A DNA stretch of 63,587 nucleotides, filler included, from 5 parts of 5 records of this genome joined end to end with filler, not necessarily neighbours in it; one strand, 5' to 3'; counted from the whole stretch's first letter, positions 1 to 63,587 are shown. Program-made: numbers and translations. Notes: a model not told the origin generated them from the letters alone.

Positions 1-1
1 C

Positions 2-70
2 GAGAACCTTCAGGAAACCTATGGCGGGCGTCTTGCCGCCACCCATATCGACGAGTTGCGCCTCGCCTGA
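2..70 (+). CDS. Metal ABC transporter ATP-binding protein, C-terminal fragment (contig edge)
   Basis: Frame reads ENLQETYGGRLAATHIDELRLA*, the typical tail of TroB/MntB-type ATPases; lies directly upstream of two metal ABC permeases. Confidence 0.75.
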   Translation, partial: ENLQETYGGRLAATHIDELRLA

Positions 71-118
71 TTGAGGCAGCCTGAGATAAGCACAGCACGG
101 TAACGCAAAGATCGCACC

Positions 119-1339
119 ATGAGTTTTCCCGATTATTTCATAAGCGCCCTGTTGTTGCAGGCCGGATATAACAGCGCCCTTGTCGCAGTTGGTGCCGGAT
201 TGCTTGGCCTATCGGCGGGCAGTGCCGGGGCGTTTATTTTCCTGCGCAAACGCGCATTGGTGTCCGATGCGATCAGTCACGCCACCCTGCCCGGTGTTGG
301 CTTGGCCTTCATGATCATGGTGGCTTTTGGGTCTGATGGCCGCTGGTTGCCGGGATTGATCATTGGATCGGCGATTTCATCGGCGATTGGCCTGATCCTT
401 GTCGAATGGATCACGCGTAAAACCCGTCTGACCGAGGATGCGGCGATTGGTGCGGTGCTGTCGGTGTTTTTCGGGTTTGGCATTGTCCTTTTGACGATCA
501 TCCAGACCATGTCATCGGGTCGTCAGGCCGGGCTTGAAAACTTCCTTTTGGGGTCGACGGCCGGCATGTTGATATCCGAGGCTACCACCATTGCGGTTGC
601 TGGGGCCCTTGCCGCCGCATTTGTCTTTTTGCTGCGCCGTCCGATGACGCTGGTGGCGTTTGATCCGGAATATGCCGCGACCACCGGGGTCAATGTGCGC
701 AATATCGACCTTGCCATGATGGGCTTGGCCCTGATTGTTACCGTGATCGGGCTTAAGATCGTCGGATTGATCCTGATTGTTGCGCTTTTGATCATCCCAC
801 CAGTCACCGCCCGCTTCTGGACCAATCAGGTCGGCCCGATGATCGGCATTTCAGCCCTGGTTGGCGGGGTATCGGGCTATATCGGTGCGGTTCTGTCCGC
901 CGCAGAGGCCTCCATCCCTACGGGACCGATCATTGTGTTGGTGGCGTTTGGCTTTTTCATGATCTCTGCATTGTTTTCCCCGTTACGTGGCGCACTGGCA
1001 TCAGCGTTGCGCCATCAACGGTTTCAGCGACGCGTCCATCGCCGTCAGGGGCTTTTGGCCCTGTCGCGGCGTGAACCGATTTATGATGGATTAACCCTGC
1101 GCATCCTGCGCCGGTCTGGCATGATCCGACGTGACGGGGTGGCAACATTGCGCGGACGTACCGCATCGGAAAAAGCATCGCGCGATGAAGCCCGCTGGGC
1201 CATGGCGCGCCGCATTCTACCCGATGATTCAGCGATTGAACGCTATGACGGGCTGACCCCGATTGAACGAATGATGACATCCGACCAGATTGCCGAGATC
1301 GACCGAATGCTTGCCGAGAAGCAAGGAGCATCCGCATGA
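119..1339 (+). CDS. Mn/Zn/Fe ABC transporter permease (ABC-3, TroC/MntC-like) with soluble C-terminal extension
   Basis: DAISHATLPG and TEDAAIG motifs, many TM segments, ~110-aa hydrophilic tail. Confidence 0.92.
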   Translation: MSFPDYFISALLLQAGYNSALVAVGAGLLGLSAGSAGAFIFLRKRALVSDAISHATLPGVGLAFMIMVAFGSDGRWLPGLIIGSAISSAIGLILVEWITRKTRLTEDAAIGAVLSVFFGFGIVLLTIIQTMSSGRQAGLENFLLGSTAGMLISEATTIAVAGALAAAFVFLLRRPMTLVAFDPEYAATTGVNVRNIDLAMMGLALIVTVIGLKIVGLILIVALLIIPPVTARFWTNQVGPMIGISALVGGVSGYIGAVLSAAEASIPTGPIIVLVAFGFFMISALFSPLRGALASALRHQRFQRRVHRRQGLLALSRREPIYDGLTLRILRRSGMIRRDGVATLRGRTASEKASRDEARWAMARRILPDDSAIERYDGLTPIERMMTSDQIAEIDRMLAEKQGASA

Positions 1340-2286
1340 TCGACAATCTGATGACCGCCCTTGGGGCCGAGTTTGTCCAACTGAGCTTAACACCGATCCT
1401 GATTGGTATTCTGGCCGCTGTTGCCTGCGCGTTGCCGGGCAATTTCCTGTTGCTGCGTCGTCAGGCCCTGATTGGGGATGCGATTAGCCATGTGGTGCTT
1501 CCCGGCATTGTCGCGGCCTTTCTTATCACAGGCACCATCACCGCGGTGCCGATGATGCTCGGTGCCGGGGCGGCGGCGATTGTCGCCGTGGTGATGATCG
1601 AGATCGTCAAACGTCTGGGCCGTGTCGAACCGGGGGCCGCCATGGGATTGGTGTTTACCACCTTGTTTGCCGCCGGTGTGCTGTTCCTAGAAATAACCGA
1701 TACCAGTTCGGTGCATATTGATGTGCAGCATGCGCTTTTAGGTAATCTTGAAAGTCTGATCTGGTTTGATGCAGAAGGCTGGCAGTCCCTTGTTGATCCA
1801 GCCGCCTTGGCGACCCTGCCACCGCAATTACCGCGTCTGGCGTTGGTTCTGGTCGGGATCGGGTTGTTTATTGTTCTGTTCTGGAAAGAACTTAAAATAT
1901 CGACCTTTGACGCCGCCTTTGCCGGGGCGATTGGTATTCGCACAGGACTTCTCAGCTTTGCGCTGGTGGTGGCCACCGCGATTGCCGCCGTGGCGGCCTT
2001 TGACGCGGTCGGGTCGATCATTGTGATTGCGATGTTTGTCTGCCCACCGGCAAGTGCCCGGTTGATGACCAACCAGTTGGGCCGACAGGTCGGCTGGTCC
2101 GTCGTCTTTGCAACGATTTCGGCCATTCTGGGCTATGTCTTTGCCGGATATGGACCGGGATGGTTCGGGTCCCCCTATGCGGTCAGTGCGGCGGGCATGA
2201 TTGCCACGATTTCCGGAATCATAATGCTGTTGGCTTGCCTGTTTGGGCCGCAACGCAAGCGGGTCGGCCAACAGGCAGAAGCCTAG
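1336..2286 (+). CDS. Mn/Zn/Fe ABC transporter permease (ABC-3, TroD/MntD-like)
   Basis: GDAISHVVLPG and ELKISTFD motifs; ATGA overlap with upstream permease. Confidence 0.92.
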   Translation: MIDNLMTALGAEFVQLSLTPILIGILAAVACALPGNFLLLRRQALIGDAISHVVLPGIVAAFLITGTITAVPMMLGAGAAAIVAVVMIEIVKRLGRVEPGAAMGLVFTTLFAAGVLFLEITDTSSVHIDVQHALLGNLESLIWFDAEGWQSLVDPAALATLPPQLPRLALVLVGIGLFIVLFWKELKISTFDAAFAGAIGIRTGLLSFALVVATAIAAVAAFDAVGSIIVIAMFVCPPASARLMTNQLGRQVGWSVVFATISAILGYVFAGYGPGWFGSPYAVSAAGMIATISGIIMLLACLFGPQRKRVGQQAEA

Positions 2287-2334
2287 GGTAATTTTCTCCT
2301 CGCCCAACCAAAGCCCATCGCACATACTCGCGCG

Positions 2335-3276
2335 ATGCAAATTGTTCGGGTTTTCAATCACCTTGTGATGATGATGTGCATGCTGATGTCTGTCACGACA
2401 TTGGCACAGGCACAAACGGATGGCACGCCCGAGCCTGCCATTACAAAGATCAAAAATGACCTGAAATCATATGGTGATATCGATCTTTATGTTTTCAAAG
2501 ACCGTGCGGCGTTTCTAGCCATCATGGATGACACCCTTGGTCTGGAAAATATCGCCAGCCCGGAAAAGGCATTCGCCAAACTGCCCCGGTCGCCCTTTAC
2601 CATCACCGGACGAAAGAGTGGCAAGCAAATACCGTCCTGCCAGATTTTCGTGCCCGCCAATATCGCACCACAAAGTGGCAACGAGATTTTCGCCCAGTTG
2701 ATGCGCGGATGGTTTGGACAATCTTTGACCTATCAAAGCAGTGCCGAGCAAACGTTTGAGTGGCTGATCCACCACGAAGCGCGTCACTGTATGCCGGAAC
2801 ACTTCGGGGACGGAGATGCCAAAGGCCATGCCGATGAAGTTGATGCCGATATTTTCGCGTTTAATGCCTTATCCAAAACGATCAAAAACCCAAACGGACT
2901 TGCTGCCGATATCATCGCCTTTCGCATGATCACGGCCGCCCTGTTTGCCGATGCCAGCCATATGACCGGCCTCTCAGTCAAATACGGGCTTACGGCCATA
3001 GACCCGCAAGAGATGCTGACGGCAGATCAGGAAATCGTGGCGTTCAGGTCGGCACGGAAACTGGTTTTTGCCCGCGCACGGGCCCTGGCAACCAGGGTTA
3101 ATCCGACAAATCGCGAACTTACACGCGCGGTAACCGAACTGCGCGAAGAAATAGACCAGGGCGGACTTAACCCCCCATCGCCTTTGGTTTCGGAAATCCT
3201 GATGGATCTCGATGATGCGATTGCACATCTCGCACCAAAGCTTCATCAATCGGTTGCCACCCGTCAGGCCAATTAG
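2335..3276 (+). CDS. Secreted hypothetical protein with HExxH zincin-like motif
   Basis: Signal peptide ending AQA-Q; IHHEARHC followed by ADEVDADIFA. Confidence 0.7.
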   Translation: MQIVRVFNHLVMMMCMLMSVTTLAQAQTDGTPEPAITKIKNDLKSYGDIDLYVFKDRAAFLAIMDDTLGLENIASPEKAFAKLPRSPFTITGRKSGKQIPSCQIFVPANIAPQSGNEIFAQLMRGWFGQSLTYQSSAEQTFEWLIHHEARHCMPEHFGDGDAKGHADEVDADIFAFNALSKTIKNPNGLAADIIAFRMITAALFADASHMTGLSVKYGLTAIDPQEMLTADQEIVAFRSARKLVFARARALATRVNPTNRELTRAVTELREEIDQGGLNPPSPLVSEILMDLDDAIAHLAPKLHQSVATRQAN

Positions 3277-3304
3277 GGTCAGGACGTAGTTACCCCCGAC
3301 CTAT

Positions 3305-4375
3305 TTACCCCCGACCGGCCTTGCGCCAGAACGTCATGGCCAGACATTGATCACGCGTTAATCCGATGTCCTTGCGCCAATAAGTGTGGATCGGTTTATA
3401 GTCATCCTGCTCCACCCCGGCCCAGCAATAAACACTGGTATCGGCATTGGGAACCGGAATGGCACGTACCGCATCCTGAATAAGACTATGGGTGACGCTT
3501 TGACCCTCATCACGCAGCAGCCAGCGGATTTCAATACGGCTTTCTGTTGCGATATCGATGATGTCGTCTTGCCCCCCGACCTCGATCATGGCATGGCCTT
3601 TGACGTGGGGCGGCATGGCATTAAGGTAGCGGCTGATCGCGGGAAGGGCGGTTTCATCCCCGGCGAACAACATCCAGTCCGCATCAGGCAATTCGTTGCC
3701 AAGCGGCCCGGTCATGGCGACCAGATCGCCTGTGCAAGCATGTATGGCAAAGGATGATCCCGGCCCATTATCGCCATGCACGACAAAATCAACATCCATC
3801 CAGCCCGCCGCGACATTGATATCACGGATGGTATAGATGCGCTGTTCGATGGCATTTTCGCCATGGGGCCAGACCGGCATACCATTATCAGCAAGTGTTG
3901 GCCATTTCGGCGCCACCTGCCCGCGCGGTGGGATCAAAAGACGGATATGGATGCTGTCGGTATCATAAGCAGCAAGATCCGCCCCATGCAGCCTGATCCG
4001 GCGCATATGGGGCGAAAGATCGGTCACTTTTACGACGGTAAGTTCGCGAAAATTGGGCAGCTTGCCGTTGCTTTTCCCAGCCCCCTTCCAGCGGCAATCA
4101 AGATTTGCCTCGGGCAAGGCACCCTGGAGCAACGAAATGATCGCTGATTTCATCTGGATAACGCCAACGTCGCTGGTTGCGCCGACCTCGATATCCAAAC
4201 CAGCATCGTTGCAGGCAAGGTGAACATGGCCGATGGATACCGAAACCCTGATGGCGTTCGCATCACCCTGCACATCGCAGTCATGGCTTTTGTAATAGTC
4301 TGATGCACGCGCGATGATCGCAGCACTGTCAGGAAGGGTTATGCGGGTTTTGGCGGTTAAAACAGGTGATGGCAT
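3305..4375 (-). CDS. Siderophore-interacting protein (ViuB/YqjH-like FAD-binding ferric reductase) with extra N-terminal domain
   Basis: LSPHMRRIRL, RIYTIR, DFVVHG..GPGS, GDETALPAI and FWR motifs. Start placed at ATG 4375 (MPSPV); ORF track starts at 4414. Confidence 0.9.
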   Translation of the reverse strand: MPSPVLTAKTRITLPDSAAIIARASDYYKSHDCDVQGDANAIRVSVSIGHVHLACNDAGLDIEVGATSDVGVIQMKSAIISLLQGALPEANLDCRWKGAGKSNGKLPNFRELTVVKVTDLSPHMRRIRLHGADLAAYDTDSIHIRLLIPPRGQVAPKWPTLADNGMPVWPHGENAIEQRIYTIRDINVAAGWMDVDFVVHGDNGPGSSFAIHACTGDLVAMTGPLGNELPDADWMLFAGDETALPAISRYLNAMPPHVKGHAMIEVGGQDDIIDIATESRIEIRWLLRDEGQSVTHSLIQDAVRAIPVPNADTSVYCWAGVEQDDYKPIHTYWRKDIGLTRDQCLAMTFWRKAGRG

Positions 4376-4415
4376 GGGGCTCTCGGCAGGATGCAGGTGT
4401 ATTGATGAATACATA

Positions 4416-4432
4416 TGTTATTGAGAATAACA
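4416..4432. promoter_or_regulatory. Palindromic operator upstream of the siderophore-interacting gene (possible iron-responsive regulator site)
   Basis: Perfect 7-3-7 inverted repeat TGTTATT-GAG-AATAACA containing a TGAGAAT Fur-like half-site, in an AT-rich divergent intergenic region. Confidence 0.45.
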
Positions 4433-4564
4433 CTGATATTCATTCTTAACAAAATTTCTCATGAAATAGCAACTGCCATGTTAGATATTTAGACAAATTC
4501 ATAGACCCACGCTGGCGCGCATGTGTATCGCCCGGCAAGCTCCTGAAAGTATAAAGACCCGACC

Positions 4565-5416
4565 ATGATCGATAAAATCCGCCGTCTCAAACCGTCTGAA
4601 TTCACATTGGCCGTTGAATGGGCCGCCAAAGAAGGCTGGAATCCCGGCCATGCTGACGCCGAGGTATTTTTCAATACTGATCCTGAAGGCTTCTGGGGCG
4701 CGTTCGATAAAAAGGGCATGGCGGCGGTGATATCAGCCGTGCAGTACAGTTCCGATTTCGGTTTTGTCGGATTTTACATTTGCCGCGAAGACCGCCGTGG
4801 ATCGGGCCTTGGATACAAGTTGTGGCAAACGGTTTTAAAAGACAACCCGCTTAAAACCATCGGACTTGATGGCGTTGTCGATCAGCAAGATAACTATCGC
4901 AAATCCGGTTTTGAATTTGCCCACCGCAATGTCCGATATGGCGGCATCGTGAACGCCCAAAGCCCGGAAAATGACGATCTGTTTGATCTGTTGATTGATG
5001 ACATCGCCGTCATCAATGCGTTCGAGCAAACCTGCAAGCTGTTTGCCGAAAGCCGGATTGAATTCCTGCGCGGCTGGATTGGTGCTGAAAACCACACGGC
5101 GATTGCACTAAAGGGCCCGATGGGGTTGCGCGGATATGGCGTCATTCGCCCCTGTGAAGAGGGTCACAAGGTTGGTCCACTTTTTGCCGCAACCCCCAAA
5201 GATGCCAAAGTGCTGTTTGACGCCCTCTTGGCACGTCGCACCGACCAGGGTGGCAAAGTATTTCTTGATGTGCCTGAACCTAATGAGGCGGCAACTGAGC
5301 TTGCCAGCAGCCACGGCATGCAACCCGAATTTGAGACGGCACGGATGTATAAAGGCGCGGTACCAGCACTTGATCTTGATATGACCTTTGGCATTTCATC
5401 GTTTGAATTAGGGTAA
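4565..5416 (+). CDS. GNAT N-acetyltransferase (YitH-like, two domains)
   Basis: EGWNPG, RRGSGLG acetyl-CoA loop, KVGPLFA, FETARMY. Confidence 0.88.
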   Translation: MIDKIRRLKPSEFTLAVEWAAKEGWNPGHADAEVFFNTDPEGFWGAFDKKGMAAVISAVQYSSDFGFVGFYICREDRRGSGLGYKLWQTVLKDNPLKTIGLDGVVDQQDNYRKSGFEFAHRNVRYGGIVNAQSPENDDLFDLLIDDIAVINAFEQTCKLFAESRIEFLRGWIGAENHTAIALKGPMGLRGYGVIRPCEEGHKVGPLFAATPKDAKVLFDALLARRTDQGGKVFLDVPEPNEAATELASSHGMQPEFETARMYKGAVPALDLDMTFGISSFELG

Positions 5417-5776
5417 TTATCCTTACGATGGGGTTGAGGCTTGGCTAAAAGTCTGGCAACAAACATTTAACGCCAAACGTATAGATCGACCTAACCCAAT
5501 GCCGGAGCTTTACAGGCAGTTTGTAGAGTTCCGGGATCGATCACGGTTACTGGCGTGAAAAGTTGTCAGATTTTTTATGGAAAAAGGACGCCACAGCCCC
5601 CAACTCTTTGAAAGGGGGACTAATCGACATTCAGGCCACAATCATAAACCTATGAAGACTTTTCGCCCGACATCTGTGACGCGACGCACCGCCCCCTCAT
5701 CCGGGGCACGGATTTATCTACTGCGTTTGATCAGGTGATACAAAAACAGTCATAACGCTGGACACCAGAAACCGAT

Positions 5777-6547
5777 ATGGATATTGCGACACTCATTGGG
5801 ATCCTTGCCGGATCGGGCGTTATTGTTGGCGCTATTTTGATCGGTGGTAATCTTGGTGCCTTTGTTGATGTGCCGTCTATCATGGTTGTGTTTGGCGGCA
5901 CGGCGGCGGCAACCCTGATCAAGTTTCCGATGCGCGATGTGATCAAGTCACTCAAGATCGGGATCGGCATCGCCTTTAAGAACCCCAAGGAAGACCCGCT
6001 TTCGATCTATGAGAAAGCCATCGAACTTGCCGGTCTTGTACGTAAAAACGGGTTGCTTGGTCTTGAAACCGCAGAAGTCGATAACGAGATCATGGCACGA
6101 GGCATTCGCATGTGCGTGGATGGCCACAGCGGTGAAGTAATCCGAAGCTCGATTTCAAGCGAAGTTGAAAAATCCATTCAAAATGATGAGCTCGGGGAAC
6201 TGATGTTCCGCGGGATCGGCGATACCGCGCCAGCATTTGGCATGATCGGCACACTGGTTGGTCTGGTGCAGATGCTGGCCAACCTGTCTGATCCTGATGC
6301 GATTGGGCCGGCGATGGCGATTGCCATGCTGACAACATTCTATGGCGCGGTTCTTGCCAACCTGATTGCCCTTCCGATTGCTGACAAGCTGGCGCTTAAG
6401 GTTGACCGTCTGAAAAACACCAAACAATTGATCATTGAGTCTGTCGTTCAAATTCAGGGCAGCCAGAGCCCGATGGTGATGAAGGAAATTCTGGGTCCCT
6501 ATTTGCCCGGTGGCGTCCCCAAAGATGCAGAAGGCGACGGGGAATAA
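5777..6547 (+). CDS. motA: Flagellar stator A subunit, PomA-like
   Basis: MDIATLIG start, APAFGMIGTLVGLV and GPAMAIAMLTTFYGA motifs; closely resembles Vibrio PomA. Confidence 0.92.
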   Translation: MDIATLIGILAGSGVIVGAILIGGNLGAFVDVPSIMVVFGGTAAATLIKFPMRDVIKSLKIGIGIAFKNPKEDPLSIYEKAIELAGLVRKNGLLGLETAEVDNEIMARGIRMCVDGHSGEVIRSSISSEVEKSIQNDELGELMFRGIGDTAPAFGMIGTLVGLVQMLANLSDPDAIGPAMAIAMLTTFYGAVLANLIALPIADKLALKVDRLKNTKQLIIESVVQIQGSQSPMVMKEILGPYLPGGVPKDAEGDGE

Positions 6548-6586
6548 TCATGGCACCTTCTTTCATCCAGAACATGGTGTAAGGCC

Positions 6587-7519
6587 ATGGCAAAGAAACC
6601 CGCAGCAGGCGCCCCCGCATGGATGGCGACATTCGCTGATTTGATGTCGTTGCTGCTTGTTTTATTCGTCCTTTTGCTGACCTTTGCGGAGATGGATGTC
6701 ATCCGTTACAAGCAAATCGCAGGGTCAATCAAGGGTGCCTTTGGTTTTTCCAAGGAAGACCAGCTTGCCGGTGTAATTGAAATGGACGGGTCGATTGTTG
6801 GTAAGGCCTTAAAGGCGCCAACACCTGACACCCCACGGGTTGTTGCAGAAATTCCAAAGGCCGAAACGCCGAAAGTCGAAATCGACCAAACCGACAGCAA
6901 AGAAGAAAAAGCCGAAGCGCTTGAAGAAACACTCAGTACCGTTCTTGAAAACATGGGGCTTGCCGATCAGGTCGGGCTGGAACGCATTGATGGCGATGTG
7001 ATCGTCAGCTTTCCAAATGAGCTGGCCTTTCCGTCGGGTTCTTCGGGCATGACAGAAGAATTCGCCGCCGTCCTGAACCGCGTTACGCCCGTGATCAATC
7101 AGACTGACGGTGAAGTTCATATCGCAGGTCACACCGATAATATTCCGGTTTCGTCTTCCTCTCCCTATATATCAAACTGGGACCTTTCGGCGGCACGGGC
7201 GACGTCTGTTTTGCATCACATGATTGATCAGAACGGCACAGAGCCGTCGCGAATGGTCATACAGGGATATGGCGACAGCCGTCCGATTGCGACAAATGAC
7301 ACCCCGGAAGGACGATCACAAAACCGCCGGGTTGCCATCACCATCGAAATGGTCGAAAGCAACAAACCAGATGGGGCTTCAAATGGCAGCGGGGCATCAC
7401 CCGGTCAGAATGGAGAGGGCGCTGCCCCGAACGAAAGCTCGACCCAAGACGGTCAGGCAGCCCCCGAGGAAGAACCGACAATGCGACGCCGCACGTTTAG
7501 CATTCCGGGTAGTCAGTGA
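6587..7519 (+). CDS. motB: Flagellar stator B subunit, PomB-like, with OmpA-like peptidoglycan-binding domain
   Basis: WMATFADLMSLLL TM with conserved Asp; GHTDN, SNWDLSAARA, NRRV motifs. Confidence 0.92.
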   Translation: MAKKPAAGAPAWMATFADLMSLLLVLFVLLLTFAEMDVIRYKQIAGSIKGAFGFSKEDQLAGVIEMDGSIVGKALKAPTPDTPRVVAEIPKAETPKVEIDQTDSKEEKAEALEETLSTVLENMGLADQVGLERIDGDVIVSFPNELAFPSGSSGMTEEFAAVLNRVTPVINQTDGEVHIAGHTDNIPVSSSSPYISNWDLSAARATSVLHHMIDQNGTEPSRMVIQGYGDSRPIATNDTPEGRSQNRRVAITIEMVESNKPDGASNGSGASPGQNGEGAAPNESSTQDGQAAPEEEPTMRRRTFSIPGSQ

Positions 7520-7612
7520 TCGGCATATTTAACCAACTGCGCAGTGAACCGCGTGGCAGGTACGAAATCCGCGCTGCTTAACGCGTTTGGCAACAATAGG
7601 AATTCACGCATC

Positions 7613-9082
7613 ATGACGATGCAAGAAAACAACAATAAAACGATCCTGTATGCCGACTACAGCGAACGCAACATTCGTTCCGCCAAGGAAGCGATTGATC
7701 CTCTTGGATTTGGCGACTTCATTCGCTGCGACGACCGTGAAAAGACCGTTGAACTTGTGAGTTCCTTAAAGCCCGACATCGTTCTGGTGGGTCTGTACCT
7801 TGATGGCATGCGCGGCATTTCGACCATCCGTTCGATCCGCGAAAGCATCACGGCCACTAACCACCACGGCAAGGACGTCACCATCCTGCTTGGTGCGCCA
7901 AAACTTGACCGTCGCGCCATGCGTGAAGCCGTTGATGCCGGCATAGAAGGCATCTTCCGCCAGCCGGTTGATCCGGCACGATTGCGCAAGATCATTACAT
8001 CTGTGATGAAAAAGCCGCGCCGGTTTGTTCTTCAAGATGATTACTTCGGTCCCGCACGGCCACAAGACTTGGCCAAAGACGACACCGTACCGTCACCCGA
8101 AGACGAAAGTGTTTCAGAAACCAAGCAGCGTCGGCACAGCGACAAGGCCCGCGCACCGGCATCTGCGTCCGTCACGATTAAACCAAATGGCCGACGCCGC
8201 AGCGATACCCCCGTCACACCAGAGCCCACACCCCAGCCAAACAGCGCGAATGGTCAGGTCTTTGATGACGGCGAACTCGCCGGGGTTGCCAATCAAGACA
8301 AGGAATCTCTTGATGCCCGCAACATCAAAGCGGCAATTGCCGCGCGCGCGCTTCTAAAACCAGATCCTGTGCCTAAAAAGCCAAAGCCGAAATCAAAACC
8401 ACAGAAAGTCGCGGCGGAAACCACAGAAACCGACGAAGACACAGTCCCCGTTGCAGCACGTCCAAAAGAGCCTGCCAAAGAAGAACCGATCCCTGCCGTT
8501 TCAAAAGAGGCAGACGTTGCCGGTGAGCCTGAGAGTGAGGTTGACGCCGAGCCCGAAATTGATGAAGAGGAGCTTGTTGAAATTGATCTGCAAGCAGCCC
8601 TTGTCGATCACAAGCTTTGGGTCGATACCGGCGGCAAGGAAGGATCGGTCATGGCAATTGAACATGCCGATTTGCGCGATGCTGACCTGGAAGGTATTGA
8701 TCTTAGTCGATGCAGCCTTCGTTTTGCGTCTTTCAGAAACGCCAATTGCAAGAATGCTGTTCTTCGGCGGTGTGACCTGACCGCGGCTGACTTTGTTGAA
8801 AGTAACCTTGAAAGTGCCAACCTTGCGGCCAGCCGTTTATCCGGCGCACGGTTTAACGAGGCGACGCTGCGCAATACCGTGTTTCTGGGGTCCGATTTGT
8901 CCAATGCCTGCTTTAAGGGCATGCATCTGATCAATTGTGATCTCAGCGGCACGAACCTTGCCGGGGCGGATTTCAGGGATGCGGATTTAAGCGGTGCCAA
9001 TGGCTTGTTTTCCGAACAGATCCAGCGCGCGCGCGTCAACACCAACACCCGCCTGCCCCGCAATTTGAAACTGCGTAGTTAA
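7613..9082 (+). CDS. Atypical receiver domain + low-complexity linker + pentapeptide-repeat protein
   Basis: N-terminal REC-like pattern (ILYAD, PDIVLVG, AGIEGIFRQP); C-terminal A(D/N)Lxx repeats after HKLWVDTGGKEG. Start placed at ATG 7613 after AATAGGA; ORF track starts at 7544. Confidence 0.85.
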   Translation: MTMQENNNKTILYADYSERNIRSAKEAIDPLGFGDFIRCDDREKTVELVSSLKPDIVLVGLYLDGMRGISTIRSIRESITATNHHGKDVTILLGAPKLDRRAMREAVDAGIEGIFRQPVDPARLRKIITSVMKKPRRFVLQDDYFGPARPQDLAKDDTVPSPEDESVSETKQRRHSDKARAPASASVTIKPNGRRRSDTPVTPEPTPQPNSANGQVFDDGELAGVANQDKESLDARNIKAAIAARALLKPDPVPKKPKPKSKPQKVAAETTETDEDTVPVAARPKEPAKEEPIPAVSKEADVAGEPESEVDAEPEIDEEELVEIDLQAALVDHKLWVDTGGKEGSVMAIEHADLRDADLEGIDLSRCSLRFASFRNANCKNAVLRRCDLTAADFVESNLESANLAASRLSGARFNEATLRNTVFLGSDLSNACFKGMHLINCDLSGTNLAGADFRDADLSGANGLFSEQIQRARVNTNTRLPRNLKLRS

Positions 9083-9086
9083 TCGC

Positions 9087-9599
9087 TTAAAGCTCGCAGA
9101 CCATATGTAAGCTTGGAAAAGTAAAGTCAGATGCAAAGGGGGCTTCAAACGACCCGATGACTTCAAAGCCAAGCTTTTCGTAGAACCTGCGTGAAGACAG
9201 GGTTGAATAGCATTCAAACCGGGTTGCTGCATGGACCGCCTTTGCATCATGTACGCAGCGATCAAAGAGCAACTTTCCCAACCCCTGACGGGTAAACTCC
9301 GGATCAACGGCAAAATGGCGTACATGCACCAATCCCGGCTGCACGGGCTTTTCCGAAGCTCCGGGGCGTACGGCGGTCCATCCACCTGCCGCGATCACGC
9401 GTTTGCCTGTTTCCTTCACCAGATAATAGCTGCCCGACCACATTAATTCTGGCTTGGCAAAAGACAGGAATGGCATGGCGCGGGCGAGAACGTCCGGCGG
9501 GTAGTCGTCTTTAAGAAGCTCGGAATAAGACCGGGTAAACAATGCACTAATCGCATCTGCATCTGAAAGGGATGCAATTTCCACAATGCGTTCTGCCAT
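9087..9599 (-). CDS. GNAT N-acetyltransferase
   Basis: FAVDPEFTRQGLG and FYEKLGF motifs. Confidence 0.88.
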   Translation of the reverse strand: MAERIVEIASLSDADAISALFTRSYSELLKDDYPPDVLARAMPFLSFAKPELMWSGSYYLVKETGKRVIAAGGWTAVRPGASEKPVQPGLVHVRHFAVDPEFTRQGLGKLLFDRCVHDAKAVHAATRFECYSTLSSRRFYEKLGFEVIGSFEAPFASDFTFPSLHMVCEL

Positions 9600-9611
9600 T
9601 GGTTTTAATCC

Positions 9612-10104
9612 CTATCTGCGACCAAACATCTTTTCGATGTCATGGAGTTTCAGTTCGACATAGGTCGGGCGGCCATGATTGCACTGCCCGGAATGCGGGG
9701 TGGCTTCCATCTGACGCAGCAATGCATTCATTTCATCGGCATTGAGCTTTCGCCCCGACCGCACCGAGCCATGACACGCCATGGTCGCGCAGACATACAT
9801 CAGCCGATCTTTAAGCAACATGCCCTGCCCCAGCTCGGCAATTTCATCGGCCATATCGCGCACCAAGGACGCGGCATCAACCTTGCCCAGCATCGCTGGC
9901 ACTTCGCGGACGACAATCGCACCGGGGCCAAAGGGCTCGATCACCAAACCAAGTTCGGCAAATTCGTCAGCCCGGTCGCCAATACGATCCGCCGATGCCT
10001 CGTCAAGCTCGACCACTTCGGGCAAAAGCAATCCCTGTCGCTTGACCCCGCTTTCGGCCAGGTCGGCCTTCATCCGTTCATAGACAATGCGTTCATGGGC
10101 GGCA
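9612..10104 (-). CDS. mutL: DNA mismatch repair protein MutL, C-terminal part (contig edge)
   Basis: Frame open to the contig end reading [18 protein letters not shown] and CNHGRPT endonuclease motifs. Confidence 0.95.
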
Positions 10105-10204
10105 NNNNNNNNNNNNNNNNNNNNNNNNNNNNNNNNNNNNNNNNNNNNTTAATTAATTAANNNNNNNNNNNNNNNNNNNNNNNNNNNNNNNNNNNNNNNN
10201 NNNN
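10105..10204. other. Artificial contig linker
   Basis: 44 N + TTAATTAATTAA (stops in all six frames) + 44 N. Confidence 0.99.
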
Positions 10205-10351
10205 GCCCGGATCAACATTGAGATAGGGGTCGAGTTTGCGCAGCCGCACCCGGTAACCACGGGCCTGCAACAACGCACCAAGGGCGGCCGAGGCAATGCC
10301 TTTACCAAGCGAGGAGACCACGCCGCCAGTTATGAAAACATATCGCGCCAT
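10205..10351 (-). CDS. pyrG: CTP synthase, N-terminal fragment
   Basis: [18 protein letters not shown]...[11 protein letters not shown]. Confidence 0.97.
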
Positions 10352-10453
10352 GGGATCGAACCGATACCTTCAGAAAGTTGATTCCGCCACCACAAAATTT
10401 CGATGACGCATATTAGCGGTGCATAACAGCTGATCTGCCATGAAAACCACATG

Positions 10454-10491
10454 AAAAAACCGGCGGAGGCCAAGTTGCCATCCGCCGGTTT
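10454..10491 (-). terminator. Intrinsic terminator after secG
   Basis: On the minus strand, the AAACCGGCGGA...TCCGCCGGTTT stem is followed by a U-run just after the secG stop. Confidence 0.75.
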
Positions 10492-10506
10492 GCGAAGACT
10501 TTGGCC

Positions 10507-10881
10507 TTACTGGCCGGAAGGAACGTCAGAGGCCGGTGCCTCAGGCGCTGCAGGGATATCACCGGCAGCCGGAGCGGCCGCGCCGCCGAGCTGATCGAGA
10601 ACGCCCGATCCGGTGCCCTGCGTCTGGCTCGGGATCCGGTCGAGAATGTCGGTCGGATTGTCACCGTAGCGGGCCAGGATACCGAGCGCCAGCGAGGTGA
10701 TGAAGAAAGCCGCGGCGAGAATGCCGGTGGTGCGGGTCAGTGCGTTGGCCGCACCGCGCGCAGACATGAAGCCCGAGCCGCCGCCAATACCAAGGCCACC
10801 GCCTTCGGAACGCTGAATCAGCACGATGCCGACAAGCGCCAGCACGATCATGAGATGAATAACAATCAAAACGGTTTGCAT
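10507..10881 (-). CDS. secG: Preprotein translocase subunit SecG
   Basis: MQTVLIVIHLMIVLALVGIVLIQRSEGGGLG; canonical tpiA-secG-pyrG order. Confidence 0.95.
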   Translation of the reverse strand: MQTVLIVIHLMIVLALVGIVLIQRSEGGGLGIGGGSGFMSARGAANALTRTTGILAAAFFITSLALGILARYGDNPTDILDRIPSQTQGTGSGVLDQLGGAAAPAAGDIPAAPEAPASDVPSGQ

Positions 10882-11011
10882 CGGGTTCTTTCCTGCCCCT
10901 GAAGGGCGCAATCTTAGTCCGGTTTGGCGGCTCTTTACACGAGGGCAGCCAGCTTTCCAAGTCCCGTGTGCGCGCAAGAGCAACGGGCGGGCGGATAATA
11001 TCGGTGTTTGC

Positions 11012-11782
11012 TCAGCCCAAAAGGCTTCGGCAGGCCTTACAAATGGCAAGGAAGTCGGCAGCTTTCAAGCTTGCACCGCCGATCAATGCACCATCGACAT
11101 GCGCAATGGCCAGAAGTTCAGCGGCATTGTCAGGCTTGACCGAGCCGCCATAGAGCAGCCGCATCGACGCGCCCTCGCCTGCAAAGCGGCTTGTCATCTC
11201 GGAGCGAATGAAGGCATGGGCTTCGGTGACATCAGTGACAGTCGGCGTCAGGCCGGTGCCAATGGCCCAGACAGGTTCATAGGCGATGACCGTGTCTGCG
11301 GCAGTCGCACCATCGGGCACGGAGCCTGCAAGCTGCGAGCCCAGAACCTTCAGCGTGTCGCCGGATTTGCGCTCGGCTTCGGTTTCACCGATGCAGATGA
11401 CGCGGACAAGACCGGCATCCCTGGCGGCTTCGGCCTTGGCGCGAACCGTCTCGTTACTCTCGCCATGCAGGGTGCGCCGTTCGGAATGACCGACCAGCAC
11501 ATAATCGCCCAGACAGTCGGCAATCATCTGAGCCGAAATGTCGCCGGTAAAGGCGCCGCTCTGCTTGTCATGGCAATCCTGTGCGCCGATGAAGAGCGGG
11601 GTCTGCTCGGCGATTGCCGTGGCCACATAGAGAAGCGTTGCGGGCGGGCAGATCAGCGCGTCGATCTTGTCGGCAAGATCCGGTCCCAGACCTTCGGCAA
11701 TCGCCTTGATCTGATCAAGGTTGTCGCGCGTGCCGTTCATCTTCCAGTTGCCTGCCACAAGCGGGCGAATGTCCGGTGTCAT
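11012..11782 (-). CDS. tpiA: Triosephosphate isomerase
   Basis: [30 protein letters not shown]. Confidence 0.98.
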
Positions 11783-11959
11783 CTGAAATCTCCGATCCGA
11801 TTGTCGTTGTGCGGACTTAACAGACCAGCGTTGATTTGCAAACGCCGGCGGGGTGGGAAGGCAGCAACCCGCGCGAATGCGTCCTGGCGGATGCCATCCG
11901 TCCTAAGCCAGATGAAGGTACCCGATTGCCCCGTTACCAACTGGCATGCGCCCCGGATG

Positions 11960-13009
11960 TCAACGTTTGAAGAAGGGCCACTTCCTGGTTTTGGGAACGT
12001 GGATTTTCAACTGGTTGCGACCGGCGCCTTTGGCCTCGTAGAGAGCCACGTCTGCCTTGCGATAGAGATCTTCGGGGCCGGTGGCGTCGGTTGCCATGCA
12101 CAGTCCGAAGCTCATGGTAATGCTTCCACAATCCAACCCGTCATGGTGGTTCTTCAACGGGGTTGATTCGATTGCCAGCCGAATACGCTCGGCGGTTCCT
12201 ATGGCTTGTTCCAGACTGATGCCGTGCAGAATGATGGCGAACTCTTCGCCGCCGGTGCGGGCAATGAAGGAGTCCTTGTCCAGAGTGTTTTTCATCATGG
12301 CCGCAGCCACGCTGAGCACACGGTCCCCAACCTGGTGGCCATAGGTGTCATTGAATGACTTGAAATGATCGATGTCGGTCACAATCAGCGCATGGTGCAT
12401 GCCGCTTTGCTGGCCATCGTATATGGCTGACAATCGGTCATCAAAGGCACGGCGATTGGAAAGTCTGGTGATCGGATCAATGGTGGCCAGACGCTTGTAC
12501 TCTTCGAGTTCGGCCTTGAGCTGCGCCATTTCCTTGGCGCGCTCGATCATCTGATCGATGACAGCGCCGCCTTTTTCCATGGTATCGCCGGTTGCAGACG
12601 ATAACACCTTGACCATTCCGTCCAGGGCATCTGCACTGGACGCGCCGCCATCAGACATGCGCGAGGAGGTTTCACCAAGCAGGTTCGAATATTTCCGTCG
12701 CGTCGACAGATCCTGCTTGACCAGGCTAATGACGCCCTGCATTTCGTCCGAAATTCGTTCTCGTGTCTGGGCGACGCTGCTGACACCATGATGATGCGGC
12801 AGAAATTTCTTTCCAATTTCATCAAGTTGCAACTGGGACGGGCGACGGCCAAGCGCTGCGAATTCCCGAATGAGCGCGGCGTTGGAGGTGTTGAGGAATT
12901 GATACACAAGTTCGTAATTGCGCGGCAGCGATGAAATGCCCTGCTCCCGCATCTTGATAATCACCGTTGCTGCGGGATCGATGCCTTCAACATTCTCCAA
13001 CTGGTCCAC
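11960..13009 (-). CDS. Diguanylate cyclase (GGDEF domain, soluble coiled-coil N-terminus)
   Basis: DPITRLSNRRAF, DIDHFKSFNDTYGH, GGEEF active site. Confidence 0.93.
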   Translation of the reverse strand: MDQLENVEGIDPAATVIIKMREQGISSLPRNYELVYQFLNTSNAALIREFAALGRRPSQLQLDEIGKKFLPHHHGVSSVAQTRERISDEMQGVISLVKQDLSTRRKYSNLLGETSSRMSDGGASSADALDGMVKVLSSATGDTMEKGGAVIDQMIERAKEMAQLKAELEEYKRLATIDPITRLSNRRAFDDRLSAIYDGQQSGMHHALIVTDIDHFKSFNDTYGHQVGDRVLSVAAAMMKNTLDKDSFIARTGGEEFAIILHGISLEQAIGTAERIRLAIESTPLKNHHDGLDCGSITMSFGLCMATDATGPEDLYRKADVALYEAKGAGRNQLKIHVPKTRKWPFFKR

Positions 13010-13179
13010 GATGCAAGCTACCTAAAAAAGCGATAATAATTTCGATGCATATTGAACAATATACATTGATATTTCGCTAATTGCCGGACCTGGTTCAACA
13101 GCCAGCCGCACTATTGTCTATGCCGATCCGCCCCCCTGGAGGAACACTCCAGTTCCACATGTGGCTGCCGGAAGCTGGT

Positions 13180-14091
13180 CTAAGACAGTGGCCGTATCGT
13201 CCCCAACCCCTTTGGGCCGACAAGGAAATCGAGGAAACTGCGGACCTTGGCGGGGAGATAGCTTCGATCAGGGTAGATGGCGCGCAGCGGAACCTTTGGC
13301 CAGGAGACGCTCGGCAGGACTATTTCGAGCAGTCCCTTTGCGATGTCGTCGGTGACCAGCCAGTGCGGCATGAACGCAAACCCCATGCCTTCACGGGCCG
13401 ACATCAGGATCAGGGTCTCGTTGCCGCTGAGCAGAACGGACTTGAAGCGTATGTCGAGTGCATCCTCGCCCGCGCCATAGCGCAGCCGGCCTCCTGTGGC
13501 CATCGGCGCATAGGTGAGAAAGGGTGCATCGGTGAGATCGGCCAATGATGTCGGGCGGCCATGGCGCTTAAGGAATGCGGGCGAAGCGACCAGAGGGAAA
13601 TGCACCTCGGCAAGCTTGCGCGCAATCAACCCCTCACCCAGTGTTTCGGTAACACGCAAGGCCAGATCAAGCCCCTCCTCCACCAGATTGACCATGCGGC
13701 CGCTCAGATCGAGATCCAGCGTCACTTCGGGGTTTTCCAGGCGGTAAGCAGCAATAATTCGGGCAAAAGCCGGACTGGCCATCCACACCGGCGCACTGAG
13801 CTTCAGCGTGCCCCGGGGCGCCAATGATGTTTCCGAAAGCTGCGCTTCAGCCTCATCAAGGCCTTCCAGCAGCGGGCGAACGGTGGCCAGGTAACGTGCT
13901 CCGGCCTCAGTGAGACTGACATTACGGCTGTTGCGGTTGAGCAGCCGCGCGCCGACCCGCGCCTCAACGTGCTGGACGTGCTTGCTGGTCATCGCCGGCG
14001 ACAACCCCAGACGCTCGGCCACAACGGCAAAACTCTTCTGTTCGGCAACCGCCGCAAGCACCCGAAGGCTGAGAAGTGTGTCCATGATCAT
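13180..14091 (-). CDS. LysR family transcriptional regulator (CrgA/DmlR-like)
   Basis: N-terminal HTH (SFAVVAERLGLS...LLNRNSR), VNLVEEGLDLALR, PAKVRSFLDFL. Confidence 0.95.
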   Translation of the reverse strand: MIMDTLLSLRVLAAVAEQKSFAVVAERLGLSPAMTSKHVQHVEARVGARLLNRNSRNVSLTEAGARYLATVRPLLEGLDEAEAQLSETSLAPRGTLKLSAPVWMASPAFARIIAAYRLENPEVTLDLDLSGRMVNLVEEGLDLALRVTETLGEGLIARKLAEVHFPLVASPAFLKRHGRPTSLADLTDAPFLTYAPMATGGRLRYGAGEDALDIRFKSVLLSGNETLILMSAREGMGFAFMPHWLVTDDIAKGLLEIVLPSVSWPKVPLRAIYPDRSYLPAKVRSFLDFLVGPKGLGTIRPLS

Positions 14092-14202
14092 TCACTCACA
14101 GGAAATTCAACATCAAATTTCTAGCAGATGATCTCCTAAACGGAAAGACCTAGAACCTCCTCATACACCAACGACACCCGGCCGCGGGGCACGGGCAACC
14201 AA

Positions 14203-14643
14203 ATGGAGACGATCATGACCACAACACACGAAGTACTCGCACCATCGAACTCAAAATGGCACATCGGCCTTTGGGCCGCGCAAATCGTGCTGGCGCTGCT
14301 TTACGCCATGCCAGCCTACATGAAGCTGATGATGTCGCCGGACGAGCTGATGCAGATGGGTCTGCTGTGGGCCGGCGGCGCTCCGCTCTCACTGGTACGC
14401 TTCATCGGTCTTGCCGAACTTGCCGGCGCAATCGGCCTTATCCTGCCTGCTGCCACCCGCATCATGCCGAAGCTGACAATCTACGCTGCCATGGGTCTGG
14501 TGGCCATCCAGGCGCTGGCGATTCCCTTCCACATCTACCGTGGTGAATTCGAGGCCTTGCCGTTCAACCTGATCTATCTCGGCCTGGCTGTGCTGATCAT
14601 CTGGGGCCGCACCAACAAAGCCCCAATCGCACCACGCGCCTGA
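14203..14643 (+). CDS. DoxX family membrane protein
   Basis: Four TM segments, FIGLAELAGAIGLILP motif; divergent from LysR. Confidence 0.85.
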   Translation: METIMTTTHEVLAPSNSKWHIGLWAAQIVLALLYAMPAYMKLMMSPDELMQMGLLWAGGAPLSLVRFIGLAELAGAIGLILPAATRIMPKLTIYAAMGLVAIQALAIPFHIYRGEFEALPFNLIYLGLAVLIIWGRTNKAPIAPRA

Positions 14644-14708
14644 ACTCAGCGAACCCGCGTTCTGGCCCGCAAGCGGCTGGCCAGAACGCGGCTCAAGGAA
14701 ATCGCACC

Positions 14709-15608
14709 ATGCAGAACCAAGCCGTAATTAACGCAAGCCAAGCAGACAAGAGAACGGCACAGGAACAGTTGAGCTGGAAGACAATCGAACTTCAGGTCAC
14801 CGATCTTGAGCGCTCGACCCATTTCTGGACAGACGCGCTGGGCCTCGTCAACCGGGGCATCGAGAATGCCGGTATAGCCCTTGGTACGAGCCAGCAAACC
14901 CTTTTCATTCTGCACCCCGGCGCGACCGTGCCTGCACATCCACGCCACACCGGACTGTATCATGTTGCGCTGGGCGTTCCTGATCAGGCTGAGTTCTCAC
15001 GCCTGCTCAACCGGCTGATCTCCAGACGCATTCCTTACGCGCCGGTCGATCACCTGATGTCCAAGGCGATCTACATCACGGACCCGGATGGTCTGGGAAT
15101 CGAAATTGCATTCGAAACTCCTGAGCGTTTTGGCCGGTTCGGCGAAATGCTGGGTGGCTTCAAGCTTTATGACGCGCAAGGCAACGTGCACAGCGGCCGG
15201 GAACGGCTGGATGTTAGGAATGAGCTCTTTCATGCCCCCCGCAGCTCGCTGGAAGGGCCACTGCCGGATGCCGCGTTTCTGGCGCACATGCATCTGCAGG
15301 TAAATGCCCTCGAGCCCGCCCTGGACTGGTTCGAAGGTCTCGGTTTTGACCGCAACCTGCTGCTCCCGGACCTCGGCTTTGCCGATCTTGGCGCTGGAGG
15401 CGCCTACACGCACCGGCTGGCGCTCAACACCTGGGCGGGACAAAACCTCACACCGGCACCGGCGAAGATGGCGCGGCTGGTGCGCTACAGACTTGAGATC
15501 AACGATCCCTCAGTTGTCGTGTCCGCCAAGAACCTGAAGAAATCATCATCCGGGCTGACAGGCCGTGACCCCACGGGCACCCAAGTGTCGCTCGTTCATT
15601 CCGCCTAA
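14709..15608 (+). CDS. VOC/glyoxalase family protein, CatE-like (catechol 2,3-dioxygenase-like)
   Basis: TGLYHVAL, DHLMSKAIYITDPDGLGIE, HMHLQV, LALNTW. Confidence 0.8.
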   Translation: MQNQAVINASQADKRTAQEQLSWKTIELQVTDLERSTHFWTDALGLVNRGIENAGIALGTSQQTLFILHPGATVPAHPRHTGLYHVALGVPDQAEFSRLLNRLISRRIPYAPVDHLMSKAIYITDPDGLGIEIAFETPERFGRFGEMLGGFKLYDAQGNVHSGRERLDVRNELFHAPRSSLEGPLPDAAFLAHMHLQVNALEPALDWFEGLGFDRNLLLPDLGFADLGAGGAYTHRLALNTWAGQNLTPAPAKMARLVRYRLEINDPSVVVSAKNLKKSSSGLTGRDPTGTQVSLVHSA

Positions 15609-15626
15609 CTCAGAAGGGAATCAGCC

Positions 15627-16151
15627 ATGGCCTCCGACTCCAGTCCGGAACATTACAGTCCGATCCAGATAGTGCTGCATTGGATTGTGGTGATCGGGGT
15701 AATCACCCAGCTATCCCTCAACGAGCCGATTGTCCGGGTGATCGATGCCTACCGTTCGGGTGAGACACCCCTACCCTCGGACATGACTTTCGCCTGGATC
15801 CACGTCGCTGTCGGCTCGGCGGTCCTGCTTTCGGTCCTGGGACGGCTTTTCCTGCGCGTGCGCCGCGGCGTCCCCAAGCCTGTGCCGGGCACCACACGGC
15901 TTGCGGCCAGATCGGCCGACTTCGTTCACCGGGCGCTTTATGCGCTGCTGCTGGCAGTGGTGGTGACCGGAATACTGACCTGGAACGGTGCAGCTCCGTT
16001 GGGTGGCGTGCATTTCGGCCTTGCGGTGGCGCTTGTGGTGTTGATTGCCGGTCACGCCGGAGCAGCCCTTTACAACCAGTTTGTGCGCAAGGACGGAACG
16101 CTGCTGCGGATGACACGATTTGCCAACAAACAAGCCTGCCCGTGCAGATGA
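15627..16151 (+). CDS. Cytochrome b561-like membrane protein
   Basis: QIVLHW, WIHVAVG, VHRALY and GHAGAALY heme-ligand pattern; DGTLLRM tail. Confidence 0.82.
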   Translation: MASDSSPEHYSPIQIVLHWIVVIGVITQLSLNEPIVRVIDAYRSGETPLPSDMTFAWIHVAVGSAVLLSVLGRLFLRVRRGVPKPVPGTTRLAARSADFVHRALYALLLAVVVTGILTWNGAAPLGGVHFGLAVALVVLIAGHAGAALYNQFVRKDGTLLRMTRFANKQACPCR

Positions 16152-16404
16152 GAGCTGTCCCTCGGCATTTCCGGCAAGATCAACAGGTCCGATGATCAAC
16201 GTCTGGCTGCCAAGCGTGAACAGGCTTCATGCTTAGCAGCCAGATCGGCGCGTCCCGGTGGCTTCAAGCCTGTCTGCGCCACGCAATCGGCGGCGTCACT
16301 CTTCATTTCGTTCAAGGATTGGTCTAAAGGGACGGAGGAGTGGTTTGCCCGACCGGCCATGGAGCCGGGACGCAGCCGATAATGTTGATGCCGCAGGAGC
16401 TTTG

Positions 16405-18294
16405 ATGCTTGATATTTTGCGTAAGGGTGCCCAAGGCTGGGTTGCCAAATTTCTTCTGATCATGCTTGTCGCGTCGTTTGGCGTGTGGGGCATTTCGGGC
16501 TCGATCCTGAGTTCCGGCAGCACCGCTGTGATCACGGTTGGCGACACGGAAGTGAGTCCGAATGAATTTCGTCTCGCTTACGACCGTCAGGTCTCGGCGG
16601 TGGGCCAGCAGATTGGCCAGCGGCTGACGACAGAACAGGCCCGTGCATTCGGTGTCGAAAACCAGGTCTATTCACAACTGATCGCCGGCGCGTTGCTGGA
16701 CGAGCAGGCGCGTGAGATGAACCTTGGGCTGTCGGACGAGCGGCTTGCAACATTGATCGCCGATGACACGGCGTTTCATGATTTCAACGGTCGGTTTGAC
16801 CGCAACAATTTCCGCCGGGTCTTGAGCTCTGTCGGGATGAGCGAAGAAGACTATCTCAAGAGCCGCGGCCAAGTGGCTGTGCGCACCCAGATCGTTGAAG
16901 CGGTTTCCGACGGCTTTGCCGCACCTGACGCCCTGATCAAGGCGCTGGCGCAGTATGATGCGGAAACCCGTGATGTGAATTATCTGCTGCTGACCAAATC
17001 GACCATTGATCCGGTGGCAGCACCCAGCGACAGCGAGCTTTCGACCTGGTTCGAGGAAAACAAGGCCCGGTATGCAGCGCCCGAGTACCGCAAGATCACC
17101 TATGTGAAGCTGCAGAACCAGGACATTGCCGATCCGGCAGCGATTACGGCGGAAACCGCGCGCGCCGACTACGAGGCACGCAAGGATCGCTACACGACGC
17201 CAGAGACGCGCACGATCGACCAGTTGGTGTTTGCCGATCGGGCTGCAGCCGATGCAGCGGCAGCCGAGCTTGCCGGCGGCAAGAGCTTTGACGAGCTGAT
17301 CACCGATCAGGGCCGCACTGCAAATGATGTGCGGATCGGAAGCTTTGCCGAGACCACTGTGCCGGATCAATCGCTTGCCGAGGCCATATTTGCTGTCACA
17401 GAAGCTGGTGGAACCACGCCGGTTGTCGACGGCCAGTTCGGCCCGGTGATCCTGCGGGTCTCCGACATCACGCCCGAATCCTCCAAAAGCTTCGAAGAAG
17501 TCGAGCCGGAAATCCGGGAGCAACTGGCGCTGTCGGAAGCCGCACAGGTGCTTCTGGACGTGCATGATTCCTATGAGGACGCCCGCGCCAGCGGCATGAC
17601 ACTCGCCGAGGCTGCAGCTCAGCAGAAGCTGAAACCGGTGACAATCGACGCAATTGACCGCAGTGGCCAGACACCCGAAGGCACCGTGGTGCGCGACATT
17701 CCCGAATCGCAAGCTCTGCTCAGAGACGCGTTCGATACGGAAGTTGGTGTCGAAACGCCGCCGATCAATATCGGTTCGGAAGGCTTTGTCTGGTTCGAGG
17801 TCAATGACATCACTGCCGCCCGCGACCGGACGCTTGATGAAGTGCGCGACCGGGTTGTTGCCGACTGGACCGCGATGAAGACCGCCGAGGCTTTGGGCGC
17901 CAAGGCCGAGGAGCTGAAACAGCGTCTTGAGAAGGGTGCGGAGCTGTCGGCGATCGCCGAGGAACTTTCCGCAGCGGTGGAAACCAAATACGCCCTGACC
18001 CGCGGCGACGTGGATGCGGTGTTTGGTGAAGCCGCCGTGTCATCGGCGTTCTCCGGCAAGAATGGACTTGTCGAAGTGGCAAATGACGCATCGGGCGAAA
18101 ACCGGATCCTGCTCAAGGTGACGTCGGTCAACGACGCCTCCACCGTGACGGCCGGTTCCGTGTCGCAGGAGCAGCGCGCACAGGTATCCCAGCAGATGGC
18201 CGACGATATTCTCGACCAGCTGGTGGCGCGGCTGCAGGCTGACTACGGTGTATCGATCAACCGCGAGCTGGCCGAACGGGCACTGGCGTTTTAA
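16405..18294 (+). CDS. ppiD: PpiD-like periplasmic chaperone / peptidyl-prolyl isomerase (SurA_N + rotamase)
   Basis: N-terminal anchor MLDILRKGAQGWVAK...SFGVWGI after an AGGAG RBS; usual position upstream of trpD. Confidence 0.88.
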   Translation: MLDILRKGAQGWVAKFLLIMLVASFGVWGISGSILSSGSTAVITVGDTEVSPNEFRLAYDRQVSAVGQQIGQRLTTEQARAFGVENQVYSQLIAGALLDEQAREMNLGLSDERLATLIADDTAFHDFNGRFDRNNFRRVLSSVGMSEEDYLKSRGQVAVRTQIVEAVSDGFAAPDALIKALAQYDAETRDVNYLLLTKSTIDPVAAPSDSELSTWFEENKARYAAPEYRKITYVKLQNQDIADPAAITAETARADYEARKDRYTTPETRTIDQLVFADRAAADAAAAELAGGKSFDELITDQGRTANDVRIGSFAETTVPDQSLAEAIFAVTEAGGTTPVVDGQFGPVILRVSDITPESSKSFEEVEPEIREQLALSEAAQVLLDVHDSYEDARASGMTLAEAAAQQKLKPVTIDAIDRSGQTPEGTVVRDIPESQALLRDAFDTEVGVETPPINIGSEGFVWFEVNDITAARDRTLDEVRDRVVADWTAMKTAEALGAKAEELKQRLEKGAELSAIAEELSAAVETKYALTRGDVDAVFGEAAVSSAFSGKNGLVEVANDASGENRILLKVTSVNDASTVTAGSVSQEQRAQVSQQMADDILDQLVARLQADYGVSINRELAERALAF

Positions 18295-18321
18295 GGACCG
18301 GGAGAACGGGGGGCGTGCAAC

Positions 18322-19356
18322 ATGGCTGATCTCAAGTCATTCATTGCCAAGGTGGCCGAGGGGCAAGCGCTGGACCGGACAGAGGCCCGCTCGGCGTTTG
18401 GCGTCATGATGTCGGGTGATGCCACGCCGTCGCAAATCGGCGGCTTTCTGATGGCGCTCAGAGTGCGCGGCGAGAGCGTCGATGAAATCTATGGCGCCGT
18501 CAGCGTGATGCGCGAGAAGATGTTGCCGGTTTCCGCGCCTGCGGATGCTGTCGACATCGTCGGCACCGGTGGCGACGGCTCGGGCACCTACAATGTGTCG
18601 ACGGCTGCAGCGTTCATCACGGCCGGCGCCGGGGTGAAGGTGGCCAAGCACGGCAACCGGGCGCTGTCGTCGAAATCAGGCACGGCGGACGCCCTGTCCG
18701 CGCTGGGGATTTCGCTTGAGCTTGATCCCAAGGGAATCTCGGCCTGCATTGAAGAGGCAGGGGTTGGCTTCATGTTCGCTCCCGCGCATCATTCGGCGAT
18801 GCGCCATGTCGGCCCCAGCCGGGTGGAGCTTGGCACGCGGACGATTTTCAACCTGCTTGGCCCGCTCTCCAATCCCGCTGGTGTGAAGCGGCAATTGCTC
18901 GGCGTGTTCTCACCGCACTGGCTTGATCCGCTGGCGCAGGTGATGCGTGACCTTGGCTCCGAAACCGTCTGGGTGGTGCATGGCGACGGGCTGGACGAGA
19001 TGACCACGACCGGCGTGACCCAGGTTCATGCACTGGAGAACGGCAAGATCCGCACATTTGATGTCACCCCGGAAGATGTGGGCCTGGCTCGGGCATCGAT
19101 TGACCAGTTGAAGGGCGGCGACGGCGTGCACAATGCGGCAGCGCTGAAGCGGATTCTCGAGGGCGAGAAGAACGCCTACCGCGATATCGCGGTGCTGAAT
19201 GCGGCGGGCGCGCTGGTGATAGCGGGCAAAGCGGAAACGCTTGGCGAGGCCATCGGCATTGCCGCGAATGCGATTGACAGCGGCGCGGCGCTTGGCGCTC
19301 TCGAAAAGCTGGTCAGCGTTTCGCAGGCCCACGCACCGGCACCGAAGGCGGGTTGA
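18322..19356 (+). CDS. trpD: Anthranilate phosphoribosyltransferase
   Basis: [24 protein letters not shown]. Confidence 0.97.
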
Positions 19357-19360
19357 AGCA

Positions 19361-20176
19361 ATGAGCGACATTCTGACAAAGATCGAGGCCTACAAGCGCG
19401 ACGAGATTACTGCCGCCAAGGCCCTCATTCCGTTCGACGAGATCAAGGCCCGTGCAAAGGACAGCGAAAGCCCGCGCGACTTCATTGGCGCGATCGAGGC
19501 CAAGCACCGGACCGGTGGCTACGGGCTGATTGCCGAAATCAAGAAAGCGAGCCCCTCCAAAGGGCTGATCCGGGCCGATTTCGATCCGCCATCGCTGGCC
19601 AAGGCCTATGAGGCCGGTGGGGCTGCCTGCCTGTCGGTGCTGACAGATGCGCCGTCGTTTCAGGGGGCGCCGGAATTTTTGACCGCAGCGCGTGCGGCTT
19701 GCGCCCTGCCTGCGCTTCGCAAGGATTTCATGTTCGACGTCTATCAGGTGCATGAGGCGCGCGCCTGGGGCGCTGATGCCATCCTGATCATCATGGCGTG
19801 CCTGGATGACTATGATGCCAAGCGGCTCGAGGATGAGGCCCACGCACTCGGCATGGCGGCGCTGATCGAGGTGCATGACGAGGCCGAAACCGAACGGGCC
19901 TTGAAGCTCGACAGCCGGCTGATCGGCGTCAACAACCGCAATTTGCGCAGCTTCGAGGTGTCGCTGACCAACTCCGAGCGGCTGGCGCCGATGGTGCCCG
20001 AGAACCGGATCCTGGTCGGCGAGAGCGGCATCGGCTCGTTTGCCGATTGCCAGCGGCTGTCCAGAAGCGGGATTTCGACCTTCCTCGTAGGCGAAAGCCT
20101 GATGCGGCAGGCGGATGTGACCTCCGCAACCAAAGCCCTGCTGACAGGTGCGCAATCAACCACGGCGGCGGAATAG
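19361..20176 (+). CDS. trpC: Indole-3-glycerol phosphate synthase
   Basis: [28 protein letters not shown]; start at MSDIL. Confidence 0.97.
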
Positions 20177-20671
20177 ATGGCTGACGAGAGCGCTCCGCGC
20201 CTGACCCATCTGGCCGAAGACGGCTCGGCTGCGATGGTCGATGTCGGCGACAAGGCCGATACCGTGCGCGTTGCCGAGGCCGTCGGCCATGTGCGGATGA
20301 ATCCTGAAACTCTTGCGCTGATCATTGCAGGCAACATGAAGAAGGGCGACGTCATCGGGGCAGCTCGCATTGCCGGGATCATGGCTGCCAAGCAGACCGC
20401 CAACCTCATTCCGCTGTGCCATCCGCTGGCGCTGACCAAGGTCAGTGTCGAGATCGAGCCGGACGAGGCTTTGCCCGGCTTGCGGGTTCATGCGATGGCA
20501 AAGCTGACCGGAAAGACCGGCGTCGAGATGGAAGCACTGACCGCCGTTTCGGTCACGTGCCTGACGATTTACGACATGGCCAAGGCGGTGGACCGGGGCA
20601 TGGAAATCGACGGCATCAAGGTGCTTGCCAAATCCGGCGGCAAATCCGGCGACTGGAAACTCGACACCTGA
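20177..20671 (+). CDS. moaC: Cyclic pyranopterin monophosphate synthase
   Basis: [29 protein letters not shown]. Confidence 0.97.
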
Positions 20672-20682
20672 AGGAACGACTG

Positions 20683-21894
20683 ATGGCACTGATGCCGGTA
20701 GACGAGGCTCTTGGGCGCATACTCGAAGGTGCTGCACCCGCCACCGAGCCCGAAATGCTGCCGCTGGCACAGACCTACGGCCGCGTGCTGGCGCGCGATC
20801 TGCTGGCGCTCAGAACCCATCCGCCCTTCGCCGCGTCCGCAATGGACGGCTATGCCGTGCGCGCGGGCGAAGCCACAGTCGGCGCCAGGCTGAAACTGCA
20901 GGGCGAAGCCGCCGCCGGTCATGCCTTTGACGGACCGCTGGCAGCCGGGTCGACCATCCGCATCTTTACCGGCGCACCGGTGCCCGAAGGTGCTGACGCG
21001 ATCCTGATCCAGGAAAATGCCGAAAAGCTCGATGACGGCCTGGTGCTGGTCAACGAGGCGCCGGAAGCCGGCCGCTACATTCGCCCCGCAGGCGTTGATT
21101 TTACCGAAGGCAAGACCGGGCTCGCCAAAGGCCGCTTCCTCGATCCCGGCGCCATCACCTTCGCCGCCGCCATGAGCCATGCCGAGCTGCCGGTGGTGCG
21201 TAAGCCGCGGGTTGCCATTCTCGCCACCGGCGACGAGTTGCGCCTGCCCGGCCAGACGCTGGGGCCGGGCCAGATCATAGCCTCGAACACCTTTGGCGTG
21301 GCAGCGCTTGCCAAGGCTGCAGGCGCTGACGTGATTGATCTTGGTATCGCCATTGACCGGATGGAAGCGCTCGACGAGGCGCTCGATACGGCCGTTGCGC
21401 ACGAGGCGGATGTGCTGGTCACCATTGGCGGGGCGTCGGTCGGGGACCATGACCTGGTGCAAAAGGCTCTGACCGGTCGTGGAATGGGGCTCGACTTCTG
21501 GAAGATCGCCATGCGTCCGGGTAAACCGCTGATGTCGGGCAAGCTTGGTGGTATGCGGGTGCTGGGCCTTCCCGGAAACCCGGCCTCGAGCCTGGTCTGC
21601 GCGCACCTGTTTCTCGAACCGCTGGTAACACGGCTTGCCGGTCTGCCTGACCCGAACCGCATCCAGACCGCCATACTGGCCAAAGACTTGCCGGAAAACG
21701 ACCTGCGCCAGGACTATCTGCGCGGGGATCTTGAAACCAACGCCGAAGGCCAACGTGTCGCTACCCCGTCGCCACGGCAGGATTCATCACTGATGAAGGT
21801 CTTCGCCGACGCCCGTTGCCTGATCATAAGGCCACCCTTTGCACCGCCGGCCAAGGCCGGCACAATGTGTGATGTGCTGGTGTTGCGGGCCTGA
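20683..21894 (+). CDS. moeA: Molybdopterin molybdotransferase (gephyrin-like)
   Basis: SAMDGYA, RIFTGAP, TGDEL, MRPGKP, GLPGNP; start at MALMPV. Confidence 0.96.
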   Translation: MALMPVDEALGRILEGAAPATEPEMLPLAQTYGRVLARDLLALRTHPPFAASAMDGYAVRAGEATVGARLKLQGEAAAGHAFDGPLAAGSTIRIFTGAPVPEGADAILIQENAEKLDDGLVLVNEAPEAGRYIRPAGVDFTEGKTGLAKGRFLDPGAITFAAAMSHAELPVVRKPRVAILATGDELRLPGQTLGPGQIIASNTFGVAALAKAAGADVIDLGIAIDRMEALDEALDTAVAHEADVLVTIGGASVGDHDLVQKALTGRGMGLDFWKIAMRPGKPLMSGKLGGMRVLGLPGNPASSLVCAHLFLEPLVTRLAGLPDPNRIQTAILAKDLPENDLRQDYLRGDLETNAEGQRVATPSPRQDSSLMKVFADARCLIIRPPFAPPAKAGTMCDVLVLRA

Positions 21895-21961
21895 ATGGGC
21901 GGAGCCCACAGGCTGTCCGCTGAGACCGTGTTGCCGGTGCAAACCCAAGCCGCTCGCCGGA

Positions 21962-22672
21962 TCAACCGGTGACAGGCTCCCAGTCACCCTGGTTGCTCTT
22001 GCACCATTTCTGCTTGCCTGCGTCAGCCGTTCCGCCGTCCATATCGATGAGCAATTCAGTGAAGCGACAGGCCGTGTAATCGGAATTGAGCTCTTCAGCA
22101 TAAGATGCGACGGCTGTCGCCGAGCTCTGTGGCGTCGCTGGTGTGGTGGTTGACTGCGCCACTGCAGTCTGCGCCGGCTTTTCAGCCTTGACCGTGGGCA
22201 ATGGCGCTGGCGTTACCTTGGTTCTCACGGTGGCGCTCTTGCCATTTTTGGTCGTAATGCTGCGGATTTGAGGCTTGTTTGCCTGCAAAGCCGCCAGCTC
22301 GGCCTCCCGCACTTTCGCACGGTCTTCGGCGGCTGCAATTTCGACCAGGATGGCGCAACGCCCGACTCCGGCCACCGCACCAATGGCGGCGCCCTGCCCC
22401 ATTCCGCGGCTGCCGCCAAGAACGCCGCCGATGATCGCGCCTGAAATCGCTCCGATGGCAACACTGGCTACACAGTCGGACACCGCCTTGTCCATCGCTG
22501 TTGAACTGGCTTTCGTTCCGTTGGCCGTGGTCGTTGCACACCCCTGAACAACAACGCCGCACATCACAATGGCGGCAATCGACGACCGGCCCAGATTTCT
22601 GCTCGCATACTCCACAACAGCCCCCAACTTCACGACATCTGTCGATACTATTGCGAGAACAAAATAAGGCAA
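21962..22672 (-). CDS. Putative lipoprotein with glycine zipper and 17-kDa surface-antigen-like C-terminus
   Basis: Lipobox-like VQG-C; GAIxGAIIGG...GAAIGAVAG zipper; C-terminal CR...WC...GDW. Real start possibly GTG at 22615. Confidence 0.7.
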   Translation of the reverse strand: MPYFVLAIVSTDVVKLGAVVEYASRNLGRSSIAAIVMCGVVVQGCATTTANGTKASSTAMDKAVSDCVASVAIGAISGAIIGGVLGGSRGMGQGAAIGAVAGVGRCAILVEIAAAEDRAKVREAELAALQANKPQIRSITTKNGKSATVRTKVTPAPLPTVKAEKPAQTAVAQSTTTPATPQSSATAVASYAEELNSDYTACRFTELLIDMDGGTADAGKQKWCKSNQGDWEPVTG

Positions 22673-22810
22673 TACAATTTTCGATCAGAGCCGTGAGGTT
22701 TTTGAGACGAGTCCTGTCGCTCTTTTTCACTCAAAATTCCGGCTTCACATGCGCAGTAATTTCAGCATATCCATTCCGGATCATTTGCAGTCACCCGTAT
22801 GCGATCTGGC

Positions 22811-23647
22811 TCAGATCAAGATCACTCTCATATTGGTCGAACCAACACCTATGATGTCGCCATTTTTCAAGACAACGGGCGATTTTGCACTCACGGCCTT
22901 GTCGTTGATCCGTGTACCGTTTGTCGACGGCTTGTCCTTGCCTGCGCCGTCGATGAGATAATACAGGTCGCCCTGCCTGCGGATTTGACAGTGCACACCT
23001 GAGATATTCGCATCCTTGCCAAGCACCAGATCCACGCCCGGCTTGCGTCCAATCACATATACCCCCTTGGTCTTGAAGCGCTGGCTTTGCCGCAAGGTGG
23101 CGGTCTGTCCGACATGAGGACCGCTGTTGATCTGCAGGACCGCCTCTCCCCGTGTGACACCACTGACCGGTGTGACTTCACCTCTAGTTTCGACTTCCGG
23201 CAAAGTCTCGCGTTTCTGGTTTGTCGCACGGGTCACGGCTGCGACCCTGCCGGCCCAATCCGAATGCAGACAACCCGAAGCATGCTTGTTGTAGGCCGGA
23301 AGCGCATTGATGTTGAGGGATGGCAATCCACCGCCATTTGCCAACACCATCAAGAAGCGCTTGAAGCGTGCCGCCACGCCTGGCGCAGCCCCAGTCCTCT
23401 CCTCGACAATCCTGATCCCGCTGCACAACCGTCCAACCGATACGCCGCGCGCGAAGATTTCCACCACCAGGAAATGCACCAGCAAGACGACAGGTATGGC
23501 AACGATGTAGATCCATTGCGGCACGTTGGGGATGTGCCGCTCGATCAGTTTATGGATAATTACCACCAGCAACGTGACAACCAGAACATCCACGGCAAAC
23601 GCCGCAATCGACAGCCTTGCAATGGCACGTTCGTTCGCTTCTTTCAT
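22811..23647 (-). CDS. RDD-like membrane domain + FHA domain protein
   Basis: AFAVD and GVSVGRLCSGIRIV RDD-like pattern; FHA residues GR, SGVH, STNGT. Confidence 0.82.
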   Translation of the reverse strand: MKEANERAIARLSIAAFAVDVLVVTLLVVIIHKLIERHIPNVPQWIYIVAIPVVLLVHFLVVEIFARGVSVGRLCSGIRIVEERTGAAPGVAARFKRFLMVLANGGGLPSLNINALPAYNKHASGCLHSDWAGRVAAVTRATNQKRETLPEVETRGEVTPVSGVTRGEAVLQINSGPHVGQTATLRQSQRFKTKGVYVIGRKPGVDLVLGKDANISGVHCQIRRQGDLYYLIDGAGKDKPSTNGTRINDKAVSAKSPVVLKNGDIIGVGSTNMRVILI

Positions 23648-24297
23648 CCTGACAACCCCGTAAGTTGCTGCAGGATCACAAGGGCTGTCGCAACCATCGC
23701 AAAGTTCATCAGCAACCCGGCCCGCACAGCAATGACCTCCGGATCGGGCTCAAGCGTCAGGCGGAAATTGGTCTTGGCGAGAAAGATTCCGAAGGTGACG
23801 CCAACGATGGAAAACAGCAGGACAATGACAGGCGCCCGGCTGATATCAGGTTGGAATATCCATTCGATGCAGGCCGCCATGAATAGAGCGCCAAATGCCG
23901 TCACGAGATGAGCGAGCAGCTTACGCAGCTCGTTGTTGACCGATGTCAACCAGATGCCGACCAGCGAGATTGTCCAGGCGATTGATCCGGCAATGATCAT
24001 GAAGGCGATGACGCGTGCCGGGAAAACCGACAGGAGTTCGGATCCGGATGAACCGCGATAGGAGGATGCACTGTCCTTCTGGAAAAACTCGTAAATTGTA
24101 ATGAACGTCGTAAAGAGTGCCAGCCCGCCACCAATTGCAGTAACCGGCTTTCTGTATGCCTCCTCTAAATGGCCTTTAAACTCATAGCCGAAATTGGCAA
24201 ATACGCTCCCCCTGCCCAGATCGGGAATGAATGACTGCGATTTTGGCTTTGAACGGGAGGACGTCGCCTGCCGCCCGCCGCGCCTGTTTCTGTTCAT
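23644..24297 (-). CDS. Hypothetical integral membrane protein (about 5 TM)
   Basis: Basic N-terminus followed by hydrophobic segments; 4-nt overlap with the RDD-FHA gene. Confidence 0.7.
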   Translation of the reverse strand: MNRNRRGGRQATSSRSKPKSQSFIPDLGRGSVFANFGYEFKGHLEEAYRKPVTAIGGGLALFTTFITIYEFFQKDSASSYRGSSGSELLSVFPARVIAFMIIAGSIAWTISLVGIWLTSVNNELRKLLAHLVTAFGALFMAACIEWIFQPDISRAPVIVLLFSIVGVTFGIFLAKTNFRLTLEPDPEVIAVRAGLLMNFAMVATALVILQQLTGLSG

Positions 24298-24345
24298 GTC
24301 TTCCGTCTCATATTCAAATCCGAACCTCGTTGACCGGCCTTCCGG

Positions 24346-26067
24346 TCAATAGCACTGCATGCTGGCGGAACCATCAGGCGTATTCAGATTGACCGAACAC
24401 TGCTCACTGTTGCTGGCAATTTCAAAAGACCCTTCACGCTTCAAATCCTTCCAATCATTTGCAGCCTTGGCTTCCTGAATGGCGACATAGCTGAAATTAT
24501 AATCGCCCTGAATGCAGGATCCCGTGAAGTAGGCGGTCGAATCGCCATTATCCATCATGATCGTGCCTTCCGGCGGCAGGACGTTGAGATGGCTTATGGG
24601 ATCATCGCCATTGGGAAACTGGAAGGACACGTAGATGCTTTGACGGCAAGTCTTGCCGGCTCCGCCGTCATCAAAACCCGACAGGCTGTTGTCAGCCACA
24701 CCGGGCGTTTCGCTTGCGCTCACCCGGATCGTACCATCCTCGGCCGCGGCAACCTGTTGAGGTTGAGTATTCTCGGGCGCCTGCAGGGTGGCCTCAGCAG
24801 TTTTTGAAGACGGCTCCGGCGCGGAAGTCTTCTCAGGGGCATTGAGCACAATCCGGCCATCGGATCCTGCCTTTGCAGCAGACCCAGGTGCGGGCACCAG
24901 ATCGGCAGAAGCCACTTCAGGCGCACTCTTGGCACCACCGGCAATCAGGATCGGCGGCTGCTCGGCGCCCGTCAACTTGGAGAGCATCGAAACCTTGCCT
25001 TGAGCTTGGTGCAGCCAGGCGGACGCCTCACCCGCCGAGGCGAAATCATCACGCGTGTTCAGCGTAACCGGCCCGGCTCCCGGAGCGGTGTCATTGTAGG
25101 TGATCCGTACCCACTGATCGGAGAGGTCATGTGGCTTGATATCGAAATCGGCCATGCTTGCAACAATCTTGCGAGCTTCTCCGCCGCCGGCAGGCATCAC
25201 CTCGATTGCCACCAGCCCGTCCGGCTGCAATTGCGCTGCAGTGACGGCGCTCAGCCCACCAACCATAAGGAAATCCTTGGCAAACAGGTCAAACTGAGAC
25301 TGCGCGAGCCGATAATCCGGAATGGCGACTATTGCGGGGGTGGTGGCGGGTGCGGAAACTCTCTGCGGGCTAACCTTGACCGGCGACCCGAACCTCTCGT
25401 CGATGCTGTCCAGCGCCGCTTCGCGGACATAACCCTCTTCCGACGCGCGGGTGAACAGCAAGTAGCGTTGCTCTGCAGTCAGATATCCGGTTTCCGGTTC
25501 GCCAAGGGTGCGCTGAAACTGCTTGACCGCTGAACGGCTGCCCGCTCCGAAATCTCCATCAATCTTCTTTTTGTAAAGCCCGAGGTTTGCCAGCGCGCGC
25601 TGGATATCCTTGATATCCTCCTTGACCTTCGTCGCAACCGCGCTTCGCTTCTCGTCGCTCACGCTGCGCCCGGGTGCCAGAACGATTCGCTGCTTGTAGC
25701 AACGGGTGCAAGCCGACCAGGCCATTTCGTCGCCGTATTTGCGCGCCATATCCTCCTTGAAAACCACCGGCGCGGCAATCAGCGCGACCCCGATGATGGC
25801 GGCGGCAGGCGAATCGCCGGCGATTCCGCCAACCAGAAGACCGACCCCGACCCCCTGAATGATGCGCTTACCGGCGCCGTTCTTGTTGAGTGATTTTGTT
25901 GCCTTGCCGAAGTCCTTGCGGATTTGCTTGCCCATTTTCTTGAAATCAAGGGCTTGAGTGGTATCGGGCACGACAACAGCGGAACTGACCGACATCGCCA
26001 TTGCCAATGCAAAGGTGGAAACGATAGCCCCTGAACGCTTTCCTCTGGTTACCATTATACCCTCCAT
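24346..26067 (-). CDS. Exported peptidoglycan-binding (PG_binding_1) protein
   Basis: Signal peptide ending TQA-L; glycine-zipper-like stretch; IQRALANLGLY...DGDFGAGSRSAVKQFQ...TG domain; Cys-containing C-terminal domain. Confidence 0.8.
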   Translation of the reverse strand: MEGIMVTRGKRSGAIVSTFALAMAMSVSSAVVVPDTTQALDFKKMGKQIRKDFGKATKSLNKNGAGKRIIQGVGVGLLVGGIAGDSPAAAIIGVALIAAPVVFKEDMARKYGDEMAWSACTRCYKQRIVLAPGRSVSDEKRSAVATKVKEDIKDIQRALANLGLYKKKIDGDFGAGSRSAVKQFQRTLGEPETGYLTAEQRYLLFTRASEEGYVREAALDSIDERFGSPVKVSPQRVSAPATTPAIVAIPDYRLAQSQFDLFAKDFLMVGGLSAVTAAQLQPDGLVAIEVMPAGGGEARKIVASMADFDIKPHDLSDQWVRITYNDTAPGAGPVTLNTRDDFASAGEASAWLHQAQGKVSMLSKLTGAEQPPILIAGGAKSAPEVASADLVPAPGSAAKAGSDGRIVLNAPEKTSAPEPSSKTAEATLQAPENTQPQQVAAAEDGTIRVSASETPGVADNSLSGFDDGGAGKTCRQSIYVSFQFPNGDDPISHLNVLPPEGTIMMDNGDSTAYFTGSCIQGDYNFSYVAIQEAKAANDWKDLKREGSFEIASNSEQCSVNLNTPDGSASMQCY

Positions 26068-26116
26068 TCAAGTTTGCCGCACCACGCCGGGTTGCGTTGC
26101 CTTCATTTGACCATAA

Positions 26117-27802
26117 TCAGGATTGCAAAGATATTCTAAGTTCCGTACGCCCGAAAGATAATAATTTGGCATTCCTGACCTGGACCGGTACGGACCCGAC
26201 CTGCTCGTGATCGACGAAGGTTCCATTCGAGGAACCAAGGTCAATGATCGAGAGCTCTCCGTGACGATCCATTCCGATCTGCGCATGGCGGCGGGATACG
26301 GAGTCATCATCGATCACGATATCGCTGTCGGCACTGCGGCCGATCGTGCAGATCACATTGAGATCCGTGTTCCGCGCCGGACCTGCTTCAGCGACAGCAT
26401 GCTGGATTGTCGTTCCCCTCAGATCAAAGCCCGAGAGCAACCATGTCCGCTTGCCTGCTACCCTCCCGGGCCGACTGGCCTGGCCACGCTCCACCGACAA
26501 CTCGGCATTGCCAAGATGCAGCACAGAGCCGGGATGCAGGAACTGCCCCTGGGTGCGGGTGACCACCGCACCATCCAGACGAGTGCCATTGGTCGAACCG
26601 TCATCATGCACGACCAGATCATCGCCGTGATACCGAATGCGCGCGTGACTGCGAGATACCGACGGATCATCGATGACGACAGTGGCGTCGCCGCCCCGCC
26701 GGCCAAGCACCAAGCCAGTGCCGCGGAGTTCGGCGTCAAACTGGGCCAGGGAATGGATCCGGCCGCCGGCCACATCATGAAGCTGGATATCGGCGGCGGG
26801 CGGCGCGAGCGGCGTCTCGGCGATCTCGAGCCGGGTGCCTATATCGGGCGGAAGCGTCCCCTCCTCAAGGCCTGCCGTGCCCTTGCGCCAGTAGTATCCC
26901 GCGAAAAGAACCGACATGAAGGCCAGTGCCATGGACGATCCGATGCCGGTAAGTTCATAGACATCGAGCCCGCCGCGGCAACGCCCCGGCGTCACAGAAA
27001 CCCGAATTTCCTTTTCCTTCAACCCGAGCAGGACCTCGCGGACATGAACCGCGAATTCCAGGTCTCCGGGATCGTCGATGGTCAGTTGCCCGGCGTTGAC
27101 GAGGGCATTGTATATATCGTGCGCGCCAACGGTCGAACGCGTTCCCAGCGTGTTGACGCCGACAACACGGTTGCAGGTATCAAACAGCGGACCGCCCGAA
27201 TTGCCGCGGTTGATGTTTGCGCTATGCTGAATTGTCAGGCGCTGGACCGTGGGCACCAGGCGCTGGATCGTTCCGCTGGACACTGTCGGATCGAGAAGGG
27301 TCTGGTCACGCGTCGCCGGGTCGAAGACACCGCGCTCCAATCCCTTTGCAACCCGATCAGCGATCGCCGGAAATCCGATCGCGGTGACACTCTCCGTCTT
27401 GCTCAGCTCGACTGTGCCGATATCCGCCAGTTCCACGGCCTTGCCAGGCAGTGGCTGCTTTGTCTGCAGGATGGCTAGATCCTTGTCCGAATTGTACCAA
27501 AGCACCCGCGCATCGATAAAGCTGGCCTGACCTTCCTCCATGAAGGCTACCCGTATGCGCTCAGCACCTTCGATGACATGGTGGTTGGTGACCACGATTC
27601 CAGGTTCGGCAACCTTGAAGCCGGAGCCATGCCCCACGCCGTCAGCAGAGGAAACGATTATGCGGTAAACGCCGTCTTCAATGTCTTTCCTGGCCAGAGA
27701 CCAAAAGAGTGTGACCAACGCCAATATCGTGAACACCAGAGTCGCGACCAGAAAGGTGTTGCGACCACTTCTTCTCAATATGTCCTTGACTGCAATAGCC
27801 AA
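26117..27802 (-). CDS. Membrane-anchored trypsin-like serine protease with two C-terminal FHA domains
   Basis: Triad TNHHV / DKDLA / GNSGGP between two TM segments; two FHA domains with GR, SRxH and SxNGT. Start placed at TTG 27802 after GGAGGGG; ORF track starts at 27862. Confidence 0.9.
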   Translation of the reverse strand: MAIAVKDILRRSGRNTFLVATLVFTILALVTLFWSLARKDIEDGVYRIIVSSADGVGHGSGFKVAEPGIVVTNHHVIEGAERIRVAFMEEGQASFIDARVLWYNSDKDLAILQTKQPLPGKAVELADIGTVELSKTESVTAIGFPAIADRVAKGLERGVFDPATRDQTLLDPTVSSGTIQRLVPTVQRLTIQHSANINRGNSGGPLFDTCNRVVGVNTLGTRSTVGAHDIYNALVNAGQLTIDDPGDLEFAVHVREVLLGLKEKEIRVSVTPGRCRGGLDVYELTGIGSSMALAFMSVLFAGYYWRKGTAGLEEGTLPPDIGTRLEIAETPLAPPAADIQLHDVAGGRIHSLAQFDAELRGTGLVLGRRGGDATVVIDDPSVSRSHARIRYHGDDLVVHDDGSTNGTRLDGAVVTRTQGQFLHPGSVLHLGNAELSVERGQASRPGRVAGKRTWLLSGFDLRGTTIQHAVAEAGPARNTDLNVICTIGRSADSDIVIDDDSVSRRHAQIGMDRHGELSIIDLGSSNGTFVDHEQVGSVPVQVRNAKLLSFGRTELRISLQS

Positions 27803-28013
27803 TTGCCCCTCCGGCCTCACGCCACAATGCCTCACACTGCTATGATTGCCGATGGCGTGCAATGCACAATCCTGATCTTTTCACTACCTCGGCGGGTATT
27901 TTTCGCTTATTCCTCAGGTCCTATTGCAATTGCCGGTAGGATCGATTTGTATTGCCACTGCGGGGCGCAGGCCGCACTTGGGCATGGGGCACAATGAGCA
28001 AAACACTATCAAG

Positions 28014-30323
28014 ATGAGTAACAGGCACGCTCTTGAGCCCGGTACCATGCTGCGTCAGTACAGGATTGATTCTGTTGTCGGACAGGGCGGTTTCGGGATT
28101 ACCTATCTCGCCTTCGATACCGACCTTCAGCGCCGGGTGGCGATCAAGGAGTGCTATCCGCGCGATTTCGTTTCGCGCGAGGGCACGACGGTTGTTCCCA
28201 CCGGATCAAGCCAGACCAAGGATTTCCAGTGGGCGCTCGGCAAGTTCGTTGATGAAGCCACGACACTGGCGCGCTTCAAACACCCAGGAATCGTGCAGGT
28301 TCTGCAGATTATCAAGGATGAGAACGAGAGCGCCTACATGGTGCTCGAGTTTGTCGAGGGCCAGTCGTTTGACCAGTGGTTGAAGTCAAGGACCGGCCCG
28401 CCGGACGAAGAAAGCCTGAAGTCGGTGATCGCACCGCTTCTGGACGCGCTCGAAGTGGTCCATGACAACAATATCGCGCATCGCGACATTGCGCCCGACA
28501 ACATCTACATCCGCCATGACGGCACCGCCGTGCTGCTTGATTTCGGAGCGGCCAAGCAGACCCTGGTCCAGCAGAGCCGAACGCTGAACCTGGTGGTCAA
28601 GGATGGCTATTCCGCGCCTGAGCAGTATTACGCGGAAGGCCGCCAAGGCCCCTGGACCGACGTTTACGCCTTTGCCGCCACCTTGTACCGGGCTATTGCC
28701 GGCAAGCGGCCGATCGATGCAATGGCGCGGCTCGATGCTCTTAACAATGATGAGCCGGATCCGCTTGAGCCTCTGAGCAAACTGGCGCCCAGCGGCTACA
28801 CCAGCGGCTTTCTGTCGGCAATCTCGGAGGGGATGGCGCCGCAGACAAAGGCGCGGCCGCAATCGGTAAAGGCGTGGCGCTCTTCCATCCTGGGAACCGG
28901 ACCGGCTTCATCTATTTCCGACGCGGCGATTGACAAGACACGGGTTCAGCGGTTCGACCCCAGCAATTCCGGTGGCAGAAAAGATCCGGCAAAGAAGAAA
29001 TCGCGAAGTGCTGCGACCATACTTGCAGGCCTCGCTCTGGTCTGCGCAGCCGGAGTTGGCGCCTATCTGTTCTTCCAGCACTCGGCAGCCCAAGCTGAAA
29101 AACGGGCCTGGGACGACGCTGCGTCTGAAGACACCGTGGCGGCATACCAGGGCTTCATATCTAACCACCCTGCTTCCGAATTGATGTCTTCGGCGCAATT
29201 GGCGATCAGGGCCTTGAACAGCCCCTGGACTAAGGTGATTGACCTCGCCGCCAGTGAAAGAGCCAATGACGTCGCCATCACCGGCAAAGCGATCGTCATT
29301 GCCGGCGGTACCGTTGCAAGCGGTTCCACCGAGATGAAGGGTCTGGTTCAATCGGTCAGCCTAAGCGGAAGGCAGAACTGGCGGACCAGCTACGGCGGAG
29401 CCGGGTCGCATATTTTTGAAGGCATCCATGCGGCGCCTGACGGGGACTTCGTGGCGGTCGGCAACAGCCGGGAAACCGGTTCAGCCGGCCAGAAGGGGCT
29501 GGTTGTCCGGTATGACGCGAACGGCGCAGAGAAATGGGCCAAGCTGGTCGGTGACGGCGGCGACAATGGCCTGATGGACGCGTTGGTGAAACCCGACGGC
29601 AGCGTGGTCGCGGTCGGATGGGCGAAAAGCCCGAGCGGGTCCGGAACCGACGGCTGGGTGGCCACACTCAATCCGTTCGGTGACCTGATGAACGCACGGT
29701 TCCTCGGTGGGCCGGGCAACGACCGGTTCGACAGCGTCGCGCTGATGCCCGATGGCACACTGGCGATGGTTGGCCAGCAGCAACGCGAAGGTGCACAGGA
29801 CGCCAATTTCTGGCTGGTCAAGCTCGCAGCCGACGGCAATGTGATTCTTGACCGGGCCCCGGGCGGGCGGAACACGGACAGTTTTGGCGCAGTGGCGGCG
29901 ACCCGAGACGGGCAATTGGTGGTGGTCGGCCAGACCGACAGTTTCGGATCGAACACATTTGACGGCATGATCATGCGCGTAACCGCCGACAACAAGACAC
30001 CACCCAAGGTACTTGCCGAGGCCCGCGACGACTATCTGACCGGTGTGGCGCTTTCCCCGGACGACAGCGTGGTGGTGGCCGGCTACACCTCTTCCCGCGG
30101 CGCAGGCCAGACCGATGGCTGGGTGATCAAGTACAACAAGAACCTGGATACCATTCGGTGGGAACGCGTGCTCGGCGGCAAGGGATGGGATACCATCGAA
30201 AATGTGGCTGTTCTTCCGGATGGCTCTACCATCCTTGTCGGCGCAAGGGGCAAGGAAGGATCGGGCGGATCGGATCTTTGGATCATGAGGCTTGGCCCGG
30301 ACGGACAATATGACGGAAGTTAA
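28014..30323 (+). CDS. Hanks-type Ser/Thr protein kinase with TM segment and C-terminal beta-propeller
   Basis: GQGGFG, VAIKE, HRDIAPDN, DFG, APE motifs; TM AATILAGLALVCAAGVGAYLFF; about seven ~50-aa repeats (DG..vvvG...D.w...G). Start uncertain (27924, 27984 or 28014). Confidence 0.93.
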   Translation: MSNRHALEPGTMLRQYRIDSVVGQGGFGITYLAFDTDLQRRVAIKECYPRDFVSREGTTVVPTGSSQTKDFQWALGKFVDEATTLARFKHPGIVQVLQIIKDENESAYMVLEFVEGQSFDQWLKSRTGPPDEESLKSVIAPLLDALEVVHDNNIAHRDIAPDNIYIRHDGTAVLLDFGAAKQTLVQQSRTLNLVVKDGYSAPEQYYAEGRQGPWTDVYAFAATLYRAIAGKRPIDAMARLDALNNDEPDPLEPLSKLAPSGYTSGFLSAISEGMAPQTKARPQSVKAWRSSILGTGPASSISDAAIDKTRVQRFDPSNSGGRKDPAKKKSRSAATILAGLALVCAAGVGAYLFFQHSAAQAEKRAWDDAASEDTVAAYQGFISNHPASELMSSAQLAIRALNSPWTKVIDLAASERANDVAITGKAIVIAGGTVASGSTEMKGLVQSVSLSGRQNWRTSYGGAGSHIFEGIHAAPDGDFVAVGNSRETGSAGQKGLVVRYDANGAEKWAKLVGDGGDNGLMDALVKPDGSVVAVGWAKSPSGSGTDGWVATLNPFGDLMNARFLGGPGNDRFDSVALMPDGTLAMVGQQQREGAQDANFWLVKLAADGNVILDRAPGGRNTDSFGAVAATRDGQLVVVGQTDSFGSNTFDGMIMRVTADNKTPPKVLAEARDDYLTGVALSPDDSVVVAGYTSSRGAGQTDGWVIKYNKNLDTIRWERVLGGKGWDTIENVAVLPDGSTILVGARGKEGSGGSDLWIMRLGPDGQYDGS

Positions 30324-30332
30324 CTGCGAAGA

Positions 30333-31916
30333 TTGGGGGCCGGCATGGCTTTAGCAACAGAATTGGCCGGGGACGGTTCGCCGCAAAAACTGCATCTTTG
30401 GCGTGCGTTACGCCGGCAAGGCAGATCATTCGGCGCGGCCCTCGCCTTCATGGTGGCTGCACCGCTGCTCGGGCTTGGCGCGAGTGCGCACGGCACCGAG
30501 TTGTTGATGGACTGCGCTGAAGACAAGGTCGCGCAGAGCGCCACGGTGGCTTGCGACTTCCGCTTTACCGAGCCGCAACAGCTCGAGGAGCTGACACTTT
30601 CGGCCAACGGGCAGGCAATCGTGGGCTCCACCTTCAGTCCCTATCCAGGAACCGGCGAGAAATCCGCCTGGCTCTACCTGATCGACCGGTCAAATCCGAG
30701 CCGGGCCGCGACCGTCAAACGCAATATCGACATTGCGGGTCAGCAGTTGCAGGCAGCTTCGGGATCACGTCTCATCGGACTGGCGACCTTTGCCAATGAT
30801 ATTGAACTGGTGCTTGAGCCCGCCTCGCGGCACCCCAATCTCGATGCCACGCTGGGGACCATCAAGGCGGATGGTTCGGCGACCGAGTTGTTCGCCAACT
30901 CGCTCAAGGCGATCGACATTCTCAAGAATGTATCCGCTGACCGGAAAGCCCTGGTGATCATGTCGGACGGCAAGGCCGAAGACACTGCCTATACCCGGCA
31001 GGACGTGGTCGATGCGGCGCGATCTGCAGGCGTCATTATTATTGGCCTCGGGTTTGCGGAGAGCAATTCCGAAACCCCGGCCCTGCAGGAGTTGCGCCGT
31101 CTTGCCGAGGAGACCGGCGGCTATTTCGATGCCGTTGTCGGCAGCCAGACCTTTGCGTCGGACTTTGCCGGCAGATTGCCCCGATATCTTGAAAATGGCG
31201 GCCATATCCGCGGAACCGTGGGCGATGTGTCCGGTGACGTCGCCATCGAGCTCTCCGCCAAGGTGGCTGGCGGCGCCAGCTATGACGCGACGCAGACGGT
31301 GGCTGTCGAAGCCGCTCCGGTGCCCGAACCGCCCAAGCCGCTCTCCACTGTGGCTTCCATTTACGCCTCGATGCTGGGTGAAGCCAGTGACACGGTGACA
31401 TGGGCGGACAACAACCAGTTCCTCGCCTGGCTGTTGCTGGCCATCCTGCCGGTTCTGATTCTCGCTGGCTTGGGTTTCTGGCTCAGCAAGAAAAACCGCG
31501 ATATGGCGGATGCGTTCGAAGAGGTCGATCTCAGCGATTCAGAAACGCTTTCGACCATCCGGACAGATGCACTGGACGGCGATTTCGAGGACGGTGCGAC
31601 CAGGTTTGTCTCGGCCGCAGACACGGAGTCTTTCGGCTATTTCGAAATCGTCGGCAATGAAGACAGCCCCTTCCCCATCACGGCGCATTCGATCTCGATC
31701 GGCCGCCATTCCGACAACGATTTTGTGCTGAGCAATGATTCGGTTCACCGTCATCACGCCCATTTCCATATTTCGCCAGACGGAGTCCCGACGATCAATG
31801 ATCTCGACACCACCAACGGAGTGATGGTCAATGGCAGCCGGGTGGACCGGGCCGATCTGCAGAGCGGGGACTTGATCGAACTGGGTGAAGTCCGACTGAG
31901 ATTCGTTGCCGGATAA
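30333..31916 (+). CDS. VWA domain + TM + FHA domain protein
   Basis: N-terminal signal/anchor; LIDRSNPS, ATELF and IMSDG MIDAS-like residues; TM; FHA with GR, HRHH, TTNGV. Confidence 0.88.
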   Translation: MGAGMALATELAGDGSPQKLHLWRALRRQGRSFGAALAFMVAAPLLGLGASAHGTELLMDCAEDKVAQSATVACDFRFTEPQQLEELTLSANGQAIVGSTFSPYPGTGEKSAWLYLIDRSNPSRAATVKRNIDIAGQQLQAASGSRLIGLATFANDIELVLEPASRHPNLDATLGTIKADGSATELFANSLKAIDILKNVSADRKALVIMSDGKAEDTAYTRQDVVDAARSAGVIIIGLGFAESNSETPALQELRRLAEETGGYFDAVVGSQTFASDFAGRLPRYLENGGHIRGTVGDVSGDVAIELSAKVAGGASYDATQTVAVEAAPVPEPPKPLSTVASIYASMLGEASDTVTWADNNQFLAWLLLAILPVLILAGLGFWLSKKNRDMADAFEEVDLSDSETLSTIRTDALDGDFEDGATRFVSAADTESFGYFEIVGNEDSPFPITAHSISIGRHSDNDFVLSNDSVHRHHAHFHISPDGVPTINDLDTTNGVMVNGSRVDRADLQSGDLIELGEVRLRFVAG

Positions 31917-31973
31917 AATATCAAGCAGTTGCAGGGGGCTGACAGCCTCGTAGCGCTCTGAGGAGAGACCGAA

Positions 31974-32519
31974 ATGAACGATGACAACAAGACACGCATC
32001 CTGCGGCCCCAACCACCAACTGGTGCCGGGAATGACGAGACCCACAGCATAAGGTCCTCCGGCTCCCATGCCGGACATGACGTGGAGGCCGAGGACGAGC
32101 CGCGCACCCGCGTCATTTCCAGCCGCAGCCCGAAGCGCAGTGAGGAAACCAGCGATGATGGCGGCTATGAACTCGCGGCTGGCTGGCTGGTCGTCATCGA
32201 GGGACCCGGACGCGGCTGTACGCGCGAAATCTATTACGGCATGAACAGCGTCGGCCGCGGATCTGAAGAACGCATTGCGCTTGATTTCGGCGATACAACG
32301 ATCTCGCGGGAGGCCCACGCCTATCTCGTCTTCGACGAAAAGCAATCGGACTTCTACCTCCAGCATGGCGGTAAATCCAATCTGGTGCGGCTCAACGGCG
32401 CGCCGGTGCTTGCACCGCAGCCGCTCAAGAACGGCGACACCATTGAAATCGGTGACACGAAACTGCGCTTCGTGCCGCTTTGCGGCGATGACTTCACCTG
32501 GGAGGCGGTCAATCCTTGA
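31974..32519 (+). CDS. Stand-alone FHA domain protein with disordered N-terminal tail
   Basis: GWLVVIEGPGRG, SVGRG, ISREAH, LKNGDTIEIG, FVPLCG..FTW; GAGGAG RBS. Confidence 0.9.
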   Translation: MNDDNKTRILRPQPPTGAGNDETHSIRSSGSHAGHDVEAEDEPRTRVISSRSPKRSEETSDDGGYELAAGWLVVIEGPGRGCTREIYYGMNSVGRGSEERIALDFGDTTISREAHAYLVFDEKQSDFYLQHGGKSNLVRLNGAPVLAPQPLKNGDTIEIGDTKLRFVPLCGDDFTWEAVNP

Positions 32520-33334
32520 CCTGCGACATGCTTGATTTCGCTGGTGCACAGATTGCGGGAAAGCGCGCCTATCAGGAGGATGCATTCGCCTTTCGCGAGC
32601 TCAAGGGAAAAGACGAGAGCCTGATTTGTCTGCTCGCGGACGGCATGGGCGGACATGCCGCCGGCGATGTGGCCGCAAACACATCAATCGAAGCTTTCAG
32701 CCAGGCGATCGAATGGCAATCACGGCCGCTGCATGAGCAGTTCATCCGCGCCCTGGACAAGGCGAACCGGGCCATTTACCGCAAGGCCAAGGACGATTCG
32801 ACCAAGGCCGGAATGGGGTGCACCTTTGTTGCCGTCGAAGTCGCAAACGGCCTCTGCAACTGGATAAGCATCGGCGATTCCCCGTTGTTTCACATTTCCG
32901 GAAGCAAAATCCGGCGGATCAATGCAGATCATTCCATGGCACAGCAGCTCGATGCAGCCGCCGCCCGCGGAGAAATCACCGTTGAGGAGGCCCGCAACAG
33001 CTCGTCGCGCAACATTCTGCTCTCCGCCCTGACGGGCGACCCGATATCGCGGGTGGACCAGTCAAAAACCGCGCATCCGCTCGTCAAGGGCGACTGGGTC
33101 ATCCTCGCCAGCGACGGGCTGGAAACGCTCGAACCCGATGAGATGCTTTCCCTGGTTCGTAACAATCCCGGCGCTTCGGCCAAACAGATGTGCGTATTGC
33201 TGCTCGATGCCGTTGAAGCGCGCGACAAGCCCTCGCAGGACAACGCTACCGTCATGGCCGTGCGGGTGCTGGAGAGACCGGCCGATGGGTCGCCGGATGA
33301 TGAAGTGATCACGCGACCGATTCGGGCGGGATGA
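32516..33334 (+). CDS. PP2C/PPM family Ser/Thr phosphatase
   Basis: RAYQED, ADGMGGH, IGDS, ASDGL and QDNAT metal-binding motifs; overlaps the FHA gene stop. Confidence 0.93.
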   Translation: MTCDMLDFAGAQIAGKRAYQEDAFAFRELKGKDESLICLLADGMGGHAAGDVAANTSIEAFSQAIEWQSRPLHEQFIRALDKANRAIYRKAKDDSTKAGMGCTFVAVEVANGLCNWISIGDSPLFHISGSKIRRINADHSMAQQLDAAAARGEITVEEARNSSSRNILLSALTGDPISRVDQSKTAHPLVKGDWVILASDGLETLEPDEMLSLVRNNPGASAKQMCVLLLDAVEARDKPSQDNATVMAVRVLERPADGSPDDEVITRPIRAG

Positions 33335-33757
33335 ATCCTTTATTGAACTGACTGGCATGACTTCGCTCCACAGCAGCGCTGGCGCCCTGCGCTATGACGA
33401 AGACTTGAAGCCTATACAATTTGGCAAACAGGTCACTGTTTCAGCCGTGGCCCTTCGTTCGCCAGCCCTGCCTTTCGTTGTCGCAGCGAGCATCGCAATT
33501 GAGTGCGCTCTGGTCCCGTTTATGTTTCGCGCCTCTAATGTTGTGGCTGTCATATAACATCGGGAATGGTCACATTTATCCGGGGATTATCCGGGATTTC
33601 GCGGTTGCGGCTCTCAGTGATCCCGAGGCGTTTGCAAGCCCTTCATATCGCCCGTTGGAGGACCTCAGGAATCCGGTGGCGATCGCTCAGGCCGATGGAA
33701 CCATGATCGCATCGATCTTTATACCCCTGACAACGGCCGGCTTTACCTTGCCCCCCG

Positions 33758-33860
33758 TCAGCGTTCCTTGAGCGCGTGGGCGATCTGGTCGCGTACGGGT
33801 TTGACTAGATAGGACAGGACGGTGCGGTCGTCGGTCTTGAGGAAGGCCTCGACGGGCATG
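33758..33860 (-). CDS. HlyD-family type I secretion periplasmic adaptor, C-terminal fragment (contig edge)
   Basis: Not in the ORF track; reads MPVEAFLKTDDRTVLSYLVKPVRDQIAHALKER*, the signature tail of PrsE/AprE/HlyD-type proteins. Confidence 0.85.
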
Positions 33861-33960
33861 NNNNNNNNNNNNNNNNNNNNNNNNNNNNNNNNNNNNNNNN
33901 NNNNTTAATTAATTAANNNNNNNNNNNNNNNNNNNNNNNNNNNNNNNNNNNNNNNNNNNN
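33861..33960. other. Artificial contig linker
   Basis: 44 N + TTAATTAATTAA + 44 N. Confidence 0.99.
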
Positions 33961-33970
33961 TGTTGTGTGC

Positions 33971-33990
33971 GTGTGTGTGTGTGTGTGTGT
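33971..33990. repeat. (GT)10 microsatellite at contig start
   Basis: Direct reading. Confidence 0.9.
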
Positions 33991-34064
33991 TTTGGGCGTG
34001 TTTCGTGTCGTCGTGGGTGGAAGAAACAAAGAAAGCAAGAAAACACAAGGCATCGAGCACAGCT

Positions 34065-37000
34065 ATGGAGAAAAAGCATGGCTTTGGCAAGCGCCGGCGT
34101 GCGGTCATTAATCGGAACAGCAAGCCAAAGCCTATCGCGAGACAGCAAGATGCGCCATCGAAAATGGGGGTGGCACTGCGCTCGGCAGGTAGGGCCTTGT
34201 TGAAGCGGGCAAGTGCCATTGCAGAGGAGGCAAAAAATGAGGAAGACGGTGGCGGCCCTGCCAATAATGGCGTCCCAGATATTGCCAGTGTTGCGGAAAA
34301 AGCCTTGAAGCTGCTGTCGAAGCACCAAACCGACGCGGATGTGTGGCGCGATCACACTAGCAAAGTCTACGACGGGCATGAAGGGCGGGACCAATACTGG
34401 ACTATGTTCCGCACTGGCCGCCGGATGGAGTACGGCAAGCGTGCTCACAAACCACGGGACTCTGCTGACCTGGACGCAATGCTGAATGGAGAGGACATGG
34501 AAGACAACAATGCTGAAGATGCCCCGCTGTCCCCTCGAAGTGCCTACTTGAAGAAGATGGAAGAGTTCAATCTGCGTCCGGAACGAATTCAATTCGACAA
34601 GGAGAAGACGGAACTCGCGATCCACAGTTACGGCCTTGGTGACAAGCGCATCGAGGCACTGGCAATGTCACTATCTCATTTCCCGTACGAGTTGGTGAAC
34701 TTGAGCAATAACCGAATGACTGCGACGGGGTTGGAGCATGTGGTCCGCAATCTTAGTGATGGGTGCTTTTCGCTGGATGTGTCTCAAAACAACTTGGGCG
34801 CGGACGGCGCACAGCACGTTGTATCATACATCCTGCAGCCTGGTCCTTTGTGTGTGCAGCACGAGCTCATGACTCTCAACCTGGCTTCGTGCAAATTGGG
34901 GAACGCAGGCGCCGAAGCTCTTGGAGAGGGACTTTCTTCTGCGAATAAGTTTCTGAAGCGGCTGACCGTCTCCAACAACGATATTGAAGAGGAGGCATGC
35001 ATGAAGTTGGTGATGGGCTTGATGAATTGCGAAGTTCTGGAAGAGCTCGATATTAGCTGGAACAACATCGACCTTGCTGCTGCGGCTCTGATCCGCCAGC
35101 TGAAAACCTTGCAGTGGCTCGACTTGTCAAGCAACTCGCTAGGAAGCCAGTCGGCCCAAGATCAGACGGCGGGCTTTTTGGCATCAGAGCAGGCATCTGA
35201 TGGTTCTGGTGGTTCTCTGGCCATGATTACTCGGATTGGCAATGCGATCCTCGAGAATGAGACCCTGATTCATCTTAGTCTCAGCAACAACCAGTTCGAC
35301 ATGCAGCAACTTCAGGTGCTGTCCAAGTTGTTGGAGGGAAACCACACGCTGATTGGACTGCATCTTTCTCATGCGAATGCGCGAGTAGACGCCCACGGAT
35401 TTTTGCGCGTAACAGGCGGCGGGGGCGTCCCCGACGACAACGATGGGGAAAATGCGGACAATGGGGCTGACCAAGAGGCGTCTATTCTCGGGACTGATGG
35501 TTCCGCCCATGGAAGCCACACCAGTGCTAGCGTTCATGGTACACGAGAAGCAGGAGACAAGTTGCGTCCATCAGAGTGGCTCAAAATGGCACCCATGCGA
35601 GAGAGACGCGAAGCTTTCAAATACAAAAGCTGCTGGATTTGCGGTGGCTATTCGGAGAAGCGCTTCAAGGTTGTCATTCAGAAAAATGCAGAAGGAAATT
35701 TGTCGAAGCGGGCCATCAACAATGGAGTGTACGTGCCTGAAAGTGTCTTGTTGCAAATGCTTAAGAGTGTGCCCAGGGTTGGGGTGCGCGTCCATCAACA
35801 CGGCATGGCCGTGCTGAAATGCCGTTGCAAGCGCCAATCATGCTGCTGAACTTTGTTTGTGATTGCCAGGTTCCTTCATCTGAGCATCGATGGGTTCAAA
35901 GGCGAGAAAATGGATGAGGTGAAAGATGGTAGCACCGAGACTGCAACCTACGCACTCAGCCGTATGGTTCCACCCGGGAAACTGTACGGCTTTTTTACTG
36001 TGGAGGAGGAAGCGCCTACAGCTTCGACTAGCGATGATCCTGATGATGATGGTGATGACAATGCGGAGACAAAGCAGGGCGGAAGTACTTCCCGCAAGAA
36101 GAGCTACACGTTTTTCACGGCGGAACAAGTTAAAACCCGAGCTTGGACTCGGTGGTCTCATAAAGCAGCGATCGTATCTGTTGGGCTTTCAGAAAATTTT
36201 GCTCCAGGAGGTGGCATTCCTCCTGAGGTGAATGTATGGGCAATATCAAAACAAGCCGAGCCTGTGGTGACCAAGATGTGCGCTCCACGTATTATCAATG
36301 GCAAAGACGGCCAGGTGTTTCGACCGAAAACGTGGTCACTGGCCAACAGTATCTTTTCGAAGCGTGCGCAAGAATCGGACTGCAACAGTTTCTTCAACAA
36401 GGGTCCATTCTTGCAGCGTATCCTGCGCACAGACTGGCGGTTTACAAAACTGGCACGATGGCTTCCGCAAAAGTATAAGCGGTCGAGCCTGAAAAACTAT
36501 TCCCAACTGTATCAATCTATTCAAGCTGCACTTGCGCCGCATGTCGGTGTTATGCTGCAGCTGTTCAAGTTCATTTGCGCGGTCAGCGCCACTGGCACGG
36601 AGGACGGGTTTACTTTCATGAAAAAACCATTGCTGACTGCTCTGCAAGCTTTTGAATTTGGTAAGAAGAATGAAGTGAAATGTCGTGGAGTGCACACGGT
36701 CAATGCTCGACCTGTCTCCAAATCAGATATCGACACTTTATTTACGGTTGTCAACCTCGAACTGGAATCTGGCGGTGACTCCAACGAGGCACAAGCTGTT
36801 GCTGCGATGAATGATGATAATCCTGACAATGCTCTCACGCGTTTTGAGTGGCTTGAGCTTATTGTTCGCCTTGCTGCAAAACGCTTTCAAACTGTGGCCC
36901 ATGAAGCAGTGAGTTTTCACATTGCAAGCTCTAGTGATGCCAACGCGGTTGTTGGCTTGTGTTCATACCACCCAGTCCGTAGTTGTACCTAACTTTTTTT

Positions 37001-38310
37001 GTCGCTCATGCTGTATGAAGGATGACGAACTCTTGGCCGAGTTGGCTGCAAAGAAAGACAAAGACTATGTAAAACCGCTCAAGTTGGAAACGATAACTAT
37101 TGCTGATGCCGTCAGTGCTTTGCTGGAGGAAATGACAGCAAAAGCGAGCTTGTTACCCGCGGTATGTAGACTGTTGATCGGGAACTTCGTGTTGATGGAT
37201 GGGCGGCCCAACGAATAAAAGCATGCACTTATTGTGTTTGTACGCGTGTGGTTCAGGCTGATATTGTGCAGGACGCTGCAGAATTTGCCGACTGTGATTG
37301 GTTCAGGAACAAGTGCGTGTTTTTTCTTTGCGCAATCAGAAACTGAATATCATTCGGCGTGCAAAAAGAGTTGATCATTTTTGATTCTTTCGACTAGGTA
37401 TCTGTATCTGGAAAAAACAGACCGCGTTTTGAAATTCTGCCGTTCAGAGCTGACCAAAATGTACAATAAAGAATCGGGCTGTGAAGCGAATGACAGTGCT
37501 GTGTTCGGCCCGAATATGTCGTTGGACGAGTTCATGGGCTGCTTTTTGGAGCGGTCGGAAGGACTATTTGAGCCACCAGAGGAGCCAGCTGGACATCGTC
37601 GTCGGCGCTCTAGTAGCCTCGGTATGTGAGAGAGTGGAAGAGGGAATCACCGGAAAAGCTTGAACGTTCTTGCCGAAGTCTGAATTTATTGCCTCAATGC
37701 TCTTCATTTTTTGTTTGCAGGGAGCTTTGGTAGCATAAGTAGCTCGCAGGCGCTGATGCAAGAAATCGACGATGTCATGGGCACATCAACAGCGGATTCC
37801 GAGGGCAATAATGGTGGTGCCGGAAGTGAACCGGGAGAGCCAGACGCAGAGCCACGCGTCTTTTTGTCACCTCATCACTTACGCTTGGACTACCTTTTCT
37901 CGAAAATGATGTCCCTGACTTGCTACCAGACCACTCGTAACGAAAATTGTACTTTCACTGACTTTTTGGAAGGGCTTGTGCGCATGGTGCGTTATCGTTG
38001 TTGTGCTTCCCTTTTCTCTCCCCTTCCATTGCGTTTGACCGTGCATTTGTCACGGCTTTGCTGAACGACCATTGTTCTGCGTGGTGTGTCTTGAATAATC
38101 TTTTAGGCCCTGCGGCAGTACCCACCCGAAAAAATTGAGCGCCCGATTGACGTGTCTATTGCACGGCTTTTGTACCACCATTTTAGCAATTTTGAGGCCG
38201 AGAAGAATGTGCGCGGGAACCTCAGCAAGCAAGCAAAGAAATATCTAGACGCTTATGATGTTCCTGAAGGTGAACGAAAGTTGACCACCATGGATTTGCT
38301 GGAGGATTAA
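34065..38310 (+). CDS. Eukaryotic multi-exon leucine-rich-repeat (RI-like) protein
   Basis: LxLxxNxL repeats. Frame is restored by GT-AG introns at 35729-35869, 36909-37020, 37162-37256, 37313-37397, 37622-37720 and 37987-38106; TAA at 38308-38310. 5' end uncertain. Confidence 0.8.
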
Positions 38311-39107
38311 GCATTTGCTTTCCTTTTGCATTGTGCTTTTTGAATGATACCGTTTAAAGCTTATTATTGCTGTGAAACCAATCTGTACGAGCATCGTCGT
38401 CGAAAAGGTACGGCTGGCACTGCACAACATGCCAAAATCGCAGTGGCTCTCCATCGCAAGGCTAGGCTTTGCATACGAACACCAATATGCTGTTCAACGC
38501 CGAGAGCCACGGATGGACACCCAGCAAACAAGCATACAGGTGCTTGCAGCTCAAATCGTTCACGGGGGCACACGCCGTGAACAACCAAAGCCTAGCAACG
38601 GCGCCCTTCCCCAGTCCAGTCGACATCGCCTTGGGACACAGCGTTGCTGGTAGTGCAGTAGTTCCGTCCAGCCGTGCCATTCATTCGCAGCAATCGCGAT
38701 CTTCTGAATTTCGTCGCAATTCATTGCGAGGGAGGGGTGTGCCACGACATCTCTACATGGACCTTCTCACAACAGTCATCAGTCTAAAAGGTCGTCAGCC
38801 AGCCGGCGCGTGCCCCCATGGCAAGCAGTTGCAGTGTGGTCATGCCATCCATGCCATAGCTGCACCACAAAAAAGAAAAATACCGGTTATTCAACAACAG
38901 TCTTTTCAAAGTCGCTATATTCCATTATTAAATGGATATAGTAGGCGGCTATACTGAACAAAATAAAACCATAGTATTTTGGGCGCACTTCGCACCAACC
39001 AAGGACGATCCTCTTGTCCTGCCAGCTGCTTCTCCGCTCCTGCCTGCCCAGCTGCGTCTCGAGCGACAAACTACTTCCTTCAGTAGAGCTGATGACTCAG
39101 GCACTTG

Positions 39108-39133
39108 CTTCTTCTTCTTCTTCTTCTTCTTCT
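39108..39133. repeat. (CTT)n microsatellite at contig end
   Basis: Direct reading; the assembly breaks inside it. Confidence 0.9.
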
Positions 39134-39233
39134 NNNNNNNNNNNNNNNNNNNNNNNNNNNNNNNNNNNNNNNNNNNNTTAATTAATTAANNNNNNNNNNN
39201 NNNNNNNNNNNNNNNNNNNNNNNNNNNNNNNNN
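39134..39233. other. Artificial contig linker
   Basis: 44 N + TTAATTAATTAA + 44 N. Confidence 0.99.
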
Positions 39234-39926
39234 CACGATGCGCATGTCAAAGTCTTCACCGCCCAGGAACGTGTCCCCGTTGGTGGATTTAACTTCGAAC
39301 AGACCGTCGTCGATTTCCAGGATGGTTACGTCGAATGTACCACCACCAAGGTCATAGACCGCGATTGTTTGGGTTTCTTTTTTGTCCAGACCGTAAGCCA
39401 GGGCCGCCGCTGTCGGTTCGTTGATGATCCGCAGCACTTCGAGGCCGGCAATCTTGCCCGCGTCTTTGGTGGCCTGACGCTGGGCGTCGTTAAAGTATGC
39501 AGGCACAGTGATAACCGCTTGGTTAACTTCTTCGCCCAGATACGATTCAGCTGTTTCTTTCATCTTACCAAGGATGAACGCAGAGATTTGCGAAGGAGAG
39601 TATTTCTCGCCCTTGGCTTCGACCCATGCGTCGCCGTTGCCGCCGTCGATGACGTTGAACGGCAGGTTCTTTTTGTCCTTGGCCAGATCAGGGTCATCAT
39701 TGCGACGACCGATCAGGCGCTTAACGCCGAAAATTGTGTTTTCTGGGTTTGTGACCGCTTGCCGCTTGGCAGGCTGGCCGACCAGACGTTCATCGTCGGT
39801 AAAGGCGACGATGGATGGTGTTGTACGTGCACCTTCCGCGTTTTCAATAACGCGAGGCTGGCTGCCGTCCATAATGGCGATACAGCTGTTGGTGGTTCCT
39901 AGGTCGATACCAATTACTTTGGCCAT
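39234..39926 (-). CDS. dnaK: Chaperone DnaK, N-terminal part (contig edge)
   Basis: [30 protein letters not shown]. Confidence 0.98.
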
Positions 39927-40038
39927 GATTTGATCCCTCATTGAGTTAAGGCGATGACACGAGACTAGGGCCCATTGTGGCGCCCGCGCCCCGATCTTTG
40001 TACGCTAAAGGCCGGATGCCGTCAGCGGTTCGATGGGT

Positions 40039-40067
40039 ATATAAGGAGCAGTTCTGGACCCTGCAAC
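40039..40067 (-). promoter_or_regulatory. Putative RpoH (sigma32) promoter of dnaK
   Basis: Minus strand GTTG-N18-CTTATAT, close to the alphaproteobacterial RpoH consensus CTTG...CCTATAT. Confidence 0.55.
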
Positions 40068-40136
40068 CGTTGCATGAGAAAGGAATAGGAGAATCTGCGT
40101 GGATTTTTCCGTATTCGGGCTAGGAGAGGCAAATAA

Positions 40137-40739
40137 ATGACGGTTTTGCGTTTGCGTGGCTTTGAAATCCACAAAGCGTTGCTTGATCCCGATGCGCAGC
40201 GGGCTGTGCTGGACGAAGTGCGCAAGGTGGTCAAAGCCGCACCATTCTTTCGCCCAGTCACCCCGGGTGGGCAAAAAATGTCGGTCCGGATGACATCAGC
40301 CGGTAAATACGGCTGGATGACCGATGCTGATGGGTATCGCTATGCTGAGACGCATCCAAACGGTCAGGTCTGGCCTGCGATCCCTGACACCTTACTGGCG
40401 ATTTGGGACCAATTGACGGGTTTGGACCGCCAGCCCGAATGTTGCCTGATCAATTACTATGCGGCTGATGCCAAAATGGGCATGCACCAAGACCGCGACG
40501 AGGCCGATTTCAGATGGCCGGTCGTATCGGTTTCGCTGGGCGACGAGGCGATGTTTCGCATCGGCGGGCAAAAACGTGGCGGCAAAACCGACAGCGTTTG
40601 GCTGCAATCGGGGGATGTTGTTGTGATGGGGGGCGAGGCGCGGTTGAACCACCATGGCGTTGATCGCATCCGGGCGGGATCGTCCAAGCTGTTGCCCAAG
40701 GGAGGCCGGATCAACCTGACACTGCGGGTGGCGGAATAA
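40137..40739 (+). CDS. alkB: AlkB-family Fe(II)/2-oxoglutarate dioxygenase
   Basis: CLINYY, MGMHQD (HxD), HHGV, RINLTLR. Confidence 0.9.
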   Translation: MTVLRLRGFEIHKALLDPDAQRAVLDEVRKVVKAAPFFRPVTPGGQKMSVRMTSAGKYGWMTDADGYRYAETHPNGQVWPAIPDTLLAIWDQLTGLDRQPECCLINYYAADAKMGMHQDRDEADFRWPVVSVSLGDEAMFRIGGQKRGGKTDSVWLQSGDVVVMGGEARLNHHGVDRIRAGSSKLLPKGGRINLTLRVAE

Positions 40740-40740
40740 C

Positions 40741-41565
40741 CTAGCGGCGGGCGTTCCAGCTGGCCGAGGCATGCTTGCGTGTATAAAATTCGCCCATCAG
40801 GCCGATAACCATCAATACCACACCCACCCAGACGGCATATTCCCAGTTACTGTAACGCGGGTTGTAATTGATAAACGCAAATCCGCGCGCCTGATCAATG
40901 ATATGAAACAGCGGGTTCCAGTCAAACATCGTCAGCATAAAGGTGGGCAATGTATTGGCCAAAAACATCTTGCCTGACGCGATCATGTTGGCCCGTTGGT
41001 ACAGGGACGTAAAAATGGTCGTGAACGAAGGGGCCCAGGGTTTGATCGCCAGCAAAACCATGCCCACCGCCACGCCGGTAAACCATGCAACCATCATCAT
41101 ACCAAACACGCCGGACCAGTCGTAGATATCCACCGGATTAAACGCGAGGTGATAAACAGACATGATCATCACCAGCGAAAGCATCTGAACATAAAGCGAC
41201 CCCAACGCCGATGCTGCCAGTGCGATCATGGTTGTCATGGGCGCATGTTGCATCATGGCGCTTGCCGGCCCTTCGGACCCGACCACCGCTGTCACGGTTT
41301 TGGTATGCATCATGTAAAGGAAAATGCCGCTCATGATGTAGATGACGAAATCACCCCGGATGGCCGAACCGCGCATCCCAAGGACCGTAAACATCACATA
41401 AAAAACGCCAACAAACATGACAGCCTGAAAGATGTTGATCCCGATGGCGGCAAACGCATTATTGTGCTGCTTGCGCACCTGCCGGACAACCGAATGATAC
41501 ACCAGTTCTGCCATGGACAGGGCAGCTGCAAATGGCCCTTGGGCCGTGCGTCTGGGTTGGAACAT
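40741..41565 (-). CDS. ABC-2 polysaccharide export permease (KpsM/Wzm-like)
   Basis: Six TM segments, WNPLFHIIDQAR motif; divergent from the glycan gene cluster. Confidence 0.82.
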   Translation of the reverse strand: MFQPRRTAQGPFAAALSMAELVYHSVVRQVRKQHNNAFAAIGINIFQAVMFVGVFYVMFTVLGMRGSAIRGDFVIYIMSGIFLYMMHTKTVTAVVGSEGPASAMMQHAPMTTMIALAASALGSLYVQMLSLVMIMSVYHLAFNPVDIYDWSGVFGMMMVAWFTGVAVGMVLLAIKPWAPSFTTIFTSLYQRANMIASGKMFLANTLPTFMLTMFDWNPLFHIIDQARGFAFINYNPRYSNWEYAVWVGVVLMVIGLMGEFYTRKHASASWNARR

Positions 41566-41678
41566 CTCAAAAGCCTCTATGCTTTAGGTCTTAGCACGGA
41601 ATTCTTGCTGTTCCGTCAAACTGTAATCATAAGGGGTTTGCGTAAAGTAATCAACGAAACTCAGGGGATCGCGTCATT

Positions 41679-42476
41679 ATGGATTATCAAAAACTGGTGA
41701 CAGTTATGCGGCGTCTCTCGCTTGAAGCTGGCGACAAGATCATGGAGATCTACGGCCAGGATGATTTCGAGGTAAAGACCAAGTCGGACGAAAGCCCCGT
41801 CACCATCGCTGACGAAGCCGCAGACAAGATTATTTCGGATGGTTTGCGCGCTGCATTTCCCGATGTGATGCTGGTCACCGAAGAACAATCCGCCACACAT
41901 ACCGCCCGTGGCGATACGTTTTTGATCGTCGATCCGCTGGACGGCACCAAAGAATTCATTAACCGTCGGGGTGACTTCACCGTGAACATCGCCCTTGTCG
42001 AAGGGGGCGTGCCGACCCGTGGCGTCGTCTATGCGCCTGCGCGCGGGCGCATGTTCTTTACGCTGGCAGATGGCAGTGCGGTCGAAGAAAGCGGTGATTT
42101 CCCCAAGGGTGAAATGGGCCCGGTCACCGCGATAACAGTCTCTAACCCGGATAATTCGGCGCTGATGGTTGTGGCGTCAAAGTCGCACCGCGATCAGGCG
42201 ACCGATGATTACATCGCCAAGTACAAGGTGCAGGACATGAAGAGCGCGGGTTCGTCTTTGAAATTCTGCCTGATCGCGACGGGCGAGGCTGACTTGTACC
42301 CACGCGTCGGCCGCACGATGGAATGGGACACAGCCGCAGGCCACGCGGTATTGGCTGGCGCAGGCGGGGCGGTTGTCCGCTTCGATGATCTGACGCCCCT
42401 GAAGTATGGCAAGGCCGATTTCGCCAACCCCTTCTTTATCGCCCACGCGCCCGGCGTAGACCTAAAGGCGTCCTGA
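41679..42476 (+). CDS. cysQ: 3'(2'),5'-bisphosphate nucleotidase
   Basis: SPVTIAD, VDPLDGTKEF, TMEWDTAAG. Confidence 0.95.
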   Translation: MDYQKLVTVMRRLSLEAGDKIMEIYGQDDFEVKTKSDESPVTIADEAADKIISDGLRAAFPDVMLVTEEQSATHTARGDTFLIVDPLDGTKEFINRRGDFTVNIALVEGGVPTRGVVYAPARGRMFFTLADGSAVEESGDFPKGEMGPVTAITVSNPDNSALMVVASKSHRDQATDDYIAKYKVQDMKSAGSSLKFCLIATGEADLYPRVGRTMEWDTAAGHAVLAGAGGAVVRFDDLTPLKYGKADFANPFFIAHAPGVDLKAS

Positions 42477-43276
42477 TGTCTGTTCTTATTGTCATTCCCG
42501 CCCGCTATGCATCGACCCGCTATCCGGCGAAACCTTTGGCGATGCTCAAAGGGGCTAGCGGCACATCCCGCAGTTTGATCGAACGCAGCTGGCGCGCCGC
42601 CTGCGAGGTGCAGGGCGTCGATAAGGTGGTTGTCGCAACCGACGACGACCGGATCAAAACCGCCGCCGAAGCCTTTGGTGCCGAGGTCGTCATGACCTCG
42701 GTCGATTGCGCCAACGGGACGGAACGTTGTGCCGAGGCGCACACGGTGCTGGGCGGCGGATATGACATCGTGGTGAACCTTCAGGGTGATGCGCCCCTGA
42801 CGCCGCATTGGTTCGTCGAAAGCCTTGTACAGGGTCTGAAAGACGCCCCAAAAGCTGGTATTGCGACCCCCGTGCTGCGCTGTGATGGCGCTGCGTTGAA
42901 CAGTCTGCTGGCCGACCGCAAAGCGGGTCGCGTGGGGGGTACAACATCGGTTTTTGCCGCCGATCATAGCGCGATGTACTTTTCGAAAGAGGTGGTGCCA
43001 TTCACCTCGAAAACCTATGGCGATGCTGATCCGACACCGGTTTTTCACCATGTTGGTGTCTATGCCTATCGCCCCGATGCACTGGCCGCATACCCGTCGT
43101 GGCCCGTCGGCCCGCTGGAACAGCTCGAAGGGTTGGAGCAGCTTAGGTTCATGGAGAACAGCCACACGGTTCTATGCGTCGAGGTCGAAGCCAAGGGCCG
43201 CCAGTTCTGGGAGTTGAACAACCCCGAAGACGTTCCCAAGATCGAGGCGATGATGGCGCAGATGGGTCTGGAATGA
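42476..43276 (+). CDS. kdsB: CMP-Kdo synthetase (KdsB/KpsU)
   Basis: IPARYASTRYPAKPL, GTERC, NLQGD, LEQLR. Confidence 0.92.
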   Translation: MSVLIVIPARYASTRYPAKPLAMLKGASGTSRSLIERSWRAACEVQGVDKVVVATDDDRIKTAAEAFGAEVVMTSVDCANGTERCAEAHTVLGGGYDIVVNLQGDAPLTPHWFVESLVQGLKDAPKAGIATPVLRCDGAALNSLLADRKAGRVGGTTSVFAADHSAMYFSKEVVPFTSKTYGDADPTPVFHHVGVYAYRPDALAAYPSWPVGPLEQLEGLEQLRFMENSHTVLCVEVEAKGRQFWELNNPEDVPKIEAMMAQMGLE

Positions 43277-44505
43277 CCGATCTGCCTGTCAGCGTTGTGA
43301 TCGTCAGCCGTGGACGTCCACAATCGCTGGCACGCACGCTGACAGGCATTTCTCAACTGCAATACTGGAACTTCGAGGTCGTCGTGGTGGCGGACCCCGA
43401 GGGGATAGCGTCGGCCGCGGCGTTGCCCTTTTCCGATGACTTAAAACTGGTGCCGTTTGACACGCCAAATATCTCGGCGGCGCGTAATCTGGGGCTTAGC
43501 CATGCTGCGGGCGAAATCATTGCCTTTATCGACGACGATGCCGTGCCCGAACCGATGTGGCTGCGCCATCTGGTGGCACCGGCCAGCCAAAGCGACATCG
43601 CCGCGATGGGCGGGTATGTTCGGGGTCGTAACGGGATTTCGTTTCAGTGGAAGGCCGCCAGCCTAGATCATCATGGCATACCCCAGCCGCTGACATTGGA
43701 CACGGATCAAGCGACGGTTATGAGGCCGCCCAATACCCGCGCTATCAAAACCGAAGGCACTAATATGGCGTTTAGGCGCGATGTGCTGGTCAATCTGGGC
43801 GGCTTTGATCCGGCATTTCATTATTTTCTAGATGAAACCGATCTGAACATGCGGCTGGCAAAGGCGGGATATGCCACGGCGATTGTCCCCCTCGCCGAGG
43901 TCCACCACGGATACGCAGAGAACCGAATGCGGACAGCGGCGCGGGTGCCGACCGACCTCTATGATATCGGGGCAAGTTGGGCGGCCTTCCAACGCAAACA
44001 TGTGGCCGAGGGCGCAAGGCCGTCTCAGTGGCGCAGCCTGCGCGACGAACAACGCAAGAGGGTGCTAAGGTTTCTGCAATCCGGCCAGTTGGAACCGCGC
44101 GATGTTACGCAGCTGATGAAGCGGCTGGATCTGGGATATGCCGACGGACAACACCGAAAAGAGGTGCCAACCCAGCTGCCCAAACACGGGATTGACCCTT
44201 TCCGGCGGTTTTCCGCTGTGCCCAGACAGGCGAAAATGATCGTGAGCAGGCCGTTCACCGCTACCGTTGATCGAAATCGTGCGCTGCGCGAACTGGCAGC
44301 GGGTCACATTGTTACATTGCTCATTATTTCACCAACCGCGATTTTCCACCAACTTTCCTTCGCAAATGACGGATTGTGGGTGCAAGCAGGCGGCCTGTTC
44401 GGTAAGGTCGAGCGCACTGATAAGTTGATTAGCTTTGCGTCTAGAGTGAAAAAAGCAGAGCGCGAGATGCGACGCGTGGCTTTGCAAAGAGGTTTTCACC
44501 AATAG
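43273..44505 (+). CDS. Glycosyltransferase family 2
   Basis: VSVVIVS, ARNLG, AFIDDDA, GGFD..F; ATGA overlap with kdsB. Confidence 0.9.
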   Translation: MTDLPVSVVIVSRGRPQSLARTLTGISQLQYWNFEVVVVADPEGIASAAALPFSDDLKLVPFDTPNISAARNLGLSHAAGEIIAFIDDDAVPEPMWLRHLVAPASQSDIAAMGGYVRGRNGISFQWKAASLDHHGIPQPLTLDTDQATVMRPPNTRAIKTEGTNMAFRRDVLVNLGGFDPAFHYFLDETDLNMRLAKAGYATAIVPLAEVHHGYAENRMRTAARVPTDLYDIGASWAAFQRKHVAEGARPSQWRSLRDEQRKRVLRFLQSGQLEPRDVTQLMKRLDLGYADGQHRKEVPTQLPKHGIDPFRRFSAVPRQAKMIVSRPFTATVDRNRALRELAAGHIVTLLIISPTAIFHQLSFANDGLWVQAGGLFGKVERTDKLISFASRVKKAEREMRRVALQRGFHQ

Positions 44506-44613
44506 ACGACACCAAGGTCCGTACTATATTAGAGCCAAGCTATTTAAACCAAACGGATATGGCATTTTGCTTTTTGCAAAACAAAGCCAATAACGGATAA
44601 GGAAGACTGCCGC

Positions 44614-45507
44614 ATGGGCAAGAAGGTAACGAAAGCAATTTTCCCTGTGGCGGGTCTGGGAACGCGGTTTTTACCGGCGACCAAATCGGTGCCAAAGGAA
44701 ATCATGACGTTGGTCGACCGCCCCTTGGTCCAATATGCGATTGATGAGGCCCGCGCGGCAGGCATCAAAGAATTCATCTTTGTCACTTCGCGCGGCAAAG
44801 GCGCTTTGGAAGATTATTTTGACCACTCTCCCGTGCTCGAGCAGGAACTGCGCTCCAAGGGTAAAACCGAGCTGTTGGAGATTTTGAAGAATACCAACAT
44901 GGACAGTGGTGCGATTGCCTATATCCGCCAGCACAAGGCGCTTGGTTTGGGGCACGCCGTTTGGTGCGCGCGCCGTCTGATTGGCGACGAACCTTTTGCG
45001 GTCATGTTGCCGGACGACGTGATTGCGGCCGATAAACCGTGCCTGCAGCAAATGGTCGAGGCGTATAATGAAACCGGCGGTAACATGGTTGCCGCGATGG
45101 AGGTCGCCCCGGATCGCGTGTCGTCTTATGGTGTGCTGGATGTGGCCGACGATCAGGGTGAACTGGTCAAGATCCGCGGCATGGTTGAAAAACCCAAGGC
45201 CGAAGATGCGCCATCGAACCTGGCTGTTATCGGCCGGTATATTCTGTCGCCCAACGTGCTGCGCAATCTCAACCAACTTAAATCCGGATCGGGCGGTGAA
45301 ATTCAGCTGACCGACGCCATCGCCGCCGAGCTGACGCAGGGCCACGATGTTTACGGCTACAGGTTCAAGGGGCAACGTTTCGACTGCGGGTCGAAATCTG
45401 GCTTCTTGCAGGCCACCGTGTCCTTTGGTCTGGCCCGAGAAGACCTGCGCGATGATCTGCACGGATATTTGCAAGATATCATGAGCGTCGATAAAACTGC
45501 CCATTAG
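44614..45507 (+). CDS. galU: UTP-glucose-1-phosphate uridylyltransferase
   Basis: PVAGLGTRFLPATK, VEKP, GEIQLTDA. Confidence 0.97.
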   Translation: MGKKVTKAIFPVAGLGTRFLPATKSVPKEIMTLVDRPLVQYAIDEARAAGIKEFIFVTSRGKGALEDYFDHSPVLEQELRSKGKTELLEILKNTNMDSGAIAYIRQHKALGLGHAVWCARRLIGDEPFAVMLPDDVIAADKPCLQQMVEAYNETGGNMVAAMEVAPDRVSSYGVLDVADDQGELVKIRGMVEKPKAEDAPSNLAVIGRYILSPNVLRNLNQLKSGSGGEIQLTDAIAAELTQGHDVYGYRFKGQRFDCGSKSGFLQATVSFGLAREDLRDDLHGYLQDIMSVDKTAH

Positions 45508-45527
45508 GGTCTAGCAAAGGCAAGCTG

Positions 45528-46511
45528 ATGGTTAATGTATTGGTGACAGGCGGCGCGGGCTATATCGGCTCACACGCTTGCAAAGCGCTTGCCGCTGCCG
45601 GGTTCACACCGGTGACGTTTGATAACTTTGTCACCGGCTGGCGTGATGCGGTCAAATTTGGCCCGATGGTCGAAGGTGACCTGCTGAACCGCGCCGATAT
45701 TGACGCAGCTTTTGCTGAATACAAACCTGTGGCCGTGATGCATTTTGCAGCACTTAGCCAGGTGGGCGATAGCATGACGCAGCCGGGTCTTTATTGGCGC
45801 AACAACGTTCAAGGGTCGCTGAACCTGATCGAGGCAGCAGTCGCCGCCAATTGCAAAAACTTTGTATTTTCATCGACTTGCGCCACCTACGGTGACCACG
45901 ACAACGTCGTTCTGGATGAAGACACTGTGCAGCTGCCGATCAACGCATATGGCGCCTCCAAACGCGCGATCGAAGACATCCTGCGCGATTTCGAGGTCGC
46001 ACATGGCCTGAAAAATGTGATCTTTCGCTACTTTAACGTGGCAGGGGCCGATCCCGACGGCGAGGTCGGTGAATTTCACCAGCCCGAGACCCATCTTGTG
46101 CCGCTGATGTTGGATGCAATTGATGGCAAGCGGGATGCGTTAACCATCTTTGGGACGGATTATGACACGCCCGACGGCACATGCATTCGCGATTATGTGC
46201 ACGTTTGCGACCTGATTGATGCGCATGTTCTGGGGCTGAACTGGCTGCTGGATGGCAAACCCAGCCGCGTTTTCAACCTTGGCACGGGCACGGGTTTTTC
46301 AGTGCGCGAGGTGATTGATCGCAGTCGCGAGGTGACCAATCGCGCAGTCCCTATCAAAGAAGGCGCGCGGCGTCCGGGTGATTGCACCAAGCTGGTTTCA
46401 GGGTCTACCCGCGCCGCCGCAGAACTGGGATGGGCACCAAAGCGGTCGACCATGTCGCAAATGATTTCTGACGCGTGGAGATGGCATCAAACTGGCCACT
46501 ACAATTCATAA
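45528..46511 (+). CDS. galE: UDP-glucose 4-epimerase
   Basis: TGGAGYIGSH, YGASK, RYFNVAGA, DGTCIRDYVHV. Confidence 0.96.
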   Translation: MVNVLVTGGAGYIGSHACKALAAAGFTPVTFDNFVTGWRDAVKFGPMVEGDLLNRADIDAAFAEYKPVAVMHFAALSQVGDSMTQPGLYWRNNVQGSLNLIEAAVAANCKNFVFSSTCATYGDHDNVVLDEDTVQLPINAYGASKRAIEDILRDFEVAHGLKNVIFRYFNVAGADPDGEVGEFHQPETHLVPLMLDAIDGKRDALTIFGTDYDTPDGTCIRDYVHVCDLIDAHVLGLNWLLDGKPSRVFNLGTGTGFSVREVIDRSREVTNRAVPIKEGARRPGDCTKLVSGSTRAAAELGWAPKRSTMSQMISDAWRWHQTGHYNS

Positions 46512-46512
46512 T

Positions 46513-47709
46513 ATGCCCGCCGGACGGTTGCTGGATGTCACGCGGACCTTGCGCCGCGCTGGACGTATGGCAACGGGTGTGGATCGGGTCGAACTGGCCT
46601 ATCTGGCGCAGTTTCTGTCTGATGATACCCCGTGTTTCGGCCTTGCGCGCACGCCGCTTGGCTATCTGTTGCTGGACCGCGCTGGTTTGCAGGGCGTCCA
46701 AGACCGGATTGAAGGGCGCATTGATTGGGGTGCGCCTGATTTGCTGTCATGGTCGCTGCGCGGCAGGTCGACGGTTGGCAGGCGCGCCGAGGCGGATTTC
46801 AGGCGGCTCGCCATCGCGCGCACTGCCGTTTGGGGATTGCCGCGACTGATCAAGAAACTGCCGGTGCCGTGCCGGTATTTCAATGTGGGCCACAGCAATC
46901 TTTCACGGCGCGTGTTATCGACCCTTAACGCCAGCGGGATCTATATTAGCGTTCTTATTCATGATGTTATCCCCCTTGAATACCCGCAGTATCAACGCCT
47001 CGGTTCCGTTGATCCGTTCCGGGCTAAACTGAAATACGTGCAAGAATGGGCTGATCTGGTGATCTATAATTCAGCCGATACCAAGGCCCGAGCCGAGGCG
47101 CAGATGGCGGCATGGGGCAAAATACCAGCAAGCATTGTTGCGCATCTGGGAACAGTTCCCCCGCAACCTGACCCGTCGAAACTGCCGTCTGGTCTGCCGC
47201 CGACAGAGCCATATTTCGTTACTGTCGGAACAATCGAGCCGCGCAAGAACCATAAATTTCTGCTCGATATATGGGATGAACTGGGCCCTGATGCGCCGCT
47301 TTTGCTGATCTGCGGTGGGCGCGGTTGGAATAATGACGCGGTGTTCTCGCGTCTTGATGCGATGGGGCCGGACAGTCGGGTACGTGAAATCTCAAACCTG
47401 TCTGATCCCGCTCTTGCGGCGCTGGTGCAAACCGCATCCGGCAGCCTGTTTCCCAGCTTCGCAGAAGGCTTTGGCCTGCCGCCGCTTGAGGCGCTGATGC
47501 TGAAAACAAGGGTCCTATGTAACGATCTGGGCGTTTTGCACGAGTTTTTGGGCGATATGCCTGTTTACGCAAGCGTGTCCGATCAGTATCAATGGACGAG
47601 GATCATAAAAGAATGGGCAAACACACCCGAAATGCAAGAGACCCCGACGGCGTTCCAAGGGCCGACGTGGAAAAACCATTTCAACTTAGTGTTAAGTCCG
47701 AGAGCATAG
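46513..47709 (+). CDS. Glycosyltransferase family 4 (GT-B)
   Basis: TGVDRVE, GTIEPRKN, EGFGLPPLEA. Confidence 0.9.
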   Translation: MPAGRLLDVTRTLRRAGRMATGVDRVELAYLAQFLSDDTPCFGLARTPLGYLLLDRAGLQGVQDRIEGRIDWGAPDLLSWSLRGRSTVGRRAEADFRRLAIARTAVWGLPRLIKKLPVPCRYFNVGHSNLSRRVLSTLNASGIYISVLIHDVIPLEYPQYQRLGSVDPFRAKLKYVQEWADLVIYNSADTKARAEAQMAAWGKIPASIVAHLGTVPPQPDPSKLPSGLPPTEPYFVTVGTIEPRKNHKFLLDIWDELGPDAPLLLICGGRGWNNDAVFSRLDAMGPDSRVREISNLSDPALAALVQTASGSLFPSFAEGFGLPPLEALMLKTRVLCNDLGVLHEFLGDMPVYASVSDQYQWTRIIKEWANTPEMQETPTAFQGPTWKNHFNLVLSPRA

Positions 47710-47773
47710 GCTGTCCGCTCGTGGGCAACTCTGGTAAAGACAGTAGGCACACCCCGAGAATGAAGGGCGGTTT

Positions 47774-48784
47774 TTGGGTATAGTTCAATCATATCGGCTT
47801 CGACTGCAGCGCAAGAGATGGCGCATTCGCGCGTTTCGTAAACGCCGCGAACTAAAGCAGATTTTGAACCGTACCAACCAGATCAAGCCCGATGATATTT
47901 TGCTGTTTTGCACGCAGCGAAACGAGAAAATCCGCCTACCGTATTTTCTGGATTATTACCGGAAAATGGGTGTCGGCCATTTCTTTTTCGTGGACAATGA
48001 CAGCGACGATGGATCGGCTGAATATCTGGAACAGCAACCGGATGTGTCAGTATGGGGCGCGCGGGCCAGTTATAAGCGCGCACGTTTTGGGGCTGACTGG
48101 CTGAACTGGCTGCAGATGAAATATGCGCACGGGCATTGGACGCTGACGGTCGATCCTGACGAATTTCTGATCTACCCGTTTTGTGACACACGCCCTTTGC
48201 GTGCGTTGACCGATTGGTTGGACGCGTCGTCAATCAAATCCTTTTCTGCGATGTTGCTCGATATGTATCCAAAGGGGCGGTTGGACGAACAGCCCTACCA
48301 GTCTGGCCAGAACCCGATGGAAATCGCGTCGTGGTTCGACAGTGGAAACTATTCGATGTTCCGCAATTTCCGTTTCGCGAACCTGTGGATTCAGGGCGGT
48401 CCGCGCGCGCGGGTCTTCTTCAAGGATGATCCTGAAAAAGCGCCCGCTTTGAACAAGGTGCCACTGGTCAAATGGGACCGGCGCTATGTCTATGTCAGTT
48501 CGACCCATATGCTGCTGCCACGTGGTTTGAATCAGGTCTACGATGAATGGGGCGGGGAAAAAGCATCGGGCGTGCTGTTGCATGCGAAATTCCTCGATAC
48601 CTTCAGCGCCAAAGCCCTTGAGGAGCTTGAGCGCGGTCAGCACTATGCCGCGTCGGTCGAATACAAAGCCTATGCCGATAATTTGCAAACAGATCCCCAG
48701 CTTTGGTGCAAGTGGTCCGAGCGTTATATCAACTGGCGCCAGCTGGAAATTCTGGGCCTCATGTCCAAGGGGAACTGGGCGTGA
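47774..48784 (+). CDS. GT2-like glycosyltransferase
   Basis: RNE, VDNDSDDGS, VDPDEF, LLHAKF. Confidence 0.85.
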   Translation: MGIVQSYRLRLQRKRWRIRAFRKRRELKQILNRTNQIKPDDILLFCTQRNEKIRLPYFLDYYRKMGVGHFFFVDNDSDDGSAEYLEQQPDVSVWGARASYKRARFGADWLNWLQMKYAHGHWTLTVDPDEFLIYPFCDTRPLRALTDWLDASSIKSFSAMLLDMYPKGRLDEQPYQSGQNPMEIASWFDSGNYSMFRNFRFANLWIQGGPRARVFFKDDPEKAPALNKVPLVKWDRRYVYVSSTHMLLPRGLNQVYDEWGGEKASGVLLHAKFLDTFSAKALEELERGQHYAASVEYKAYADNLQTDPQLWCKWSERYINWRQLEILGLMSKGNWA

Positions 48785-50478
48785 CCGTCGGCGTCGTTAT
48801 GTTGGTGCACACGGCCCTTGGTCGGGCGGAACAGGTTGCCCGCCATTGGTCGGCCGCCGGATGCCCCGTGGTGATCCATGTCGACAAAAGCGTGCCGCGC
48901 AAAGTTTATGATACCTTCGTAAATAGTCTGGCCGATGTGCCGGATGTGGCGTTTTGTAAACGGTTCCGGTGCGAATGGGGGACTTGGGGCATCGTCGCCG
49001 CATCGCAGGCCGGATCAGAGATGATTCTGGCCCAATTCGAAGATGTGCGCCACGTGTACCTTGCATCAGGGTCATGCCTGCCGCTGCGCCCGGTCAAAGA
49101 ATTGGTGAACTATCTTGCCGCGCGGCCAAGGACCGATTTTATCGAAAGCGCCACAACCGCTGATGTCCCCTGGACTGTCGGTGGTCTGGACGAAGAACGT
49201 TTTACCATGCATTTCCCATTCTCTTGGAAAAAGCAGCGGTTTTTGTTTGATAAATCCGTCGCGATCCAGCGGACGCTAAACCTGAAACGCAAGCTGCCCA
49301 ACGAGATTGTCCCGCACATGGGATCGCAATGGTGGTGTCTGACCCGCCAGACGTTGTCGGCGATCCTTCAAGACCCTGACCGCGGTGCATATGACCGCTA
49401 TTTCCGTCATGTCTGGATTCCCGATGAAAGCTATTTCCAGACGCTATCGCGGCTATATTCGACCCAAGTTGAAAGCCGGTCCCTGACCCTCTCCAAGTTC
49501 GACTTTCAGGGAAAGCCACATATTTTCTATGACGACCACTTGCAGCTTTTGCGGCGGTCGGATTGCTTTGTCGCGCGCAAGGTCTGGCCCTATGCCGATC
49601 GCCTGTACGACGCGTTTCTAACGGATGAAGATAACGCGCTAAGCAAGACCGAACCCAACCCCGGCAAGATCGACCGTATTTTCGCCAAAGCGGTCGAGCG
49701 CCGGACCCGCGGGCGTTCGGGTTTGTATATGCAAAGCCGTTTCCCGAACGAAGACTGGGAAAATGGCGTGACGGCTGCACCCTATTCCGTGTTTCAGGGC
49801 TTTGCTGAACTCTTTGATAACTTTGAGCCGTGGCTGGCAAAATCCACAGGGTCGCGCGTGCATGGCCATCTGTTTGCCCCCGACAGGGTTCACTATGCCG
49901 ACAGCCAAACCGCAATCAACGGGGCGCTAAGCGACAGTGCGACGGTACGCGATTACAATGCCAATGCGTTTCTGACGAACCTGATCTGGAACACACGCGG
50001 TGAACGTCAGTGTTTCCAATTCGGGCCGGGCGACAATCAGGATGTTTGCTGGCGGATCGCAAAAGACCCCAATGCGCAGGTTTCGGTGATCACCGGCGCG
50101 TGGTCTGTGCCCTTGTTCCGGTCAAACAAGGATTTCTCGGTCATTCGCCGGACGGCGGCCGCGTTGCAGAAGATCGAAAACGAACACATGAATATCCTCC
50201 GCTCGCCCTACACCAAGGCGCGGGTGCGGATCTGGAACATGGCCGAATTTATCGAGGCCCCGATGGAGCCGCTTCAGGGGATATTGGACGAGATCGGCCA
50301 CGTGAAGCTGAAGCGCATATCCGAAGTGCCGCAAATGGTTGATCTTTCAGGGTTCGGGCAATTCTTGCAGAACCTCAAGAACCAAGGGATGCACCCACAT
50401 CTGATGGGCGATTTCCCGGTTGAACGCGGCGTCGCTGCAACCCAACCGTCGCCCCGCAAGCCCTATTTGGTGAGATAG
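48781..50478 (+). CDS. GT14 (core-2/I-branching beta-1,6-GlcNAc transferase-like) protein with C-terminal extension
   Basis: IHVD, CEWG, LASGSCLPL, GSQWW, IPDESYFQT, FVARK; GTG start overlapping the upstream stop. Confidence 0.85.
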   Translation: MTVGVVMLVHTALGRAEQVARHWSAAGCPVVIHVDKSVPRKVYDTFVNSLADVPDVAFCKRFRCEWGTWGIVAASQAGSEMILAQFEDVRHVYLASGSCLPLRPVKELVNYLAARPRTDFIESATTADVPWTVGGLDEERFTMHFPFSWKKQRFLFDKSVAIQRTLNLKRKLPNEIVPHMGSQWWCLTRQTLSAILQDPDRGAYDRYFRHVWIPDESYFQTLSRLYSTQVESRSLTLSKFDFQGKPHIFYDDHLQLLRRSDCFVARKVWPYADRLYDAFLTDEDNALSKTEPNPGKIDRIFAKAVERRTRGRSGLYMQSRFPNEDWENGVTAAPYSVFQGFAELFDNFEPWLAKSTGSRVHGHLFAPDRVHYADSQTAINGALSDSATVRDYNANAFLTNLIWNTRGERQCFQFGPGDNQDVCWRIAKDPNAQVSVITGAWSVPLFRSNKDFSVIRRTAAALQKIENEHMNILRSPYTKARVRIWNMAEFIEAPMEPLQGILDEIGHVKLKRISEVPQMVDLSGFGQFLQNLKNQGMHPHLMGDFPVERGVAATQPSPRKPYLVR

Positions 50479-50480
50479 CG

Positions 50481-51908
50481 ATGTCGCCCAATTTCAAAAG
50501 TTTTGTCGTCTTCGCCGAGATGCGGACCGGGTCAAATTTTTTGGAGGCGAACCTGAACGCGTTCGAGGGGATCAACTGCCACGGAGAGGCGTTTAACCCG
50601 CATTTTATCGGCTATCCGAACGCCACTGATATTTTGGGCGTTGATCAGGAAACACGCGACACCGACCCCAATGCGCTGCTGTCGGCCATACGCAATACAT
50701 CAACGGGGCTGGGCGGGTTTCGCTATTTTCACGACCACGACCCCCGTGTGTTGGACACGCTGCTGACCGATGACAGTTGCGCCAAGGTTATTCTGACCCG
50801 CAATCCCGTTGACAGCTATGTCAGCTGGAAGATTGCCCGCGCCACCGGCCAGTGGAAGCTGACCGACATGAAGGCGCATAAATCCGGCCAAGCCTTGTTT
50901 GATGAGGCAGAGTTTTCCGCCCATCTAGAGGCTTTGCAGGCGTTTCAATTGCTGTTGCTGAACCGTCTTCAGGTCTTGGGGCAAACTGCGTTCTATGTGG
51001 CCTATGAAGACCTGCAAAATGTCGATGTGATGAACGGGCTTGCACGGTTTCTGGGCGTGGACGAGACGTTGGATGGCTTGGACAAAAGCCTGAAAAAGCA
51101 AAATCCCGAACATATCTCGACCAAGGTCAGCAACTACGACGAAATGCTGGCGGCCCTCGGACGGCTCGACCGTTTCGATCTGACCCGAACGCCGAATTTC
51201 GAACCGCGCCGTGGGCCGGTGGTGCCATCGTATGTCGCCGCAGCTGACGCACCGTTGCTGTATTTGCCCCTGCGCAGTGGGCCCGAACCGCAGGTTCTGG
51301 ATTGGTTGGCTGCTGTCGATGGCGTTGGCCGCGACAATTTGCGCAGCAAGATGAACCAAAAGGACCTGCGCCAATGGAAACGGCGCAATGTGGGCCATCG
51401 CAGCTTTACCGTGCTGCGCCACCCAGTAGACCGTGCCCATGATGCGTTTTGTCGCCACATCGTCACGACGGGCAAGGGCAGCTATACCCAACTGCGCGCC
51501 AATCTGATCCGGCGCTATAAACTGCCCCTGCCCGAAGGGGAGCCGGATGCAAGCTATGACGCAGATGCGCATCGTTTGGCGTTCAAGGAGTTCTTGGTTT
51601 TCCTCAAGGGGAACCTGAACGGGCAGACTGCTATTCGTGTCGATCAGGCGTGGTGTAGCCAAGCGCAGGCGTTGCAAGGCTTTGGCGAATTTGCCCTGCC
51701 GGACCGCATTATTCGCGAGGCCGATCTGGCGCATGATCTGGCCGAATTGGCCGTGTCCGTGGGGATATCGACGCCGCCGGCCATAGCGCCACGCCCGGCA
51801 ACCACACCGTTTGAGCTGTCAGTCATCTACGACGCCGAGATCGAGAAGCTCGCCTCGGATGCATATCAGCGCGATTACATGATGTTTGGTTTTGACAGCT
51901 GGCAATGA
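50481..51908 (+). CDS. NodH/Stf0-like sulfotransferase with second sulfotransferase-like domain
   Basis: MRTGSNFL 5'-PSB loop, LTRNPVDSYVS; C-terminal FTVLRHPVDR and YQRDY..FGF. Confidence 0.85.
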   Translation: MSPNFKSFVVFAEMRTGSNFLEANLNAFEGINCHGEAFNPHFIGYPNATDILGVDQETRDTDPNALLSAIRNTSTGLGGFRYFHDHDPRVLDTLLTDDSCAKVILTRNPVDSYVSWKIARATGQWKLTDMKAHKSGQALFDEAEFSAHLEALQAFQLLLLNRLQVLGQTAFYVAYEDLQNVDVMNGLARFLGVDETLDGLDKSLKKQNPEHISTKVSNYDEMLAALGRLDRFDLTRTPNFEPRRGPVVPSYVAAADAPLLYLPLRSGPEPQVLDWLAAVDGVGRDNLRSKMNQKDLRQWKRRNVGHRSFTVLRHPVDRAHDAFCRHIVTTGKGSYTQLRANLIRRYKLPLPEGEPDASYDADAHRLAFKEFLVFLKGNLNGQTAIRVDQAWCSQAQALQGFGEFALPDRIIREADLAHDLAELAVSVGISTPPAIAPRPATTPFELSVIYDAEIEKLASDAYQRDYMMFGFDSWQ

Positions 51909-51916
51909 TGTGGGCG

Positions 51917-52381
51917 CTAGGCCGCTTGCGTGGCCTGTGCTTCGGTCAGAATTGTGTACAGCGTTGCTGGCTCCGGGTTTGCCCGCAGCTTTGAGCAGAC
52001 AGACGGATCGCGCAGGGTCCGCGATACCAGCGCCAACGCCTTTAGATGTTCGACCCCGGCATTTTCGGGCGCGAATAGCGCAAATGCGATATCGACGGGC
52101 TGCCGGTCGACAGCATTGAAATCAATTGGTTTGTCCAACAGCACGAATGCACCCAAGACCGAATCCAACCCCTCTAACCGCGCATGCGGAAGGGCAACCC
52201 CATGGCCAACGCCTGTCGGGCCAAGGGATTCGCGTGTTTGCAAGGCATCGATAACCGCACCTGAATCCAAATCATACGCGTGAAACGCCAGCTCACCAAT
52301 ATCATGGAGCAGGCGCTTCTTGCTTGATGCAGACGTCAGGACTTTGACCGCCGACGGCTTTAGGAGTGTCGCAAAATTCAT
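51917..52381 (-). CDS. ptsN: PTS nitrogen regulatory EIIA(Ntr)
   Basis: RESLGPTGVGHGVALPHAR, HLKALA. Confidence 0.95.
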   Translation of the reverse strand: MNFATLLKPSAVKVLTSASSKKRLLHDIGELAFHAYDLDSGAVIDALQTRESLGPTGVGHGVALPHARLEGLDSVLGAFVLLDKPIDFNAVDRQPVDIAFALFAPENAGVEHLKALALVSRTLRDPSVCSKLRANPEPATLYTILTEAQATQAA

Positions 52382-52424
52382 TCTGCTCGCTCAGTTCTGG
52401 GCCGCCTTCATGCGATCCGTTGTG

Positions 52425-52991
52425 TTAGGACGGGTCGATCCAGCCGATGTTTCCGTCATCACGACGGTAAACAACGTTTACGCCTTCTTTACCCTCTTTG
52501 CGAAACACGACGACAGGTGATCCTGAAATCTCCATCTGCATCACGGCTTCTCCGACAGACAAGTTTGCGATCTTGGTCTGCATTTCGGCAATGATCATTG
52601 GTTGGAGAGTTTCGGGTTCCTGCGCATCTGAATCGCTTTCTGAGGCGAGGATATACGAGGATGCGCCGAAAAGTTCAACCGGCTCCGGTCTTTCACGGTG
52701 GTGATCTTTCAACCGACGCTTGTAGCGACGAAGTTGCTTCTCCATTTTGGCTGCGCAGGAATCAAAAGATCCATAAATATCAGTAGCATGAGCTTTTGCC
52801 GAAGCGGTCAGCCCAGTCGAGAGGTGAACTGTTGCCTCACAAACGAATTCATGGCCGGACTTGGAAAAGATGACATTTGCATCCGTCGGGCGCTCTGCGT
52901 ATTTTTTGACCGCTTCGCCCAGTTCCGTTTTCACATGAGTCTGCAGGGCGTCGCCGATGTCGATCTGTTTGCCACTGATTTGGTACCGCAT
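52425..52991 (-). CDS. hpf: Ribosome hibernation promoting factor (long HPF)
   Basis: ISGKQIDIG, KQLRRYK, NVVYRRDDGNIGWI. Confidence 0.94.
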   Translation of the reverse strand: MRYQISGKQIDIGDALQTHVKTELGEAVKKYAERPTDANVIFSKSGHEFVCEATVHLSTGLTASAKAHATDIYGSFDSCAAKMEKQLRRYKRRLKDHHRERPEPVELFGASSYILASESDSDAQEPETLQPMIIAEMQTKIANLSVGEAVMQMEISGSPVVVFRKEGKEGVNVVYRRDDGNIGWIDPS

Positions 52992-53030
52992 ATACTCTCC
53001 TTATTCATATCGTTCTGAACAACGTCACAA

Positions 53031-53048
53031 ACCGCGAAAATTCGCGGT
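53031..53048 (-). terminator. Hairpin between lptB and hpf (terminator-like)
   Basis: ACCGCGA-ATTT-TCGCGGT on the minus strand, followed by only a short U tract. Confidence 0.4.
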
Positions 53049-53243
53049 GTGGGGCGGGGTCAGATGCGGGTGAATGACGATCCGTTCAGATTGAATGCTA
53101 TCGGCCCTTTGTTGCAAGGGTCAGATAGGACAAACATGGAACGTGGTGTCGCCATGTCCCCATTGAGCGCCCGAAAGGCACTGTTTGTCAAATGAATCTG
53201 GCAGGAAGTTGTGCGAAAATCAGCTGAGCAATTTCATCAAAAA

Positions 53244-54002
53244 TTAAGAAATACGAAAATTGTCACCCAGATAGACACGGCGCACGTTCTCGTTTTGAAC
53301 GACTTCTGACGGGGTGCCAGACATCAGGACTTTGCCCTCGTGCAGGATATAGGCGCGATCCACGATCTCGAGGGTTTCGCGCACATTGTGATCGGTGATC
53401 AGCACACCAATGCCACGTTTTTTCAGGTCAGCGACCAGATGCCTGATGTCATCAACCGAAATCGGATCAACCCCGGCAAACGGTTCATCAAGCAAAAGGT
53501 ATTTAGGATCAGCGGCCAGACAACGGGCGATTTCAACGCGGCGACGTTCGCCTCCCGACAGGGCCAGTGCGGGGGCACGACGTAGGTGTTCGATGGAAAA
53601 TTCAGACAGCAATGCCTCAAGCCGTTCGCGGCGCTTTCGCACGTCTGGCACCGAAATATCCAGGATGGCCGAGATATTATCCTGCACGCTCAACCCGCGA
53701 AAAATGCTCATCTCTTGGGGAAGATAGCCGATGCCCAGTTGCGCGCGGCGATACATCGGCAGGGTGGTGACATCCTTGCCGTCGATGGTGACGGTGCCGC
53801 CTTCGGGCATGACCAATCCGGCCACGGCATAAAATGTCGTCGTCTTGCCCGATCCGTTGGGGCCAAGCAAAGCAACAACTTCGCCGCGGTCCAGATGCAT
53901 CGAAAAATCACGGATCACGGTTTTCTTGCGATAGGACTTGCGCAGATGTTCAATCCGCAGACCGCCGCCGCCGTTTTCTATCGTCAATGGTGGGGTTGGC
54001 AT
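53244..54002 (-). CDS. lptB: LPS export ABC ATPase
   Basis: GPNGSGKT, LSGGERRR, LDEPFAGVDP, TDHNVRETL. Confidence 0.96.
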   Translation of the reverse strand: MPTPPLTIENGGGGLRIEHLRKSYRKKTVIRDFSMHLDRGEVVALLGPNGSGKTTTFYAVAGLVMPEGGTVTIDGKDVTTLPMYRRAQLGIGYLPQEMSIFRGLSVQDNISAILDISVPDVRKRRERLEALLSEFSIEHLRRAPALALSGGERRRVEIARCLAADPKYLLLDEPFAGVDPISVDDIRHLVADLKKRGIGVLITDHNVRETLEIVDRAYILHEGKVLMSGTPSEVVQNENVRRVYLGDNFRIS

Positions 54003-54487
54003 CAGTTTTTGGTACCCGTTTGCAAGACTGTCTTAACGCGTCCCGTCATTTGCGCCGTGCCGTCAGACAGATTGACGCTCATCTTGTCAGAGCTAAGCGC
54101 GTTGCGCCCCTGAACCAGTAAAACATTACCAGACATGACGATCGTTCCGGTGTCGATATTGTAATCCGCACGATCCGATTCGGCGGCATCAGGGCCAGAT
54201 ACCAACGTTACGCCGCCTGTCGCTTCAAGCCGTGCAATACCTTCGGATTCAGCACGGTAAACGACCAGAACGCGCGCTGCCGTGAGCCGCATTTCACCCT
54301 GACCGATCAATACATTTCCGGAGAAAATCGCTGTATCTGTGGTCTGATCGACAGACAGATCGTCGGCTGTGATCTCAACCGGGAGGCCGGTATCCTGACG
54401 GATCGTCCCAAAGGCGACATTGGCCCCTTGGGCCGCCACGGATACGGCAGTGAATAGCAAAAATAGCGGCAGCAGAAGATATTTCAC
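54002..54487 (-). CDS. lptA: LPS transport periplasmic protein
   Basis: Signal peptide, PVEITAD, GNV...QG OstA-like repeats; synteny. Confidence 0.9.
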   Translation of the reverse strand: MKYLLLPLFLLFTAVSVAAQGANVAFGTIRQDTGLPVEITADDLSVDQTTDTAIFSGNVLIGQGEMRLTAARVLVVYRAESEGIARLEATGGVTLVSGPDAAESDRADYNIDTGTIVMSGNVLLVQGRNALSSDKMSVNLSDGTAQMTGRVKTVLQTGTKN

Positions 54488-54492
54488 GCAGG

Positions 54493-55101
54493 TTACTCTA
54501 TTAAAGGTTTCGGTTTATATATCAGCTTCACCCGATTTGTGAAAAACAATTGGGTGGCACCGCCGTTTTCTGTTTGTGACAGGGTCATTGAACCGGCCTC
54601 GAGCGTGCCTTCGGGGGCTGTGCCGTACACACGCCCGGGGGATTCGATGTCCAGCGACGATAGGCCGGATGTCATGAAATCGCTGGTCAGGCGGTATCCG
54701 TTCGAGGTCATGATCACCACGTCATTGGTTAATTGGGCACTGTTGCTGGTCAGGTCAATCTCGGCCTCGCCAGACTGAAGCCGATAGGTGGCACCTTGCG
54801 CCGTTTTAATGGTCACGCGGATATTTTCGGCTTTGTTCGCGCCAATTTTGCCTTCGGGTGTGGTCAGCACATCGGCATAGAATGTCAGTTCGTCCCCTTG
54901 CGCCGTTGATCCGGTAAAGAAGGGGGCCGTTATCTGTTGGTCGCGCAGCCGCTCCTGGATCTCTTTTTCGGCGAACGGGATCGCTTCGCCGGGGTCAATG
55001 ACGCGCGAGAGCAAGAACAAGGTCGACAGCAGCGCCAAGGCCGTGAGCGGGAACAGCACCTTTAGCCAGGACACTGTTCTGGTGTAGCGGTCACCCTTCA
55101 C
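54493..55101 (-). CDS. lptC: LPS export protein LptC
   Basis: Single N-terminal TM, beta-jellyroll-like region; kdsD-lptC-lptA-lptB order. Confidence 0.85.
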   Translation of the reverse strand: MKGDRYTRTVSWLKVLFPLTALALLSTLFLLSRVIDPGEAIPFAEKEIQERLRDQQITAPFFTGSTAQGDELTFYADVLTTPEGKIGANKAENIRVTIKTAQGATYRLQSGEAEIDLTSNSAQLTNDVVIMTSNGYRLTSDFMTSGLSSLDIESPGRVYGTAPEGTLEAGSMTLSQTENGGATQLFFTNRVKLIYKPKPLIE

Positions 55102-55106
55102 TTTGG

Positions 55107-56069
55107 TTAACCCAATCCGACGCGCAGGCAGTCGTGAATGTGGATCAGGCCCGCAGGGATGTTTTTACCATCGGGTTCGACGACCAACAGGCAGGTGATC
55201 TTGCGGGCGTTCATAATGGCGACCGCCTTTTCGGCCAGCGCATCGGGGGCGATTGTCACTGGTGTTGTTGTCATCACATCGCGCGTGGTCTTGGACATCA
55301 GACCGTCCAGATGACGGCCCAAATCGCCGCTGGTGATGATCCCGGCAAGGGTGCCGGCGTCATCAGTGACGATCACCACACCGAATGATTTACTGCTCAT
55401 CATCATCAATGCGTCAGACATCGGCGCATCGTCTTTGACCATTGGCAGGGCATCACCGCTGTGCATCAGATCGGCCACACGGCTAAGCCGCGCACCCAAT
55501 TTGCCGCCGGGGTGGAATTCGCGGAAATGTTCGGCCGTAAAGGACCGGTTTTCCATCAGTGCAATGGCAACCGCATCGCCCATCGCCAATGTCATGGTGG
55601 TAGATGTCGATGGCACAACGCCGGTGCCGCAGGCCTCGGCCAGTTGGGGCAGCAACAAAACCACATCGCATTGCGCGCCAAGGCTGCTGCCCTCGCGGCT
55701 GGTGATGCCGATCAAGGGAATGGAAAAGCGCCGCGAATAGGCGATCAGGTTGGCCAGTTCAGGGGCCTCGCCGGAATTCGAAATCGCCAACACCACGTCA
55801 TCGCCGGTGATCATTCCCAGATCGCCGTGGCTTGCTTCGGCGGGGTGGACGAATTGCGCAGGTGTGCCGGTGCTGGCGAGGGTCGCCGCGATCTTCTTGG
55901 CGATATGGCCGGATTTGCCGATGCCGGTGACGATCACACGGCCACGGGTGGCGACCAACACGTCAATCGCCTGACGAAAACGATCATCCAGACTGTCAGC
56001 CAATGCCACCAGCGCGTCAGCCTCGGTGCGGATCACGCGCCGGGCAGTATCTAGGAATGGGGTGCTCAT
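55107..56069 (-). CDS. kdsD: Arabinose-5-phosphate isomerase (KpsF/GutQ, SIS+CBS)
   Basis: GIGKSGH, EASHGDLG, HPGGKLG, CBS pair. Confidence 0.94.
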   Translation of the reverse strand: MSTPFLDTARRVIRTEADALVALADSLDDRFRQAIDVLVATRGRVIVTGIGKSGHIAKKIAATLASTGTPAQFVHPAEASHGDLGMITGDDVVLAISNSGEAPELANLIAYSRRFSIPLIGITSREGSSLGAQCDVVLLLPQLAEACGTGVVPSTSTTMTLAMGDAVAIALMENRSFTAEHFREFHPGGKLGARLSRVADLMHSGDALPMVKDDAPMSDALMMMSSKSFGVVIVTDDAGTLAGIITSGDLGRHLDGLMSKTTRDVMTTTPVTIAPDALAEKAVAIMNARKITCLLVVEPDGKNIPAGLIHIHDCLRVGLG

Positions 56070-56680
56070 ACGTGTGCAAAAATATCCGTGTCGGGCCAGC
56101 CTGCCAGATCTAGTTGGGCACGGGTGGGAAGAAAATCAAAACACGCTTGCGCGATGTCCATGCGATCTTCGCGCAAGAGCATCACGTTCAACGCATCGCG
56201 CAGCTTGTGCAGGTGCAAAACATCTGACGCGGCATAATCAATTTGCGCTTTGGTCAGCTTCTCTGCGCCCCAATCACTGGATTGCTGCTGCTTGGAAATA
56301 TCGACGCTTAGCAATTCCTGGCACAGCTTTGCCAGCCCGTGGCGGTCCGTATAGGTGCGCACAAGGCGGCTGGCGATTTTGGTGCAATAGACGGGTGCGG
56401 CCTTGGCCCCGAACCGGCTCAGCATCGCGGCAATGTCGAAGCGGCCAAAGTGGAACAGCTTGAGCACATTCGAATTTTCCAGCAGCGCGCATAGATTGGG
56501 CGCGGTGGTCTGGTCCTTGGCGATCTGAACCAGATGCGCGCGGCCATCCCCGCCAGAAAGCTGCACAACGCACAGCCGGTCACGGTGCGGATGCAGGCCC
56601 ATAGTCTCGCAATCAATCGCGACGATTGCACCCAGATCAAGGCCGTCTGGCAGGTCGTTTTGGTGAACTTTATGTGTCAT
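56066..56680 (-). CDS. rnd: RNase D-like 3'-5' exonuclease
   Basis: AIDCET, FHFGRFD, QQSSDW, YAASDV (DEDDy); start at MTHKVH. Confidence 0.9.
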   Translation of the reverse strand: MTHKVHQNDLPDGLDLGAIVAIDCETMGLHPHRDRLCVVQLSGGDGRAHLVQIAKDQTTAPNLCALLENSNVLKLFHFGRFDIAAMLSRFGAKAAPVYCTKIASRLVRTYTDRHGLAKLCQELLSVDISKQQQSSDWGAEKLTKAQIDYAASDVLHLHKLRDALNVMLLREDRMDIAQACFDFLPTRAQLDLAGWPDTDIFAHV

Positions 56681-56735
56681 GCCTTCCCTATATCGCCCTC
56701 GTGCGCTTTGGGAAAGCACCGCTTTTGGGCAAAGG

Positions 56736-57506
56736 TTAAGCGGTGGCAATCAGTGTCGGGTCAGGCCGTGGATAGCGCGCCAGCAGATCAGCGACCAGAA
56801 CATGGGCTTTCAACCCGACCCAATCGTCCCTGATCAACGGTTTTGGCAAGGCAGGATGCTTTAGCGCCAGTCGCCGCCAGTTATGCACGATCAAACAGCG
56901 CAGCGTCGCGATTTCAAGCGGTGTCAACGCATCTTGGGCCGGCAGGTTCTGCGCCGCATGGGCCAAGGCCGCGTGTAGCTGGCTGTACCCTTCGGCCAGC
57001 GTTTGCGGCTCTAACTCGGCCTGCAGCCAATCAGCGGCGTCCACACCGGCTGTTACATAGGCATCTTTCGGCGGCGCGATATTCGCCGGGCCGACAAAGA
57101 CGCGGGGGTCCACTTGGGTGAACCCCTCCAGATCAAGGCCGTCGATATCTGCGGATTTCAGCAACAGCATTTGCCAGTTTCGGCACAGCGCATCGGGGGG
57201 CGTGTAGATGCGCGCGCTTGCATCATCGGCTTGGGCGCGCCCATCGGGGGTCAGGCTGTGCAGGCTGATGCGCCCTTGCTTTACCGATGCGATCCAATTG
57301 TCCTTGCGCAGCCGGTGCAGTGCGACGCGCGCGGCCTCGGGCCGCACATCCATCGCGGCCATGATCGCAGATAACACAGGCCCGTCGATCACATCGCCCT
57401 CGCGCCGCGCAAGATCACCGAACAGGCTGATCATCAGGGACCAGACCCGCTGCCCGCCAAGTTTTTTCAGCGCAGAGGTCGCATGTGCGAAGTCATCAGT
57501 AAGCAT
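56736..57506 (-). CDS. paaX: PaaX-like transcriptional regulator
   Basis: SLMISLFGD, RVALHRL wHTH, VHNWRR...P.LP...W; overlaps paaZ. Confidence 0.85.
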   Translation of the reverse strand: MLTDDFAHATSALKKLGGQRVWSLMISLFGDLARREGDVIDGPVLSAIMAAMDVRPEAARVALHRLRKDNWIASVKQGRISLHSLTPDGRAQADDASARIYTPPDALCRNWQMLLLKSADIDGLDLEGFTQVDPRVFVGPANIAPPKDAYVTAGVDAADWLQAELEPQTLAEGYSQLHAALAHAAQNLPAQDALTPLEIATLRCLIVHNWRRLALKHPALPKPLIRDDWVGLKAHVLVADLLARYPRPDPTLIATA

Positions 57507-58021
57507 TCATCGTCAGCAGTTCATATTCGGCCACAGCGGCATCATCCTGATTGGTCAGGGTCACGTGCCAGCGTACCTCACCGTATTCATCATTACGAGG
57601 GGTCTTTGCCTTGACGCTAAGCCGTACCTTGATGCTGTCGCCCGCCTGAACGGGGGCCATAAAGCGCAGGTTGTCCAACCCGGTGTTCGCCAAGACCGGG
57701 CCGGGATCGGGTTGCACGAACAGGCCCGCGGCAAAGCTTAGCAACAGATAGCCATGGGCAACACGACCGGGGAAGAACGGGTTCGCCTTGGCGGCGTCTT
57801 CGTCCATGTGGGCATAAAACGTATCGCCAGTGAAATGCGCAAAGGTTTCGATATCGTCCAGCGTGATGGTCCGGCTGGCGGAATTGAACGTCTCGCCCAG
57901 ATCAAGATCGCCAAAGACTCGTGTAAACGGGTGATCGCGGTCGGATATCTCGGCAGCGCCCGGCACCCATTGTTTGCCAATGGCGGTCAGAATGTCGGGG
58001 CTGCCCTGAATGGCGGTGCGC
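57496..58021 (-). CDS. paaZ: PaaZ C-terminal part (MaoC-like hydratase domain; contig edge)
   Basis: Frame open to the contig end (RTAIQGSPDILT); FTGDTFYAHMD, RVAHGY, PGPVLAN. Confidence 0.9.
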
Positions 58022-58121
58022 NNNNNNNNNNNNNNNNNNNNNNNNNNNNNNNNNNNNNNNNNNNNTTAATTAATTAANNNNNNNNNNNNNNNNNNNNNNN
58101 NNNNNNNNNNNNNNNNNNNNN
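58022..58121. other. Artificial contig linker
   Basis: 44 N + TTAATTAATTAA + 44 N. Confidence 0.99.
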
Positions 58122-58162
58122 TAGTCATAGTCATAGTCATAGTCATAGTCACAGTCACAGTC
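58122..58162 (+). repeat. (YAGTCA)n hexanucleotide repeat, (Ser-His)n in frame with the methyltransferase
   Basis: TAGTCA x5, then CAGTCA-type units. Confidence 0.85.
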
Positions 58163-59203
58163 GTGGCGCTGGGGCAGATTTTGACGAACAGGCGTTTGGA
58201 GGCGAAGGGTGGGCACTGTACGGGGCTGAGGCCCATGCAGAGGCCCAGGAGCGAAATTTGGCGGATTTGCTGCGGGACGTGCAGGCAGAGGGTGAAGTCG
58301 TTGGTGCGGAGTCCGCCGGCACAGGCGCAGTCATTTGGGAATGCGGCGTTGTGCTGGCCAAGCTTTTAGAGCAGCTCAGCCAGCCATCATCTGCGCAAAA
58401 AGCATTACTATGTAAGCTTGTGAGTTGCAATTCCGTGTTTGATCTCATCAACGACTTTTCGATGTGTGGTCGATCGGTTCTGGAGCTTGGTGCTGGCACA
58501 GGTGTAGCCGGTTTAGCCAGCGCTGCACTAGGCGCGAATGCAGTTTTGTCAGACCTGTCACCAGTCCTGGACGCCGTGACAGGCGGGAATGTGGCTCGCA
58601 ATGCTTCGAAAGTGTCTGGTTCGTTGCGAAGTGTCAGCTTGGACTGGTTTGATCCGCAGCTGCAAGCTCGGATTGCAAACCTTGTGGCAGACTCCGATGT
58701 GACGGCGCAATCTGGCAACTCAGTGTCACATCAAGGATTTGACATTGTGCTGGGGGCCGATTGTGTATTCAACGAGCGCACCAAGGAAGGGTTTCAGCGA
58801 GCATTGTGCTCAATTCTTGCATCTGCAAGTGGCGGTGGTGCATGCAGCGGTCGTGGGCCAGCAGAACGTCCCGATCCGGCTCGCTGTTTTGCTGTGGTCG
58901 TCCACAAACCAAGGCATCCGGAGGTGGATCGCGCATTTTGGTCAAAGCTGAAGGAGGAGAAGGTGATTGCGTGAAACTCGTGTTCAGTGCACTTCTAATG
59001 CTCCTAGATTCTAGAGTCTCGTTGTTTTGATTTGGCGTCCTGTTTTTCACGGCTATCCACAGATTGCGGTGTCACGCCTCCCGCAGCAACTGATGCACCC
59101 AGCATTTCAGTCCCCAAAGATCCATGCTTATGTTTTGACTGCGCAACAACATCTGCCTACTGAGGCAGGGGCCAGAATTCACGGGCAGCCACTTGTGTGT
59201 TGA
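58123..59203 (+). CDS. Eukaryotic family-16 (METTL21-like) protein methyltransferase, 5'-partial, spliced
   Basis: TGAVIWECG, VLELGAGTG, LDW, DIVLGADCVF; GT-AG intron 58963-59062; last exon ...LMHPAFQSPKIHAY... stop at 59201-59203. Confidence 0.8.
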
Positions 59204-59665
59204 ACTGTTGAGTGCCTGACGTATCAATCGATTTTTCAAGTTGTTGTTGCTATTGTTGTTGACTCGACCTTCTTTGATGGTGGCGGCACGATGGTGGTTT
59301 TTCGCATGCAAGGTTGACGAAGTTGGGAGGTCGCTCTGGTATTGTACCCTGCTTCCTGACGGTATGTCAATTGGCTGACTTTGTGGCCGGCTAGTGAATG
59401 CGAGTGCACGCATTCCTCGATGGGGCATTATTTGAACAGGGCGAGCTTTTCATCTTCACTGCATGGTAGGTCCAAGGTTTGTCAAGGATGAAGACTGGGT
59501 TCTTATGCACTCGATGCTTGGCAGTGAACCACAAGAAGAAAGTCAGCCCTGACATTAATCAATGCCTTGGTCAGACGTGCACTTTGGTAAAATTAGCCTT
59601 GGCAAGAAGAAGTTTTTCGTGCCTGTGATGGCCACAACAGGGGTCCAGAATAGTGCACGCCCTGC

Positions 59666-62600
59666 TTAGCTCTTGCCAAACACTGAACGCGATGCGACTT
59701 CTCGCGGGGCCCAGTACAGGTCGGCGGAGACGGCGATAGATGTCTCGTCCTTGACTGTCGTACCATCTGCGAGGGTTGTCGTCGCCTCAACAACAATGTT
59801 TGCTGGACTGTAAGTACTTCCCGATTCCTGGAAAAATAAATAAATAAATAAATTTGCGCCAGAATCAGCATTCACCACATCCCATGCATAAGGCGTTCAG
59901 GATACAATGACAAAGCGAACCTTTCTTTCATGAACAATAACATCGACATTGGGCTTGGGCTCGACTTCAATCTCCCTTAAGCGTCGACGATGGTGCATGG
60001 ATGAAGAACTATCTTCGGTGGAACGGACGAATGCACGAGCAAGTCCGTGGTATGCAGGTGTCCATGAAGCCTTTCCCATGCATACGAAAGGAAGCGAAGT
60101 GTAAAATCGTGACAACAAACACACATCATGATGGTAAAGTGTGTTCAACCAACAAACACCAAGACAAGCTCACCTGGTTGGGACTCAGGTTAGACGGCGA
60201 ACCAGAGTGTGTTGCCCAAATGCGACCGGGCCCGGAGACAATGCGAAAGGTAATATTGTTGGATGCGCCATGAACGACAAGGCCTTTTTCATCAACCAGC
60301 GAAGCTCGAAGAAGGGCGACATCCTCACCATCTGCGACAAGGTACGAGCCCGTTCCTACAAACAACCAAGGTTGCACACAGTTCGGAGACGATTGATAAT
60401 AATCAAAACAAACGACTTGTGCTACGAAATCTCAAGTTGCAAACACAACCAAGTTTGCTCAGATGTTGTGGCGAAGGCACGGCGATGGTGCAGGACACAA
60501 TCCGCACCTGTTGCAGCAGCTGGAGCGTCGATGGATACAACAATGCCTGCCACGGCGCCTTGGGAAGCAATGGAGTGGCTCGCGATAATCGCTTCGGAGC
60601 CATCCAGTGCAACTGCTGTCAAGTTTCCTTCCTGAAATTCTACATTGTCAAACTCTACCATCCCAAAAAAGGGCACAGCCTAGGTGTCAAATCACGCGGA
60701 AATCAGACGAAAAGGATGGTTGCAGAACCCATTTGGATATTTTGCAACGCACAGCGTGTGTGGACACGCAAGTATTGGTGGGAAAGTGCAACTCGAAAAC
60801 GTATACCTGCTTGGCTGCACCCGAGGCAGGAAGGCTGTTCAACAGCAACTGCACCGAAGCTGCGTTGCTATAAACATGCACGGTTCTGGTCTTCGCACCG
60901 CCCGGGGGTGGCGTCCAGGCATCGAGAATGAAGATGGTTGCATTATCGGCGGTGGACCCAACTTGAAGCGCAGGCGTACCCGTTGATGCCGGGGCAATGG
61001 CGGGCGGATTCGCAGGACGACCTGCATCATCGGAAGAAATGTTGGAAAGCCACCAAGAACGGAGCCAATAAGCGGTTTCTTTGGTGAATCCCGCCACATC
61101 AGCCACAGTGCCGCGGCACTTGGTGTTTTGGGGCCAGCCACGTGCTTCGCCGATGTAGTCAAATCCCGACCACACAAAGGTCCCGGTCATAAAGGGGGCT
61201 TGGTAATCGGACATTGCAACCTGTCATTTGGGTGAATGTAAAGGAAAAGCCGGGAAAACCAAGCGAATAAGCCATCACGAATCAATCACCGACCGACCTG
61301 TTCAGCAGTGCAATTTCCAATGTTGTTGTTGTAGAAGGTGCCATTGGGCAAAGCTGCCGGCGGGTTACTGCAGCCACCATCCTCAGGTTGAGGGCAACTG
61401 TCTTCGTCAACACCGCGTTGAGACATGCAGCTGCAGCACTCCGTAGCCATCATTGGGACGTCCGGGTACTGGTTGTGGAAATCAGTAAACACCGACAGCT
61501 GCTTGTGACTAAATCCTTGGACATCCAAGTACATTCCTGAGACGTTGTAGCTCCCAAGGTGGTTCTGAAGGACAAGCACATTCATCAGTGGTGGGAATAG
61601 CGTCGACAGGACAACCACCGTTGGGCGGGCTGTTACGATGCGTTCTGCAAACACATTGAATTGTAGGACTGCAAATGCAACCAGCTGCTGTGCAAACCTG
61701 AGTGACAGCACGTGTGGGATCCCACAACTTTGAAACCTCGCGAAAAGCTTGCGCCGACGTCTCGTTGTCACAGCCAACTTCATTACAGAATGACCAGATC
61801 ATGACGGAGGGGTGCGAGCGATCCCTGCGCACGAGATCGGCCATGTCCACCAACTCCTGTGCAACTGACTCAGTGGTGTCGCCACCCTGTCCCTTCTGTC
61901 CGCCGTAGTCACGATTCTCGTCGATGGCCAGCATGCCCAAGCGGTCCATAAAATCCAGGCGCGTTGGAGATGGTGGGTTGTGTGCCATGCGCCAGCTGTT
62001 GCCTCCAACTGCACGCAATGCCTGAGACAAAGCAAAAAGGCAGACAAGGTTCGTCATAAAGAAACAGTAAGCATGGAGCACTTGCAAGCGTTTCATGTGA
62101 TCGAGTCGATTACCTGTGCACGAAAAAGATTGATTCTGTCTCCGAGGGCTGCCCCAACTCCGCCAAAATTGGAGTGGTCGCAAAAGCCACGTAATTTGAC
62201 GTGCTCAGCGTTTAAAAACAGTCCTTCGTTTGCGTCCCAACGGATTGTTCGTACACCCGCGGTCACATTCAGTGCATCGACTGCGAACATTTCGCTCACT
62301 TTGTTCGCTGGGTGGCCAATACCTTCATTGCTAAAAACATCCTTCTTGAGGAGTGCGACTTCCACAGTGTACAAATAAGGCTCCTGAACGCTCCACGTAC
62401 GGACACCTTTGCCTAGTGGAATGCTGACTGCCGGGAGTTGAAATCGGGATGCTCCAGCAGGAACCACCACCGGCTGCGGTGATTCGGCAGTAGCAATAGC
62501 AGTTCCACTCGCGTCAAAAACAGTGGCACGCACTGCCATGGTCGACGCTGTGGCAGCATCGTTGTCCACCTCAGCTTCAGCGACAAACGTCGCCATGACA

Positions 62601-63580
62601 TCTCCGTTTGAAACAGCTGTGAGGTCACGTCCGTCCCGTGATTGTGGATTGCTGTGGGCAATGTCTTCAGCATGTACCCATGCACCACCTGTGGGGTTGA
62701 GGTGCACCGGGTTGGCACGTACGAGGTATTGGTGGCGCATGAGACCTCCGCCTTCATACCACCAACCCGTTCCAAACGAGGCGTCCACATAGATGCTGAT
62801 AACATTCTCTGATTGTGACCCGAAGTGGATACCTGGGACGTTGTCAAGACGCACTGAAAAGGACGTGTAACCCTGAACATGTCGAGTTACTTCGACGCCG
62901 TTCACCCATATCGTCGTCACGTGGAAAATCCCTTCAAAATAAAGCCACACAGAGGAGTTTGTGCCTTCCCAGTCCGCAGGAAGCAGAAAATGCTTCCGGT
63001 ACCATCCAATATTGCGCGCGAGAAAACCCATCTTCTCTGACTGAGACGGATCATAGGACTGCTCAATCAACATGTCGTGTGGAGCATCCACAAGTTGCCA
63101 AGCAGAATCATCAAAGCCAGGGGTAGCCTCGGCAGGCACGGCCGGACCAGGTGGAGGCGCAGGGATTTGCCCAGAGTATCGTAGGGCATTAGGAACACTA
63201 GAGCTGCAATTCTCCGTTTTTGTCCAGCAGGCATGAAACTCGGAACTTCCGTCGTCGACGTTATAGTCCCAGCACAAACAATCCACCTGGTCGGCACAAA
63301 GCCCACAGCACTCGGCAGCAGACCCGACGTTCGGATGCATCACACCCTCTACGCCAAAGTTCACGCCCTTCGTTCCCTCAGAGCAGTTGAATCCAGGACG
63401 CGGGCTGGAGGTGTTGCCCAAGGTGTGGCGCCAGTTGAAGTCAAAGTTCACAACTTCTCGCGCGTCTGCAGCCGCTTCGAGGCGTGGGAAGGCCAAGTCG
63501 TGGCGACCGGCAGCCACTGCCTCAACTAGCGACAGGAACAATAGCAGTGCCCCGTGTGTCATGACGCCAGTCAAAACCAT
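59666..63580 (-). CDS. Eukaryotic secreted GH2 glycosidase (beta-galactosidase-like), multi-exon
   Basis: Signal peptide; GWYRKHF, YFEG, GWWYEGGG, RMAHNPP, SHPSVMIWSFCNE (acid/base), ATECC (probable nucleophile), FVWSGFDYIGE. GT-AG introns at 62022-62113, 61565-61697, 61221-61297, 60680-60806, 60356-60507 and 60071-60173, plus one near 59830-59920. Confidence 0.88.
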
Positions 63581-63587
63581 AAAGATC

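Follow-up and report, generated by a model that had tools for sequence, protein, structure and literature searches.

A nine-gene cluster next to moeA as a candidate lineage variant of a trans-envelope Ser/Thr phospho-signalling operon

On balance, we lean towards reading the nine-gene cluster described here as a lineage variant of a widespread trans-envelope Ser/Thr phospho-signalling operon, whose role would be the surveillance of, or the response to, envelope damage or contact, and whose output would be regulated periplasmic proteolysis. The operon is independent of a type VI secretion system (T6SS). A description of it was not found in the literature, in line with the initial annotation, which named no characterised system of this architecture.

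Gene content and domain architecture

The window analyzed (63,587 nucleotides) consists of contigs joined by N44-TTAATTAATTAA-N44 linkers at 10105-10204, 33861-33960, 39134-39233 and 58022-58121. The cluster lies on the piece 10205-33860, which also carries moeA directly upstream (20416-21894) and ends 526 bp past the last gene, so that the downstream context is missing. The initial annotation had described nine genes in two divergent arms directly after moeA, with five FHA domains in total. ORF calling recovered all nine genes at identical coordinates (21962-33334), and Pfam and NCBIfam searches agreed with both the layout and the number of FHA domains (one each in g2, g7 and g8 and two in g5, by Pfam). 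The features are as follows:

g1, 21962-22672, minus strand: small exported Gly-zipper protein with a lipobox-like VVQGC
g2, 22811-23647, minus strand: RDD membrane domain and cytoplasmic C-terminal FHA domain
g3, 23644-24297, minus strand: polytopic membrane protein without a known family
g4, 24346-26067, minus strand: exported peptidoglycan-binding protein (PG_binding_1)
g5, 26117-27862, minus strand: TM segment, periplasmic trypsin-like serine protease, TM segment, two cytoplasmic FHA domains
27863-27923, no strand: divergent intergenic region between the arms (from ORF coordinates)
g6, 27924-30323, plus strand: receptor-type Hanks Ser/Thr kinase, one TM segment, delta-60-repeat beta-propeller
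g7, 30333-31916, plus strand: signal/TM segment, extracytoplasmic VWA domain, TM segment, cytoplasmic FHA domain
g8, 31974-32519, plus strand: small cytoplasmic GarA/OdhI-like FHA protein
g9, 32516-33334, plus strand: cytoplasmic PP2C Ser/Thr phosphatase

A 4-nt overlap joins g2 to g3 (23644-23647) and g8 to g9 (32516-32519). Since homologues of g5 begin about 20 codons downstream of its called start, the true start likely lies near 27802, and the g5-g6 intergenic region would be longer if the start codons of g5 and g6 are internal. A promoter and terminator scan gave nothing above shuffles.

The kinase g6 matched Pkinase (Pfam, E 1e-32) and the delta-60 repeat model TIGR02608 (NCBIfam, 92.5 bits versus a cut-off of 76.5), and its predicted topology comprises a cytoplasmic kinase domain, a TM segment at 366-384 and an extracytoplasmic delta-60-repeat beta-propeller. 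Its kinase motifs (GQGGFG, VAIK, HRDIAPDN, DFG and SAPE) read as intact, as do the metal-binding motifs of the phosphatase g9 (DGMGGH, GDS, SDG and DNAT), which matched PP2C_2/SpoIIE in Pfam and, below the equivalog cut-off, a Stp1/IreP-type model in NCBIfam (E 2e-41). Hydropathy placed TM segments on either side of the g5 protease and g7 VWA domains and after the g6 kinase domain.

Three membrane proteins carry FHA domains. The protease g5 (Trypsin_2 and two FHA domains in Pfam; 1230 relatives at E<=1e-3 among 8000 scored candidates) has, in an alignment of 18 sequences, an invariant H95, D128 and S222 triad, conserved C230 and C295, and an invariant GR...S..H...NG pattern in both FHA domains. 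The protein g7 (VWA and FHA in Pfam; TM segments 32-50 and 363-381) was aligned with its relatives (15 sequences), revealing a reduced MIDAS (D118-x-S-x-P with T184 and D212), a nearly invariant ectodomain cysteine, C74, and an FHA domain with its GR, H and N residues intact. Because two TM segments bracket the VWA domain and the ectodomain cysteine is conserved, this domain is predicted to be extracytoplasmic, as initially proposed, and the conserved cysteines in the ectodomains of both g5 and g7 fit an oxidising compartment. The core's third FHA-tethered membrane protein is g2 (Pfam: RDD, E 6e-8; FHA, E 2e-15).

Recurrence of a six-gene core

Six genes, encoding the VWA-TM-FHA protein, the small FHA protein, PP2C, the trypsin-TM-FHA protein, the RDD-FHA protein and the receptor Hanks kinase, recur as an operon in a Tabrizicola genome, further genomes and many metagenome contigs, and this recurrence excludes a chance neighbourhood. 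All nine genes are present in one metagenome locus (L104, 72-92% amino acid identity), and the Tabrizicola locus (L001) holds counterparts for eight of the nine. Five of the eight loci fetched around g5-like matches (L096, L097, L099, L101 and L001) contain a five-gene core. Of the metagenome loci anchored on g8, 23 span 7 kb or more. In this set, which includes about five near-identical pairs and was not de-duplicated, PP2C was found in 20, the kinase in 19, the trypsin in 17 and the VWA protein in 15; the PP2C gene adjoins g8 in 20 of these 23 and in 11/13 genome loci. The gene order VWA-FHA, FHA, PP2C, trypsin-FHA, RDD- or DUF805-FHA and kinase is constant in six loci, three with RDD-FHA in the same operon (L124, L148 and L170; a counterpart also occurs in L001) and three in which DUF805-FHA occupies that slot (L128, L157 and L167). 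In L096, the g2 equivalent is fused as TIR-RDD-FHA. Relatives of g6 keep the kinase domain and swap the ectodomain, which is highly variable. The initial annotation had proposed a search for co-conservation of the nine genes; with just six broadly co-conserved, and g1, g3 and g4 being clade-specific, its interpretation is only partly supported.

The small FHA protein and a proposed phospho-relay

As a marker of the system, none is better conserved than g8 (FHA, E 4e-9 in Pfam), whose family comprises 1308 representative clusters at E<=1e-30, with 31-39% identity among aligned relatives. Two of its threonines, T7 in KTRILRP and T45 in RTRVISS, lie in candidate phospho-acceptor motifs. The motif T-[RQK]-hydrophobic-hydrophobic-R was found in 61 of 69 g8 relatives (at least two copies in 35/69) versus 6.2 +/- 2.1 (maximum 14) after shuffling; it was absent from 17 g5 linkers and rare in kinase juxtamembrane regions (2/32). 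Since the motif is conserved so far beyond the roughly six matches in shuffles, g8 is likely both a kinase substrate and an adaptor. The motif has an extended form, [DE]xTT[RQK]-hydrophobic-hydrophobic-R, which we take to resemble ETTSVFR of GarA.

In g8, as in GarA and OdhI of Actinobacteria, a single FHA domain follows a short N-terminal tail that bears conserved Thr motifs. These two proteins are described as small FHA switches phosphorylated on an N-terminal Thr by PknB/PknG (PMC2784874; PDB 2kfu, 2kb3). They are also the nearest solved structures, but the similarity is very weak (E 5e-4, 23 bits), and g8 scored below the NCBIfam cut-offs of both the OdhI model (27 bits versus 200) and the FhaB model, while its family profile gave no match in the PDB. 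Moreover, g8 has a signature of its own (GWLVV..GPG.G and FVPLC..F.W), and it is accompanied in the genome by membrane proteins rather than by enzymes of the TCA cycle.

The writer/eraser/reader logic put forward in the initial annotation is supported at the sequence level because the catalytic and pThr-binding residues are intact and the g8 phospho-acceptor motif is conserved. In the mechanism we propose, the variable ectodomain of the receptor kinase g6, in this cluster the delta-60 beta-propeller, would sense a cue from the periplasm or the cell wall, and the kinase would phosphorylate T7 and T45 in the T-[RQK]-hydrophobic-hydrophobic-R motifs of the GarA-like adaptor g8. Three membrane proteins, g7 (VWA), g5 (protease) and g2 (RDD), might bind the resulting phosphothreonines through their cytoplasmic FHA domains; alternatively, g8 might bind them with its own FHA domain, as in a GarA-type off-switch. 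A membrane complex would thereby be assembled or released, controlling the trypsin-like protease in the periplasm and, at the cell wall, the adhesin-like VWA domain, with the peptidoglycan-binding g4, the Gly-zipper lipoprotein g1 and the membrane protein g3 as possible clade-specific partners or substrates, and the PP2C g9 would reset the system. Precedents for pThr-FHA assembly are described for Rv1747/PknF (PMC8339232), for ArnA/ArnB (PMC6509490) and for Agrobacterium, in which Fha binds the phosphothreonine of TssL (PMC3953482).

The cluster shares with several cytoplasmic triads the joint encoding of a vWA protein, a Hanks kinase and a PP2C (plus an FHA protein in Deinococcus). TerY-P and E. 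coli YegI/YegK/YegL are such triads. Another is D. radiodurans DRA0331-0334, described with an FHA protein that is FraH-like and a PP2C that carries a KI-FHA domain, both differing from the proteins found here (preprint 10.64898/2026.01.23.701218). In contrast to the triads, the cluster has a VWA domain that is fused to FHA and predicted to lie outside the cytoplasm; the triads contain neither a protease nor an RDD protein. Mycobacterial Rv1747 and the FhaA/FhaB-PstP-PknA/B cell-wall locus likewise combine cytoplasmic FHA domains on membrane proteins with Hanks kinases and a PP2C reset, and multivalent pThr-FHA contacts of Rv1747 reportedly cluster membrane proteins. However, their effectors are a transporter or cell-wall synthases, whereas those of the cluster are a periplasmic protease, a VWA protein and an RDD protein in a Gram-negative envelope, and there is no orthology beyond domains. 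Rv1747 itself is described as an ABC transporter with two FHA domains that is phosphorylated by PknF (PMC8339232). In Sulfolobus, ArnA (FHA) and ArnB (vWA) act together in a phosphorylation-dependent manner, controlled by a kinase and a phosphatase (PMC6509490), the Arn system including the ArnC/D kinases and PP2A (PMC6509490; PMC12852372, PMC7472852); unlike the cluster, it is archaeal and cytoplasmic, regulates archaellum expression, lacks a membrane tether and a protease, and uses a different phosphatase family.

Competing readings and the wider family

A doubtful but still appreciable possibility is a conflict system directed against phages or invaders and acting by abortive infection or programmed cell death. 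In it, the kinase ectodomain would detect an envelope breach, and the proteins tethered by FHA domains (the protease, the RDD protein and, in relatives, a TIR NADase, a peptidoglycan-anchored caspase and a SLATT-like pore) would be effectors that damage the cell or the invader. Because such accessories occur in some relatives, this option weighs more than the earlier interpretation could see. The locus L096 contains the TIR_2-RDD-FHA fusion, a DUF4231/SLATT_1-like membrane protein, a PG_binding-Peptidase_C14 protein, IS21 and a ParA-like gene, L097 a PG_binding-caspase and a TIR_2 protein, and L099 a PG_binding-caspase. Of these, the TIR, caspase and SLATT-like accessories point to conflict more readily than to housekeeping surveillance, although the TIR, SLATT and ParA genes of L096 could be part of an adjoining system. 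The TIR matched PADLOC TIR effector models (E 1e-11), the RDD part of the L124 RDD-FHA protein the C-terminus of one PD-T4-6 model (E 5e-9), and the g6 kinase domain the mad6 and PD-T4-6 models; however, these matches are at the domain level only, and none was obtained for g1-g4 or g7-g9. The variability of the kinase ectodomains, the patchy distribution (g5 in 1/401, 0/192 and 6/401 genomes; g8 in 11/401) and the Pnkp/Hen1 RNA-repair genes adjoining L116 also favor a conflict role. On the other hand, the cluster in the window contains no TIR, caspase or SLATT domain, TIR or caspase genes were present in 3/8 loci fetched around g5-like matches but in none of the 13 metagenome and 12 genome loci scanned, and many loci are surrounded by housekeeping genes.

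It is unlikely that the system comprises just the right arm, g5 and g2, with g1, g3 and g4 as unrelated neighbours kept by shared descent in one clade. These three genes are clade-specific accessories, present in relatives resembling Hoeflea and, in part, in Tabrizicola, and from adjacency alone we infer that they are part of the signalling system. The Gly-zipper_YMGG match of g1, whose true start is probably internal, lies below the Pfam cut-off (E 1e-5, 25.6 versus 28.9 bits). No match to g3 was found in Pfam, NCBIfam or PADLOC; hydropathy indicated about five hydrophobic segments, and a low-confidence AF2 model (pLDDT 59.6) four TM helices (helices 87-213). Besides PG_binding_1 at residues 150-201 (Pfam), the AF2 model of g4 indicates an alpha/beta module (about 247-368) and a Cys-rich beta-sandwich (about 473-573); C474, C518, C557 and C572 are invariant among homologues, and Foldseek gave no match at E<=1e-3. 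In favor of unrelated neighbours, homologues are few and confined to Hoeflea-like bacteria (14 for g3, those with names being Hoeflea; 25 for g4, 24 of them full-length, in Hoeflea, Lentilitoribacter, Cohaesibacter and Rhizobium sp.), and tblastn detected g3 and g4 in L104 alone among 80 metagenome loci. Nevertheless, (i) the distant Tabrizicola locus has, at 21-24% identity, a g3 counterpart immediately upstream of its RDD-FHA gene and a lipoprotein with a glycine zipper (L001:3749-4567), (ii) the L124 operon contains a g1-like lipoprotein adjoining the core (L124:7653-8354, found by a small local search with E 1.8e-5), (iii) proteins with PG_binding_1 lie on the flanks of the core in L096, L097 and L099, where PG_binding-caspase proteins fill the role of g4, and (iv) g3 and g2 overlap by 4 nt.

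Very unlikely is an accessory of a proton-motive-force motor, with the membrane-anchored VWA protein as a phosphorylation-regulated force transducer driven by a MotA/ExbB/TolQ-like pentamer. This reading builds on a proposal of TolQ-linked vWA families, in which TMH-tethered vWA proteins are predicted to be coupled to TolQ-like motors (PMC12204202, section 8), and in both L155 and L169 a MotA_ExbB-like gene adjoins that for g8. These are, however, the 2 of 13 metagenome loci scanned with MotA-like genes; in 12 genome loci, the sole such gene belongs to an ExbB-ExbD-TonB set in L198, roughly 5 kb away from g8. The cluster has no MotA/ExbB-like gene (g3 gave no MotA_ExbB match even at E<=5), the only one in the window (5777-6547) lies on another contig piece, and the g7 TM segment lacks an acidic residue.

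Least probable of all, to the point of being hardly credible, is an orphan PpkA/PppA/Fha-like threonine-phosphorylation pathway controlling a T6SS encoded elsewhere. What speaks for it is that Hanks kinase, PP2C and FHA activities are common to both, that TIGR03354, the FHA model of T6SS, is weakly matched (62 bits at most) and that the contig ends soon past g9. The T6SS pathway (PpkA, PppA and Fha1/TagH) also pairs a membrane Hanks kinase bearing a periplasmic domain with a cognate PP2C and an FHA reader, and a periplasmic VWA domain participates. PpkA itself carries this VWA domain. The pThr-FHA interaction of the T6SS pathway is likewise described as assembling an envelope-spanning complex (PMC3953482). 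In the cluster, however, the VWA domain resides on a separate FHA protein, and five FHA domains, three FHA-bearing membrane proteins and a periplasmic protease are present; all TIGR03354 scores fell below the 120-bit cut-off, with no match for g8. T6SS families were absent from the large ORFs of the window and from every related locus examined, VipB/TssC matched in 0/5 carrier genomes with a positive E. coli control genome, and lexA, comEC and gltA follow the cluster in L104. In the loci examined, homologous clusters thus do not sit beside T6SS genes, and the initial statement that T6SS core genes are missing holds, but solely for the piece 10205-33860, as the window is several joined contigs.

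Returning to the phospho-signalling operon, a phylum-wide genome sample contained the VWA/trypsin type in 3/13 g8 loci. As most g8-PP2C pairs occur without VWA and trypsin genes, the core triad of g8, PP2C and kinase predates this effector set and is more general than it. Elsewhere the triad is found with pairs of dynamin-like GTPases (L203, L205, L207 and L208) or with a Na+/H+ exchanger-FHA fusion (L209), and a membrane theme is common to its partners in these other genomes.

Gene cluster and window make-up

Nine open reading frames were found at 21962-33334, and they form two divergent arms, as the initial annotation had described; trpD, trpC, moaC, and moeA lie directly upstream, in agreement with the position claimed for the cluster, directly after moeA. 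The five FHA domains counted earlier were recovered as well, one each in g2, g7, and g8 and two in g5. Overlaps of 4 nt were seen at g3/g2 and g8/g9, and, judging from homologs, the true start of g5 is probably 20 codons downstream of the ORF start listed below.

Genes of the cluster (coordinates, strand, and content)
g1, 21962-22672, minus strand: Gly-zipper protein (E 1e-5, under the Pfam cut-off) with a lipobox-like VVQGC
g2, 22811-23647, minus strand: RDD and FHA
g3, 23644-24297, minus strand: protein with multiple transmembrane (TM) segments and no family match
g4, 24346-26067, minus strand: N-terminal hydrophobic segment and PG_binding_1
g5, 26117-27862, minus strand: TM, Trypsin_2, TM, FHA, FHA
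g6, 27924-30323, plus strand: Pkinase, one TM, delta-60 repeat propeller (TIGR02608, over the cut-off)
g7, 30333-31916, plus strand: TM, VWA, TM, FHA
g8, 31974-32519, plus strand: FHA
g9, 32516-33334, plus strand: PP2C

In an alignment of 18 g5 relatives, the triad H95, D128, and S222 as well as C230 and C295 were invariant, as were the phosphothreonine (pThr)-binding residues of both FHA domains; the protease domain itself matched Pfam Trypsin_2 with an E value of 2e-22. Among 15 relatives of g7, only D-x-S-x-P plus T184 and D212 remain of the VWA MIDAS, one ectodomain cysteine hardly varies, and the FHA residues are preserved. Hydrophobic segments of g7 at residues 32-50 and 363-381 bracket the VWA domain, the FHA domain being C-terminal, and together with the conserved ectodomain cysteine they lead to the same prediction of an extracytoplasmic VWA that had been made before. 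Reading of the sequences revealed both the kinase motifs of g6 and the PP2C metal-binding motifs of g9. Based on hydrophobic segments and conserved cysteines, the protease, the VWA domain, the propeller, and the Cys-rich C-terminus of g4 are predicted to lie outside the cytoplasm, and the kinase, the PP2C, and all FHA domains are predicted to be cytoplasmic. The AF2 model of g3 was of low confidence (59.6). With the model of g4, Foldseek gave nothing at E≤1e-3, the weak PH-like matches being confined to its middle module, and no caspase-like domain was found in its C-terminal modules. In a run on single sequences, complex prediction pairing the VWA ectodomain of g7 with the protease of g5 scored 0.00, which is evidence neither way.

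The window contains four artificial linkers of 44 N, TTAATTAATTAA, and 44 N (10105-10204, 33861-33960, 39134-39233, and 58022-58121), so it consists of at least five contig pieces and synteny across the joints is meaningless. The piece 10205-33860 holds both the cluster and the trp/moa genes and ends 526 bp past g9. No direct repeats flanking the cluster were found, and a promoter and terminator scan gave no signal above that of shuffled sequences. An HSP70 fragment and a low-GC LRR region had been considered as an island beside the cluster; this idea was rejected, both being on other contig pieces. The piece 33961-39133, with a low G+C content of 0.48-0.53 and a (TG)n run at its start, carries the genes for an LRR_6/RNI-like protein (33963-35849) and for a 379-aa protein without a family (35853-36992). 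Beside the alphaproteobacterial pieces this one looks foreign and is possibly eukaryote-like or a binning contaminant. The minus-strand ORF 39234-39941 is an N-terminal DnaK fragment that spans about residues 8-241 and in the PDB matches mitochondrial Hsp70 and DnaK best; it is cut by the contig end and is no pseudogene. On yet another piece (5777-9082), MotA/ExbB-like, MotB/OmpA-like, and response-regulator-pentapeptide-repeat genes lie in a row; no relation to the cluster was apparent.

Conservation of the operon

Six core parts were distinguished: VWA-TM-FHA, a small FHA protein that bears the GWLVV signature, PP2C, trypsin-TM-FHA, an FHA-bearing polytopic membrane protein, and a Hanks kinase that has a TM segment. 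The window cluster has all six, and the same set was found in nine loci from other genomes or metagenomes (L104, L124, L148, L170, L128, L157, L167, L096, and the Tabrizicola locus L001). The suggested co-conservation of all nine genes was confirmed in L104, and eight counterparts were present in Tabrizicola, where a g3-like gene lies directly upstream of the RDD-FHA gene and a Gly-zipper lipoprotein is encoded. L104 shares 84% DNA identity with the window at 21985-33335, has the same nine-gene arrangement, and encodes proteins that are 72-92% identical. The left end of this match, 21985, is a fetch limit; its right end is a real break, as the similarity stops exactly at the g9 stop codon and is followed in L104 by lexA, comEC, gltA, lpxB, lpxA, and fabZ. 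Homologs of g3 (n = 14) and g4 (n = 25, of which 24 full length) were confined to Hoeflea-like marine Rhizobiales, and we infer from eight pairs of g4 and g5 matches, equal in the length of their longest contig, that g4 and g5 occur on the same contig.

Among 8000 candidates scored, 1230 proteins had the g5 architecture at E≤1e-3, with Rhizobiaceae, Ahrensia, Cohaesibacter, Breoghania, Hyphomicrobium, and Akkermansiaceae among the named sources. In genome samples g5 was rare: 1/401 for the class and, for orders, 0/192 (that of genome G004), 1/4 (that of genome G054), and 6/401. A scan of genome contigs with the g5 alignment was dominated by generic trypsin motifs and yielded L001 as the sole useful locus. 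Eight loci around g5-like matches were analyzed (L001 and L096-L102), and VWA-FHA, small FHA, PP2C, trypsin-FHA, and kinase occurred together in five of them (L001, L096, L097, L099, and L101, the VWA gene of the last being truncated where its contig ends). In L098 and L100 the protease stood alone, and L102 (4808-11661) carries four tandem paralogous trypsin-TM-FHA genes and then PP2C, beside flagellar export and rod genes.

When metagenomes were scanned with aligned relatives of g8, there were at least 599 pattern matches, at least 359 of which were confirmed, and the best 80 of these were kept. Twenty-three of these 80 loci were at least 7 kb long, and PP2C was present in 20, kinase in 19, protease in 17, and VWA in 15 of them, a count that includes about five near-identical pairs. 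In 13 long loci scanned with Pfam, the order was fixed: VWA-TM-FHA, small FHA, PP2C, trypsin-TM-FHA, polytopic-FHA, and kinase. The polytopic-FHA slot is filled by RDD in L124, L148, and L170 and by DUF805 in L128, L157, and L167. The C-terminal part of the kinase is variable, with MORN, FGE-sulfatase, Sel1, or no domain in the 13 long loci and DUF4384 or PPC in other loci, and the G+C content of the family loci ranges from 38 to 71%.

Two further observations concern the surroundings of these operons. FGE-sulfatase domains, which resemble the formylglycine-generating enzyme, recur as kinase ectodomains or in neighboring genes (L124:2496-4927 and 14119-16059; L200:11855-13828; L001:13111-14790). 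Next to operons of the MORN-kinase form stand paralogous exported proteins or lipoproteins (L148:1768-3835, L157:1207-2530, and L167:8698-9264), which share the motif C-x-[RK]-x-G-[LF]-x-[PV]-G-[TS]-x-x-[FY]-x-x-C at the C-terminus and have no Pfam match.

The adaptor candidate g8 and its cassette

The best-conserved component is g8 (31-39% identity over aligned relatives), with the signatures GWLVV..GPG.G and FVPLC..F.W and a family of 5308 representative clusters at E≤1e-3, 3886 at E≤1e-10, and 1308 at E≤1e-30. N-terminal to the FHA domain, a motif T-[RQKT]-hydrophobic-hydrophobic, mostly followed by R and P/R, was found in 61 of 69 relatives vs 6.2 ± 2.1 for shuffled tails, and 35 of the 69 had two or more copies; typical forms are TRIIRR, TRIYRP, TKIFRP, and TQYIRS. 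The window protein carries them at T7 and T45, ahead of its FHA domain (92-160). A version of the motif, T-[RQK]-hydrophobic-hydrophobic, was rejected as a system-wide feature (0/17 g5 linkers and 2/32 kinases, after the kinase domain).

The nearest solved structures were those of GarA and OdhI, which are built like g8 and are switched by phosphorylation of an N-terminal threonine (Thr14 in OdhI; PMC2784874). Like them, g8 has a candidate N-terminal Thr acceptor motif and then a single FHA domain; however, it scores 27.3 bits on NCBIfam NF041660 vs a cut-off of 200 bits. Since the match was weak (E 5e-4; 23 bits for GarA) and the g8 family profile found no chain in the PDB, we treated g8 as GarA-like in its working but did not assign it to that family. 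It is likely the hub of the system.

A g8-family gene at E≤1e-20 was present in 11 of 401 sampled Pseudomonadota genomes (about 2.7%). In 13 genome loci analyzed with tblastn, PP2C adjoined this gene in 11 and kinase in eight. As effectors, L199, L200, and L206 have VWA and/or trypsin-FHA; L203, L205, L207, and L208 have a GTPase and two dynamin-like proteins; L197 and L198 have WD40 kinases; and in L209 (8158-10340), a Na+/H+ exchanger with a C-terminal FHA fusion adjoins the gene of a small g8-like FHA protein, with clpP and clpX on either side. Because the outputs vary among loci, the adaptor-phosphatase-kinase triad is regarded as a general cassette for different membrane-associated outputs, and these outputs fit a membrane or envelope theme. 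As a side observation, the four loci with dynamin-like proteins represent, at about 7.3-16 kb in each locus, a second conserved operon type (Hanks kinase, g8-family FHA, PP2C, GTPase-like, and two dynamin-like proteins).

Known systems and proposed function

The initial annotation had stated that the cluster lacks T6SS genes, and no T6SS family was detected in the large ORFs of the window or in any related locus scanned. Since the contigs are joined and one ends after g9, the result for the window is by itself weak evidence. A search for VipB/TssC in five carrier genomes (G001, G642, G794, G706, and G662) found it in none, with a positive E. coli control. The FHA proteins also differ from T6SS Fha/TagH: model TIGR03354 scores g5 at 62.4, g2 at 40, and g7 at 27 bits, all below the cut-off of 120.25, and g8 has no match. 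Matches named Yop-YscD_cpl reflect the FHA fold itself, and the sole export genes seen in related loci were the flagellar ones of L102. PpkA carries a VWA domain. The VWA protein of the TerY-P/YegIKL triad is soluble, cytoplasmic, and without membrane anchors, whereas the VWA domain of g7 is bracketed by membrane segments and has a conserved ectodomain cysteine and a C-terminal FHA domain. With HtrA/DegP/DegS, g5 shares a trypsin-fold domain with a His-Asp-Ser triad; however, it has no PDZ match, carries TM and two FHA domains after the protease, and scores 76.7 bits on the Do-family model vs 416. The predicted TolQ-coupled vWA proteins are described as having tight synteny with a tolQ/exbB-like gene and a conserved trans-pore helix Asp or an SHLS motif (PMC12204202), whereas the window cluster has no MotA_ExbB gene and the TM segments of g7 have no Asp. 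A MotA/ExbB-like gene lies beside the g8 gene in L155 and L169, a link to these predicted proteins.

PADLOC, a check that the initial annotation had proposed, gave no full-length match to the components of one system (PADLOC-DB 2.0). The matches were at the domain level only (kinase domain, mad6 and PD-T4-6; protease domain, RT-protease and Avs1b), with nothing for g1-g4 and g7-g9. The initial annotation knew of no characterized system with this architecture, and the operon was not found described in the full text of open-access PMC and bioRxiv; as judged from these sources, it appears to be new in print. The nearest items were a Deinococcus vWA/kinase/FHA/PP2C operon (10.64898/2026.01.23.701218), ArnA/ArnB (PMC6509490), and work on T6SS Fha (PMC3953482), and conflict-system surveys of the Aravind group, in which FHA is mentioned only sporadically (PMC7159879; 10.64898/2026.10.19.760177). 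The earlier interpretation largely holds for architecture, T6SS independence, and absence from the published record.

In the most likely mechanism, the receptor kinase g6, the PP2C g9, and the GarA-like adaptor g8 would form one circuit. Its pThr marks would be recognized by the FHA domains to which a periplasmic protease, a VWA domain, and an RDD membrane protein are tethered. We favor envelope surveillance as its purpose, with modest confidence. Defense or cell death seems a less likely purpose, one to which the genes beside the core in several loci nevertheless point. In L096 (13664-19336), PG_binding-caspase, DUF4231/SLATT_1-like, TIR_2-RDD-FHA, and ParA-like ATPase genes stand in a row beside the core, with an IS21 element upstream (2380-4649); L097 has PG_binding-caspase and a TIR protein, and L099 has PG_binding-caspase. 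PADLOC recognizes TIR at E 1e-11, and, at E 5e-9, the RDD domain of L124 matches a single PD-T4-6 model in its C-terminal part. In the window version, however, TIR, caspase, and SLATT-like domains are all absent.

It is improbable that the system is a new class of immune-like trans-envelope switch, in which a cytoplasmic pThr scaffold of g8 and the five FHA domains would join the membrane-tethered VWA and the trypsin-like protease in the periplasm, and a breach of the envelope would lead to regulated proteolysis there. By analogy, such a switch would be a "split" counterpart of the VWA-serine-protease convertases, of which complement factor B is one; its diversifying receptor kinase would sense a breach by a phage, a predator, or a neighbor's weapon, and the TIR, caspase, and SLATT variants would cause cell death.

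Few cases of Hanks-type kinase signaling are understood in Gram-negative bacteria, and these chiefly concern T6SS control. The operon family described here is large, and its fixed syntax ties cytoplasmic pThr reading to periplasmic enzymes. Its parts are clean and testable: one kinase, one phosphatase, an adaptor with two mapped Thr candidates, and three outputs tethered through FHA. If the model is true, the family would represent a general way for bacteria to answer events at the envelope with controlled proteolysis in the periplasm or with cell-death effectors.
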